A stretch of DNA of 64,000 bases from Ophelia neglecta (taxonomy: Eukaryota): NCBI GenBank assembly GCA_965285935.1, contig OZ260665.1, positions 84,010,001 to 84,074,000 of the forward strand, given 5' to 3'. A program made the position numbers and the translations under genes. The notes under the pieces were generated by a model. The model did no database searches and had not been told where the DNA came from. It worked only from the letters and a program-made list of their open reading frames with translations. Positions 1 to 64,000 of the stretch are shown here, in pieces. Within the stretch, counting starts at the first letter, position 1; the number at the start of each line of letters is the position of its first letter.

Positions 1-600
1 TCAACAGCCTGTATACTACTTTCCAAAACTTGAGGATGGACTGAGGGAAGGTCATGTTAGTAGTTGTCTTTAGCGAGCTAAATTTTTGCCTTTTTAAGAC
101 GCAAGAGGAATGCAATGCTTTTTGGTTGTTGCGAACTATCACACAGCGCCCTCAAGAAAATCATAAATTCAGGCAAAAGTTTGGCACTTGACATTACATG
201 AACTAAGTCACTTGAAATTTGCCTAATCTCACAGACACATTTTTCTTCATGATGTTCGACCGTTTCTTTAGTGGTCTTTTCCTAGGTGCATTGCCAAGTT
301 TCCTTTTCAGTATGGAGGAAATGGTTTTATTTGGTGTGTAGATTAATTGTGCTGGGGTTTCAGGCACGACAGTGCATGCTGTGTTGGGGTCTTCATTCTC
401 TGTTGCATCAACCCTTGTAGTGGTTGCTAAACCTGTATCAAGCATTGGTGTGTCCATAGCATTTATCTGGCTTGTGCGTCTTTGTTTTTGCAACCTTTTC
501 CAGGATCGGGAGGCAAACAAACTTAATGTACTTCGTTTCCTCTTTTTCGTCCTGCAATGTTCAGACAGTTACTTCTCAGATACATGTAATGTTTTCTAAT
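1..600 (-). pseudogene. Decayed ORF remnant, probably transposon-derived, upstream of the Crypton-derived exon (likely intronic)
   Basis: The minus ORF 203-520 continues through several stops to '...KTTTNMTFPQSILKFWKVVYRL' at the window edge. This resembles the T-x-M-x-Y..FW..xY-x-LF segment I recall from repetitive uncharacterised mollusc ORFs. Confidence 0.3.
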
Positions 601-1493
601 AAAATCCCCATCAAGATGTTTTCTATGCACATTATAGACGTTGCTGTTTATTTAATAATTCTTTCATTTATATCTTCTTCTACTTTGCCCTTAAACTTTA
701 TTTCCCTGTTGTACATCATGTATAATGACTAGATGCAACTATATGATGTTTGGCTAGAGTGGTATTGGCTAACACTTTCTAATACGAATGTTTTTGGCTA
801 AGTGATAATGCAGAACGTCGCAAACTTTGGTTAGTTTTCCCCCTAGCATTCAGTCATTTGCGGACCCAGATCCCTTACTTATATCACCAGCACTCCCAGG
901 CAGTCCTGTACATGTTTAGTTGAAGAAAAATCAAGGGAAAATGAAGCTTGATAGTTTGGAAACTTTGTGTGTTTGACAGTTGAGGTTCACCACAAGGATG
1001 AGCATCCTGCTAATCAAAAGTGTTTTAGCTGAGTCTGAAGCTGAATTCTGGTTTATTGCAGTGATATGTAGTATAGTATAATTGACTTTTTCGTAAATTA
1101 GCATTATTAGGTCTGACTGGGAGTGTCTCTACTCGCATATCTTTGAAATTATTATGGGAAAATTTTTTACCTCCCCCCCCCCCCATGGAATAGCTCAATG
1201 AAAAATTAGCAGTCAGTAAAACCAATTTGCTGTCACCAGTTAATAATGCTTATGGTAAATTGTAACTTATTAGTTACTGCAAAGTCAGATATGTTAACTA
1301 GAAATTAATTGTTGAAGAAATTATTCATCATTTGATTCCCATGAGAACACATTTCTTTTAAATTTGTGGAATATTTTTCCCACAAACATTTCTGACTTTA
1401 AAGTAATTGGTTTTAGAAAACTTCATTATCCTTTCAATTTTCTGAAAGTCTTCAAAAAAAATGAAGCCACCACACTGGCTAAAAAGAATAATA

Positions 1494-1845
1494 TGGTGAA
1501 ACCTGGCTTAAAGACAACCTCTATAATCAGACCACCTGTGAATCCAGGCCAATAATATTAAACTGTACACTTCCAGTGTGAAATGATCTGTCTAAACAGA
1601 CCACCTCTGTGATCAGACCAATATTTTCCAGTCCCTTGGGTGGTCTGAATTCCCAGGTTTCATTGTACATTGCAACCTGCCTTAAAGACCAACTCTATAA
1701 TCAGACCACCTGTCAATTCAGACCACCAATATGAGGATGTTGCTGTATGCTTTCAATGTTAAATAACCTGTCTAAACAGACCACCTTCAAAATCAGACCA
1801 GTATTCTCCAGTCCCTGTGGTGATCTTAATTTACAGGTTGTAATA
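1494..1845 (+). mobile_element. Two head-to-tail copies of a ~180-bp TA-flanked MITE (CAGTG-AAACCTG termini; Tc1/mariner-pogo type)
   Basis: Termini resemble cagtgaaacctg...caggtttcactg, internal agaccacc repeats are present, and the copies share a TA at 1666-1667. Confidence 0.85.
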
Positions 1846-1907
1846 TAACAATATCACTGTATATAATTGAACAGTAACCCTAATAAGTTGTGTTGATCTT
1901 ATTACAG

Positions 1908-2667
1908 ATATGGCATTCAGCGACATTTCCAGAGCAAGAGGGGCATTGACATCATTAAAGATGCAGGCTTCCAGTCCTCAAACGATATGTACCTCACAAT
2001 GAAATTAAAAGTAAAACGTGAAGGCAAATGGGAGGCTAAACGCAAGGTGCCAGTAACTGTAGAAGATTGGAAGAAACTTCACGACAGTGGGCTACTAGAC
2101 ACGGACAAACCGGAAACGCTGCAAAACAAGGTGTTCTTGGATGTCATGCTCTTTATCAGAAACCATGGTCGTAGTAGAGGAACCCTCAGATGTCTGAAGA
2201 AATGTGACTTTAAAATATCTCTAGATTCAAAAGGACGACGGCTTGTACATTTTGCGTATGACAATGTGGATGAGAAACCTAAGATAGCTATGTATGCAGA
2301 TGGTACTAGCATGTGTCCAGTGGCTAGCTTTGAGAAATATCTCTGCAAACTGAACCCTAAATGTGAAGCTTTGTTCCAGAAACCAATTCCAATACCAAAA
2401 CTTCTTATGGCAAAAAATGGTAGCTTGGAGGTGGAACCGGTGTGGTATGAGGCTACCGCCATCGGAAAGAACACACTGGGTACTAAGATGAAGGAGCTAT
2501 CTACCGCTGCTAACCTCGACAATGTGTATACCAACATGAGTCTGAAGCTCAACCCTGGCTCACGCAATTGGTCAGACATCTTCAAGGGACAGATGAATAA
2601 GCCCCAGCCTCACCCTCAGCCTCAATTCTCCTACCAGTTTGTGCTGATCCCTCAGAAACCCAGTTAA
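1908..2667 (+). CDS. Terminal coding exon of a Crypton-derived tyrosine-recombinase-fold protein (DUF3504-like; KCTD1-long/ZMYM/QRICH1 type); upstream exons lie outside the window or were not identified
   Basis: Acceptor ttattacAG ends at 1907. The open frame reads YGIQRHFQSKRGIDIIKDAGFQSSND-MYL... Crypton motifs include KPETLQNKVFLDVM, CPVASFEKYLCKLNP..ALFQKP, WY...IGKNTLGTKMKELS.AA.L...YTNMSLK. Stop TAA at 2665-2667. Confidence 0.85.
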
Positions 2668-3072
2668 TTGTCAATGAGAAGAGTAGTATGGATTCCACTT
2701 TGTGCTGATCCCTCAGAAACCAGCTTAATTGTCATGTGAGGAGAGCAGTATGCATTCCAGTTTGGGCTGGTCCCTCAGAAACCCATTTAATTGTCAATGA
2801 GAAGAGAAGTATGGAATCCACTACGGCTGATCCCTCAGAAACCAGCTTAATTGTCATGTGAGGAGAGCAGTATGCATTCCAGTTTGGGCCTGTCCTTCAG
2901 AAACTAAGTTAGTTGTCAGTGGGAAGAGTAGTATGGATTCCACTTTGTGCTGATCCCTCAGAAACCAGCTTAATTGTCATATGGGGAGAAGAGTATGCAT
3001 TCCAGTTTGGGCTGGTCCCTCAGAAACCATCTCATTTGTCAAGGGAGGAGAGTAGTATAGATACCAGTTTAT
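2634..3072 (+). repeat. 61/62-bp minisatellite, 7 units, alternating A/B variants, overlapping the stop codon of the Crypton-derived gene
   Basis: Units start at 2634, 2695, 2757, 2818, 2879, 2940 and 3002 (partial at 3064) with cca(g/c)tttg(t/g)gctg(a/g)tccctcagaaacc. Confidence 0.95.
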
Positions 3073-5449
3073 GTCCACTACTTGCAAAACATTGTAGTGG
3101 TCCTGTAAAGATGGTGCTACAAGCTGCCAGAGATTGTTATCAAAAAAGATGCTTTGAAAGCAAAATATTATGCACCAGATTTCTGTCCTGAAAGCTTTGC
3201 AGTTGATTCTAAGCTGCAAATTTGTGTCTCCAAAAATTAAATGTTCTTGATTAAGCTGAACCATGGCAGCATCTTGTTATAACACAGCTAAATAGAACTA
3301 AAACCTGTCTTATAATTAACACACAGTGTTAGATAACTGCAGATAACGATATTTTAGTACACATAGCTTTAAGAAAGGTGCTGTTGGCAGGTACGATAGG
3401 CTGTCGCTAACCTTACATTTTGGATCAACTTCATCAGCTGAATATATATTTTAGTTTTCCTTATACATTTTGTGAATGTTATTAATATCTGAAATAGTCT
3501 TTTAGGGACTAACATTGAAAATTAGCTTTTTTTACATGTTTTATGGCTATTAAATGTTATGACAAATCAGTAGACCTAAATATGGATTGTTGTGTGTAGT
3601 TATTTGTGATTGATCTGAGGTATTAGCAGTCTTCTTGTACTGTACATGGATCAGGTACACATCTCCCTGGCTTTTTTAACCATTGATAAAGGCTTTTAAT
3701 GGTGGTCAGGGCTTTAATGAGGGCCCCATGCAATAAAGTTAATATTGGTATTAACAATTAAATCATTGTACATATTGTCAGTATCATGACAGTCATTAGA
3801 TGATTGCCTTCAAAGTAATTTTGGGAGCTGTTATGTTGTAAGGGTAACTCAACAAGGACTGAAATTGAAGACTTGTTTGGGGTTCAACTGAAATCTCAAT
3901 TTTGCACAATTTTTATTTGGACAGTTCTCTGAATTTTCCCTCTTGATAGTGCTTTGACTATTGTAGGGAAATGATAACATAAGAAAAGGGAAATTTAAGA
4001 TAACATAGGAAAAGGGAAATTTAAGATAAATTGCTAAAATAAAATCCTTGCAATGTTTTGTCTATCACATTATTCTTAGACACCATTTACAAATGAAAAA
4101 ATATGTCACAAAATTAAAATTACCTGTTTGGCATACTTGATATGATAAACCTTTGTCCTGTAGAAGTGATTTGCATGCAAAGGTTAACATGCTTATTTTT
4201 AATAAGAGTACAATATTTTAGTGACTACACGTTAGAATCGTGACAGTAAAGTTGTAAATCTTAAACCGGGTTCTGTGTTTCGGTCTTCTACACCTCCCCA
4301 TAGTGACCGTCTGGCATCTTCACTGAGAGTTTTTGTGACAGATACCTTTGGTGATTGCTAACCAAACTGCCACCAAAAATAACTGCTACTAGTCATAAAA
4401 GTATCATTGTTAAATTGTGCACAAACTACAAATATTCTGGCTGTACCCAGAAGTGTTAAGTACTGGTTTACTTAATTTTACTAAATTATGTATACAATTA
4501 TAAATGTTTATGAAAAAGTTTCATAATTGAAGTGTCTCTTTCAACTTTCTTAATGCAATTCTATGGATATGATTTTTCCCAAGAGACATACCGAGTCATA
4601 TTGCTTTATAGTGGAATTTTGATAGTTGAAACAAGCGGTTCTTACCTACCCTAAATTACCTTGGCATATCACAAACAACAAATGTATGGAGTCAAAAATT
4701 TTACATTTAGTTATAACTTATGTGGTATTTGGGTTCTAATATATGAATGGTCAAAATAGAAAGAAAATACCGGGTTTGAGTATATATTTATCCAGCGACT
4801 ATTAGGTGGTTTGTAAAAAGTAAAGTAATATATAAAATCTGTAAATAAAGATAAATACATGTGTAAGTTACTCGGAGACAAAGCATGTAATATACCATTA
4901 TAGATAGGCTCCAAGATAATATTAAAGAAATTGACTTGTACCTTCTCTATAGGTTTTAATCATGTATTTCTTATAAAGGTTATTAAAGTTATTTCCATAT
5001 CAATTCTCCTGTAGAATTACAGAAAACATAATCATTAATATGAAATATAATACATGTACAGCTATGGTTAGATGATATTTTACAACTTACCCAGTAGAGA
5101 ATTGGATTTAAATCCTACAAAAATACAAGGTCCTATTCCTATTCCTAGTCAGTTGCCATGTAAAAAGTGATGCCCTTTCAATATATTTGAATTAACTGGC
5201 ATGGGAGACCCATGTGACTGGTGCGACGGTGTCGCTGCATAGTGGACAATTAAAATACATGCAACATAATCATTACTGGGAAATACTACATTCCCACACT
5301 TATTATATTATATACAATATAGAGGCCGATAGAAGTAACTAGATTGGGTTTTTAAACAATCCCAGCACAGCTCATGTTGACCTTTAGGTTTCTCAAGGAA
5401 ATGCTTCATAATAATTAAGAGGGTTCTTAAAAGAGTCTTAGTCTCAAGT

Positions 5450-5666
5450 CACCACCAAAGTGTGGCCGAGTGGTTAGGGTGTCCGCCTCACAAGTGGTAG
5501 ATCGGGGTTCGAATCCGGATCGCGTCAAACCCAAGACGTAAAAATAGGTACTGATAGCTCCCCTGCCAGACGCCAGGTATTTTAAAGAGGGCATTGAGCC
5601 CACTGTCACAAGCGATATGACCATATAAGTCACGTAAAGCCACGTAAAAAAACCCAACAACCAACC
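5450..5666 (+). mobile_element. tRNA-derived SINE, internally deleted copy
   Basis: A box TGGCCGAGTGG at 5463-5473 and B box GGTTCGAATCC at 5506-5516. Core caaacccaagacgtaaaaataggtactgatagctcccctgcc resembles Meta/MESC-type cores from memory. AAC/AACC tail. About 110 bp is missing relative to the 13583-13911 copy. Confidence 0.9.
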
Positions 5667-6318
5667 TGGAGTCACACCAGAACACTCGACTAATCTCTGG
5701 ACATGCCTGAGCCCTACTTGGGCCGAGGGGTATTACCTTAGCTTCTACAGTCATTTCATTTATTATCTTTTAATTTTCAGACTACATAAAGACCAGTTTT
5801 GGTAAATACTTTTCCATTTTCCATTCATTTTAGGTAACTATTATTATTCTATTATGCAAAAATTAATTCCCATAATATATGAAAAAGTTGCCTTTTAGTA
5901 CTTGTTGAAAGCCACGTAAAACCCCAAACAACCAACCAACCAACTCAATTTAAGTCTGAGTATAGACTTACACTTGGGCTTTACTCAATACTGTAAATAG
6001 ATGTCTTAGACTGGTGGCTTTGTCATCAATAATCTTTATCAACCGGCTCCAGTTAGTTTTTATACAATAACAACAGTAAAATCCACACATTCTAATATTT
6101 AGTACATAGTGTAATGGTAAATGTTAGCTTGAGATTAAAATCTCAAATTTTGCAAACATTTGATTGGCTCTGAAATTAAAACTCGTGACAATTGTATTTG
6201 CATGTATATCTCTAGCCAAAAAAAATTCAGAGTGTTATTTCCTGCAAAATAATGAACCTAAACCTGAGCAAACATTTTGTTATAGTTATCACAATTACTT
6301 TGATGGATCAACCAACCT

Positions 6319-6520
6319 GAGATGTTTCTTCATTGGAGGGTTAGGGTGGGCTGTGGTGGGGTGGGGATGGGCGGAGTTTACAACAGATAACCATGTGGGT
6401 CATTTAATAGGTATATTTCCCCGAGATGTTTCTTCATTGGAGGGTTAGGGTGGGCTGTGGTGGGGTGGGGATGGGTGGAGTTTACAACAGATAACCATGT
6501 GGGTCATTTAACAGGTATAT
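6319..6520 (+). repeat. Near-perfect 104-bp tandem duplication with G-runs
   Basis: gagatgtttcttcattggagggttagggtgggctgtggtggggtggggatggg... starts at both 6319 and 6423. Confidence 0.95.
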
Positions 6521-7610
6521 AGTAATAGTAAAACATAAAAATGTCCCAACTTGGGGAGGAGGGAAATCAACATAAGTGATTAAATATAAGCCACTTTTTT
6601 TATTACTGTTATTTAACCAAGAACTATTTAACCAAGATTTTTCAAGCATGTAAAGGCTCCTGAATGATCAGCAGTGTAGAATGATAGATAACAAAAAACA
6701 CAGGCTTTAGGACTTGCATAGATGTTCATTTTGCAACAGTTTATTTACATAAATCATACCATAGTAGTTGCTGTATTTGAAATAACATTCAACCTCCTAT
6801 CTAGACCAATTTGGAGTTAAAAATTAAAACCAAACTGTAAACCAGGATAATAATTTTTCTCTGCATGAACATTTGGGTTTACGGTCACATGATATCGTAA
6901 TCTCCTTGTGAATATTTTTCATTTTATATCCTGTATATACCAATACCTGAAAGTGGTTCATATACATTGTAATTCACAGGACAACTTCAGGACAAATCAT
7001 CATTCAATTTATTTCAATGTGCACACATCACATAAGGAACACCACCACCAAGTGCATAAGGTATAGTAACCATAGGTACTGTTTAGTCAGAAATGTTCAT
7101 GGATTACGTGAATTGAAAACAATGTGTTTTAGTGGGAATTTAATTCTGCACAATTGCTACTACCACCATCTAGAGTGCTCTTTATATATTTTGTGGGCAT
7201 AGACTTCTAACTTCCTAGCAAACATTTCTGGTATTCTGGTACCACATCCTGTGCCTTTGGGATTGTTTGATGGACAATCTTCATCAATTGTATAGACTTT
7301 GATATAAAAAGAAATGGGAAGGTGGTATAAAGGTCATCCTATCAATTATAGAGAATAAAAGTCATACTCTTTCAACTTTGCCAACAAACATGTCTGAAGT
7401 AGTATCACCAGTAATAATGTTATTTTGTTGCACCATTTTATTCTTGGAATGTCATAAAATTTGTTTGTAAATTTTTTGTAAATAATTCTACATTTTTCTA
7501 TATTAGAATATAGAAACTCAGACAAATTTTTGTCATCTTTCAACAATCAAAATCATTAAAACAAATTTATTATTTCCCCAATAGGTTGTCAGAATCACAA
7601 TTTTTATATA

Positions 7611-7787
7611 CAGTGAAACCTGTGAAATGAGACCACCCAAGGGACTTGAAAATACTGGTCAAATTATGGAGGTGGTCTGTTTAAACTGGTTACTTCACAC
7701 AGAAAGCATATATTACGATCTCATATTAGTGGTCTGAATTAACAGGTGGCTTTAAGACAAAGCTGGTATTTAAGGCAGGTTTCACTG
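7611..7787 (-). mobile_element. TA-flanked CAGTG MITE, full copy
   Basis: ta|cagtgaaacctg ... caggtttcactg|ta. Confidence 0.9.
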
Positions 7788-7917
7788 TATCTATTAAACA
7801 TCCACACAAAATTATTTAAACTATCATCAGTTTTGTAACAAGACTAATTGTGTATGTTTTTGATACCTAACCCGGTGGCTAGCACAACCAAATTTTGAGC
7901 TACAATTTTTTTTACAC

Positions 7918-9266
7918 CTAAAGGGCTTGCTGTCTAGTGTGTGTGGCCAGATGCCGAGTCAGCTTACCTTTCTGACCGAACCCCTTGCCACATTTTTCAC
8001 ACTTGAATGGTCTCGCCTTAAAGTGTGTGCGTTTGTGTTGTGCAAGGCAGCTTGTGTTGTTATAGCGTTTCCCACATATAAAACACTTGTAGGGCTTTTC
8101 CCCTGTGTGAATACGAAGGTGTTGTGTGAGATGACTGGATACAACACACTTATACCCACATATGTTGCACTCATATGGTTTTTCACCTGTATGTTTGAAC
8201 TCATGGTATCTTAGACCACCTTTTGTGCAGAAACCTTTACCACACACCATACATTTGTGTGGTCTTTCCCCACTGTGCACACGCTGGTGAGTGTTAAAGC
8301 TGCTCTCGGTAATGAATCCCTTTTGGCATATAGTACACGTGTAAAACTTCTCCCCTGTATGCATGAGCTTGTGATTGTTCCAACCTTTTTCTGAACAAAA
8401 TGTTCTAGGGCAAAATGTGCATTTGTATGGTTGAACACCTTCATGTCTGCGCAGATGGGTGGCAAACCTGCTTTTTTCTTCATACCCTTTTCCACACAGA
8501 TTACAGTGAAAGCGTTTTTGATCCTGATGAGTTCTTTTGTGTGTTGACAAGGCCCCACTTACAGCGAATGTCTTACCACATACATCACATTTGAATGGCC
8601 GTTCACCAGTGTGGGATCGATGGTGTTCTTTCAATCGACCTGGCAGAAGAAACCTCTTACTACACACAGAACACTTGTAAGGTTTCTCTCCTGTATGTAG
8701 TTTCATATGGCTGGTGAGACTTTCTTTGCAAGTAAACCACTTTTCACAGATATCACATTTGTATGGTCTCTCTCCTGTGTGAATCTGAGCATGCCTCTTC
8801 ATGTGTGTTGAGTGTGAAAAAGCCTTGTTACAGACAGCACAAAGATAAGGCTTCTCTCCAGTGTGACGGCGCCTGTGGACTATTAAATTAGCATTGCAGG
8901 CAAACCCCTTACCACACTCGGGACATGAGAATGGTTTCTCCCCTGTATGTGTGTTCTCATGGTCTAACAAGGCTCCAGGAGCCTTGAAGGTTTTAGAACA
9001 TACTTTACACTTGTAGTTCTTCTCTCTCTTGTGTGTTAGTTTGTGCTCTTTGAGCTCCTCGGGGCTATCGAATTCTGCACTGCAGGTATGTGAGAGGCAC
9101 CGAAAAGGCCCTTGGTGGACTTTCATATGCCTCTGAATAGTGCCTTTAAAAACAACTCTATTACATATATGACACTTATCCCCGTCAATATGCATGTTTT
9201 TCTCAGGCCTAGCATCTTTTATAGGAGAATCCCTGGCATCCTTCTTTTTGGGAGGGGGCTTGTTTC
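7918..9266 (-). CDS. C2H2 zinc-finger gene A, last exon (15 tandem fingers)
   Basis: 15 C-x2/4-C...H-x3-H fingers with TGEKPY-type linkers. Acceptor ttttttAG at 9268-9267. The phase-1 junction matches the upstream exon. Confidence 0.95.
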
Positions 9267-9912
9267 CTAAAAAATTAATGAAATATTTAAATATCTATAT
9301 ATATTGTAACTGATTAAATGCTCACACTGGTTTAAATTCCTGTTCTTACACAAAATGGTACTTTGCATGTTTTTCCCTTGACCCCAAGTGGTCAAGGGAA
9401 ATCACTGAATTTACCAGGCAGATAATTAACTTGTTTATGCAATTAATACAATAATTCATCCTGTCATGCCTATTGTCAATTTAAGAAGGAAAAATTACTG
9501 CTTTTTTCTTGTAGCCCCCAATGAGAAGGGAGAAATGTATTGGAGTCTATCTGTTGCCACCACTGGAATTTGTTATCAATTATTGTTTTAGCCGAGTTAT
9601 TTTACATGCTAGCCAAGCTGAAGGCAATAGGATTATGAATAATTTTCTCTCCAATTTTTGGGCAACTAAACTTTGATCTGAGCACATAAAATATCACACT
9701 TACTGGCCTGGGAGTGGTGTAAGATTTCAAACATATTTTCAGCACTGCAAATAGCCATGTTGCAGTGACTTAAACCATTAGTGAAGGGAAAAAAATACAA
9801 TGAGTTGAACCTCCAAATTTCAACTTTCTTGTCTGGCTAAAAGTTTAGTCATGTAGTAAAAAAGTGCCTTTTTAAATATTCTATTTATGATAGTGTATGT
9901 AAGATTGAATAC

Positions 9913-11095
9913 CTTCATGTGTTGTTGGTGAGACTTGAGTGCCAACCAATTTAAAGACTCCTTTGCTCTTAGAGGTTTCACCTGTATCCTCTTGATAATT
10001 AGGTAATGGACCTTTCTTCTTTCGTCCCGATCGTCTAGGCCACATAAATTCTTCCAACACAGCCTCAGTTTCACCCAAGCTGTTTGACTCATTATCAGCC
10101 ATACAGGTATTGGAAAAAACTGGAGGATCAGCCGTACTATGACTGGACAAAACCTCGTTATCAACAATACAGTGATTGGAAACTATCTCATTATCAGTCA
10201 TACTGTGATTGGGCACAGTCTCTGTGTGAGCCGATTTGGTTTTATACTGTCTGGCAGGTTTCTCTTTCTCGGAGGATATTTTGCGAGATTCTGGACTGTT
10301 CTTGTTTTCTTCAGATCCACTGTTTGTCTTTGGGTTGTACAAGACATCTTCTTGATAATTTTGCCATTTTCTCTTCCTTTGTGACCTTCGCACCCACATT
10401 TTGTCTGACTTGATATCAGTATCACATGTAACATCAATAGGATCCATTTCATCTGTAATGTCAATGGATTGGTTACTCTGATTCAAAGTGTCAACAGATT
10501 GGTCATTATAGCCCATATTGTCTATGGAATGCATTTCACCTGTGATGTCAATGGACTGGTTACTCTCATTCGTGATGTCAGTGGACTGGTTACACTCCTT
10601 CATAACATCAATGGGCTGGTTAGTCTCCCCCATAATGTCAATTGGGCCTATATCACCTATGATGTCAATAGAATCTGCATCACTCAACGATATATCGCCA
10701 GGCGAACTGGCCACTACAATTCTTTCTTTCTCCACATTTTTAATAGAATCGAAGTTCGTTTTTTCAGTCTGATCAGTGCTTACTAGTATAGGAGATGTAT
10801 CTGGCACATTCTCAATGAATATTGTGAATTCTTCCTCTTCCATTTCTTCCTGAATTTCCTCATCAAGGTTAACACTATGCTGCCCAGCATTGGTGGTAAC
10901 CTCATTGATTGATTTCTGCTCTTTATTCTGGACATTACCACACATTTCAATACAGTATCTGGCATCATTTGGGGGCAATTTTCTCTCACTGTTTACAGTT
11001 TTCATGTTTGTCTTCAAGTCACTGATTTTGAATAATTTTAATTCCTTATTATCAATGTCCATCCTTTTTAAACTATTGATTTCAGATTCAAACAT
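9913..11095 (-). CDS. C2H2 zinc-finger gene A, acidic low-complexity N-terminal exon (spliced protein ~843 aa)
   Basis: 405-codon ORF. Acceptor cttttcttacAG at 11244-11243. Donor GAA G|GTATTC at 9913 is phase 1 and gives GGA with the next exon. Confidence 0.8.
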
Positions 11096-11441
11096 CACAG
11101 GGTTAAGGTTTTACGGTGTTTTGTCTTAAGTGAGCATTGCTCTGGAGTCTTTGACTGCCAAACTTGTGGGCTTGGAGAATATGTCCTGAATGGCTGTCAT
11201 GTTATCTGCAGATTCTCCAACCTCCATTTTGTTTCAGAGTTTCTGTAAGAAAAGAAGTATTGGTTAAATCATTGAATTTGTCTCAGCATATGCATCAAAA
11301 CACACTAGCGGGCATGAGAAAACTACTGGATGCTTGTGTCACATGCTCAACACATGCAAATTAAAAGGCCTGTTATAGTTTGTACATGGTAACTAAAAAT
11401 ATCCTAAAGACTATACAGACATAACCTTTTAAAGACTAGAA

Positions 11442-12988
11442 TAGCAACCTATAAGGTCAAAAATGGTAGAAGGATTAATTTATTTAGCTTTGCAGCCAAT
11501 GAATATATTTGTAATTTTAGATTTTTTAATAATGCTTGAGTTTGTGAGATCACAGGCTGCGAATAGTGTCTTTTGCATGAGACCATTTACCGTTGGTGCT
11601 GTGTCGCGCAAGGCACAAGAAAGACAAGGCGACCAAATCCCCTCAGAACAAAAGTAATCTTAACTAAGTGGGCACCTTGAGAGGAAGTGGCCACACCTTA
11701 CAGATGCTAGTGTTGGCGTGAACACAAGCAGGCTTCTCCTTATACATACAAACATACTAAAATATACACTATTTTATACCACTGAGAGAAAGTTAACAGG
11801 GTAAATTCCCTTGCATCCCAGCAAAGAGAGAATTGACTTTTAACCTGCTTTAAGTCACCTCCTTTCCCCGAATATATAATTACAGCCAAAGCACCTGTAC
11901 CATTCTTGTTTAAAACCTTTAAAACGTTGGATAAACACAGTACACAGACCTTGTACTACTAAGACAAGTTCTGTGTATTACACGGTTCAAGTTAATTTGT
12001 GGCGACTTGTCTAGCACCGACGTGACTAAAATGCAGACTTGCAGACCTGCAGACTTGCGGATACTAAGTCAACGCAACTCATTTGGCTATACGGTCGATC
12101 AACGAAAAACAATAATTTTAAATATAAAAATAAATGTTCTATGTGGCGAAATAGACGCCGATCATTGATATTTAAAGCTTACTTTCTGTGCCATTTGTTC
12201 GGAGTAGTGGGCTACCGACAACAAAAAAACGGTGAAAGTAGACAGCCAGTGTGTACACAACTAGTAGTACGATATGATACAGTTTGTACTACTCAAGAGC
12301 ATAGATTGTGAGGAATGTGAACAGGTGAAGGGACGAGGGGCCGTGTGAGGGATGTGAAGGGGCGAGGGGCCGGGGGTTGGGGCAGGCCATGGTTGAGGCA
12401 AGGAAGGGAGGGAGGGGTGGGGGGGGGGGGGGGTGGTTGGGTTGTGGGGTTGTGGGGAGGGGTATGACTAACTATTGTGAGCACTAGTCAATCGGCTTCA
12501 CAATCAATGGGAAAATACCAGGAAAGATTTCTAGCAAAGATTCCCCATTAATAAAAATATTTAGTTCATAGCCATTGCTGAAATTGCTCAAAGTGGCAGG
12601 AGATAGGATGATGCTCACATGTTTGAACCACCGTCGTCCTAAGTCTAGAATGTGCTAGGATGATGCATACACAATTCAGTCACGGACATCATAAGACTGT
12701 GGTAAATGTGAAACGTATAGGTTCAGCAATTCTTACAAGTACACGACTTGGAATGCTACCAATTGAATGCTGAATCCAGGCAAAAACAAATTATTAGTTT
12801 TTGCTAAGAGAAGCAACCTATAAAGTAAAAATGGTAGAAGTATTAATTTATTTAGCTTTACCGCCGACAAATATATTCATGATTTTAGATTTTTGAATAA
12901 TGCTGAGAGTTTTCAAGATCACAATATCTTGTCTTTTGCATAGGACCATAATCCTTTGGTGCTGTGTCGCGCATGGCACAAGAAAGAC
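11442..12988 (+). repeat. Diverged ~185-bp direct repeat pair (11442-11626 and 12812-12988)
   Basis: Both copies read agcaacctataa..aaaaatggtagaag.attaatttatttagcttt...ggtgctgtgtcgcgca.ggcacaagaaagac. Confidence 0.85.
12000..12300 (-). promoter_or_regulatory. Candidate promoter and first exon of zinc-finger gene A
   Basis: Local CpG enrichment, minus-strand donor AAA|GTAAGC at 12183, YY1-like ACAAATGGC, and an adjacent G-rich tract at 12320-12465. Confidence 0.4.
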
Positions 12989-13582
12989 GATGAGGGAGGA
13001 GGAGGGGGGGGGGGGTTTGTTTTGGGGAGGGGACTGGCAAACAATTGTGACACCATCAAATGTGGATCACTAAATGTTGACACTCTCTCCCAGAAAAGCC
13101 TATAATGTGGAATAAACAAATAAAAAGCATGCCCCTTCACCCTAGGAAAAATAAAGAAGATCCCTTTAAGCTCTTTATCTCATTTCGTGCAGTTAAGTCC
13201 CAAAGTGTTAGGCATGGCAGTTTTTAATATTTAAACATTTGAAGCACAGCCTCTGTTAGGAAGTGGGGCGGGGGTTGTACAATGCTGACTATTTCACCTA
13301 TCCTGTTACAGGTACCTGTTGGACTGATGGTATGTAGGGCATATATTTTGTGCAAACAACATTAACTTGTTACATTCTTACCCAATTAAAGACTATTCTG
13401 CTAATTATGATTTTTTTATGACAAACACTTGCAAATCTGGAATGAAAGGATATTTCTTCCTAGACTTTCTGATGCCAGAGTTGAAAGATAGACCATTCCA
13501 CATATCTACAACCTGAATATTTCTTATCAATTTATATCTTAAACCTTTATGAAAAAGGAAAAGTAATGACCACAAGGTTGGG

Positions 13583-13911
13583 TTGTTGTTGTTGTTGTTT
13601 GGGGTTTTACGTGGCTTTCAACACTTATATGGTCATATCACCACAGTGCCTACTTGTGACAGTGGGCTCAATGCCCTCTTTAGAGTGCTGCCTCACTGGA
13701 GTACCTGCCGTAGACATCAGACAGGGAACCCCACCCAGTCACATTATACTGACACCGGGTTGACCAGTCCTGATACTACCCCCGACATACCGGGTGCCTG
13801 GCAGGGGAGCTATCAGTACCTATTTTTACGTCTTGGGTGTGGCGATTGGGTTTGAAGCCGGATCTCCCACTTGCACGGCGGATGCCCTAACCACTCTGCC
13901 ACGCTTTGGTG
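13583..13911 (-). mobile_element. Full-length tRNA-derived SINE with 13-bp TSD
   Basis: TSD ccacaaggttggg at 13570-13582 and 13912-13924, (AAC)n tail, same core as the 5450 copy. Confidence 0.95.
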
Positions 13912-15599
13912 CCACAAGGTTGGGGATTATTGTGAATGATTACTTTTGTGAAGGGCATGAAGAAAGCCCCCTCCCAATCCCCCAATGTGCCTGAAGGACA
14001 AAATACTAGAAGTAGTAAACAAATTGTTTTCTCTAACATTTAGATCTTATTTATGTTACAGAAAGCCTACATTTTTTATTTTAAGAACTTTAAATGATTT
14101 TTCTATTCTGAAATACCCATTTCAACAAAGCACTTAACATCCTTTTGAAATATCTTGAATATTTTTAGATTTAATCTTGTAGTTCCAGGTTATGGAATGT
14201 GATAATTTATTTCTCTCCAAAAAGGAGCGGAGGGGAGAGGGGCAGGGAGATTTTACTCTTTGTTAATACGATAGTAGCATAAAACCAATATATTTTTGCT
14301 GCAACAAATACACATGGTTTGGCAACATTTTGAAACATTCATTGTAAATATTTGATTCCTGATTCCGTTAAAATAATTAATGTTCACAAAAATTCAACAT
14401 CCAAATTTTTGGCCATATATTGGCCAAACCTTTGCTGTACCCCCATAAAAATAACATATTAAACGTTAAGAGATAGCTGCCTAATATATTATAAACATCC
14501 AGGGGTGTGGGGGGGGGGGAGGGGCGACAAATTATGAACTAACATTGTGGCAACATTTTACCCGCCCTATGCCTTGCGATAAGGGGAGTGGGGAATTCTG
14601 GGAATTGGTTATGTTTATCACAATGCATGGGAAGATCCCACAGCAAAACTTTTTTGACTCCCCCGCCCCCCCTCCCCCATCGAGAGGGGCAAAAAATAGG
14701 TCCAGTTGGATTTAACATCACCAAGCCTAGTTCATTTTCTAATCTAGCAGTGGACAGCACTGCATGACCAGCATTAGTAGGGCTAGCGCTGTATTTTTAG
14801 GGCGGACATGGTCCTGGTGGTTATGTCATGAAGACATCAGAGCAAAATTAAAAAAATGTCATATTTGGAAAGCTCTTTTATACATTAATCATCACTGCAC
14901 TTTGGTTCCAGTCACTTTAACAGGTACAAAGAAAATGCCATGCCAGGTAAAGAAATTCCCAAGGTTAAACATCCATACCCAGTTGGTAGTGGTCCTTCCA
15001 ATCTCTTGTTGACTGCTGTTTCGGAATCAGTCTTTAAGGTGAGAAATGTGGCTGATGGTTAGTAGTATGCAGTATCTCCAGCTACTGATTGATTAGTATT
15101 GATTTTGGTTATTATTTTGAATTCTTAGGAAAGACTGACTAACTTATGAGTTCTTTAATCCATTTATTTTCTATCATATTCTGGACATTATTGAAAACTT
15201 CCATCCAAAGGGACCCATTAAGGTTGTGCTGTGTTTACAGTTTAGTATATACATAGGCTTGGTGTCAATAAACATATTTTCAATTGAAACTGATATGAAC
15301 AAATTTTGAATTGAATTTATAACCATAAGAATATCTCTTGAACAATGTCAAAAGATGCTGGACAATCCTCTAAATATAAATGTGTATAAATTAAATAAAT
15401 AAATTGCCCCTATATCAAGGGCACATATTTCCAGTTATTCGTATCTCAAGGGTACCATCGCTAATATTTTGACGTCACGGAAATTTACATTTAGAGATCC
15501 CTTTTCTAATATTTCATGGGTTCATCTTCCAATTCTTTGATGTCACAGAGAATTACATTCCGTGTGTGTGCGCACATATCTGGCAACTCTACACTTTTT

Positions 15600-17348
15600 T
15601 TAATCCTTCTGCGCCTGTTCTTCACTATTTAAATCCTTCTGTGTCTGCTCTTCACAACGTGAGTGCACATGTTTAACCACTTTAGGCCTTTTTTTAACTT
15701 TCTGTGGTTGCACTCCAGTGTCTGTATGCACATGTTTGGTAACCCTACATTTTCCAGTAATTCCCTTGCCCCACGATGAACACTTGTTTGGTTTGGTGTG
15801 GTCGAGGGGGTGATCTTTAAGATTATATTCCAGTTTAGGAAATGTTGTAGCTACTGGGTCAACACTTTGGTCCACAATGGGTACTGCTCCATTTTTGAAT
15901 GCTTTATTACACATTTTATTAAGATTCAATATCTCTTTCCGGTGTTGGCGTTGGTGTAAGACTAGGGAACTTGAATGCATAAAATCCCTGTTACACACTG
16001 GGCATGAATATAAATATTGACCTGTGTGTATCCCGGGTAAACGCATGTGCTGCTTGACATGACTGATAGTAGTAAATCTTTTGCCACACACTTCACATTC
16101 ATGTGGTTTTTCACCTGTGTGAGTAAACTTATGGTATTTAAGGCCTTTAGTTGTGCGAAACCTTTTTTCACAAACTTTACATTGGTAAGGCTTATCTTTA
16201 TTTGCCACACAAACACATTGGTGGGCTAAAACTTTCTTTTCACTGATAAATCCTTTGCCACAAACTGAGCAGTTAAATGGCTTTTCTGCATGTGTGAGAC
16301 GGTGGTGATGCTTTAACTTAGGTTCTGAACTGAAGTGTCCGGGGCAGAGTGTGCACTTGAACAGCTTTTCACTCAAATGTGTATTCTTGTGTTGAGTGAA
16401 CCTGATTTTATTGACATATCTTTTTCCACAGACAGAACAAGACAACATGTTTTGTTCATCATGTAACTTTCTGTGCTGTGTGCAGGAGGATGAAGAAGAA
16501 AGCAACAGACCACACACATCACACATATACTGCTTTTTGCTGTTGTGTAAGCGCTGATGTTCTGTCAGCAATCTTGAATATATGAACCTCTTACCACAAA
16601 GACCGCAAATGTGTGGCCTCTCTCCCGCATGAACTTTGTGGTGGTACTGCAAACTTTCCTTTGTGGCTAATCTTTTCCCACAAATTGTACATGGAAATTG
16701 TTTCTCCTCTGCATGAGTTTGCATGTGTCTTTTTTGGTGACTAGACTCTGAGAACCCCTTGCCACACACCATGCACTTGTATGGCTTCTCTCCTGTGTGT
16801 TTTCGCTGATGAATGCCTAAACCTGAACTGGAAACAAAGCCTTTACCACACTCCATACACATGTACGGTTTCTCCTCTTTGTGTGTATTTGTGTGTCTTT
16901 TTAGGTGGCTAGAATTAGCAAACCCTTTGCCGCAGATGGCACATTTGTGAGGTTTGTCCCCTGTATGTATGCGCTGGTGTACTGTTAAATTTGTATTATT
17001 AGCAAACCCCTTACCACAGTATGCACACGAGAATGGTTTCTTCCCTGTGTGAATGTTCATATGAGAATCTAGACTGTTTGTAGAGGAGAATGCCTTATCA
17101 CACATAGTGCACTGGTATCGGGTTGCACCACTGTGCTTTACTCTGTGTTCATTGAAATCCTGCTCTGTGGTAAACTTTTGGCCGCATCCTCGTACTTTGC
17201 ACTTTATAGGACTAGTGTGGACTTTCAGGTGTCTCTGAAGGCTTCTGTTATTATACAACACCTTGCCACAAGTTGGACAAGTATGCTTGTGCTCTGCTTG
17301 TGTCTTAGTCCTAGCAGGTTGAATGGACATTGCTCCAGATATGTTCAT
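15600..17348 (-). CDS. C2H2 zinc-finger gene B (~16 fingers plus degenerate C-terminal fingers), paralog of gene A
   Basis: 582 codons from ATG 17348. Acceptor tattttcAG at 17372-17371, followed by an in-frame TAA before the ATG. Fingers are collinear with gene A. Confidence 0.92.
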   Translation of the reverse strand: MNISGAMSIQPARTKTQAEHKHTCPTCGKVLYNNRSLQRHLKVHTSPIKCKVRGCGQKFTTEQDFNEHRVKHSGATRYQCTMCDKAFSSTNSLDSHMNIHTGKKPFSCAYCGKGFANNTNLTVHQRIHTGDKPHKCAICGKGFANSSHLKRHTNTHKEEKPYMCMECGKGFVSSSGLGIHQRKHTGEKPYKCMVCGKGFSESSHQKRHMQTHAEEKQFPCTICGKRLATKESLQYHHKVHAGERPHICGLCGKRFIYSRLLTEHQRLHNSKKQYMCDVCGLLLSSSSSCTQHRKLHDEQNMLSCSVCGKRYVNKIRFTQHKNTHLSEKLFKCTLCPGHFSSEPKLKHHHRLTHAEKPFNCSVCGKGFISEKKVLAHQCVCVANKDKPYQCKVCEKRFRTTKGLKYHKFTHTGEKPHECEVCGKRFTTISHVKQHMRLPGIHTGQYLYSCPVCNRDFMHSSSLVLHQRQHRKEILNLNKMCNKAFKNGAVPIVDQSVDPVATTFPKLEYNLKDHPLDHTKPNKCSSWGKGITGKCRVTKHVHTDTGVQPQKVKKRPKVVKHVHSRCEEQTQKDLNSEEQAQKD

Positions 17349-18779
17349 TTTTTCCAAGGTTCCTTCTTATCTGAAAATATACATGTTTATTAGTCAGAAT
17401 TAAGAAAGTGTTCAATATGTGTTCAAATACACTGTATACCATCTACTCATTGCGAAAAATGTTAGCTTAACAATGTAATTCTTGAATAATGCAAATAAAA
17501 ATAAGTACACATTGTTGACAAATATATCTGAAGGTGCTTTGTGTGACAACTTTCAATCTGGTCATGTTGGCTATGGAGCTTTCTATTTGACTTACCGGTA
17601 TATGGGGTTGGGAATAAATTAACAAAATGGGGCATTCTATAATACTGTCAGGGGTTAAGGTTAAATTCACAAAATATTGCAGCAGCAGCATAAGTGGGGC
17701 AGTGCTATATGCACTGTGGCATATGTGCGGCAGTGGCATATGTGGGTTGGCGGCCACCTTGGGAAAGAGATTAGACTGTCAGCAAGAGCACAAAATGCAC
17801 ATTGCCGATACATATCAAGATATCCCAGAGCATAATCATATTGTCAGCACAAACAGTGCACTATATTGATGTATCGATGAATGTTTACACCCCTAGGAAC
17901 CATTATGTCTGGGGCAATTTAGTTTGGGACGAGACTAGAAGCTTTCAAGTCAAGTTGTATCTTATACCAACAGGTACCTATCTGCTGACTTTTTCCAAGG
18001 TACTTCGAGTCGGAGTATAAGTGGGACTCGCCTTTTTTGGCTGGGAATAAGTTCCCAGGGGGGGGGGGGGGGGCCTCATAGCTATGAGACATATATAATT
18101 TTAGGTGGTAGTAGGAATGTGGTAGTAGTATTTTCCTTCTTTGTAACTGGTCGTAATTTTCAAGAATGTGCCTTATTTTAGTGAAATGCCTCCCATAGAA
18201 CCGTAGCAAGAAAATCATCTAGCATCACCCTCAAATGATAAATGCACATTAGCCTAATGTCAACATTGATTCCCAGGCACTATCACTTGATTTCAGATGT
18301 ACCATATATTGGCCGAAACAGTTTTCATTGGCTATGTTTGTAAATCAGTTAAGAATGAGTAGCCCCCCCCCCCCCACCCGGGCATTTAGGGACTTCCCCA
18401 CCCCTTTGGAATCCTTCTAGAAACAAAATCCACATTAAAGGATGGCATATAAAGCTGTCTTAAAATTTCACATCATGCAGCACATGCAGCCTGGTTTGGG
18501 CACTGGAAACTGAGAGGGTAAACAATTCTTCCAAACTTTTGATAGCATATCATGAGTATTCCCTGTCATTATATCCAAGCCCCTGAAAGCAGTAGTAAAT
18601 GGGGCACATTTTATCTTTAACGTAGATGTAAATATTCTGTACAGTCTCATATATATCCACATACAGTCCAAGAGGGGAGGCAAAAAATGACAACAAATGA
18701 CAAGTATTTTTACCATATCCAAAAAGTGGCACTGGCTAAGTATGTGATGACCTTTTAAACGCTCTGAAGTGGTAGGAGG

Positions 18780-19320
18780 TACGAAACCTTTAGATCGGCG
18801 CGTGTGTAGTATTCCTGCGATTAGATCAATGTCATAAATCAGTGATTTGCATTACTTATGTGATCCAGTTAAACTTAACACAGCTGACTTTGGAGTACGA
18901 GTAGTGACTCGCTCGGTGTAGCAATGGAAACGGTGAAAGTTTCCTCGACCCGTGCATACAATCATCAATCATCACCGGGACAACATTTTTCAATGTTTTC
19001 AATCCGAATTATGCTTCGCGTTTCCCAATCCAACAATTTGCGACAATTATGACATTTATTCTTCATTTGCTACTGTAATTTGTAAGAACGCCAAGGTAAA
19101 TATGCTATTCTATATTATATTGTGATCATTTAAATAGTTATTTTATCAACACTTGTGGGTGTCTGGGAAAATTAGGCCGAGTTCGAGAGCGAGAAATTCT
19201 AACACACGAACATGGAAATTTCATACCAGATCCGGTCGATACGCCTGCTAAGCTCGTGAGGATAGCTACCGGTACCATAGTAAACATTTAACTTGCCAAG
19301 TTCGCGAGCAGTAACAGGAT
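18780..19320. promoter_or_regulatory. Candidate bidirectional CpG-rich promoter for zinc-finger gene B (-) and the 23057-26310 gene (+)
   Basis: CpG-rich island in AT-rich surroundings. Minus donor AA|GTAATG at 18856 and plus donor AAG|GTAAAT at 19095. Confidence 0.55.
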
Positions 19321-19395
19321 GATCATTTACTATGAAAGGGGTGTGTCAAAGAATTTGTGAAGGGGGGTGGGGAAAACCAAATAAAAATTGATATA

Positions 19396-19573
19396 CAGTG
19401 AAACCTGCATTGAAGACCACCCGTGCATTCCGACCACCTGGCAATTCAGACCATTAATATAAAGATCATAGTGTACTCTTTCAATGTAAAATGACCTGTC
19501 CAAACAGACCACCTCCTTATTCAGACCAGTATTTTCCAGTCCATTGGGTGGTCTTAATTCCAAGGTGTCACTG
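19396..19573 (+). mobile_element. TA-flanked CAGTG MITE
   Basis: ta|cagtgaaacctg...ggtgtcactg|ta. Confidence 0.9.
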
Positions 19574-21499
19574 TACTATACATCACTTTGTGAAGGAAAA
19601 TACAGAATTATTTTTGCACTTAGCACATAAAGTTTATTTATTTTCCTGCCTTGATACTTATTTCCATTGAACTTGGAAGCTTTCCTTGATAGTTAGTATT
19701 AGTACTTCATTTTTTAGACAGAGGTAGCAGTGACCCATTTGATTGACAGGGCATGCTTTTTTCTTGCAAACTTATTTCTTCATGCGCATAATTTAACTAT
19801 GAAATTAAAAAAAAAAACTTACCTTTCAAAAAGCAAAAAGAAGAAAGGAATTGACTTCTAAATAAAAAAAAATTGGTCAGGTGCCTCAGGGCAAACAATT
19901 GCAAAATTTGGGGAGGGGGGGGGGGGGGCACAGACTAATGAAATGCCAAAATCAAATTGACTTCTAGTTATAAAATAAATGGAACCCCACTGAAGTTCTT
20001 AATTTGTGCATTTTTAATATCGTGGTTGTAAAAATAAAAGTGATTGGGTGTTTACAGGCAATATATATTTAATCTGGTAGAGAGGTGGGGCTGTGAAAGA
20101 ATGAGCTAGTATGTCCCTGATTGGGGGATAAAGAATTAGTGTAGACTCTGAGAGGGTGAAGGGGTCATGAAATTTTCACAGACAGTGCATAATTATGGGG
20201 AGCGGGGAGCAGTGGGGGGGGGGGGAGGAGGCAAGCTCTTGGGTTTCAAATAATTGTTTCTTGGAATACTATCACACAGAAGGTGGGGGGTATTCAAGGC
20301 CTAACTCCTATATTAAGGCATAATTCCTATATAAATAAGGGCCATTGTTAATATGTCAGTACATATTTAAAGCTTCCCATTGTAGAATTTTTTTTAAAAG
20401 ACTACCCTTATGATATGAAGGAAAACCCTAAAATACTGCTAATACTCTTTTGCACTAGAGACAGTGCTCCCAGTGCCAATGGTAATTAAGTGCCATCCAC
20501 AGCATTGTTTGTTTTGTAGTGGCTAGAATTTATGAGTGTAACTATCGTCAAATATTATCCATCAAGGGGCACATTAGACCCTTTTGATAGCAAAGATGTT
20601 CAATCATTGGCTGCATGGGACAAACCAGCACTATAACTTAACACTATTTCCCGATTTTTCTGATTTTATAGCTATTATATTTTATGGACACAAGTCCAGT
20701 CATATGTTGACCACTTGGTAATGATATGTTTGACCATTGTATTAAACATATCTGGTGAACTATTTTACATGTTTCATAACACGCTGTGAATCCCAAATGG
20801 TTCAGTTAGCAATAAACACATCTGTAAAGTCATTTCCAGCACTTAAATCAGTCTTTAATTACACAAACCTTGGACAAGGATGACCAATGATTATTTATTT
20901 AACTGTTAAAAATAAGCAAAACTCTGGTTTAAGGTCGTGTAATAGCATATTATAATGACACCTGGACCATACAGTTTGTTTAGATAACAGCCAATCCACG
21001 GTTTTTTGTCCCCTTGGTTTTTCGCTTAAAAAGTGACTCTCAGATTGTGTTTGGGAGCAGTATTCAGCCTTGTAGAAACATAAATTTTTAATTATTTTAA
21101 CTATTGGAATAGCCAATCTTTGTTACCAATCTGCGGATATCACAATTATTGAAATTGGTCAAGAAATAAGAAAATAAAAACTGATTGAATGGACCTACCT
21201 TGAAAGATGGCAATCAGTAACAGAGTAAGTGATTGGTTATAACATTTTGGTGGAAAAGTAAGTGGAAAGATGATGGCAAGACCAAGCGTACAACAGCGTC
21301 ATCCAACATTTTTAGAAGTGTGCTGAGGTTGGTCACATTTATTTTTATTTTTTTTTGCCATTTTTACCAATTGCACCTCTTACTGATCCTTGAAGTTGTG
21401 CATGAGTGTATTTCAATTATGCCTTTTTCCTCTTTTGGTGTTAAAAAAAATTGAAAAATAAGAACTTATGCTTGTTTTGAAGGCTCAGTGCTGGTTGCA

Positions 21500-22081
21500 A
21501 AATCAGACCAGCATTTTCCAGTCCCTTGGGTGGTCTAAAATCACAGGTTTCACTGGAGGTGGTCGGTTTCGACGGGTTTTTTTTGACAGGTGGTCTGATT
21601 ACAGAGGTGGTCTGATTATAGAGGTGGTCTTTAAGGCAGGTTACACTGTAGTTGAATAAAAAAAATTTCCTATATTGAACGATGTACAGTTTTGCTTCAA
21701 CTAGAACTGCAATTGAGTTGGGTCACAGATGCGATTATGCTTCCTCTTCAGTTGTGTACATCTAGCATATTTTTATATATCGACCACACTGACACGATGA
21801 AGGAAATCATATAACAAATCTAGATGTAGATTAATATATGGTGCATCATACCATTGGTATACAACAGGGTTTTTTTTCAGATAAATCAAATCTCTATTAA
21901 CTACAGTGCAACCTGCCTTAAAGACCACTTCTATAATAAGACCTCCTGTAAATTCAGACCATTAATATGAGGACCATGCTGTTTACTTTCAATTGGAAAT
22001 AACCTGTCTAAACATACTACCTATGAAATCAGACCAGTATTTTCCAGTCCCTTTGATGGTCTTAGATCACAGGTTCCACTG
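21500..22081. mobile_element. CAGTG MITE fragments (21500-21648) and a full copy (21904-22081)
   Basis: Same termini and agaccacc repeats as the other copies. Confidence 0.85.
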
Positions 22082-23056
22082 TATTAACTTTCTTTCAGAA
22101 AGCAGACAACTAAGTAAGTAAATTTTGCAAGGCAAAAGAGGGATAGACAACTAACAGTTTACACAATTTACTCATAGGGCTGTTATGCTGATCAGTGGCA
22201 CATGCATCCGCGGTTGCTTGTCCAACAGTTCATTTTTTTTTAAATTCTCAGTTGACATAAATGTTCAGTTTGCTAAACAAAATAAACAAAATAACATCCA
22301 ACATAGTTTTCCAAGTTGGCACAACATTGAATATCGTTCTGATATGATGGATCACCTTTCTCAGTGAGGACGCAGGAGAAAATCTCCAATGGGGACACTA
22401 AAGATGATTAACATTCATATATATAGTTATGTATATTTTCCAAGCGTTGTTGCCTATTCCAAACTTATCCTAGTATTATTTTATATTCTTTGTGAAATAC
22501 ATGTTGCATAGTTTAGTATTATCAGTCACTACTTTTTGATTTCCTTTGGTTGGTAATCAATATTTAAGCAAAAAAATTGGTGATTCCACCTTCTCACTAG
22601 TGAAGAGCCTTAGTCAATTTGTTTCATTTAACCGGTAAGTGTGCCGATTGATCAAAGTGATGGTTGTTGGTCAAGTTGACATGAGACATGTTTTTTCAGT
22701 ATATTCAATTACTTTTGTAAGGATTTGAACTGTTTAGTGATTCTCTTACTGATACTTTATAAGCTGTGAGTAAATGCTCATTGTCTCTTTGTAAGTGAAT
22801 TATTCCTTGATTGAATTTAAATAAAGACTAGATGATGGTAGGCTTGACTGCCGAGAATTTACACATACAATATAATAATGGGAACAATAGTATTGTAAAC
22901 TAGTTTAGTTTTAATAACTGTCAGAAAAATAAATGAAAAAGGCCATGTATAAAATGTTGCTAGTTATGAGCACTTTTCTTTGACTTGCCTGTAAGACTTT
23001 ATTATAAATTTCACTTTTTTTCCTTTCTTTCAGATTCGTATGGTGCAGGTGCCAAG

Positions 23057-23871
23057 ATGGTTTCCTGGAACCGAGAAAGTCACAAAGGACTGAGCTTGTT
23101 GGTGAAAAACTCACTTAGGCTATTAACCAAAAAACACCTCGTGTGCAATTCAAATATTAAAATTGAGGGAGTGATAGCAATCACAGTAGACGATAAGGAT
23201 GTGTTTGTTATTCATATGAATGAAGTTATGCATCCCCAGGATATGTTTCCAGTTGGAAATTGCACCACCAAATCTTCAAGACGTAAAAGACAGAAGTGCT
23301 ACTCTATCAAAACCTTGAATTGTGAAACTGGAGTAAAAAAAGCCAGAGATGTTAAAAGGAAAGAACCACAAAACAGCATTACTCCAGAATCAACAGAGGC
23401 AGGCTCTACTGAGCTTAATGGTGCATGCTCCGCTGACACCAGTAGTATGGTGGTACTCCAGGTATTACCGGACACTGGACCCACAGACACAAAGCCAACT
23501 CCGCTCATTCAAATAGATCCTGGCATACAACTAAAAAAACAAACATGTGAACCTAGCTTGGGGCCTTATAACGGAGAGCTGAACTATGTAATAAGCAATA
23601 TTCCTTTCCAGAAAGAAGTTGATGAAGAGCACTCTTATGCATTTAAGAGTTCTACTGAGAATGAGATCTTATCAGGAACTGAAACTGACATTTCTTTGCC
23701 CCAGCCCATAACCCTCATCCCTAATGTGACAGTTTTGTCGACAGAAGGTTCATATCCAGATAATACACCATCTACTTTGGAACAACATCCTGCAAAACAA
23801 CTATCGGCATCGGCAATCAGGGGAATCAAGTTTAGACAGAAATGGAAAGAAAGCCCTGAACTCTATAAGCT
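23057..23871 (+). CDS. Coding exon 1 of a 368-aa putative nuclear protein with an unnamed N-terminal domain
   Basis: Acceptor ttttcctttctttcAG ends at 23033. gccaagATGG has a good Kozak context at 23057. Donor CT|GTAAGT is phase 2. The N-terminus reads LLVKNSLRLLTKKHL..NIKIEGVIAITVDDKDVFVIHMNE. Confidence 0.8.
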
Positions 23872-25094
23872 GTAAGTATAGTGATTCCTCTAAAAATTGG
23901 CAACCTATATAATATTAATTCAAACACTTCAGATTTTTGTTATATTAAATTTTACCCTGTAAGAATTAGCCCATATCAATAATAACCTATTGTGAAGACA
24001 ATGAAATCTAATTATGTAAGTAATTGCTCTATCTTTTTTCCTGTAATAATGCATACATCTATAAATTTTAAAAGTTTTAGATGAATGAATTATTAGAAGC
24101 ATTACAGTCTATAATTTTCAGAGGCACTCACTTATTCACAGTTGTAAACCAGCATGTTAGTTAATTTATTAATTTGTATTTAAACATGAGAGGAAAATTT
24201 AGTAAAAAAAAGGAAGCATAAAAAAATGCAACTGGGTGGTATTCAAATGAAATGCCCTACATTTTTTGATAGTATCCTTAAAGTGCTGAATAGCTAGATT
24301 AGAAAAGGATGCTTCTTTCCAATAAGCAGATAGAAGTATAGTGTAATTGCCTGTGGAGTGATCAGCAGACATCGTAGAAATTTTAATATGCCTACTGTCA
24401 CCATTGGTAACATTAAGGGCCATATACAAGGGAAATTAGTCACCCTCCTCAAGTCAAAGTTTATCAGTTTGGCAGCCCAGAGCACACAGAAGTGTAGTTT
24501 AGTGTACACTTTATCTTCTCCAAAAGTGTACATTTAAGAACACTGCTCATAGTTGATTTCTTGATGTGCAGCAAAAAATGTAAATAAAGTCTACACTTTT
24601 CGCACACTTTTGGGAAAAGTGTACACTTTGTTGTGCTTTGGGGGAGACATACAAGTTCTTCGCCAAAGCTTCTTGTTCTTTGGTGAGATATTAACCTTAT
24701 CATCGATGGAGGACATACGCCAATAGTCAATGTTGAATTTTTCAGCCACTTTCCATTACTAATGACACATGACTCCTGAAACAAATGCTCCAGTAAACCT
24801 CATAATATATGCAAACAGGAAATCATATTACACCACATATTTTTGACAAAGTTTCATCGCTCAGTAATGCTCGAGTGATTTTCTGTGAAAGCAGGGTTAG
24901 GTAGGAGAATTCCATACAGGAATTTTTAGTTAGTTGGGGAGATCATCATCTTATCCCTACATCTATAAATAAGTAATTTACCTATGTAATCTACCACTCA
25001 CTATCACTATCAAATGATTTTAAAAAATTAGTTAGGATAATTGAATTGAGTATATTTATTTTAGTTTTTTAAGGAGTTTTCAATATGCTTTCAG

Positions 25095-25181
25095 ATTTAG
25101 GCAGAAAGAAAGTGAGCGATATCAACGTTCAAGACTGAAGCCCAAGACTCCAACACAGATGGCAAAGATGAGAGCAGCACG
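25095..25181 (+). CDS. Coding exon 2 of the same gene (LFRQKESERYQRSRLKPKTPTQMAKMRAAR)
   Basis: Acceptor gctttcAG ends at 25094. 87 bp, phase 2-2, open. Donor CG|GTGTGT. Not in the ORF track. Confidence 0.7.
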
Positions 25182-26105
25182 GTGTGTCTTTATTATTGTC
25201 CTTTTTTTGGTAAAAAGAGAGAACAGGAAAATTGCTAATGTCACTGGGACTGAATAGCGGGGTCTCACACTTTGGGTATGTTATCAATATTGAAGTATGG
25301 GTTTCAGTTTGAAGCGAATTTTTTTGGTACTTTGATATGACACTTTCTTTAATGCAAAGGTGCTGAATGTTAGAACCTAGGGCATAAAATGTGTTGTGCA
25401 TATTTACAAAATTTGCCCTTATATTTGTGTACGCTCTTCAGCCAAAAGTTTTATAGGTGCAATAGTGAAATTGAATGGGATTAAACTCTCTTAGATGAAC
25501 ATGCATAGGCTGATTAATTTTTTGGTGAAATCTGGCAGTATTCTGTGGCCATAGCTAATGCTTAACCAAATTTTCCAAGTAAAATTAACCTCTTTATTTG
25601 AACAGGTATTAATGATTCTTATTGGCCTATGCATGAATATACACACACAAAACCTTGAAGAAAAGTACACACTTTGGTCTGGAAACCAACATTCATTTGC
25701 ACTGTTTTGCTGGACGCCTTCATATACACAGAATCAAATAGATAAAGCAAATAATTTAGATTAGTGTCTAAATTAGTGTCCATGATCATTTCAAGTGTGT
25801 TAAACACTAATAGGAAGTCATATATTGAGAATCTTTTGATGGCTTTAAATTTGACCTTGACCTCTTTCTTGGTGCTTTATGATCACCTGTGAAGGGGTGC
25901 CTCCCCCAACACCTGTTAACCTTGACCTACAAGTCCATTTTCCATGCCATGCTGCCCTTTAGGGGAGGACTCCTCATGTTAGGTATTTAATGTTATCATG
26001 AAATGTGCGATAATTTTTTTAAAGATTTTTGATAATAGGGTTCTATACATTTGTATATAAATAAAATGTGAATGAAAATAAACAATACTTGTCTGTTCCT
26101 TACAG

Positions 26106-26310
26106 CCGCAGGACATATTATAGAAAAAGGCTGGCTCAAGGCCTTCCATTGAGAGAAGATCAAAGATTGGAATATGAATTAGGCATACCCATTCAGGAAG
26201 AGACGGAAGCAGCAAAACTCCAAGCACAAGAGGATCTAAGAAAATATAATAGACTTAAGTCGCGAGAATCCAGAAAAAGACGGTCTCAAATTAAAACTGA
26301 ATCAGATTGA
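26106..26310 (+). CDS. Coding exon 3 (terminal) of the same gene, with a basic bZIP-like C-terminus
   Basis: Acceptor ctgttccttacAG ends at 26105, phase 2. Reads RRTYYRKRLAQG...LRKYNRLKSRESRKRRSQIKTESD-stop. Confidence 0.75.
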
Positions 26311-26854
26311 GATCAATTATTAAGAAAAATGTCTGGAAATAAAGATATAGAAGGGAAGGAGGGAGTAGGGCAGTATGTTTTATCTGACCCTTTAGTACTG
26401 TAATGATTTGTCTATCATTTTAAATTCGAAAATTTTGTGAAAATTCACTCTTATCATGCAGTTATAACTCGCAAACATTGTATTCGCATGTATAAATAGG
26501 GTCTCCCTATCTCTTGGCGCGAAATTAAGGTCACAAATTAATACCAGCGCAATCTTTTACTGTTACAGTACAGTACTCTGAACTTGGACTTCACCTGGCT
26601 TATATTATGATTTGCTGTTCCTACTTTTCTAAAAATGTGATGCTGCTTTTAGTTTCTGTAAAATCATGTTTTGGTGGTCCATTCCAAAATTTTTCCCATC
26701 ATTGGTCAAGTAAACTAAAATCTTAAAGTTTTATGCTTCGTATATTTGATGCATTTGTTAAAGGCACGAAACAAGTTGATTTCATGCACTTTGATGCTGA
26801 AAAATGTGAAGTTTAACCAACGTAAAATAAACATTTGGCTAATAATGTGAAGTA

Positions 26855-27164
26855 GAGTGAAACCTGTGAATTAAGACCACCAAAGGGACTGGAAACGGAG
26901 ATGGTAGGTTTAGGCAGGTTATTTAACATCGAAAGCATACATAATGGTCCCCATATAAGTGGTCTGAATTGACAGGTGGTCTGAACAGTGAAACCTGTCG
27001 CAAAGACTACCTCTATTATCAGATCTCCTGTCCTTTCAGACCTCTCATATGGGAACCATGATGTATGCTTTCAATGTTAAATAACCTGCCTAAACAGACC
27101 ACCTCCTAAATCAGACCATCATATTCCAGTCCCTTTGGTAGTCTTAATTCACAGGTTTTTGCTG
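26855..27164. mobile_element. Two adjacent CAGTG MITE copies in opposite orientation
   Basis: Partial copy at 26855-26985 followed by a copy at 26986-27164. Confidence 0.85.
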
Positions 27165-27169
27165 TACAA

Positions 27170-27248
27170 GTCAAAATTACATGTATCATATACAAGGTCA
27201 AATTACATATATCATATACAATATCAAAATTACATGTATCATATACAG
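27170..27248 (+). repeat. Short tandem repeat, ~3 x 26 bp
   Basis: tcaaaattacatgtatcatataca repeated. Confidence 0.85.
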
Positions 27249-27836
27249 CAATTTCTGGACATTTATGCAGCCAAGTCATGGCAAGAATATATTGATTTTA
27301 TAACTAAGCTTTGATTTAACCTCACACTTTGATCTCTTTCCAGTTGCCCCAAGTTTGTGCACAACTCTCCCATTCTGGCAGGACATTTTTCACAGAAGTC
27401 ACTTTAAAAATACAAGGCCATAAAAACTACAAGTCCACTTTAAGTTTACACGTTACAGTTTATTACAATTGTGTGCAGTCTATTTCTAATATTGCTAGTC
27501 CTCATCGATTTAGAGGTGGGGAACCATTTCTTTTTGTAGTGCTCCAGACAAATGGTGGCCCATGCAGCCTTAGTCCCCAGACATCACACTGAAAGGGATA
27601 CTACCATACTTACCCTCCAGTGAAAAGGTTCTCTTTAAAATTTACCATCTCACAGCCAGAAATTCTAGGAATGCATGTTGCTCCATAATTTGTGCAGGAA
27701 AATGTATTGGTGGATATGGAGTAGCAAAATAAAGACCAGATATATTTATAGTTTATATATGTTTAGTCTCGTTTAACCATTGTATTTTCAAATTATAAGA
27801 AACAGAATTAAACTTGCTTTGGCTTTTTATGTCTAA

Positions 27837-30800
27837 TGTATAGCGAGTGCAAGTGAGTGGCCCCGAAGGGCCGCTCGCCTAGGGAGCTCTATAGGTAACG
27901 GGTATGTGTAGTGATAAATCACATCAAACTATAGAGATACAGTTACTCAAACCAACTTGTTTCCTTTGTTATTTTCCGGTATTGTAGTAGCCGCCCATCC
28001 CCGTTTGACTTTTGGCGAGAAATGAAATATCTATCTCGTCTTATCAATTTTGCTTTTCCTCTGGCTTTTCCATGTTCCCCTATGATAATTGATTATGAAT
28101 CCAGAACACTTCTGGTTCTTTTGTGGGTAACACGAGCCCTCGGAATTGGTATTCAAATGGTGTTAGAGATCATGCTTATTCCACCTCCTCAGTATCCGCT
28201 CATACAGAATAAAATGAGTGCATGGTAGAACCTACCATACATTCATGTATAGCAGAACCAAGCAGAAACAACTCTACTCAGCATTCTTACACCAAATGCA
28301 TGGATGTCTCTGGTCCAAACCTGCCTATTGGTATTTTTTGGGGAGATGAGTCAATGAATTTGTATGTCCGTTAATCATCTCAAACATTTTACAATCAAAC
28401 CATTGATGAGTCTGAAAGTCTGAAAAGCCACAATTTCCTTCTGCAAGTGTGGGAAGCCTTTTTTCAATGTCAGATAGATGCTTATTTCATGTGGCATAAT
28501 AAACTGGACAAGTTAAAATTTGCCAGCAGTCAATCATCTGAGGAAGTGACTGAATCTATTTTAAATTGTATCAAATCCCTTAGTGACAAACATCTGTCAC
28601 ATTTGATGATATATCTACAGTCATGAAAAAACAGTCAATCATGTTACAGATCTAAGGCTGGTCTGATTATTCTTATACATTCCGGTCAATAATGTGCCAG
28701 CAAGTCAAATCATTTCTCTTTTGGGACAGGTTTATTCATAGGGACTGTTTAATGTATATTGGCATGAGGATAGCCGTTCAAAGTGGAAATTGGAATTTGA
28801 GGATTAGCTGTCTCAAACAAACGCTACCCCTTTTATGATAGCAGATTGACCAAACTACAGTCGAATCATCCCAAAACATCCAGTAGATACGAGTACATGG
28901 CCCTTGTATATCAAGTCCAATCTTGAACAAAGTGGCTTCTCAGTAAGTCTTCAAGGTACTCCATTTTCATCTTTGGCACTGGATGAGTGTCATAAAAGCA
29001 CCATTAATTTGCAAGTCAAGGCTGCTCTCCCAAAGAAAGATAAATCATAAGTTGCCTCCTTGGTTTTGTCTCTACCTTTTCGTGCCAAAATGATAGACAA
29101 TTTCAAAGTTCATTTGGCTTCTAATCATTAAAGAACAGACATGAGAGATGATAAAGAAAGTGTCATCCGAAAATTTTAAAGGAAATACTGCTTCATATAA
29201 GTTGAAGATTGCATCTTCACAAGTGTTCACCAGCAGTCCTGAAAATAATAGTTTGATGCATATTTTTTTCTGGTAAAGCTGCTAGCTTCTGGTGATCTTT
29301 TGTGTTTTTATGGCAATGGTATTAAAAACTCTGTGAATTTTATCACATCAACTTATCTAAGGCCATCCATTGTAAAACCAAAATGGTCCAGCACAAACTA
29401 AATTGAAAACATTCACACCAGCCAAGGCTGTGACATCTAAGCAAGTTCAGCGTTTGGGCGAATATAATGCTTTGTTGATGACTTGTTTTAAGAATCTTGC
29501 AACTTACTCTCATGCTTCAAAAACTGTGGTAGATCAAGTTGGTCAACTTATTGAGCTGCCTCGAGCTATTGCTCTATCAAATGGATTACCATACAAAGGA
29601 AGCAAAGCATATACCCCAACTTTTATCAAGATAATCTGAGATAGCCCCTTCTCTTTTTTTTTGACTCTCTTAAACCTGACCATGATCTCCAAAGTACTAT
29701 TTTATATGCAATGTTCCTGATACATTCCCCTCCTTTAGGGTCTTTTGTAACACAATTTTTCTTGAGGAGATGGGTTGGTGAATATTTCAAAATGGGTATT
29801 TCTCAAGTGCATGTTTTGTTTTATGATCCCAACCGCATTGGTGTTTCTCCCAAGGACATAGAAAGGCAAAGAAGGACAAATGTTTCTGTAAAAGGGAGTC
29901 CTCACCCATTGTATTCTCAAATATCATCAGAGACAGCTATACCTAAATGTGGTTGGTCCGATTTCCTGGATAACAGTGCCAATAAAAGCACTCTTATGGC
30001 CTACCTTTGCTGTTACATCAATAAGAATATGGCCAAATTTTGTCACGGTGAGCAATGTATTGTCGTGTCTGGTGGATTTCTCCAGGACTTCTGGATAAAG
30101 CGTACATGGTCTCTTTGTCCGGAACAGTTGAAATGGCAACTTTGACTTCAAATCAAGAAGAGACAGATTCTCTGATTTGGATCCATATGAACCTCTGTGG
30201 ATTAAGGAATAGTTAAGTATTCTCACCTGGCACAGATGGGTATCAGATTGGTTCCCCATTAATGAGGTTATTCCCTGAAAAAAGAGGCATTGTTCAGCTG
30301 AGAAAAACATACTTGGACTTGAACATTTTCAATAACTGTTTACAGACTATCTCAGAACTCAGTTGCCTACAGTCTCCCTGCCTTCACTTGCAATATAGTC
30401 AATGGCTTTTTATAGCATCAGGTTGCGATTCCCCTTCTTTTTTTTATTGAGTTGGAAAATCCACATTTATGAATCATGCATTTAAATATGCAGATTTCAT
30501 TTGCAATGGTATATTGGCACACAACTCTGCTTCTCTTTCTTCAAGGGTCTGGTTTCTCGTGTTCTGGCTGTTTGCCCTCTGTGTTCAGATAATTCTCGAA
30601 CATATTTTTGTACAATTTGCAACATTGAATTTGGAATATCACTTCTTTCATTTTACTGATTAATTGGCTGCAAGCATTTTTTCATGTACAAAACTGCCTT
30701 CTCTGAAAATTCCCCAGTAGCCCACTTCACCACATTTGTTCAGCCCTTGCTGCCTAGTTTTTCCTTGTCAGAGGCTCACTCCCAGTGGCTTCAAGAAATA

Positions 30801-30870
30801 AGATTGAATACTTGGCAATGTACTTATGCCCCCTTCGCCGGCCTGAGTTTTTACAACTGCCTCGCTTATA
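27837..30870 (+). mobile_element. Decayed unclassified DNA element encoding a large protein with a C-terminal FEN1/PIN-like 5' nuclease
   Basis: Frameshifted and stop-riddled motifs in collinear order: SHNFLLQVWEAF (~28426), FWDRFIHRDCLMYIG..SGNWNLRISCLK (~28720), GFSVSLQG..SLALDECH (~28934), ELPRAI..GLPYKGSK, AMFLIHSPP, VHVLFYDP, QEETDSLIWIH (~30153), FSPGTDGYQIG (~30220), SGCDSPSFFY*VGK (~30418). GC-rich hairpin at the left end. Confidence 0.7.
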
Positions 30871-30884
30871 GGGCATGCGCTTGA

Positions 30885-30946
30885 ATTCGAATATAAGCGC
30901 ACTCTCGAATATAAGCGCATGCGCCTATATACGCGATAATACGGTA
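30885..30946. mobile_element. End fragment of a (TA)CCGTA-terminus MITE
   Basis: Two copies of cgaatataagcgca followed by tatacgcgataatacggta. Confidence 0.5.
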
Positions 30947-31149
30947 GTAGAATTAGAACATAGTAGTGTTCGTAGTAATACGTTTGCAAAGGAATTTTTC
31001 CAACTTTCAGGTAGTTTCGCAAATAACAATTAAACAACAATGGAAATAGGTCTAAGCGTATACTAAATTTCCCTGTAATAAAAAGTACTTGCATTAATTA
31101 TTTATTCGGGGAAAACACAACGTCTAAGATTGTGAGAGCACTTTATCGA

Positions 31150-31624
31150 ATACGAATTTATATTTTGCAACTCCCGTTGTAGTCTCGTCGGCAATCCCGC
31201 ACATTTGAGGCCAGTTCCGTGAGGATGGGTGCCAATAAAATATATGTCAATAAACAGTAGTTGTTTCGATACCGGTTATCTTGAAATCAGGGGATAGTGG
31301 TGATCTTCAGCAGGTTCAAATGATTGAAAATTGAAAACCTCGTCAGCTGTGAGGGTAAAGCACGTGCAGACCACAACGAGGCTATGATTGGCTGTCGTCT
31401 GCTTTGCTTTCGTCTGTTAGTCACGCGTCAGTGCTCGGCGGACCCCTTGCTGCATGCTGTTGGAACCTGACCTGGGAACTATACTATCATACATAAGGGG
31501 TGATTTTTTCTCTTTCGCTCGCAAACTAGGCATCGCCTATTTATATTAGATCTCTTGTCAAACATTAGTTGCTTTCAAGTGAGACTTCTTTTTGTATTTT
31601 TTTGCAATATACATTCTTGTCGAG
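31150..31624 (+). promoter_or_regulatory. Candidate promoter and non-coding first exon of the LDLa-domain gene
   Basis: CpG-rich, with E-box CACGTG (31361), inverted CCAAT GATTGGCT (~31386) and a CRE-like tcacgcgtca. Donor GAG|GTAAAT at 31624. Confidence 0.5.
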
Positions 31625-32145
31625 GTAAATATGCGGGTTGAGTATAACCATTTATACGATAGCAGTATAGCCAGAGGCGTGATGTTCCGGGACGAGCTTC
31701 ACCGAGACAACATAATTTGTTCGATGAAATACTGCAGAGTTTACTACAACGACTACCTGTCCCATAGTGTCAAACAATCAGTTTATGATTGCAACAACAA
31801 AAGTTAGTTCTAACACTCTTTTCATTGCAATATTTTCTTGACACATAAGATAAATAGAGATAGAATGATTAAAATTGATCATATCATGTCAGCAACTTGA
31901 AACTGTCAAACAACAATATTTTGAATGTATCTTTGTATCTACACAAAACAGCCTGTGGATTCGCTCAGTTTCAACGCTTTCTAGATGTTCCGTCCCCAAA
32001 CCTCAACGGCCCCTAGTCTGGTAGTTACTTGGTTGAATTGCTTATGGACGTGGGTAATATTTGTAGACGAACAATTTCCCATGCGCTTGGCACGCCCGTT
32101 TTTCATTTAAGTATGCCAAAAAACGATGTAATGTGCGGACACCGA

Positions 32146-32457
32146 CAGATCGGTGGCCATGACGCTTCTAGACCCCTGGTGGGGCCATCTGGTGGCGGTG
32201 TCGGTGTCGTGAAAATTGTCGTGGAGTCTCTGGCCAGTAGTGTTCAGCGAGTCCCGCCCTCTGGTGCCCTTTTCACACGTAAGCGGATGTAAACATTGAG
32301 ACATTTTGACAGATATAGTTTGACAGCTCCATGCAAGTGAACTCTGTCTGATTAACCTCCCTAAACACTACTGGCCAGAGACTCCCAAGACAATTTCCAC
32401 GACAGCGCCACCAGAGGGCCCCACCAGGGGGCTACAAGTGTCATGGCCACCGATCAG
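32146..32457. mobile_element. Palindromic MITE with ~95-bp imperfect inverted arms
   Basis: gatcggtggccatgac...gagtctctggccagtagtgtt pairs with aacactactggccagagactc...gtcatggccaccgatc. Confidence 0.85.
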
Positions 32458-32926
32458 CTGGGCCTGTGGTGTTTTCACCGAGGGAATTAGTCACAAATCA
32501 TTGATGGTGACGTAAGCCGGACTTCTGCAACAGAGGGAATATTTAGGCTATTGGATTAGCATAAGTGAGCCTATTTTGGTAGTGGATGCTTTATATGTGG
32601 AATAGTATAGTATAAATTCTCAGACTCCATAAATTGCAGGCTGTGAGACGCCAAGCCTGATTTTTCTAAACAATAACAGATGTGTTGGACCTCATTATTT
32701 TATTAGGATAAATATCATAATTTATACAGGTGGGGGGTGGGGGGGGGAGGCCTAATTACAAATTGTTGTATACTCCCAACTGCTTTCTCCCTCAACTGCC
32801 CAATCCCTCCCTTTTCCCCATCAAGATGACAGATGATTTTATTTTTGATATGTTTTTTTATGATATTTCAGTTGTGATGTGATCAGGTAGTGAAGGCTGG
32901 ACGGCAGAAGTCCAGTGGTTTACAGA

Positions 32927-32936
32927 ATGCAGGATA
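32927..32936 (+). CDS. Start-codon exon segment (M-Q-D) of the LDLa/TM/PPxY gene; exon 32872-32936
   Basis: Acceptor atatttcAG ends at 32871. ATG CAG GAT A|GTGAGT is phase 1 and matches the LDLa exon. Confidence 0.6.
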
Positions 32937-34137
32937 GTGAGTATTGAATACTGTAAAATGACAAACATTTGCTGGGATTTGGCATATTTCCGGGCTAAAA
33001 AGACACTGATATTGATATTGGACAATATTTGTCATTTTACAGTATAGGCCTGCACGCATTAACAAGTGCTGGTTCCTTGATTAACCGGATACCCATTATT
33101 AGTGAATGGCCCGGCCATAAGTAGTAATAAAACTCTACTATAAAGTTCCATATTTTCTCTCACACATTTGTTTTCTGGCCGGCAACACGGTCATTTGTCA
33201 GGCAGTTTTACCATATTAGTGTGTGTATATTTCTGTTTTCAATACGAAAGCCTTGGTTTTCTTTTTAATCAGTAATTTGCCCCAGTTCACTAGTCCCAAA
33301 TGCTATTTTACTCAATCGAGTTATTAGGATGTATTGATTTTAATGTTTTATTTTTTTCAGATGAAACTGACCAGTAATTTGGCCCAAATCACATGTCTTA
33401 TTGTGATATCACTGGGCAAACCTCTGTTGTAGGAGACTTTCAAATCATTGATTTACCACATGCCAATATTTGCCTGTATCATGAATACAACTGTCACATC
33501 ATCCTTTATGATTGTCAAAGCAGTTTAGAGCTATACAAATTGCTATGTAGCAGAAAAACAGGGCCCAGCCTCAAAATTGGCTTCAAAGTGCAAAAAATAA
33601 TTACAATTTTGCAGTTAAGCCGTCCTATTAGTATGATAAGGAGGTCTGGTGTAATTTATTGAATTTTCTTCTACTATTCTCTGTGATTGCCAGACTTAGT
33701 TTTCGCTTAGCATACTCAAAACATTTGGGAGTCAATCTCACAACCTATTTTATGACTTGTCTATTGCACATGTTTATAAAAACTTTGACTTTCATACTGG
33801 GTTTGCCTTGTATATATTGTTGTGATTGTATATTATCTTAACATGTGCATTGTTCTTTATTTATTGGATATATCTTATTACTGTGGACTGCTATATAAAT
33901 GCCTTGTTTTCCTCCATTTTCTCCACACATCCATATTTAGTTAGTTCATCCTGAACAATTAATAAATTTTGTGTATTTTTCCTCTCCATTTATTTATACT
34001 GTTTTATGCATATGATGTTAAATCACTTTTGGGATAAAATTTATTGTACTGAAAACATACAATAAAACTATGAATGGACAATTTAATAAAGTTATGATAA
34101 ACTGTAATCTTATTGTTTAAATTCTTGCTAACTTCAG

Positions 34138-34275
34138 AACCTAGACTTGATGAGTGTCCATTCTCTATGGGGTTTTCTGCCTTCTGTGAAGACCGCACTC
34201 AGTGCTACAATACTCGCACCCAAAGTTGCGATGGAACCGAGCACTGTGCTGACGGCACTGATGAGAGATGTGGAA
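34138..34275 (+). CDS. LDL-receptor class A domain exon
   Basis: Phase 1-1 exon missed by the ORF track: PRLDECPFSMGFSAFCEDRTQCYNTRTQSCDGTEHCADGTDERCG, with 6 Cys and CDG..HC.DG.DE. Acceptor ctaacttcAG, donor A|GTTAGT. Confidence 0.9.
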
Positions 34276-34808
34276 GTTAGTATTAGACATAATTTTTAAG
34301 AATTTAAAAAATTGATAATATTAAAATTATAAACTGTTTTATATTATACATGAATTAGTATTTTTAACAATATGTGTATCAAAGTATACCACTAAGAAAC
34401 ACTTAATTGTTTTTCAGTGTATTACATTAAATGTGTGATTTGGAGTGTATTTAAATTTTGGCTGAGGTGGAATGCAGACATTTATAATTGTTGATGTTTG
34501 GATGGAGCTTGTAGGTTTAATTACATTTTTATGCTTTTGGATGGCCAACGACATATTTCTTATGCAAGACGATATAAATTATTTCATATTCCGACACCAA
34601 AACATGTATTTTGTACTGTAGTACTTCTCAGAAATTGACGAGATATTTAATATAAGCAGGAGCCAGCAAAAGCAAATTCTTATTGTTGTGCTTAAATTAA
34701 ATATATCATCCTAGGGAATTTGAAAAGAAAGGCCAATATGAAAAAATGAGTCAATTGTAAAGTTCATTATGATTTCATCTATTAATTTTGTATATAAAAT
34801 TATTTCAG

Positions 34809-35006
34809 TTTTTCGCCATGAAGTAAAGATCGCCCTTGTTGCTGCAGCAGTTGCAGTGTTGGTGATCACAGTTTTGGTGTCTTTGTGCAAGTATTGTTCC
34901 AAAAAAAGTGTGACTCGGGAAGCTCAACAAGCGGCATCCAATGTGACAAGGGAGCAGGCACTAGGACCGAATGGTCGATATGCCTGGTACCTAGCTCCTA
35001 ACTCAG
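34809..35006 (+). CDS. Transmembrane exon of the LDLa protein
   Basis: IALVAAAVAVLVITVLVSLC followed by KYCSKK (positive-inside, juxtamembrane Cys). Acceptor tatttcAG, donor CAG|GTCAGT, phase 1-1. Confidence 0.9.
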
Positions 35007-35299
35007 GTCAGTCCAGCTACTTGAGGTTTAGACTCTTAAAGCCAACGTTGGTGAGGCCAGTTAAATTTTATCCAAGCAAAAATGGAGACTCCTCTTTTAC
35101 AACACTTTCGTACGATCACATATTCACTCATCCACTTTGCTGAAGTTTCAGTTTTTTGCATACAATGCTCTTCAGAGATAAATGACCCATCATCTACAAA
35201 TAAGTCTTTAACATATAAAAGGCCACCTTTTGTTCAAGACCTGAATAAAATATATTTTTCATTTTCTTTAAAAAAAGCATAACACCATATCGGCTGCGA

Positions 35300-38064
35300 C
35301 ATAACGTCACCACAGTTCATAGGCATGATATTTTTGTGAATGTTTTTCCTTTACTTATTAAAAGAGCATTCAAATAGAACTTGGGAATATCAAGTACACC
35401 ACCTCTGTCCTTCTCACATTGAAAGTTTGTTTTCATTTTCAAAAATTTTACCCACCCATGAACCATTCATTGCAGATAATTTGCTAATCAAATCAACCAT
35501 CTGAAGGCTTCTGTTTTTTGTATTCACCAATAAGGGTATCACGTTTAATCCTATCTTTTTTACTCCAAACAAAATTATAAATAAGTCTCTGCGCTTGTTT
35601 TATAACACACTCTGGTATAGATATAATACTACAATTATACACAATCTGTGATATACCAAACACTTTTACTATACATATCTTCCCTTTTAGAGAGAGTTCT
35701 TGACTTCCAGACATTTAAAGACATTTCTAATCTCTTTACTTTATCCAATTCTTTTCATTGCATTCTTCCTTTTTGTGTCCTATATATATTCCAGGACATT
35801 TCACACCTTTGTTAGTAAATTGTATTCCATTGAAATATTCTGGAAATCCTTTATAAGACCCCAACCAAATACCTTCACTTTTAGACAAGTTGAGTTTAAG
35901 ACCAGATACCTGACAAAACTTTTCTAATTCTTGACAGGCGTTAACTATTGAATTCAAATCTGAGAGCAGGAGAGTGGAGTCATCTGCATATAAAGATAGT
36001 TTAATCTCTTCACCATCAAAAAGGAAACCTTTTATATCAACCCTTTGTCGTATTTTGGTGGCTAATAGTTCCAACGATAGAATAAACAGCAGTGCAGAAA
36101 TAGGGCATCTTTGTCGGATTACCTTTCTCATCTTGAAGTTTTGTGACAACCAACCATTATAATTAACAATTACCTGAGGTTCATTATACAAGATTTTAAT
36201 CCATTTGACAAAATTGTTGCTGAGGTTAAATCTTCTCAAGGTTTCAAACATGAAGTTCCATTCCAGGCTATCGAATGCTTTTTGAAAGTAAAGGCAAATT
36301 AAGGAGCCAAACTCATTATACCTTTCACAGTACACGTATTCAAAAACATAATGAATTATACATGCATTTACTCCTATAAAACATCCTTTTATGAAGGCAC
36401 TTTGGTCATCGTTAATAAGCCTGTTAATTACTTTTTTAAGTCATTGAGAAAGAGCAAATGCGATTAATTTATAGTTATAATTGCTCAGACTAATGGGTCT
36501 ATAATTTTCTACGTCCACCATCGGTCCTTTCTTATAAATCAGTGCCAAAACTGACTTTCTCATGGATGAGGTGAGCAGTCCAGTTTTAAATGTTTCATTT
36601 AACATGTTCATATAAAACTCTTTCAAGATGCTCCAGAATTTTTTATAAAACTCTGGTATAATACTTTCAGATTCTTACTGGATGTTTCGAGTTCAGTTTC
36701 AAAATGGGTTGACTTAAAATTTTATTTTTAGAGTCAGTTACTGTGGGACATTCTATGACTTCAATGTTTTCCCTTATAGTGTCAGAATTAATATTATTCG
36801 AATTATGTAAATTTTCATAAAATTTGGCACATGTTTGTAAAATTAGGTTATTATCTTCAGTCACATTCTCAGAAACCAGTCTCCCAATGACATTGCCTGC
36901 CTGTCTAGGCTTTTCTAAATTACAAAAGTACTTGGTTGACCTTTCACCTTGCTCGTAACATAAAACTATAGATCTAACAATTGCCCCTTTAGTGATCTCA
37001 TCATACATATCAGAAATTTGGTTCTCCAGAACCTGCCTTCTTCCTTCCAGAAGCTCATTATTAGGGTTTTCTTCAAGTTTGAATGTAATGTCATCAAGTT
37101 CACTTTGCACTTGACACCTTACTTTTTTCTTATTTTTAGCCCTATAGATGGAGTAATTAATAAAATACTCTTTAATGTTTATCTTGAGTATCTCACATAG
37201 CTGTCTACAAATTGTTTGCCCTTTATATTTTTCAGCTGTGTTAATGACCAATTTTTCGACCATTTGACAAGAGTCACTTTCTGATAGTAGCTTTGCATTT
37301 AGTTTCAAATAGCCAGGTCCTCGAGTGAGGGAGGTAAAAGAAAATTTACCAGTTAAGACTTTATGGTCTGGTAGTATAGTACAATCGACTAGGGATAATT
37401 TTTCGAGATTATAGGTAAATGTTGAGCTACACAAGATATAATCAAGTCTGCTTTTGGTTCCATGTTTTTTATCAACATATGTAAAGCATGGTCTATCTCC
37501 ATTTACTTGTTGCCAAGAATCAGATAGGTTGAGATGACGTATCATTTTACTGAAGTGATTTGTGCTTGTATCTCGAGTGTGAGTTCTAGGAATTTAATCG
37601 CATTCATTGGGACAGCAGTTAAGATCCCCACATACAATTAAGTTATTGTGATTCTTTGCCTTACAGGAGATCCATGACATAGATTTTTTATAAGAAATCA
37701 CACCTTGTTTTTTCTGAATTAGCTGCATTCAAGCACACAAGAGATAAAATATTTGTTTCATGTTTTGCATTATTAAGCAATCGCCTTCCATCAGAAGTTT
37801 TATGACAATCGATAATATTGTATTTGAAATTGACACCTAATAAAATTGCAACTCCCCTACTATGGTTTGAATCAGAAGTACCATGAAATATTTGGCCCTT
37901 CCATGTGGCATTGAAATAGGGCAGAAATTTTTCAGTGCAGAATTTTCTTGCAAGAAAGGGATTTGAATGTTCTGATCACAAAGCCACTGAAATACCTTTT
38001 TGCGTTTTACAGTATCATTAAAACCTCTGACATTCAGTGTAGACTAAGTTAAAAATTCAGCCAT
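35300..38064 (-). mobile_element. Decayed L1/Tx1-clade LINE ORF2 (APE endonuclease + RT), antisense in an intron
   Basis: Motifs TLNVRGFND..KRKKVFQWL, SRLDYIL..PDHK, RGPGYLKLN, EQGERSTKYF, NYRPISLSN, QKAFDSLEW, RQRCPISALLF and LYADD, with multiple frameshifts and stops. Confidence 0.92.
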
Positions 38065-39883
38065 ATAGACTGTTTTATCATACAATTACATAGTTTATCA
38101 AATATGAGCCTGCAAAACACAATCTCATATATAGTACAGGTTCTAACTTTTGCCTGATGTGATGATCGGGGGGGAGGGGGGGGGGAGGTCATGAAAAAAT
38201 AATAGAGGAAAAAAGTAGCGGCCGCTCATAGCAGGAACATTTTTTACTGGGGGGGGGGGGGGGGGAGGAGGTAAAGAAATTAATTGTAACCAGGGATTGG
38301 GTGTTCCAGGAGGACACAAAAATTATAACTAGGGATATATCAGATAGATGGTTTTTGGTAGTGTTCTTATTGTTTAGCTGTATTTGGTCAGTTGGAGTTA
38401 GGGCCTACACTGTGGCCGGTGTATGTGTAACTAGGGGGGTGGGGGGTCAAAGAAAGACCAGGTCTGCCCCCCAAATTTATAATGTAATTGAAATATCCTT
38501 GTACTAAGGAAATGTTTCGTGTCAGATAATCATGAGATTTCAGTACATTTAATACCGACCCGTGAAAATCTCTTGGTTTAGGATATTCCTATTACAGGGT
38601 ATGTGAGTGATTCCGTTGTAACACTTACAATTTTTTTCAATTTCAACAGTTTATTGTTACTAAATAAAACACAGAAGAACAATGAAGAATAATGTATAAA
38701 CGCAACAATAAGGCGAAGCTGTAACACAGCTTATTTGCCTGAGCTATATAATAACATAATATGAATAATATATAAATATATAAGGGAGAGAATCAAAAAT
38801 CAAAAAAAGTGCAGAAAAGGAGAAGAAAACACGTACACAGGGAACAACTAACTAAGAATAGAAAAAATTGGAAATCAAGAAGTAGTATTCAGGTGACATG
38901 TCTGGTCCAGAAGTGGGGGCGTCAGTGGGTCGCCAATGTACTACTACACTGTTATGACATCACTAGAAAGCCCTATTTTATTTTTAATTGTAAATCTCAA
39001 GGAGCTCTGCCACAGTAAAGTTAACACAAGATTTTAATTGTATATACCTTGCTTTATTCTTCTTTAGACACAGTAAATATATTAATGCAATAAATACATG
39101 TGATTAGGACAGAAGCACAACATGCTTATAGGTCCCATACTAAATTATATATATATACATTCATAGATCATGGTGCAAAAAAAAAAAAAAAAAAAGTGCA
39201 AAATAAGTAGATTAATACACACAAAAAAAACAACTGCTCATGGCTGATATACAGGATATTTAAAGTCAGTCATTGTGAATACACCCACATGTATCCAGAC
39301 ATATCTATGCATTAACATTTACTATAAAACAAGTAAATTTGGTAGATAAGTCACTGGCTAGATACCAAACAAGAACTCTAGATGTTATACAGCGTAAAGA
39401 TATCCGTACAGATTATGTAAAGCAATGTCTATGGTACAAACTCCTTATCTGTACTTATTGTATATTATATGATTTTAAGAAGCCTTTGCTGTCAACCTAT
39501 AATTATAAACAGTTCCTCCTTGACCAGTATGATGAGAACTGTTCTATTGGAAATTGCTATATATGTGCTAACACCGGTTTTTGAAGCATTAAAATATATT
39601 GCATATTTGTTACTGTTTTATAATTTCCACAGAACCTTAATTATAATGTTATTACTAATGGGTCTACTTAACTTAACATATATATTTAGTTTCAATGTAA
39701 TTAATACTGTATTGCTGTACTCTATGCTCTAGGGGGCGTCCAGCGACTACAGCTTCGGCCATAGTTGGCGTCCTTAATAAATGAATTCAATCAATCAAAC
39801 AAAATAACCGACCCAAAAATATATATTGAATCACTTTGAGATTGCCTTGATTCCCTCTCATCATTCTATTTTTGCTCTTTCAG

Positions 39884-40461
39884 TGAACAGGACCACCGGT
39901 CCTACTGTGTACAGTGAGCCAGCCAGACACCCTATCACAGTGCCTTCCAGCGACCTGCAAGGTCAAATTTCAAGTCACAGTTGGCATGACCTCAGACGTC
40001 AGACAGCCGGTGAGGTAGGCTCCGGGGCCAGCCGCAGCTGGTACGACATGTCTGACAACTTGGATCGTAATGTTGTAAGCAGCAGCCACCGCCAGCCGCT
40101 GGTGCCTGGCAACAACGGGGCACAGCCAGTGTCGAGTCGAAGCTGGTACGATGTCTCCGATAGGACTGTAAACACATACACATGGAGAGACCGAAATCGA
40201 CCAATCAGAGGCAGTGATGGTGGACCTGTATCGAGTCGTAGCTGGTATGATGTCTCTGGTAGTAGTGATGTTCTCTCAGACTATAGAAGGAGAAATAATC
40301 TGTATACTGCTTGTCCCACACCACTGGCTCCACCTGGAGACACACACAGTACTCCTCCACCACCATATAGTGAAGTAGTATATCAAGCCACAGACCCTGT
40401 TCAGAGAGAAGCACCCCCACCGTCATATCAGGATGTGCTGAATCGAGAATCTTCTATTTAG
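39884..40461 (+). CDS. Cytoplasmic terminal exon of the LDLa/TM protein (LDLRAD/PMEPA1-like architecture, 307 aa in total)
   Basis: Acceptor tttgctctttcAG ends at 39883, phase 1. PY motifs PPPPYSEV and PPPSYQDV. Four S-x-SW(Y/H)D repeats. Confidence 0.88.
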
Positions 40462-40540
40462 CCACTACTTCCACTGATACCTCAGTGATTTCTCTTGTAG
40501 GTGAATCTCACAGTTCTCTGCTACAGTATATTAAGAAGTT

Positions 40541-40716
40541 CAGTGGTCCCTGTGATGTAGGGCCACCCTAAATCCATGGAAAAGTGGCCCTACAACACAG
40601 GTGGCCCTCCTTCAGAGGTACTTTTAACATGGAAATGATATGACATGGGTATTAAAAAACGGTCCTGCCATTGGGGTGGCCCTTCATTGAGGGGCCCCAC
40701 ATTGTAGGGACCACTG
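40541..40716. mobile_element. Related CAGTGG-terminus MITE (different subfamily)
   Basis: cagtggtccct ... agggaccactg|ta. Confidence 0.75.
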
Positions 40717-41578
40717 TATTAGGACAAGATGTGTTCTGTACTTCAGTACCAGGGGGGGGGGGGAGGGGGAACTATCTTAAAAAAATGATATGGAAGTTCC
40801 GTGGAGCCTCCAGTGGTATATGGGAGGTCCTGATTTGTGTATGAATAAATACTATCCAATGTAGCTGATATTTTCCATGAAAAGAGCACCCATCATTTGA
40901 TGATTTTTTTTTGCATATTTTGTGCAACTCAAAAATAGATATTATAAATCTGTTAAAAGCAAGATTGGTCTGAAAAGAGACCATATCTGAGTGAATCTGT
41001 CGGATGTTTCGACACAGAGGGGGTCTGTGTTGAAATTAATCTCCAATGCTGCGGATTTTTTTTTTTTGAAAGGCGGCTTTACTGAGCTTACTTCCCAAAC
41101 CCACCAAATATGGGTGTTGACACCCTCATGTTGAGTGGCCCCACCTATTGAATCTCGTTGTCCCTGCTACTGTATATTTAAGTAGTATCCGGCCAGGATG
41201 TGTTTTACCTAGGAATACTGCAAAACAAGGAAAACCTTTTCTAATTAAGAAAATACATTCAATATAGCTAGGTACCGGTTGCCTAGGTTACCACTCACTG
41301 GTTTATGGAATAATTGACCAAAGCATTTTATATATTATTTCATTGCTTGGTCGCCTTAAATTTGCAGTAGAGTAGTTGACTTCAATGGAGGACCAGTAGT
41401 GCACCTGTTGTTTACTACTTACCGTATGCTGTAACCCACTTTTTTAGGGTATTAGTAGTGGTATACAATGTATTCCAAGTTACATTGGAGTCTTTGTCTT
41501 TGTTGCTATCTTTTTAAAGAAACCTATCAGTAAGGCTTTTTTTAACACACTGTTTTGCAGTTCACACTTTAAACCAGA

Positions 41579-41786
41579 GGCCAATTGTTAAAAGATTCTT
41601 GACTTGAAGTAACATATTTTGCTTGGATTTAACCCAAGTCCAAATCAAACTTGACTTGAGCCTAAGAATCTTTTAACAACCCACTTTAGTGTGTCATTTA
41701 ATTTGAATTTGGAAGTTCAATACTAAGTCTGAAACTAGGGAAACAAAGTTCAAGTCCAAGTTTAAGAAGTTTTTAAAAAGCGGCCC
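41579..41786. mobile_element. Probable Harbinger-like MITE
   Basis: Imperfect TIR ggccaattgttaaaagattctt / aagaagtttttaaaaagcggcc. Related sequence flanks the SINE at ~5410-6050. Confidence 0.45.
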
Positions 41787-42304
41787 CTGCAGCTCTGGCA
41801 GTTTAATTTGATTAGCACTTGCCTAGGTTTAACAGGAAAGACGGCAGCCAGCCCGCCCCCCCACAACCCCCGTGCCCCACCCCCTTCCCTCATTAAATGT
41901 TTGTCATTAGAAGCCATAAGCAACTCTATATCACAAAATAAAAATGATTCAACCACTGCAACTTAAATTTCATATATTCCCAATGCAAATGTGAAGTAGC
42001 CACAATTGAAATATATTTTCATACTACCCCGGTAATTGAGTCTTTATAATAAAGTCGGAAGCAACTGAAACCTCGCAGTTAATGGCACTACTTAAAGAAA
42101 ATACTTCTTGAAATCATTCAGGTAAAATTCAATGCAGGAATTAATTAAGCGTCAACCCCAATATTCATGTTAGTAGTAATGGTAGCTTTATTTCAACTCT
42201 TAGAATATGTTTAATAATATTCAGAGCCATACGAATGTATGATGCAACAGTCAATCTCTGTAAAAGGTACTTTATTTAAAGACCTTGGGAGAAGGGAGAG
42301 AGGG

Positions 42305-42745
42305 AATATGAGTACTTAAGTAACAATATGAGTACTTAAGTAACAATATGAGTACTTAAGAAATGGTAGGATTACTTGAGTAACAAAATGTGTACTTGAG
42401 TATAAGTACGAGTACTTGAGTAACAATATGAGTACTTGAGTATAAGTATGAGTACTTGAGTAACAATGTAGTTACTTGGGTTACAATATGTGTACTTGAG
42501 TAACAATATGAGTACTTGAGTAACAATATGACTACTTAAGTAAAGGTAGGATTACTTGAGTAAGAATATGAGTACTTGAGTAAGAATATGAGTACTTGAG
42601 TTACAACCCGAGTAGTTGAGTAACAATATGAGTACTTAAGTAACGGTAGGATTACATGAGGAACAACATGAGTACTTGAGTAACAATATGAATACTTAAG
42701 TAATGGTAGGATTGCTTGGGTTACAATATGAGAACTTGAGTTTCA
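42305..42745. repeat. 20-bp minisatellite, ~22 units, palindromic AGTACT core
   Basis: aatatgagtactt(g/a)agtaac repeated with variants. Confidence 0.95.
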
Positions 42746-42952
42746 ATAAAAATTAAACCACTAGTTCCACTTGGTGGTTTGGTGTATGCCAGTGTTTAAT
42801 CTAATAGTTTTGTTATTATGACGAAGGAAATGTTTAGGCGTCTATGTTCATGTCCTGCTTGAATAAAAAGATGAAATTTAGTAGACTGGCACAGTTTTTG
42901 GTTATCTACTAGTCTCTGGTTAGTTATAAGGCTGCTGCAAGAGGGCAATAGA

Positions 42953-43120
42953 TTGGTTGGTTGGTTGTTTAGGGTTTTACGTAGCTTTGTATATCTATCT
43001 GGTCATATCGCCACGATGCCTACTTGTGACAGTGGGCTAAATGCCCTCTTTAGAGTGCTGCCTGACTGGAGTACCTGCCATAGACCCCAGACAGGGAACC
43101 CCACCCAGTCACATTATACT
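42953..43120 (-). mobile_element. 5'-truncated SINE with 8-bp TSD
   Basis: TSD gcaataga at 42945-42952 and 43121-43128. Confidence 0.9.
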
Positions 43121-43391
43121 GCAATAGAGGGGAAACATTGTCTATAGATTTTCTGTCTAAGGGTGTTGATTTGATTACATCTACTGCCCAGTAAGTCCAT
43201 AGTAACAGTTTGAACCCCTCCAACTGACACAGGATATTATCTGCTGCAGTCTGGCAGTTTGTCCACTGGATTGCCAAATCCAATTGATTTAAATTTTCCC
43301 AGCAGCGTGGTGGCCGGTGTATGCAATTGGCTGCGGTATACCATTGGCTCAAACGAGTGGGCTTTTGTTTGAATAAGGCTATCAACATGTT

Positions 43392-43584
43392 GGGTTGGTT
43401 TCTGAAGGCGGTATTTACTATTGGATTAAATTGGAATTAAAGTGCTTAATCTTTAATTGCCAGTCAGGGTTTCTGAAAACTGGATTTGGTTTTGTCAATG
43501 GAAACAGTGATTAACACTGTTTCAGCTAAAAGGTAATAGGCTAATCTTATCCAAAAGGCTAATACCACTTTGAAAACCACGCCC
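43392..43584. mobile_element. Probable Harbinger-like MITE
   Basis: Imperfect TIR gggttggtttctgaaggcggtatt / aataccactttgaaaaccacgccc. Confidence 0.45.
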
Positions 43585-44077
43585 AATCCATCTGCTATAA
43601 ATTTATAGGGTATTATTGATTTTTAAGTGAAACAGTTTGCGATTTTTTTTTATAACTTTTGACTTGCTTAATTGCACTTGTTTTCATGTACCAAATGGTA
43701 CATATACACAGATGTATTTATATTCTTAATGTAAGATATGTTTCTCCGAGTTGTTTAATGATTTCAGACTCACCAAATTAACCCTGGCCAAGTAGAATAC
43801 CGTCTGCTATGAAATAATCAAAATACTAAAAAAAATGCTGAGCTGTGTGCATTTGAATGTTTTGATAGGAGACTTAATACTATATGTATTAAATTTATAT
43901 TTATATGATACACAGACAACTTCATAACCGTAAATTACGGATGTAATTTCACTGAAGCCAGGGTAATGTTACATGCATTTAGATCTACCTGTTCTCTGTA
44001 GAAAGTGCCCAAGGCAGTTAGAAACTCAATGGGCTGTACTATCACATAAAGGCAAGGTAGCTTTAGTAATATCAATA

Positions 44078-44586
44078 TAGTGAAACCTGCCTTGAAGGCA
44101 ACCTGCCAATTCACCACTTATATGAAGACCACACTATGATTTATCAGTATTGAATGACCTATATAAACAGACCACCTCTAAAATCAGACTAGTATTGTCC
44201 AGTTCCTTGGATTGTCTCAATTCACAGGTTTCAATTATTATTTATAGTTCTCTTTTTTGTTCACTTCTGCCCGCTCCAGTCTACTTCTACAGAGGTATAC
44301 GGGGAAGGCTGTCTGCAGACAGAGTTAAAACGGTTGGTAAAACACAACTGATTGATCGTTTTTGTCACATTCAGTATTAGTGGCATTGCCATGCTGGCAT
44401 AATATGTACAGTGAAACCTGCCTTAAAGACCACCTCTATAATCAGACCACCTGCCTATTCAGACCACTAATATGAGGACCATACTGTATACTTTCAATGT
44501 TAAATAACCTATCTAAACGGACCACCTCCTAAATCAGACCAGCATTTTTCAGTCCCTTGGGTGGTCTTAATTCACAGGTTTCACTG
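44078..44586 (+). mobile_element. Two CAGTG MITE copies (44078-44236 degraded; 44409-44586 near consensus)
   Basis: ta|cagtgaaacctgccttaaagaccacc...caggtttcactg|ta. Confidence 0.9.
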
Positions 44587-46139
44587 TACTCTGTGTCTCC
44601 ATTTAATACAAACACTTAATGTTCGTGGCAGTTTAAAAAGTAAAATGTTCATTAAATTTGCAAATTTTGAGAGAAAGCACTCTGTCATAATATTTAAAAC
44701 TTGTGAATATTGTATTCACATGTATCTAAGGGCCTACATATCTTAGAAGCCGCAGACTGACATTTTTGCAAAAGTGCGCATTTAAACCCATACGAGCATT
44801 TTTATCGTTACAGTATCAGACTAATACATGTACTTTGTAACCCCCGAAATTTCATGAGGAAGAAAATTTTGAAACTGCTGGAAAATATGCAAACATTTCC
44901 TGCACATACATAAAACAATATGGATGGTTTGCCATTTAGGTAGATCTAATTCAACAGTATGGGGCAGTCTGCAAATGTTTCATGGGCCAGATTGTGGCTA
45001 AATCTGAGATGGTTTTACTGTAGCAAACATTTCATGTGTAAAACTATTAGATTTTGGCCTGTAGTTGTGCTATATTGTGATATTTATGTGTTTGGCTAAT
45101 GCAGCTGTGTGTCTTTTTATACATTAACTGGTCAGTTAATTTTCAACTATTTTGTTGCCAAAGAACCCTGGTTGAGGGAACTACAAGTGTTCTGCTAGCA
45201 AAGGTTGTTTTTCTCTTACTCCATTTCTTTAACAGATGTCCCACATCAAGGACCTTTTTTCTGACTATTCACTCTAAAAGTAGTGTCAGAGAGTTGATAA
45301 TATAATATTATTTAATATTTATGCCTGTAAAGGCACCATGAGTCCTCTTTTCTAGTGTTATTTTAGGCAAGGCTAATTTTCCAAAGACCTTTCTTACAAA
45401 GTTTTGATTTTGTGTCAGATTTCCCTTACCAAGGATTCATTTTTTGTTAGATTTCCCTGAACAAGACTATGGTTTTGCACCTTAGCCAAGAGTATGGTCT
45501 CCAAACCTGTATTCAAATAATTTTTTGGAAGAGCCCTCCACAAACTTGATCCTAAGTCAACATACAGCCAAACAATGCTGCATTTACAATGTGTTTATTT
45601 TTGTTTTTATAAATATTGCAAACAAATTGTTGAGGTATTGTGTTACAAATTTACAATTGAAAAAACACTGTTATTATACACTGTGTTACGAATTGAATGG
45701 ACAACATATTCTGTGCTACAACTTGCATAATAAAAATGGTAATTAAAACAACACATGTTTTTTTACTCAAATAGACATATAGCAGTTATTAATAGTACAA
45801 ACATAGGAAATTACATTGTATAGATCCTTTCCATTTTTTGGTGGGGGTGGGGGTTGGGGGATGTTTCTCAAAGCAGATTGCATATTTTGTAAAATAAACA
45901 AGGACAAAGCTATAAAACGACCTGTTTAGGTTTCAATTCCCAGGTTTCACTGTTTATACATACTGCAGTATGATGATTAATTTGTTTTCGGGCCAGTCTT
46001 GGAAAGATTCAATTGTGTTTGATTCATCTTCATGTCCGTCTTATACTGTAGAATGGAGCGCTTACCTAAATTATGTGCATATGACTAGTTTGAACCATGG
46101 TTCGTAGGCTACATCACAGAACTTACTTCCTTATTTATG

Positions 46140-46393
46140 CGCCTAAAATGAATGGAAAATGGAAAAGCCTTCACCAAAACTGGTCTTTATGTGGTCTGGG
46201 AATTAAAAGATAATTAATAGAATGAATGTAGATGCCAAGGTAATGCCCCTGGGACAAGTAGGGCTCAGGCATGGCCAGAGATTAGTAGAGTGACTGGTGT
46301 GTTGGTTGTTTGTGGGTTGTTTGGGGTTTTACGTGGCTTTCAACACTTATATGGTCATAACATCACAGTGCCTACTTGTGACAGTGGGCTCAA
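46140..46393 (-). mobile_element. SINE 3' fragment plus ~160-bp flank shared with 5600-5835
   Basis: The reverse complement aligns with the SINE tail and the downstream ...ctaatctctgg.catgcctgagccctactt...aaagaccagttttggt...ttttccattttccattcattttagg. Confidence 0.85.
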
Positions 46394-46862
46394 TTTTTGC
46401 CCCCCATTTTTTCACATTGTTCTTCCACAACGGAATAATACCTGAATGCACTAATCAATGTAAACTGCATCCTGTCAAGTCAGGGAATGTGTCTATATAC
46501 AAGTATAGGCGTTAGACTATATCATTTACCCAAAGCTGTTTTAAAAAACACAAATACAGTTCTTATGGCTAGAGACTTATTATGCTTAACAAACACTGCC
46601 TTTTGAACAATACGGATTTCAAAATTTGTTTTGGGACACCCTCTCACAATTGTCAGCGGCAAAAGCAGGAGGTCAACATCAGATTGATTGATTGATTGAT
46701 TTTAGGGACCCATCTGCACAGATAAAGTCTCTTGAGACAAACAGCAAATGAACAGAGGAATCTATTGTGTGGTCAAACTATTTTATTTCCAAATATGACT
46801 GTCATTAATGACAAATAACAAATAAGACAACTAAAGTATGTAACATTTAAGTTACTCTGATC

Positions 46863-47442
46863 CAACAAGGGCCCCCTGAGGCCAGGAGTGCCCCGCCCCA
46901 GGATCATTTATGAAAAAGTCAATGTCAAAAGGTCACAGAAAGGCCATAGGCCATGTTTGATGGTGCCATCAAATTCCTTGACCCCAGTTTGGTAGTAGTA
47001 TACATATGACATTAGAAGTAGTTGACATAATACATTAAAAGATAGTAGTAGTAGACATTACATAAAAGGTAGTAGTCATAGACATATTACATTAAAAGAT
47101 TGTAGTAGTAGACATATTACACTTAAAAAGATTGGCTCATTATCAACTAAGTTGAAAATTTGCACTAAGTATGTGCTATGGACAAACACCATCTAATTTG
47201 GGAGATCTGTCTATAAAAAAAAGCCCCAGTGGTCAAGGTTCAGGGGCAAAGGTCACAGGTCAAGAAATAGGGCATGTACAGCATGCCAGTACCAAGATGA
47301 TACTACTCATGTTACTTGTAAGATGGTTATCCTGGAGCACAGTTATAGCTCTGGATGCTCTGGACAGACACACAGATGGACAGACTTGGCCTAAACCAAT
47401 ACTATAAGACCCTGACCCCCCTTGAGGGGCGCGGGACTTAAA
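46863..47442 (+). mobile_element. Non-autonomous Helentron (HINE/pearl-like) element
   Basis: Starts aacaagggcccc. Contains aaggtca motifs, an internal ~29-bp tandem array (47010-47125), a gaca/ggac microsatellite, and a 3' GC hairpin ccccttgagggg followed by an A-rich end. Confidence 0.6.
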
Positions 47443-48458
47443 AGTGGACCTATTTAATAAGAGGTCTTATAAGAATGGCAGGGTCTTGTCAACATGAAGC
47501 TGGAACCAAAATACTACTTCTCTGCCAAACACTTTAAGATCTACAACATTTATTTCATTCCTAAGTCTTCTCATGCTACTGGCACACAGCTCATGTACTG
47601 TAAATCCCCTTTTTGCTGGGCCCTTATTTAGGATTTTTGCGAGCATGGTTGAGACTGAAATTAAATAGATTGCAAACATTAAAGGCAAACTATTGTCGGT
47701 GGTTCAAAAACTCAAAAATTAAAGAACAGGAATTAAGTTGCGGTGACTGACATGATAACCACACAAATGATATTAGCCACAAAACATAAGGGTTTTACAG
47801 TATTCTGACAGGCAATCAAAGTAACATCATGCTACATTAAAACGTTGATTTCTTTGTTATCTTATTTATAAATATAAGTAGTTGTAATTATGGCAATGAC
47901 AGTTCAATCTCAGATCATGATAGAAGTACAAAATCAGGCAGAAATATGGAAAATAGGGGGATTTTAGTGATAATTATTGTATTGAAGGGCACTTTTCTTA
48001 CACCTACCCATGGGGGGAGGGCAGTTTTTGTTAAATAAATAACAATGAGGGGGATGGGGGCAAAATCTTTTGTCTGTATTTATTTTGAAAACTCACTGCC
48101 CCCCCCCCCCCCCTTACTGGCCATAAATAATGAACACTCCCTATGATTAGTGTATGGGGGAGGTGTCTTGAAAGCTGCATTATATGGATATAGGGGCAGT
48201 TGGGGTTTTACCGGTATAAAGGTTGCTGCTGACAAGTACTTTAGGGGGGGGGGGGGGGTGTTGGGAGGGGGGGCGGAGGAGGTAATGAAGCCTGCATTAA
48301 ACAGAAATATGCCACACTTACCAACGAATTACCACCCTATACTTATTGCAAATGACCCAAAATCAATACAAATGTCTTTGTGGAAACTCTCCATTTTCAA
48401 AATTCATTGCCGGAAACCCTTTATTTTTGTCTATTGGGGACATTTGGGTAGCTGTCTT

Positions 48459-48778
48459 TGGTTGTTGTTGTTGTTGTTGTTTGGGGTTTTACGTGGCTTT
48501 CAACACTTATCGGTCATATCGCCACGGTGCCTACTTGTGACAGTGGGCTCAATGCCCTCTTTAGAGTGCTGCCTCACTGGAGTACCTGCCGTAGACACCA
48601 GACAGGGAACACAACCCAGTCACATTATACTGACACCGGGTTGATCAGTCCTGATACTACCCCGAAATACCGGGTGCCTGGCAGGGGAGCTATCAGTACC
48701 TATTTTACGTCTTAGGTTTAACGCGATCTCCCACTTGCGAGGCGGACGCCCTAACCATTCGGCCACGGTTTGGTGGTG
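48459..48778 (-). mobile_element. Near full-length SINE lacking the B box
   Basis: Same body as the 13583 copy, with an 18-bp deletion between two cgatc repeats at ~48724. Confidence 0.92.
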
Positions 48779-49137
48779 CCGCCTTTGGTGCCGTAGTTCT
48801 CCACTGCATGTTTGCTGTGGCGTTGTTGCTCTAGTGAGTTTAGGGTTGGGATTATCTTCTGTTCTCTGGTAGGATTGTATTGGCCAAGTGTCTATCCCTC
48901 CAGCCCAACTGGCTGAGGTCAAGTCTATCTATGTGTCTGGATTGTACTGGCCAGGTTTCACGTAGCCACTGAAAGGCTTCCCAAAATATGTGTGAAATAA
49001 TAGGTATTTATTATAATACATGTGGTAATGTATTGGAGCATTGTTAGCACAAAAGATTGTGCTCTGTAGTTAATATATTAATACAAAAAGGCTACAGAAG
49101 TACAATTGAACCATAGAGGATGTCATTGTGTTTAGCG

Positions 49138-49757
49138 AGATTTGTTTGCCTTGCTATGGTTGTCTCCCGCCTCGATTACTGCAATGGCCTTCTCGTTGGT
49201 ATATCGCAGGCGCTCTTGCATAAACTCCGAATGGTCCAACATAGGGCAGTGCGTCTTATCGTCTGCGCCCGCAGGGACGAGTCTGTAACTCCTATCATGC
49301 GAGAGCTTCATTGGCTTCCTATGGAGTTCAGGATTCAGTTCAAGGTTCTGATATTGGTATACAAAGCCCTGAACACTGACAAAAGTCCCACAGTACCTTC
49401 AGAATCTTCTCTTGCCATATAGCCCAGGACGATGCTTAAGATCGACAGCTCAAAACTTTTTGGCGGAGCCTGTTTCTAATCTCACTTCCGCCGGTGACAG
49501 GGCATTTGAGGTATATGCTCCAAGGCTCTGGAATAACCTTCCACTCAGTATTAGACAGTCTCCTACACTTGTGCGTTTCAAAAAATGTGTAAAAACTCAT
49601 CTTTTTGGGAGGGCCTATTCGTGAACTCTAGTCAATATCTATGTGTGCTAAATTTAAGGTATTGTTGTTTTATCTTTAAAAACTTTTATTTTCCTTTGTA
49701 TGATATGATACAATGCGCTATATCAAGTGTCAGTAAATAAATAAATAAATAATAAAT
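49138..49757 (+). mobile_element. 5'-truncated L2/Crack-like LINE 3' end
   Basis: VSRLDYCNGLL...ELHWLP..FRIQFKVL.LVYKAL...RAFEVYAPRLWNNLP..IR...FKK..KTHLF, with a frameshift near 49400 and an (AATA)n tail. Confidence 0.9.
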
Positions 49758-49842
49758 ATGTAAGGGCGTGTTGGTCCGTTGTAACTGAAGTTGAAACACA
49801 TGTTATTACCTGCCATCTGGGCACAACCCAATGGCCACTCAG

Positions 49843-50030
49843 CCCGGGGAGGGCACTCTGTATACTGAGGTTATTACATATGTGCTGCCGTTTCGACCCC
49901 CCTTTTTCGATCTATGTAGAATTTCGACCCCCTGTTTTTTACCTACATGTAGAATTTCGACCCCTTTTTTTAGCATATGTACGACTTTTGATTGAAATGT
50001 AGAATTTCAACCCCTATATTTTGTTGAAAG
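49843..50030. mobile_element. One end of a CCCGGGG-terminus (EnSpm/CMC-like) non-autonomous element with subterminal repeats
   Basis: cccgggggagggcactc followed by four tttcgacccc-like repeats. Confidence 0.45.
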
Positions 50031-50500
50031 TTCATGATACAATGGCTGTAACTAATGGTCAGTAGCAGCTACATGTGTTACGAAAACTTTGACTTTCTGG
50101 CGTTGTTTTAAGAGTGTAGCACATTTTGTTTTTAGATTTACTGAATTATCTTTGGTATTTAAGCATGTTTGGATGAGGCTACAACAGCAAATAATCAGTT
50201 GCCCATATCAAAGATTTAAGTATTTCTTAAGAGTGTTTACCTTGAGAAAAAGGGTTGCGATTATCAACTTCACTCTAAAATCATCTCTTAACATATGAAT
50301 GTCATACTAGAAGTTAACATTGATATATTCTGTCCGAAAGTGATTTTTCTTTCCACCTTTGAGTCAACGACTTTTATCTTTTGTCATCTGAATGCCCAAA
50401 TTATGTTTAAATTATTATTATGGCGTATTTCAAATAACCTCAAACAACTTTCATCTATCCGTCAAGTGTCCAAAGAATGTTAAAATGACCTAATGAAAAA

Positions 50501-50668
50501 TAGTAGTATAATCGGTGCAATCACGCTATTTCCCTACTTTTGAACATCCCATTTACTACTAGTATATAAAGGAGTAGTACCGATAAAGAGTAGCATAATC
50601 GGGCAAACACTAGCTATTTCTCTACTTTTGAGCATCTCATTTGCTAATTGTGTAAAGAGGAGTAGTAC
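50501..50668 (+). repeat. Diverged ~88-bp tandem duplication
   Basis: tag.ataatcgg.gcaa..ctatttc.ctacttttga.catc.cattt...ggagtagtac appears twice. Confidence 0.75.
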
Positions 50669-50903
50669 TGATTCCATCATAGCACTTCTATAACACCTTC
50701 ATTCAATATGGATACTATTTTTCTATTAGATATAGAATAGTGAATATTGTTGCTGGTTAATTCAATATTAAATATATTATTTACTTGTCTTTTCGTCCAA
50801 CTACCCTTGGTCTTCCCACGGTGAATAATTTTGCTTTGCCTTCAAATAAGATTACTCTATGTACCCCTTATTATCTTGAGTTATCCTTTGTCAGACTCGT
50901 CTA

Positions 50904-51240
50904 TGTTGGTTGGTTGGTCGTTTGGGGTTTTACGTGGCTTTCAACACTTATCGGTCATATCACCATGGTGCCAACTTGTGACAGTGGACTCAGTGCCCTT
51001 TTTATAGTGCTGCGTCACTTGAGTACCTGCCGTAGACACCAGACAGGGAAACACACCCAGTCACATTAAACTGAGACCGGGTTGACCAGTCCTGAAACTA
51101 CCCCCGAAATACCGGGCGCCTGTCAGTACCTATTTGTACGTCTTGGGTCTGAAGCGATCGTGATTGGAACCGCGATCTACAACTTGCGAGGTAGACGCTC
51201 TACAACCCCCCCCCCCCCCCCCCGGCCACATTTTGGTGGT
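50904..51240 (-). mobile_element. Degraded full-length SINE copy
   Basis: Same family body and (AACC)n tail, with a poly-C expansion in the head. Confidence 0.9.
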
Positions 51241-53675
51241 ATTTCTTGGTGTAAAGTCCCAGTTGCACGAGTTATTTTGGTTCAACAAAGTATTTAGGGC
51301 CGTTGTGGTGTTTTACTATTTATAACCATCAATCATACATTTGCTCAGAAGTAATATTTCTTTCCTCACCCAACAGAATATATCAAAATATTCTACTTTG
51401 AGGAAATATTAATCATAGTTAAAAGTATGATAAATGAAAAAAAATAGGTGTTAGAAGATCCAGTCTTTTGGAACCATTTGTTTTTATATTTGCTGCCTAT
51501 ATAACATGTTCCTCTTTAGTCAGGTGTGTGAGGGTGTGTGTGGGCGTGTAAAACATGGCATGTGAGCTACTTTTACACGCATAAATGCATTGTGAGGTAT
51601 TTTTGCATTGTGAGGTAGTACCTCACAAGCAAAAGGCGGGATACGGCTTTTGGCGCCCAAATTAACGGTCTCATGCTTTTTTTCAAATTTACCTCACATG
51701 CGTGAATTTGTGTGGGTCTTTATGTGTGTGTGTGGGGGGGGGGGGGGCGGGGGGATAAGATAACTTAAAAGCAAGTGGTCCCTTAGTTGTCCCCACCATA
51801 TTTTTGAAAAAAAACTGGGGAGTCATGTTCTCTGCCGCCGTTTTGGGAATTGCTCGGCATCCTTTAGGTGCACTATATTCCACAGGTATGGTACATAGGC
51901 TTGGTAAATTTGTTTGAGATAGGTGGTGCCACCCTAGTATCTATACTACTTTCTCTACGGTAATAAGGTGACAAAAGCTCATTATCAAGATCGCGCAATA
52001 AATATATTTGAGCCACAGGACCAGGAGGAAGTACTTTAAGCCTAACATGAACTGATCAACTTGTGGTGCACATCCTAATATATTTAGTTGCCATAGCAAC
52101 ACAAATAAAAGTGACCGACATAAAAAGTCAAAATTTTGTTGTTGCTTTTCTTGACAATTAAGACAATTTTAAGAGTTTGAGCCAACAAATTTGTTGCATA
52201 GGGGGGGGGGGCTGTTCTAGATTAATGACTTGACTTTGTCTGCCGGGTGTTCACTCCTATTTCTCCCTCTATTTCTCCCTCTATAATCTGTGTTTGAGGC
52301 GACTTTCGAGGGCGTTTAGTCCGAGTTTATACCATGTCTAGAAACCAGGCCCTATATATCACTAAGTAGTTAAAATGGAGCTGACGCCTGGCGGTAGACG
52401 ATTTATGATTTATGAAGTACAATCTATATTCGTTCTTCCCGAGGTCTGCAGATAACATCGCCACCATCCAGACGCTGCCAAATTTTGCAAGGGCCATCTG
52501 TAACATGTAAACAGGTGCAGCCAACAATGTCCGAGGTCAAATAGGTCAAATATACAACGAAAAGTAAAATCTCCGAAGTTACTCTCGTATATGAGTTTCC
52601 AAACAAAGTCGGTAAAAATATATCTGTTCCATTATAGCAGCAAGCTACAGTTCGTTGCCCCCAGGAGAACATACAGTAAATGGAGTTACATTGGGTCAGT
52701 ACAAGTGTTTCAAACACATAGATGTCCATATAATGGTCTCCAGGGGATGATCTTATGGCAACCATCTAAAAAAATTCTATACTGATCTGTTCTTATAAGG
52801 TTTTTATGCCAGTCATATTAGATATTCATCAGAACAGATCATTGGACGGCAGCTTAGATTCACCATTACACTTCCCAACATACTGCAGTGTAGAGTAGCG
52901 CCCTTGCCTTAAGGAGGCATAATGATTTCATTTTTAAACACACATTTCCATGCCCGGAACGCAAGCTTTTTTCGGGCGTCCAGCGCCTACAGCATTGCCA
53001 TTGCTGGCGTCCTTGTTCTTCTTCGATGTAACTGTATATATCTCTTTTGAACAACATATATTCCCATCTTGTAATCGAAAGAAACAAAATAAAATGAAAT
53101 CCAATCCAATCCAGAATTGGTTCACCACGCCGACGCTTGCGCACGGATCATTTGCTAGAGCCTTTAATTAGGGGAATTTGGCGAATTAACTCGAAGAAGA
53201 AGAAGCATTTAGCTTTTCGTTTTATCCGGCTTGTTGGTCCAGGCGGCGATGGTCTATTGGACTAGCGCCCCTTGTGCCGCCGCTGCTTGGTGGTGTGGTG
53301 CTCCTCGGGCATTGGCTTATGCATCATGATATGATAATCCGTTAATTCTGTGTCTGCTTGTACATATGTGCACCTATTGTTATCATCTGTTATCTTAAAA
53401 CGTTAAAATTGCCATTTTAAACTACAGCCAAAACATCATTTATTATTCTGAGCCGCAAATAAGCTGTAAGCTTTTCGCTGTCACTTATATAAGAATTTAC
53501 TACAACTCAGTATTTATGTAAATAAGAAAGACTAAAAAAACCTCAAAAATAAAAGCCGGCCAACCTTGTGACACCTCTTAAAAGTTGGAATCGAATTTGC
53601 GCACTTTTTTTTTTGGGGGGGGGGGGGGCTTCTTCCGCCTGCGACTATATTAACGGTAGATCTGCAATTTTTTGA

Positions 53676-53894
53676 GGCTATTGATTAAACGCGGAGGTGC
53701 GGAGGCTATGCGGAGGTCATGAGTATTTCTGAGTGGCATGAAACAAATAATCGTCAGCAAGGAAAGGGTTAGGAAGGAGGGTTAATTTTAGGGTTAGGGG
53801 AAGGGTTAGGGACAGGATTGATAGGTCAATGCTCTGTTCTAATTTCGGGATTTACCTCCGCAAGGCTCCGCGCCTCCGCTTTTAATCAAAAGCC
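53676..53894. mobile_element. MITE with 41-bp TIRs, GG termini and 8-bp TSD (Merlin- or Mutator-like)
   Basis: ggctattgattaaacgcggaggtgcggagg... / ...ctccgcgcctccgcttttaatcaaaagcc. TSD ttttttga at 53668-53675 and 53895-53902. Internal gggttagg motifs. Confidence 0.8.
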
Positions 53895-54233
53895 TTTTTT
53901 GATCGTAGCAATGAAGCACAAAAGGCATGCTTTGTTTGTTATCCCCCTAATCCGATGAAAAGCGGCGCCAATAACAAACCAAGAAAAACTAATGCTCTTT
54001 TTCATCTTATTCTGTTGCTTCCACTGAAGCCGATGAAAAGGAGAGAGGTTCAGCCACTTAATAAACCGGCGGCTTCATCTAAGAACACTATGGGGCGATA
54101 ATGATGGAATTAGCCGGCGTCTGCTCAGCGACCTTTCATGGACAGAACAGCTCGGTGCATATTTTGCCATGTCTCCGTGGAAGGTGGACCTAATGACTTG
54201 GCGAAGATCAAGTGATTCGTTAAATAAGCCTTA

Positions 54234-54681
54234 GGGACGGACCATTTGATATCCAGGGGGAGGGGGGGATCTCATTCAGAAAATATTCTGAATGAGATCT
54301 GCTTGAAAACAAGTTTTCTGTCTTCGAGTAGGTAAAAAAAAAAATTCTGATTCAGATTAATAAATGCAAGTAATGTGAAAAAAAAAATTTTGTCTGTGAC
54401 TTGGGTGAAAAAAAATTTCTGTCTGGGATTTGGATGAATAAATTTTCTGAGTAGCACATACAGTGAAACCTGTGAATTAAGACCACCCAAGGGACTGGAA
54501 AATACTGGTCTGATATCAGAGGTGGTCTATTTAGAAAGGTTATTAACATAGAAACTATACATCACTGTTCTCATATTGATGGTCTGAATTTAGAGGTGGT
54601 CTGATTATGGAGGTGGTCTTTAAGGCAGGTTTCACTGTACTTTTGTAGCCCCCACCCCCTGGATATCAAATGGTCAGTCCC
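54234..54681. mobile_element. PIF/Harbinger-type MITE (TTA TSD) with a CAGTG MITE nested at 54461-54637
   Basis: tta|gggacggaccatttgatatccagggg ... cccctggatatcaaatggtcagtccc|tta. Confidence 0.9.
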
Positions 54682-55714
54682 TTAGTGTGGAGGCCGGTGG
54701 GCAAAGCATGTCAATCGATTAGATTATCAGAAGACCGACAGATCGAGGGTTTGCCAGTTTCTGCTCGGTGCGAGAGGAATATTTGGGATGAGTATGCCAC
54801 CTATATGAACTCGAGACAGACATGAGACGAATAATTGATATTTGTGCTTCAACCCTCATGGAAGATGCGAGTTTATTTCGATGTCAATTCCCTCTCCCGA
54901 AATCAAATATTTTTTCTTTTGAGTGCACAGAATCCCTGTATTAATCATTAAACATAAATATATATATATGAACTGTTCTGAAAATATCAGAAAAAAGTAC
55001 AATATGGAACATTGATGTAACTATTGACGAGATTGCATTATTCTTTTGGAGTTTGTTTCGTGAGTTCTTGTGGGTCAAGATCTTTCTAATTGAGAATGGA
55101 AGGTCTCATTTACATTGGGGTCAGCAGCAGACGGTTGCTGAAGGACTCGGAGATGTGTGGGTAATTGTGGGTCTGACCAATTTTATGGATGATTTATGTT
55201 TATTTTTTTCTCGAATTTTTGCCATGTATCCTCTCCCGCTTTGTATCGTGATAGTGTATTGACCCATGCTAGTGTAATATATATGAAAGCCTGCTCGCAT
55301 GTCTAACGTCTTCTGGTATTCATGGTTTTTGTCGGTTCTTGTTGTGAACGAAGAGTCCCCACTTCAGAATTATTATGTTCCACTTCTTAGCTTCTTAGGC
55401 CTTTTTTGAGCCCGGCAGGGTGGATAACATCCTGCTTGCTTTTTGTGTGAACCCCATATACCATGATAATCCTTGTAAATATTTTTCTTGGAGGAAGGGG
55501 ATTGTACTTTCTAGTAGTTCGGGTGCAAAAGTTGAACTTACATAGCCTGATGGAACAGCCTCGGGAAGCCAAAAAGGCTTATTGTACCCCGTCTTAAGGA
55601 CATACAGTAAAGGTGACAATCGTAGGAAAAATGCCTAAAGTTAATGAAAATGGAAAGAAACACCCACCCACACACACACAAAATGACAAGAAACGAGATT
55701 GGCAGTTTTCTTAA

Positions 55715-56003
55715 GGCCAAAAAAAAAATTATGTTTCCTATTACATGGACAAAAAAAATAGGGTAGGTAGGTAGAAAAAAGTTTTTTCTTTGGAATTTTT
55801 TTTGTAATGATCCTCGCGGTGTGGGTGTAATTTTTTCAGTATTTTATCATAAAATGTGGTTAAATTTAAGGCGAGGGACGATGTTTCTTTGACTTTGGCG
55901 AGAATTGTTAATTTTTTTTAAGATGCTCATAAAAATTTTAGGACCGGGCACCTTTTGCTAGGTAGGGTCGGGCGACCGGAAACATAATATTTTTTTTTTG
56001 GCC
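55715..56003. mobile_element. PIF/Harbinger-type MITE (TAA TSD)
   Basis: taa|ggccaaaaaaaaaattatgtttcc ... ggaaacataatattttttttttggcc|taa. Confidence 0.85.
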
Positions 56004-59000
56004 TAAACATTAGTTAAGATAATCACCGCTTGTGAGGGCTGTATTCATCGTTCCATTAGAAACAATCCCTGGTCGTACCTCATACATTCTACTCACGCAA
56101 TTCAGTAATGCTAAGTAACTATCTGTAGGGCGACCTAGAAGAAATATAGATCCTAGCGCCCTTAAACTACGGTCACATAGCAATATTGCATATAAATATG
56201 ACGTGCAAAACACTCAAAGTGGATATTTATCTAATGGAAATAAATAATGGCGGCACAAGTCGTCCTAACAAGCCGCCAGGCCACGGATTTTTCCACATTT
56301 TCGCCATTTGTTGGCCTCAAACACCAATAAAGTGCCACTTGTGAGCGAGCACAAATCGGATTATGTTGGCATAAACGGGCAACCTTTCAGGTTAAAGGAT
56401 ATGTCATGCAAAAATGATTTTCTGGGTTAATAACAAGTAATCTGTGTAAAAATGTCCATTTTAGATACATGGCACTTGCATCGCTTGAAAAAGTAGTTTT
56501 TGAATACGTCAGTGACCCATATTAATCAACACTTGATTAACCCACCCTCCAATCCAGCCCTCTCCTTGCCTGCAAGCCAAATCTACAAATTGAGTAAAGC
56601 ATACATGTCAGAACATGTCATGTGCTGTCTCACAATTTCTAGTTCCATGTCTGTTAATATGCTTGCAGAGAAATGAATAAAAGTAAAGAAATGTCCGAAA
56701 AGTCGAGTTATTTCTCGCTTTGTTTAATTCCTCCAGAAGTCTACTCATTCCACGCGCATTGCACATACAAGTCCCATTCTGCAATGTTTAATTCCGCGTA
56801 GTTAATAGCCTTATTTCACGCAAAAATAGAGTTCGTGGAATAAGGCTACTTAATGTGCGGAATTAAAAAAGAAGCTAATTTACCCGACTTCACACTAGTC
56901 AACGCTTTTCCAGTCCTCGAAAATACCCCTGTTAAGAAACCATGCCAGTTCTTCAATAAGAAATATCTGGACATAGAGCCTTTATTATCTTCTGCATCAT
57001 TGCCTCGGCGGAATATCAAGTTGATAAATCAACTATTGATAGAATTGGAATACGGTTTTAAATCATTCACTCACAATACCTCTTCCATACCTGCTGCCTC
57101 GTTCCTCGTTCAACTATACCCTATCGTGGCATGCAATGATATCATTTTATTAATTAAACGGCAAATTCTTCAGCCTAGAGTCACTTAAGGGGAAAAACTC
57201 CAAACTGTATATATAAACCACCAATAGGTCATTTGTCTTTCCTACCAATAACGTGCCGGCATTGGTAACAATATATTAAACTTCTAGTATAATGCTCTGT
57301 GTCAACAGTGTCTCTAGTGCGATACCAGTTCTGAGCATTGGAGTGCTTTTCTAAGCCCCAATGCCCGTACAACAATACTACACTGGAAACTGAAGCTGCT
57401 TTACACGAAAGAAACTAATGATTGTTTTCAGCCATGAATGTGACAGGCATTCTTGCTAGAATAATATGCCTTCTTGGGTGAAAGGCTGTATGCAGTGCCT
57501 GCTGTCATTTAATGATGTGGAAAACAATGGTGTACTCATCAAGAAGGAATTAATCCTGGTTTATATCTGCTCTACGACATTGGACCACCAAGTTAAGCCT
57601 ATAAACATCTAGCATTGTTTATATTTGAGTTTCATAACAGCACACTGGGTCCAAACTCAGTCAATGACTGGTGGATCAATGGAAGGCATGGTTGGACATT
57701 CAGAATAAGATCACACCGACAGTCTGAAGGTTAAACCTGTCCCCAAGGTCACCAGAGCGAGTACAGTCGCTGAAAAGGAAATTGTTGTGGCCGCTGAGCC
57801 TTAGGAAATCCCCCATGACAGGAAACGATTGGAGCATGTTCTTTTGATCTTCATGTGCACCCTACCTGTTTTTTTTTAAAGAAGTCTAGTTCACATACAT
57901 AAAAACTCTTGCCTTTACAGAGCTGAGGTAGTATTGCGAAACGTTCAGTAAAAAAATTTCTAATGAATATACGTTTTTGTTCGGACTATCGGAAAGATAT
58001 TGTTCTGTTTAAATGAACTAATTCAAATTCCCTGTATGAGCTTCTTAAATGATAGCATGGAGACTAACTGGAAAGTAGGGCAGCCGAGAGATATCGCATA
58101 GAGGATAGCCACATTAGCTGGAAAGTAGGCCCTTATAACCTGTCTAGTTATAATCTGGAGACCTCCGGCACTTATAACCTGTCTAGTTATCAGCAGCCAG
58201 AGGGACCCTCCACCTATCGCAAGGCAACACTACTATTAGATATTTTTCTGCACTGCAGTTTGTGAAAAAAATGCAAAGAATGCCAAATTTTATTCCAGTA
58301 TCAAAGTACATTTAATTGGATCACACACTAGATATCTCACCTTGCTTAGACTCAGACGTTAAGTGGACCATGATTTAATTCTATTACCCTATTTACCGAT
58401 AGTTACTCAGTTCAACAACCCGTGTAGACGCCCTGCTGTGAGCTCCCTGAGTTTTTGTGTGAAGCCTGTCTCAGGCATGGTTCTCATTGCTGTAATGGAT
58501 GCTTTGGTAAGTGATTGAAGTTGGTAATTGCACGTGTTGCAGCAATTTTTGCTTGGCGAGGCAAAAGAGAGAGGAATGTGCGGAAAAAAAGGCAAAACCT
58601 CTGTGTTCGATCAATGAAGCGATTTATCACTATGCCTAAAGTTTTCTGAACCAGTCTGGTAGCTGGAGGTGGTTTGAAGTGTTTGGCGAGGACATTTTAT
58701 CATTTCCCTCGCCATCTTTTTCATACTACTCCGGAGATAACGATGGCCAAGGAAACACCAACGACACCAGTCTTACACCGAGTCCAATAATAGAAATATT
58801 TAGAAAATCTAGTTCGTAAAACGTATCAAAGACATCAAGCACAACCATTCAACCTAAATCTACAGTCAGGTCATTCCTTGTGGGCATCTGTGCATAAGAG
58901 CATCTTAGAAGTAAGGGAACTCTTGTTCAGTCCCGCCATATTAATACGGTTTCAATAGAAAGTAGCATCTCTGAATTACGGCCATATCGGAATTCACAAT

Positions 59001-59200
59001 TGAGGGCAACATTTTTGGTCACTTTATCGCTAATTGTCTTTTTATCTCCGATTAAAAGTTGTATTGCGATCACTTTCCAACTTTTAATTCAAATTGTAAT
59101 CGTAAAGAACAAGGTGTAATTTGGAAAATTAGGGCAAATAAAAGACAAATAGGCTCAGTCTCATGAGTGCTCTTAATCCTGAATTTCCACTGTATACACA

Positions 59201-59375
59201 CAGTGAGACCTGCCTCAAAGACCACCTCTATATTCAGATCACCAGCTAACTCAGGCCACTTAGATCTATATGAAAACCATAATGTACACTTTCAAGGAAT
59301 AAACCGGTCTGTTCACACACCTACATTCCAGTATTTTCAAATTCATTGAGAGGTCCTAATTCACAGGTTTCATTG
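59201..59375 (+). mobile_element. Degraded CAGTG MITE copy
   Basis: cagtgagacctgcctcaaagaccacc...caggtttcattg. Confidence 0.8.
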
Positions 59376-59967
59376 AATAGAAAGGGCAGCTCCTGTAGGA
59401 CGTTCCTATATACTTTCGGAATTTGAATGGTTCCCTTCAGCATGCACTGACTTTGTCCCTAGACCATATTCACCTTCCGTTGCTTGTTGAAACTGGTAAC
59501 TTCTGTCCACGCTGGTCCAATAGGAAGCCTCCTTGCATTTGCTTTCTTCCTTTCTTGTCGGTGTGTAAGTTTTTCAGGGTGAAAAAAGCCCTGACTCCCC
59601 CCCCCCCACCCGCCCCCTCCCCAAAAAACGTTATCCAAAGTTAACCAAATAAAGGGTATCCCTGCCCAGTGATAAAGGGTATCACTGGGCGTGTTACACC
59701 AATATTTCAAGGCCTTTGTATAAGATTATGCTGTCAAGACGGGCTCAAACTCCTGGACTAATAAGATCCCGCGGACATATATATCAGCCTGTGGGACAGA
59801 GGGTAGTAATAAACAATGATTTCGATCCGGGAAGCCCAATATACTAGTTTCTAGATGGACGCACTTAAAGTCTATATTATTTCAAGACCATGGGACTCCC
59901 GGGTTATGTTTAGTGTAATTCAAAAGAATCGGGGGACCTTCCAACCACTGGACTTTCAACGGTTACA

Positions 59968-60063
59968 GTCCGCTATTCCGAGGGTTCCCTATTCCGAAGG
60001 TCCGCTATTCCGAAGGGTCTCTATTCCGAGGGTTCGCTATTCCGAAGGTCCGCTTTTCCGAAA
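59968..60063. repeat. 16-bp tandem array (c.ctattccga.gg), probably subterminal repeats of a DNA element interrupted by the LINE
   Basis: Six units such as tccgctattccgaagg. Confidence 0.8.
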
Positions 60064-60089
60064 GAATATATGCTACTTCCCTGCACACA

Positions 60090-63000
60090 TTTCTTTACAT
60101 ATTTTATTTGTTCAATGAAGTCATTATAGACTTGTACATTGTACAGTGATGATCCTGATGCATGTACGTAATCAGGAGTAGCAATAGTTTAAGATACAAT
60201 ATAATTATCAACTTTATACATAGAATCGTATACATATATATATCAATACAAAATAAATATATAAAATATGCTTTTTACATACATTCACTGGTTTCCATGA
60301 ATTTTCAAAGCTTTATCTATGAATATAGCTAGGTTGTTTAATATTTTCTTATTAGAGCAGTTCAACAATTTAATGAGTTTGTGCATACTAGGTCGTACTC
60401 TGTAGTATGGACGGATATATTGTAAGCGTAATTGCTCATACAAAACACATTCAAATATTATATGATATTCATCCTCAATCAGATTACATTGTGTACACAA
60501 CCTTTGATTATACGGTATTGGGTCCCTACCCCAGGCTCCCACCTCAACGTTTAGTCTATGATTTCTCGTTCTTAGTTTACACAGGGTGATCACACGTTTG
60601 TTTTCAAGACCACAGGAAATATAATTTGGTACAGTGGTTAAGCTAGATTCTTCAGTAAGTCCCCTGTAAAATAACCCTTTAGAGGAAGAAGTCAACTGTG
60701 CCATTATACCCTGCTGGGCTGTGTCATGTAGCCTTTGCTTGAACACAGCAAGAAACACTTTATCATTACCGGGGCCTTGAGCATCCCATACGACACCAAA
60801 CCCATGTACAAATAATAAAGATTTGACATTTTGCACCCACTTAGTGGGACCATTGTTTTTTATAATCTGGAATGTCTTGTATGTCAACCTGTTTTCGTCC
60901 ATTCTAATAACTTTCAACCAATATTTGACAATTTGAGTATACCTTACTATATACATTGGCACTCTACCAAGTTCCTTATAAACAAACTCGTTTTTTGTAC
61001 TACTGCGCAAGCACATTAACTTTTTACAAAAGGCTAAATGAACTCTCTCAATGTCCATAGCAGCGTGAAAACCCCATACTTCAGCACCATAACTTAATAC
61101 AGGTAATATAAGCTTGTCAAAGAGCTGTAGTTTTTCCTTAACTGAAAAGTTAAACTTATACACATACTGGTGATATTTAAATAGAGCTTTCCGTGCTTGA
61201 CCGGCAATGGTTTTCTGCGCAATGTTCCAGTTACCATTACAAGAAAAGACCACACCTAAATAGCAAAACTGTTTTACAATTTCTAATTCGGTACCATTAT
61301 AACTAAAACGAACTTGTCTGTGATTATGACCTTTTCTAAACACTACTACTTTAGTCTTATCAGTATTAAGGACTAGTTTCCACCTGGTACAGTACTGAGC
61401 TAAGACATCGAGGCCTTTCTGCAGCCCCTCTGGTGACTCAGCTAAAATTGCTGCATCGTCCGCATATAACAATATATAAAGTTTCAGATATACCACACTT
61501 ATACCGGTCACATCGTCGCATTTAGACAATTCTTCCTCCAAATCATTTATATACATGGCGAACAGAAAAGGTGAGATACACTCTCCTTGTCTAACCCCTG
61601 AGACACAATCAAAGCTGTTACTTATGTTTCCATTGTGGTCCCTAACCACTGACTTAACCTGAGAATACATACTTTGGATCACACGTAACATTTTACCGGT
61701 GACACCTAATTTAATAAGCTTATACCACAAACCGTCTCTGTTTATATAATCGAAAGCTTTCCTAAAATCAATAAACGCACAGTATAACGATTTTCTCTCT
61801 TTCAAGAAGTACTCGATTAATCCGTTCAATACAAAAATGTTGTCCAATGTGCCGTACCCAGGTCTGAACCCTGCCTGGCCCTCTACATACACACCATAGG
61901 TTTCTGCCCATTTAGAGAGTCTGTTGTTTAAAACTCTTGTAAACAATTTACTGACAACACTTAATAGGGTGATACCTCTGTAGTTTGACACATCGTGTAT
62001 ACTGCCTTTCTTATGTATAGGCATAATTATACCATTTGTCCAGCTTTTAGGGAAAACACCGGAGTTGAAGATGTCATTAAACAAGATCAGTAAAGACGGC
62101 AGCAGTTCATAACTGTACATCAAAATTTCATTAATTACCATATCTTCTCCGGAACTCTTGTTAGTTTCAAGCTGACGGACTGCTGCCCGCAACTCCTCGA
62201 GGCTAATTTCTCTATCAAGTTCGTGATACATAGGGTCACTAAAGTCTTGTCCATTAACAAAATGCTGTACATCATCTCCTATTTCAAAATCTTCCATATT
62301 ATCAGGGTTATTTACCGACCGAAAAAAGTCATGAAACTCCTCTAATGATATATTAGGATGTTTTTGGGTGCTTGGTAGGTATACCAAACCTTATTGGACA
62401 ATGGTCGCTGTGTTGATTGGCATCTTCTACAACAAAAGATTTAACTATTTCAAGGGTGTCATGTTTAGTTAGTACATAATCTACTACACTAGAGCCATTT
62501 GTTGTGTGACAAGTATACTGGCCTACGCTGGCATCTTGGCCAACTCTGCCATTTACAATTCTAAGGCCGGTCTCTATACACAAATCAAGCAGCTTTTGAC
62601 CATATGCATTGACAATTACCTTGTCCTTAGACTTACGTGGTAACACTGGGTCATTATTATAGTCTTCAGCCAAAGGCAAATAAACACAGTTATCAAAAGT
62701 AACAAAGTCATTTTTCTCCCCTGTTCGGGCATTAAAATCCCCCGCAATAATGTATACCTGGTTACCAGGGGATGAGTTTTCTAATTCAACAATATAATCT
62801 TCTAAAATACTAAATACATCTATAGATTGTGCGGCCCTAGGAGAATCAATTGGAACATTATAAACTAGAGCTAACAATACGTCTTTGTCAATTCTGAAGA
62901 AATTTTTTGACAAACTAAGCCACATTACGGTATCATCTACTGACTTGACAAATTTAATTCCCTTGGCTATGCTAGATCTAAAATATACACCAATGCCACC

Positions 63001-63600
63001 AGAAAACCTTTTTGCTGTTTTGCTTAAACATGATCTGTGTGCAAAAAAGTTATCATAGCCTGGAAGTTCCAAATTCTGAATATCATTAGACCACGTCTCT
63101 GTCAGAAGGATTATATCACATTGGTTAAATATATCGAGAACGTCAGGATCTTGCAGTTTCGAATAATTTTTGAATACGAGACCTCTAATGTTCAACACTA
63201 GTAAAGTCAGTTTCTTACATGCGTCTGCGGCGTTCTCCTATACATGTCTGTCTGGCTTTTGTTGTTGTTCAGTCGGCTGGCCTGGTGTCCCGGCTGGTTG
63301 CTGTGCTTCTTGATGTTGTCCTGGTATTCTGGCTGGTTGCTGAGCTGTTTGATAGGGAGAAGCGGCGATCGGCTGTTGTCCACCTGCAGCCGTTGGTTGT
63401 TGGTTGACCCCGGGAGGTTCCTGAGTCTGTTGCAGAGTAGGGTTTGGCAGAGGACCAGGCGCCCTGGTCATATCATCCGCCCTGCCCTGCTCGTCTCCCA
63501 TCTGAACTTAATGTCAGATCAATCACGTTGTCGGCAGAACTGGGGACGCTGGCGGGTGCAGGGTTCAATCGAGGTTGTGATATTTAAAACGATCTTCGCA
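60090..63600 (-). mobile_element. RTEX-like LINE: ORF1 remnant, endonuclease (63198-62353), RT with C-terminal CCHC (62387-60285), and 3' UTR
   Basis: EN motifs LNIRGL, LTETW, GDFNARTG, VVDY and SDHCPI. RT motifs NYRGITLLS, FIDFRKAFD, GVRQGECISPFLF and YADD. C-terminal HRLNVEVG..RLCTQC..EDEYHIIFEC. 3' UTR hairpin tcctgat..atcagga and AATAAA at ~60104. Confidence 0.92.
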
Positions 63601-64000
63601 ATGCGCCATAATACCCCAAGAAAAATAACTCTGACCCGTAGAAATTGAGGCCCCCGCCCAGCAAAAAGGAACTTGGCGCAAATTAGCTATTTTCTATAGC
63701 TTGTCAAAACACTTCCCCGGCCTTGACTCGAGGATATTACCACCGATCTGTCGGGGATTTCCGCCATCAAACGGAAAAATCCGAACGCCAAGCATGCGTC
63801 TGTCGGCATTCATCAATGGAAGATATGCAGATATGCATAAATGATTTTACTACGTCTCCCTGATTGGCATTCTTAAGGTCTCCCTTGCAAAATGGGTTTA
63901 AGTATTTAGCTAGGAATAGGTTTTCTTACAGCCGAAAGGTACATTTTTATCGATTGGATTTTAACATCCGCCATTCGTTTGGTTATCTTAAACCGAATCC

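Follow-up and report, generated by a model that had tools for sequence, protein, structure and literature searches.

Our analysis indicates with high confidence that part of the window, by which we mean the whole 64,000-nt stretch of Ophelia neglecta DNA analysed, consists of internal remains of a defunct DNA transposon that is present in many copies and very likely belongs to AcademX. Its intact copies would probably transpose by DDE cut-and-paste, encode a FEN1-fold nuclease whose predicted role is to trim or cut 5' strands, and likely have their transposase freed from a ubiquitin-like (UBL) leader after a Gly-Gly. The window copy itself is ordinary junk; the interest lies in its relatives, which supply nearly identical copies with open ORFs from a superfamily that has received little study, and with which two questions become testable. 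One is the role of a fused FEN1-fold nuclease in transposition, for which the accessible text of PMC10045372 offers so far only a suggested link to TSD length, and the other is the reason why transposons carry ubiquitin-pathway proteases.

Positions 27994-30825 are an internal piece, neutrally decayed, of a 12.6-kb transposon, to which they are 83-90% identical (Table 1). The second fragment is 90.0% identical to four family-A copies and 68-73% identical to families B-E. The window copy has 16 frame-shifting indels, 13 of them in this fragment, and its substitutions fall about equally on the three codon positions (long block 66/59/74, short block 15/12/16). The preliminary description had read this stretch as collinear, frameshifted remnants of a pseudogenised transposon copy, and this is borne out by near-intact multi-copy relatives in the genome and by the order of the remnants, which matches an intact 2273-aa ORF elsewhere. 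All of the peptides that it quoted lie in plus-strand frames of 28422-30825, including YAMFLI (29705), VLFYDP, QEETD (30154-30168), SPGTDG (30223-30240) and GCD (30421). Its reading of a FEN1/XPG-type nuclease also holds and is backed by the predicted fold of an intact relative; in the window remnant three acidic residues that are conserved in the family are altered (DAMF to YAMF, FDDP to FYDP and SPDTD to SPGTD). The same description saw no DDE domain because the window copy, which has lost both ends, lost the first catalytic Asp (D1) by truncation and the second (D2, in the AGD motif), together with the GDFH motif, by a 480-bp deletion with a short AGTCTGAA duplication at its joint, and reads Lys for the Glu. 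An Rfam scan of window positions 26000-33000 gave 0 matches at E <= 0.1.

Table 1. Features of the window locus and their correspondence to the intact family-A element
Feature	Position	Strand	Description
Repeat X, 5' part	27839..27994	+	Non-coding; full length ~760 bp; begins with TATAGCGAG; GC hairpin
Academ fragment 1	27994..28415	+	Nt 4776-5228 of the 12,556-bp family-A element; 83.7% identity; tblastn; ~aa 1100-1252 of P0002 (end of OTU insert and linker before D2)
Internal-deletion junction	28416..28421	+	480 bp missing (element nt 5229-5708)
Academ fragment 2	28422..30825	+	Element nt 5709-8140 (~aa 1412-2221); decayed; helical part of DDE domain, DExHE motif, XPG/FEN1-fold nuclease
DECHK	28982..28996	+	DExHE motif; predicted catalytic Glu changed to Lys
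FEN1/EXO1/XPG-fold 5'-nuclease remnant	29690..30470	+	Alignment to relatives; fold of intact relative
MITE Y, right end	30826..30946	+	Non-coding; TACCGTA...TACGGTA; ~540-670 bp when whole
Repeat X, 3' part	30943..31546	+	Split from 5' part by 2.95-kb insert

The sequences that had been taken for the termini of the element lie outside it. The proposed left terminus is really the start of a separate repeat X, and the hairpin described there is indeed present (27854-27877); the proposed right terminus is the end of a separate MITE Y. The inverted match reported between the two edges is attributable to chance, since 1782 of 5000 dinucleotide shuffles, and likewise 186 of 2314 window tiles, attained its score of 14 (left 54 nt against right 55 nt). 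The true terminal motif of the family was not found anywhere in the window. Both flanking repeats are multi-copy: the 5' part of repeat X in all 40 scored genome matches (the best 40 of 75 candidates), and MITE Y in all 40 scored matches (the best 40 of 93), which are 85-97% identical. In 11 of 14 loci, the 5' part of repeat X continues into sequence matching the window from about 30941 onward. Repeat X was also considered as a Helentron-type non-autonomous element and left unclassified: it has a hairpin, but no convincing 12-16-nt inverted repeat was found between its ends.

Two histories fit this arrangement. In one, MITE Y would have entered repeat X at a TA, an Academ copy would then have entered MITE Y, and later deletions would have removed both Academ ends and the left part of Y. 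Alternatively, the insert could be filler DNA for which an Academ copy served as the template when a break was repaired at the junction of repeat X and MITE Y; both junctions, along with the 480-bp gap and the short duplication found there, would follow from one round of repair in which the template switched, and such an event would suit a copy that lacks both ends and, having no ends, has no TSD. Nested insertion followed by deletions yields the same picture, however, and there are other truncated copies in the genome, so that we regard filler DNA as a credible but less than even prospect.

Intact relatives of the element form multi-copy families, 12.3-13.6 kb long, with near-intact members in the O. 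neglecta genome. At least 55 genome matches were found, the best 40 of 263 candidates having been scored, and stop-free ORFs of 2273, 2326, 2427 and 2427 codons occur among the relatives. Full copies are bounded by CACTGACCCGG...CCGGGTCAGTG, with TIRs of 11-15 bp that begin CACTG; the terminal motif was counted 127 times in the genome, compared to 7 for a reversed control. Among 17 two-ended insertions, TSDs were 4 bp in 12, 3 bp in 3 and absent in 2, and none was 9 or 10 bp. Other truncated copies are also present in this genome. A tandem junction is crossed by one contig, X3, with 30 letters on its short side, one fewer than the 31 required; the reads come from 3 runs of one sample in one study, with no RNA data set listed, and may derive from the sample that was used for the assembly.

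The transposase of the intact copies carries a catalytic triad, D855/D1371/E1634, which is kept in 58/60, 91/91 and 84/86 of the rows with a residue at these positions. The RNase_H_Academ profile in the available part of the PMC5751038 supplement reads D3-N4-x-D6, H22, Q30, G190-D191, GxxH223, G240-l-e-e-l-a, D450-xxx-E454 and K462, and the family motifs DNLD, HGT..Q, AGD, GDFH, AGLEDIA and DECHE..K fit it, with the same D2-to-E spacing of 263. This match was made by eye on intact copies, carries no numeric score, and leaves profile positions 41-168, 195-219 and 246-449 outside the comparison. Two features differ from the published profile, namely the D2 context (DAKT or DGKT versus DQP) and the DExHE motif (versus DealE), and the family is therefore a divergent branch. 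DUF6589, which the preliminary description had raised, is the sole Pfam match above the cut-off in P0001 and P0002; it is better known from fungal helicase-type elements. No helicase was found in the ORF lists of the whole A and B elements or in Pfam scans of the long ORFs and family-A ORF2. The preliminary description had held that the element could not be placed in a named superfamily and that a consensus matching a known superfamily transposase would speak against its reading; the intact copies encode just such a transposase, of Academ type, with TIRs and 3-4-bp TSDs.

Within Academ, the element very likely belongs to AcademX. AcademX elements have an XPG-type nuclease in the transposase ORF and a C-terminal Cys8 cluster, many Academ families have TAG ends and long TIRs, and the end signature of the superfamily is YR..YR. 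According to the accessible text of PMC10045372, AcademX has a nuclease rather than a helicase, and TSDs of 3 or 4 bp that are tied to the nuclease. Our families share with AcademX the Academ-type DDE motifs and spacing, an XPG/FEN1-fold nuclease in one ORF with the transposase, the TSD length, the presence of TIRs and a C-terminal Cys cluster (GCxC..C..C.C..CG..C.C..C, conserved, lying beyond the window fragment and giving a Tesmin/TCR Pfam match at the cut-off in relative P0012). They differ in having short TIRs that begin CACTG, the motifs GDAKT and DExHE, a leader made up of a hydrophobic part and a UBL-GG, an OTU domain inside the DDE domain, an SGNH/GDSL-like domain in a second ORF, and a greater length, the mean for bivalve Academ elements being 5.6 kb in the portion of PMC10294476 available. 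AcademH shares the transposase superfamily (a DUF6589-like region), but it has a helicase gene, which the A and B elements lack, and TSDs of 9-10 bp. CMC elements (CACTA/EnSpm, Chapaev) and Transib have CAC(TG) termini and short TSDs, and the CACTG starts of our TIRs resemble CACTA/Chapaev ends; in contrast to both, the families have other motifs and a fused 5'-nuclease, and P0001 and P0002 have no Pfam match to Transposase_21/23/24, the CMC domains in the accessible PMC5751038 table. In the literature searched, no text linking Academ with XPG was found.

A separate Academ-like lineage beside AcademX and AcademH, defined by a DUF6589-type transposase, CACTG ends, nuclease and UBL leader, seems to us improbable. 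The motif differences from the accessible profile, the short CACTG TIRs, the DUF6589 matches above the cut-off and the presence of UBL leaders in at least 3 deep branches of a 50-row tree (which includes no named reference) argue for it. Against it, a nuclease fusion with 3-4-bp TSDs is exactly the AcademX combination in the available part of PMC10045372, and Repbase probably has members already, since relatives occur in the well-studied Branchiostoma, Strongylocentrotus and Mytilus genomes.

An AlphaFold model of the DDE half (m2b03, pLDDT 83) supports the AcademX assignment. In the VIA fold search it aligned to P-element transposase (Z 10.3, rmsd 5.9, 291 aligned), to an integrase (Z 8.8, rmsd 4.0, 134 aligned; integrases overall Z 8-8.8) and to Tn5 (Z 8.7, rmsd 4.2, 172 aligned), and we predict an RNase H/DDE fold for the intact copies. 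A FEN1/EXO1/XRN fold is likewise predicted for the nuclease half, whose AlphaFold model (m7245, pLDDT 91) aligned to Exo1 (Z 14.6, rmsd 4.0, 269 aligned), FEN1 (Z 13.1, rmsd 3.6, 231 aligned) and XPG (Z 12.2, rmsd 3.7, 230 aligned), with Foldseek matches to XRN1 (E 2e-6) and Exo1 (E 2e-4). Seven acidic positions are conserved, and fold and acidic residues are kept across more than 100 relatives. This half gave 0 matches at E <= 10 in a PDB sequence search and no match in a Pfam scan; folding alone revealed its identity.

This conservation of the nuclease could favor the idea, put forward in the preliminary description, of an unclassified element moved by a FEN1/PIN-like nuclease without a DDE enzyme, as could the lack of any Pfam transposase family match and the outcome of a Foldseek search with the model of the DDE half, which gave no DDE match at E <= 0.001 and listed OTU rows throughout. 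However, the D-D-E triad and RNase H-type fold stand in one ORF with the nuclease, the copies have TIRs and 3-4-bp TSDs, and, among the regions that gave a finite estimate, constraint is strongest in the DDE core (dN/dS ~0.08 between families A and B, a rough figure with dS near saturation). Given an Academ-type DDE transposase in the intact copies, purely nuclease-driven movement is not needed, and we consider it very improbable. A pseudogene of host FEN1, EXO1, GEN1 or XPG, which would have the fold in common, is practically discounted, and was rejected as a candidate, by structural alignments with only 8-14% identity, the silent PDB and Pfam searches, and the intact copies at multi-copy mobile loci, where the nuclease is fused to a transposase within TIR/TSD-bounded repeats.

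For an AcademX-type element, we propose that the DDE domain would nick the 3' ends and join them to target strands staggered by 3-4 bp, and that the nuclease, by analogy, would somewhat more probably than otherwise remove 5' flaps or cut the non-transferred strands. TnsA in Tn7 and host FEN1 after retroviral integration do a comparable job on 5' strands.

Intact copies begin with hydrophobic N-terminal segments, followed by a UBL with a terminal Gly-Gly directly before the transposase. All 12 aligned rows, which were picked for showing the domain, carry the Gly-Gly unchanged. The UBL profile matches ubiquitin through to its C-terminus (E 2e-6, single-domain chains), Atlas returned ubiquitin clusters at 0.86-0.90 for the leader, and judged from its sequence the leader appears to be a ubiquitin-like domain with a di-Gly before its passenger. 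An OTU fold is predicted to be nested between D1 and D2, m2b03 aligning to OTUD3 (Z 11.1, rmsd 3.1, 133 aligned). The putative protease insert has its C/H/D residues intact; all 10 rows keep C and H, and the D after H is nearly invariant. Pfam OTU scored above the cut-off in relatives P0005 and P0069, whereas the protein from this genome scored below it for both ubiquitin and OTU, and a PDB sequence search with the insert gave only 2 spurious matches. Co-occurrence is not strict: 5 of 9 UBL-bearing proteins are without OTU, in the 6 OTU-bearing proteins without UBL the N-terminus is too short for a verdict, and the hydrophobic segments are absent from 3 of 8 UBL proteins checked. A search for shorter proteins that carry the leader, with P0001 aa 60-460 as query, had 0 matches among 4710 candidates.

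Together, the sequence and models of these extras suggest proteolytic release of the transposase. We put at about even the chance that the primary product would be a membrane-tethered UBL fusion cleaved after GG by a deubiquitinase. A host enzyme would be a likelier cutter than the OTU of the element acting alone, and strict self-processing is unlikely, because of the UBL-bearing proteins without OTU. The family-A leader ends PGPGG, and a proline so close to the cleavage point may make cutting by DUBs harder. More tentatively, and with somewhat less than even expectation, a widespread marine-invertebrate Academ branch may make its transposase as a membrane-tethered UBL-fused zymogen, from which cleavage after Gly-Gly by host DUBs or the nested OTU would free the DDE and FEN1-fold enzyme; if true, proteolysis would act as the switch that turns on a cut-and-paste transposon.

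Transposon OTU domains still await tests according to the accessible text of PMC9741609; here, a candidate substrate in the same polypeptide as the OTU, a UBL ending in GG, gives a concrete possible function, regulated transposase release. Ubiquitin-pathway proteases (OTU, Ulp1 or VTD) also occur in proteins of Ginger1 and Helitron/Helentron elements, and in the available parts of PMC2836005, PMC11417382 and PMC9741609 they lie C-terminally in Ginger1 or upstream of RepHel, whereas here the protease is inside the catalytic domain and the polypeptide also carries the candidate UBL-GG substrate. The literature searched, which covered sources other than Repbase Reports and subscription journals, did not describe any transposase fused to a UBL with a di-Gly. 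The ubiquitin-ribosomal protein fusions eS31 and eL40 share a GG-ending ubiquitin fold with an in-frame passenger, but here the UBL is highly divergent, hydrophobic segments precede it and the passenger is a transposase. Between families A and B, the UBL had a dN/dS of 0.10, the hydrophobic part one of 0.26 and the OTU one of 0.22, all rough values with dS near saturation.

Window 27780-30930, used as a DNA query against the 762 Mb of the same genome, returned at least 55 matches in the best 40 of 263 candidates, so the locus is a repeat; among these matches, four copies run at 90% across window 28422-30825 and many others lie at 67-82%. Six-frame translation of that interval recovered, on the + strand, every peptide quoted in the preliminary description, interrupted by stops and frame changes. 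Two blocks of the window copy align to family A, one of five Academ-like transposon families (A-E) of this genome, while neither end of the family A element was found anywhere in the window. The preliminary description had suggested an element with no recognizable DDE domain that may be mobilized by its nuclease. The first predicted catalytic residue (D1) is missing because it lies upstream of the 5' break, the second (D2) and GDFH fall inside a 480-bp deletion, and Lys stands in place of the DExHE Glu, which explains why no DDE was visible. Since intact copies keep these residues, the DDE-less mechanism is unsupported. The window copy also carries 16 frame-shifting indels, and its substitutions fall evenly on the three codon positions (long block: 66/59/74); this is neutral decay. 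We conclude that the feature is very probably an AcademX-type transposon reduced to a dead internal fragment.

Coordinates of the Academ-related features and of the flanking repeats
Feature	Location	Strand	Remark
Window copy, block 1	family A element nt 4776-5228		83.7% identity
Window copy, block 2	family A element nt 5709-8140		90.0% identity
Non-coding repeat X (~760 bp), start	window 27839-27994		left edge of the preliminary description
Repeat X, further part	window 30943-31546
MITE Y (TACCGTA...TACGGTA), right end	window 30826-30946
Second ORF, GDSL/SGNH-like hydrolase domain	L013 (fetched locus):154-861; family B element nt 10186-10950	- (at L013)

The edges first taken as termini do not belong to the element. 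Own-genome matches stop short of them, the inverted match between them was equalled or exceeded in 1782 of 5000 shuffles, and they are parts of X and Y. At 11 of the 14 loci retrieved for it, X runs on into sequence matching window ~30941-31546, which indicates that a 2.95-kb insert splits a single X copy in the window; no Academ coding sequence was present in any of 28 X and Y loci. The simplest history would be insertion of Y into X at TA, then of Academ into Y, followed by deletions, and capture of filler at a break fits the insert as well. Repeat X, possibly Helentron/DINE-like, is abundant; its junctions are AT-rich, and a GC hairpin lies close to one of its ends.

Stretches of 10 kb fetched around copies and their neighbors in the same genome contained stop-free frames of 2273 (family A, P0002), 2326, 2427 (family B, P0001) and 2427 codons. 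All-against-all comparison gave element sizes of ~12.3-12.6 kb for family A and 13.6 kb for family B; both families start CACTGACCCGG and finish CCGGGTCAGTG. Genome-wide, the terminal motif (a 14-mer, degenerate at two places) was counted 127 times, compared to 7 for the reversed control. Among 17 two-ended insertions, the TSD is 4 bp in 12 (one, C_C7, read from a relaxed motif), 3 bp in three and absent in two; this count takes L087 and L088 as one because of their identical flanks, and excludes three cross-pairings of nested ends, a tandem on contig C142 and three one-ended copies. Six elements of 3-7.4 kb carry Academ ends without a tblastn match to the ORF and are thus non-autonomous derivatives (L085-L090, 3.1-7.4 kb), with a 5.7-6.1-kb group full of tandem repeats.

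The tandem consists of two family B copies joined head to tail, exactly end to end and with no TSD between them (G000:C142:11030/11031, L083:1512/1513). This joint, the sole one in the assembly, is crossed by a contig of one sequencing run by 30 letters only, and would be consistent with misassembly or with an excised circle having recombined into an existing copy. At G000:C2:84183715-84208841 (L098-L100), one element has inserted into another, 28 bp in from the latter's left end, and the two have separate 4-bp TSDs. Two family B copies (L022, L023) have a ~690-bp internal duplication spanning the OTU insert described below, and the L022 frame is still open.

Pfam placed DUF6589 above cut-off in P0001 and P0002. 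Searches returned 30 near-length relatives (22-42% identity), including records from Branchiostoma, Strongylocentrotus, Mytilus, Antedon and Holothuria, and 4166 cluster representatives matched at E <= 0.001. Among aligned rows with a residue, P0001 D855 is kept in 58/60, D1371 in 91/91 and E1634 in 84/86; for the acidic positions of the nuclease, conservation is 83/86 (D or E), 94/95, 104/106, 104/106, 103/107, 105/107 and 100/102. A model of aa 830-1780 (pLDDT 83, 98 alignment rows) predicts RNase H/DDE-like and OTU folds: Foldseek gave no match at E <= 0.001, and VIA returned OTUD3 (Z 11.1, rmsd 3.1, 133 aligned), and P-element transposase (Z 10.3, rmsd 5.9, 291 aligned); integrases, Tn5, Hermes and Transib scored lower, at Z 7-8.8. 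For aa 1780-2380 (pLDDT 91, 77 of the first alignment's 110 rows), a FEN1-type fold is predicted; Foldseek matched XRN1/2 and Exo1, and VIA Exo1 (Z 14.6), FEN1 (13.1), XPG (12.2) and GEN1 (12.1) at 8-14% identity. The AcademX nuclease is reportedly of XPG type, fused, and followed by a Cys8 finger.

Academ, in the source excerpts cited here, is counted among DDE superfamilies (PMC9587614), and TSDs of 3-4 bp in AcademX and 9-10 bp in AcademH are tied to their nuclease and helicase (PMC10045372). The 465-position Academ RNase H profile (supplement of PMC5751038) conserves D3-N4-x-D6, H22, Q30, G190-D191, GxxH223, G240-leela, D450-xxx-E454 and K462, matched here by DN[IL]D, HGT..Q, [AV]GD, GD[FW]H, AGLEDIA and DE[AC]HE..K. 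D1-D2 spacing is 188 in the profile and ~190-230 in insert-free relatives; D2-E spacing is 263 in the profile, P0001 and P0002, and 245-269 in 30/31 proteins. The profile reads DQP and DealE, whereas these families read DAKT and DExHE and have short CACTG ends, which sets them apart as a divergent branch. Further papers were not decisive in excerpt (PMC10799480, PMC10294476, PMC9143410, PMC12166591, bioRxiv 2021.09.26.461848, PMC9783078). Transposition would rely on the DDE domain for strand transfer, staggered by 3-4 bp, and the 5' strands may be cut or trimmed by the FEN1-fold domain.

In intact copies an OTU-fold domain, predicted to be protease-like, lies between D1 and D2, lengthening their distance to ~515 aa; all 10 of 10 aligned rows keep its C and H. 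A local profile, built from five of the hits and three own-genome stretches, detected it in 16/179 stored proteins. In all five families examined, two hydrophobic segments open the ORF, together with a ubiquitin-like domain (UBL) ending P-G-[LP]-G-G-M-K-R; seven database proteins have the same GG end. The UBL alignment profile matches ubiquitin up to its C-terminus and an Atlas query returned ubiquitin clusters, with Pfam alone below cut-off (E 0.025). Rough dN/dS between families A and B, with dS near saturation, came to 0.10 in the UBL, 0.26 in the hydrophobic part and 0.22 in the OTU. The UBL occurs in nine of ten tree proteins with at least 700 residues annotated before D1; the other 40 start later and fall outside this count. 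The transposase might be held by a UBL leader tethered to the membrane and be released by a deubiquitinase; the absence of OTU from 5/9 UBL proteins, and the at least 2-3 changes needed for these labels on a 50-row tree rooted only at its midpoint, count against self-processing as the rule. Proteases are known in transposons, according to excerpts on Ginger1 (PMC2836005) and Helitrons (PMC11417382, PMC9741609). No report of a UBL-GG transposase fusion was found in the literature searched, Repbase lying outside that search. The parent family is a probable new variant through its UBL-GG leader and nested OTU. The ORF downstream of the transposase encodes a GDSL/SGNH-like domain (Pfam E 1e-9, family A); that of family E is 64% identical to A, and B and C have a different protein with similar motifs.

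Elsewhere in the window, a palindromic MITE-like repeat occupies 26850-27160 and at least ten other sites, with one copy inside family B elements (nt ~1610-1800). A long GC-rich inverted repeat at 32148-32455 (56-nt arms at 91%, nested arms) is probably another MITE. Two long C2H2 zinc-finger array exons (7918-9294 and 15600-17366, both -) probably belong to host genes. An ORF at 1897-2667 (+), with a weak DUF3504 match below cut-off (E 0.005), resembles a Crypton-derived tyrosine-recombinase-like exon. Two LINE remnants (60285-63237 and 35736-37593, both -) each retain an RT domain by Pfam, and the former also an endonuclease domain.
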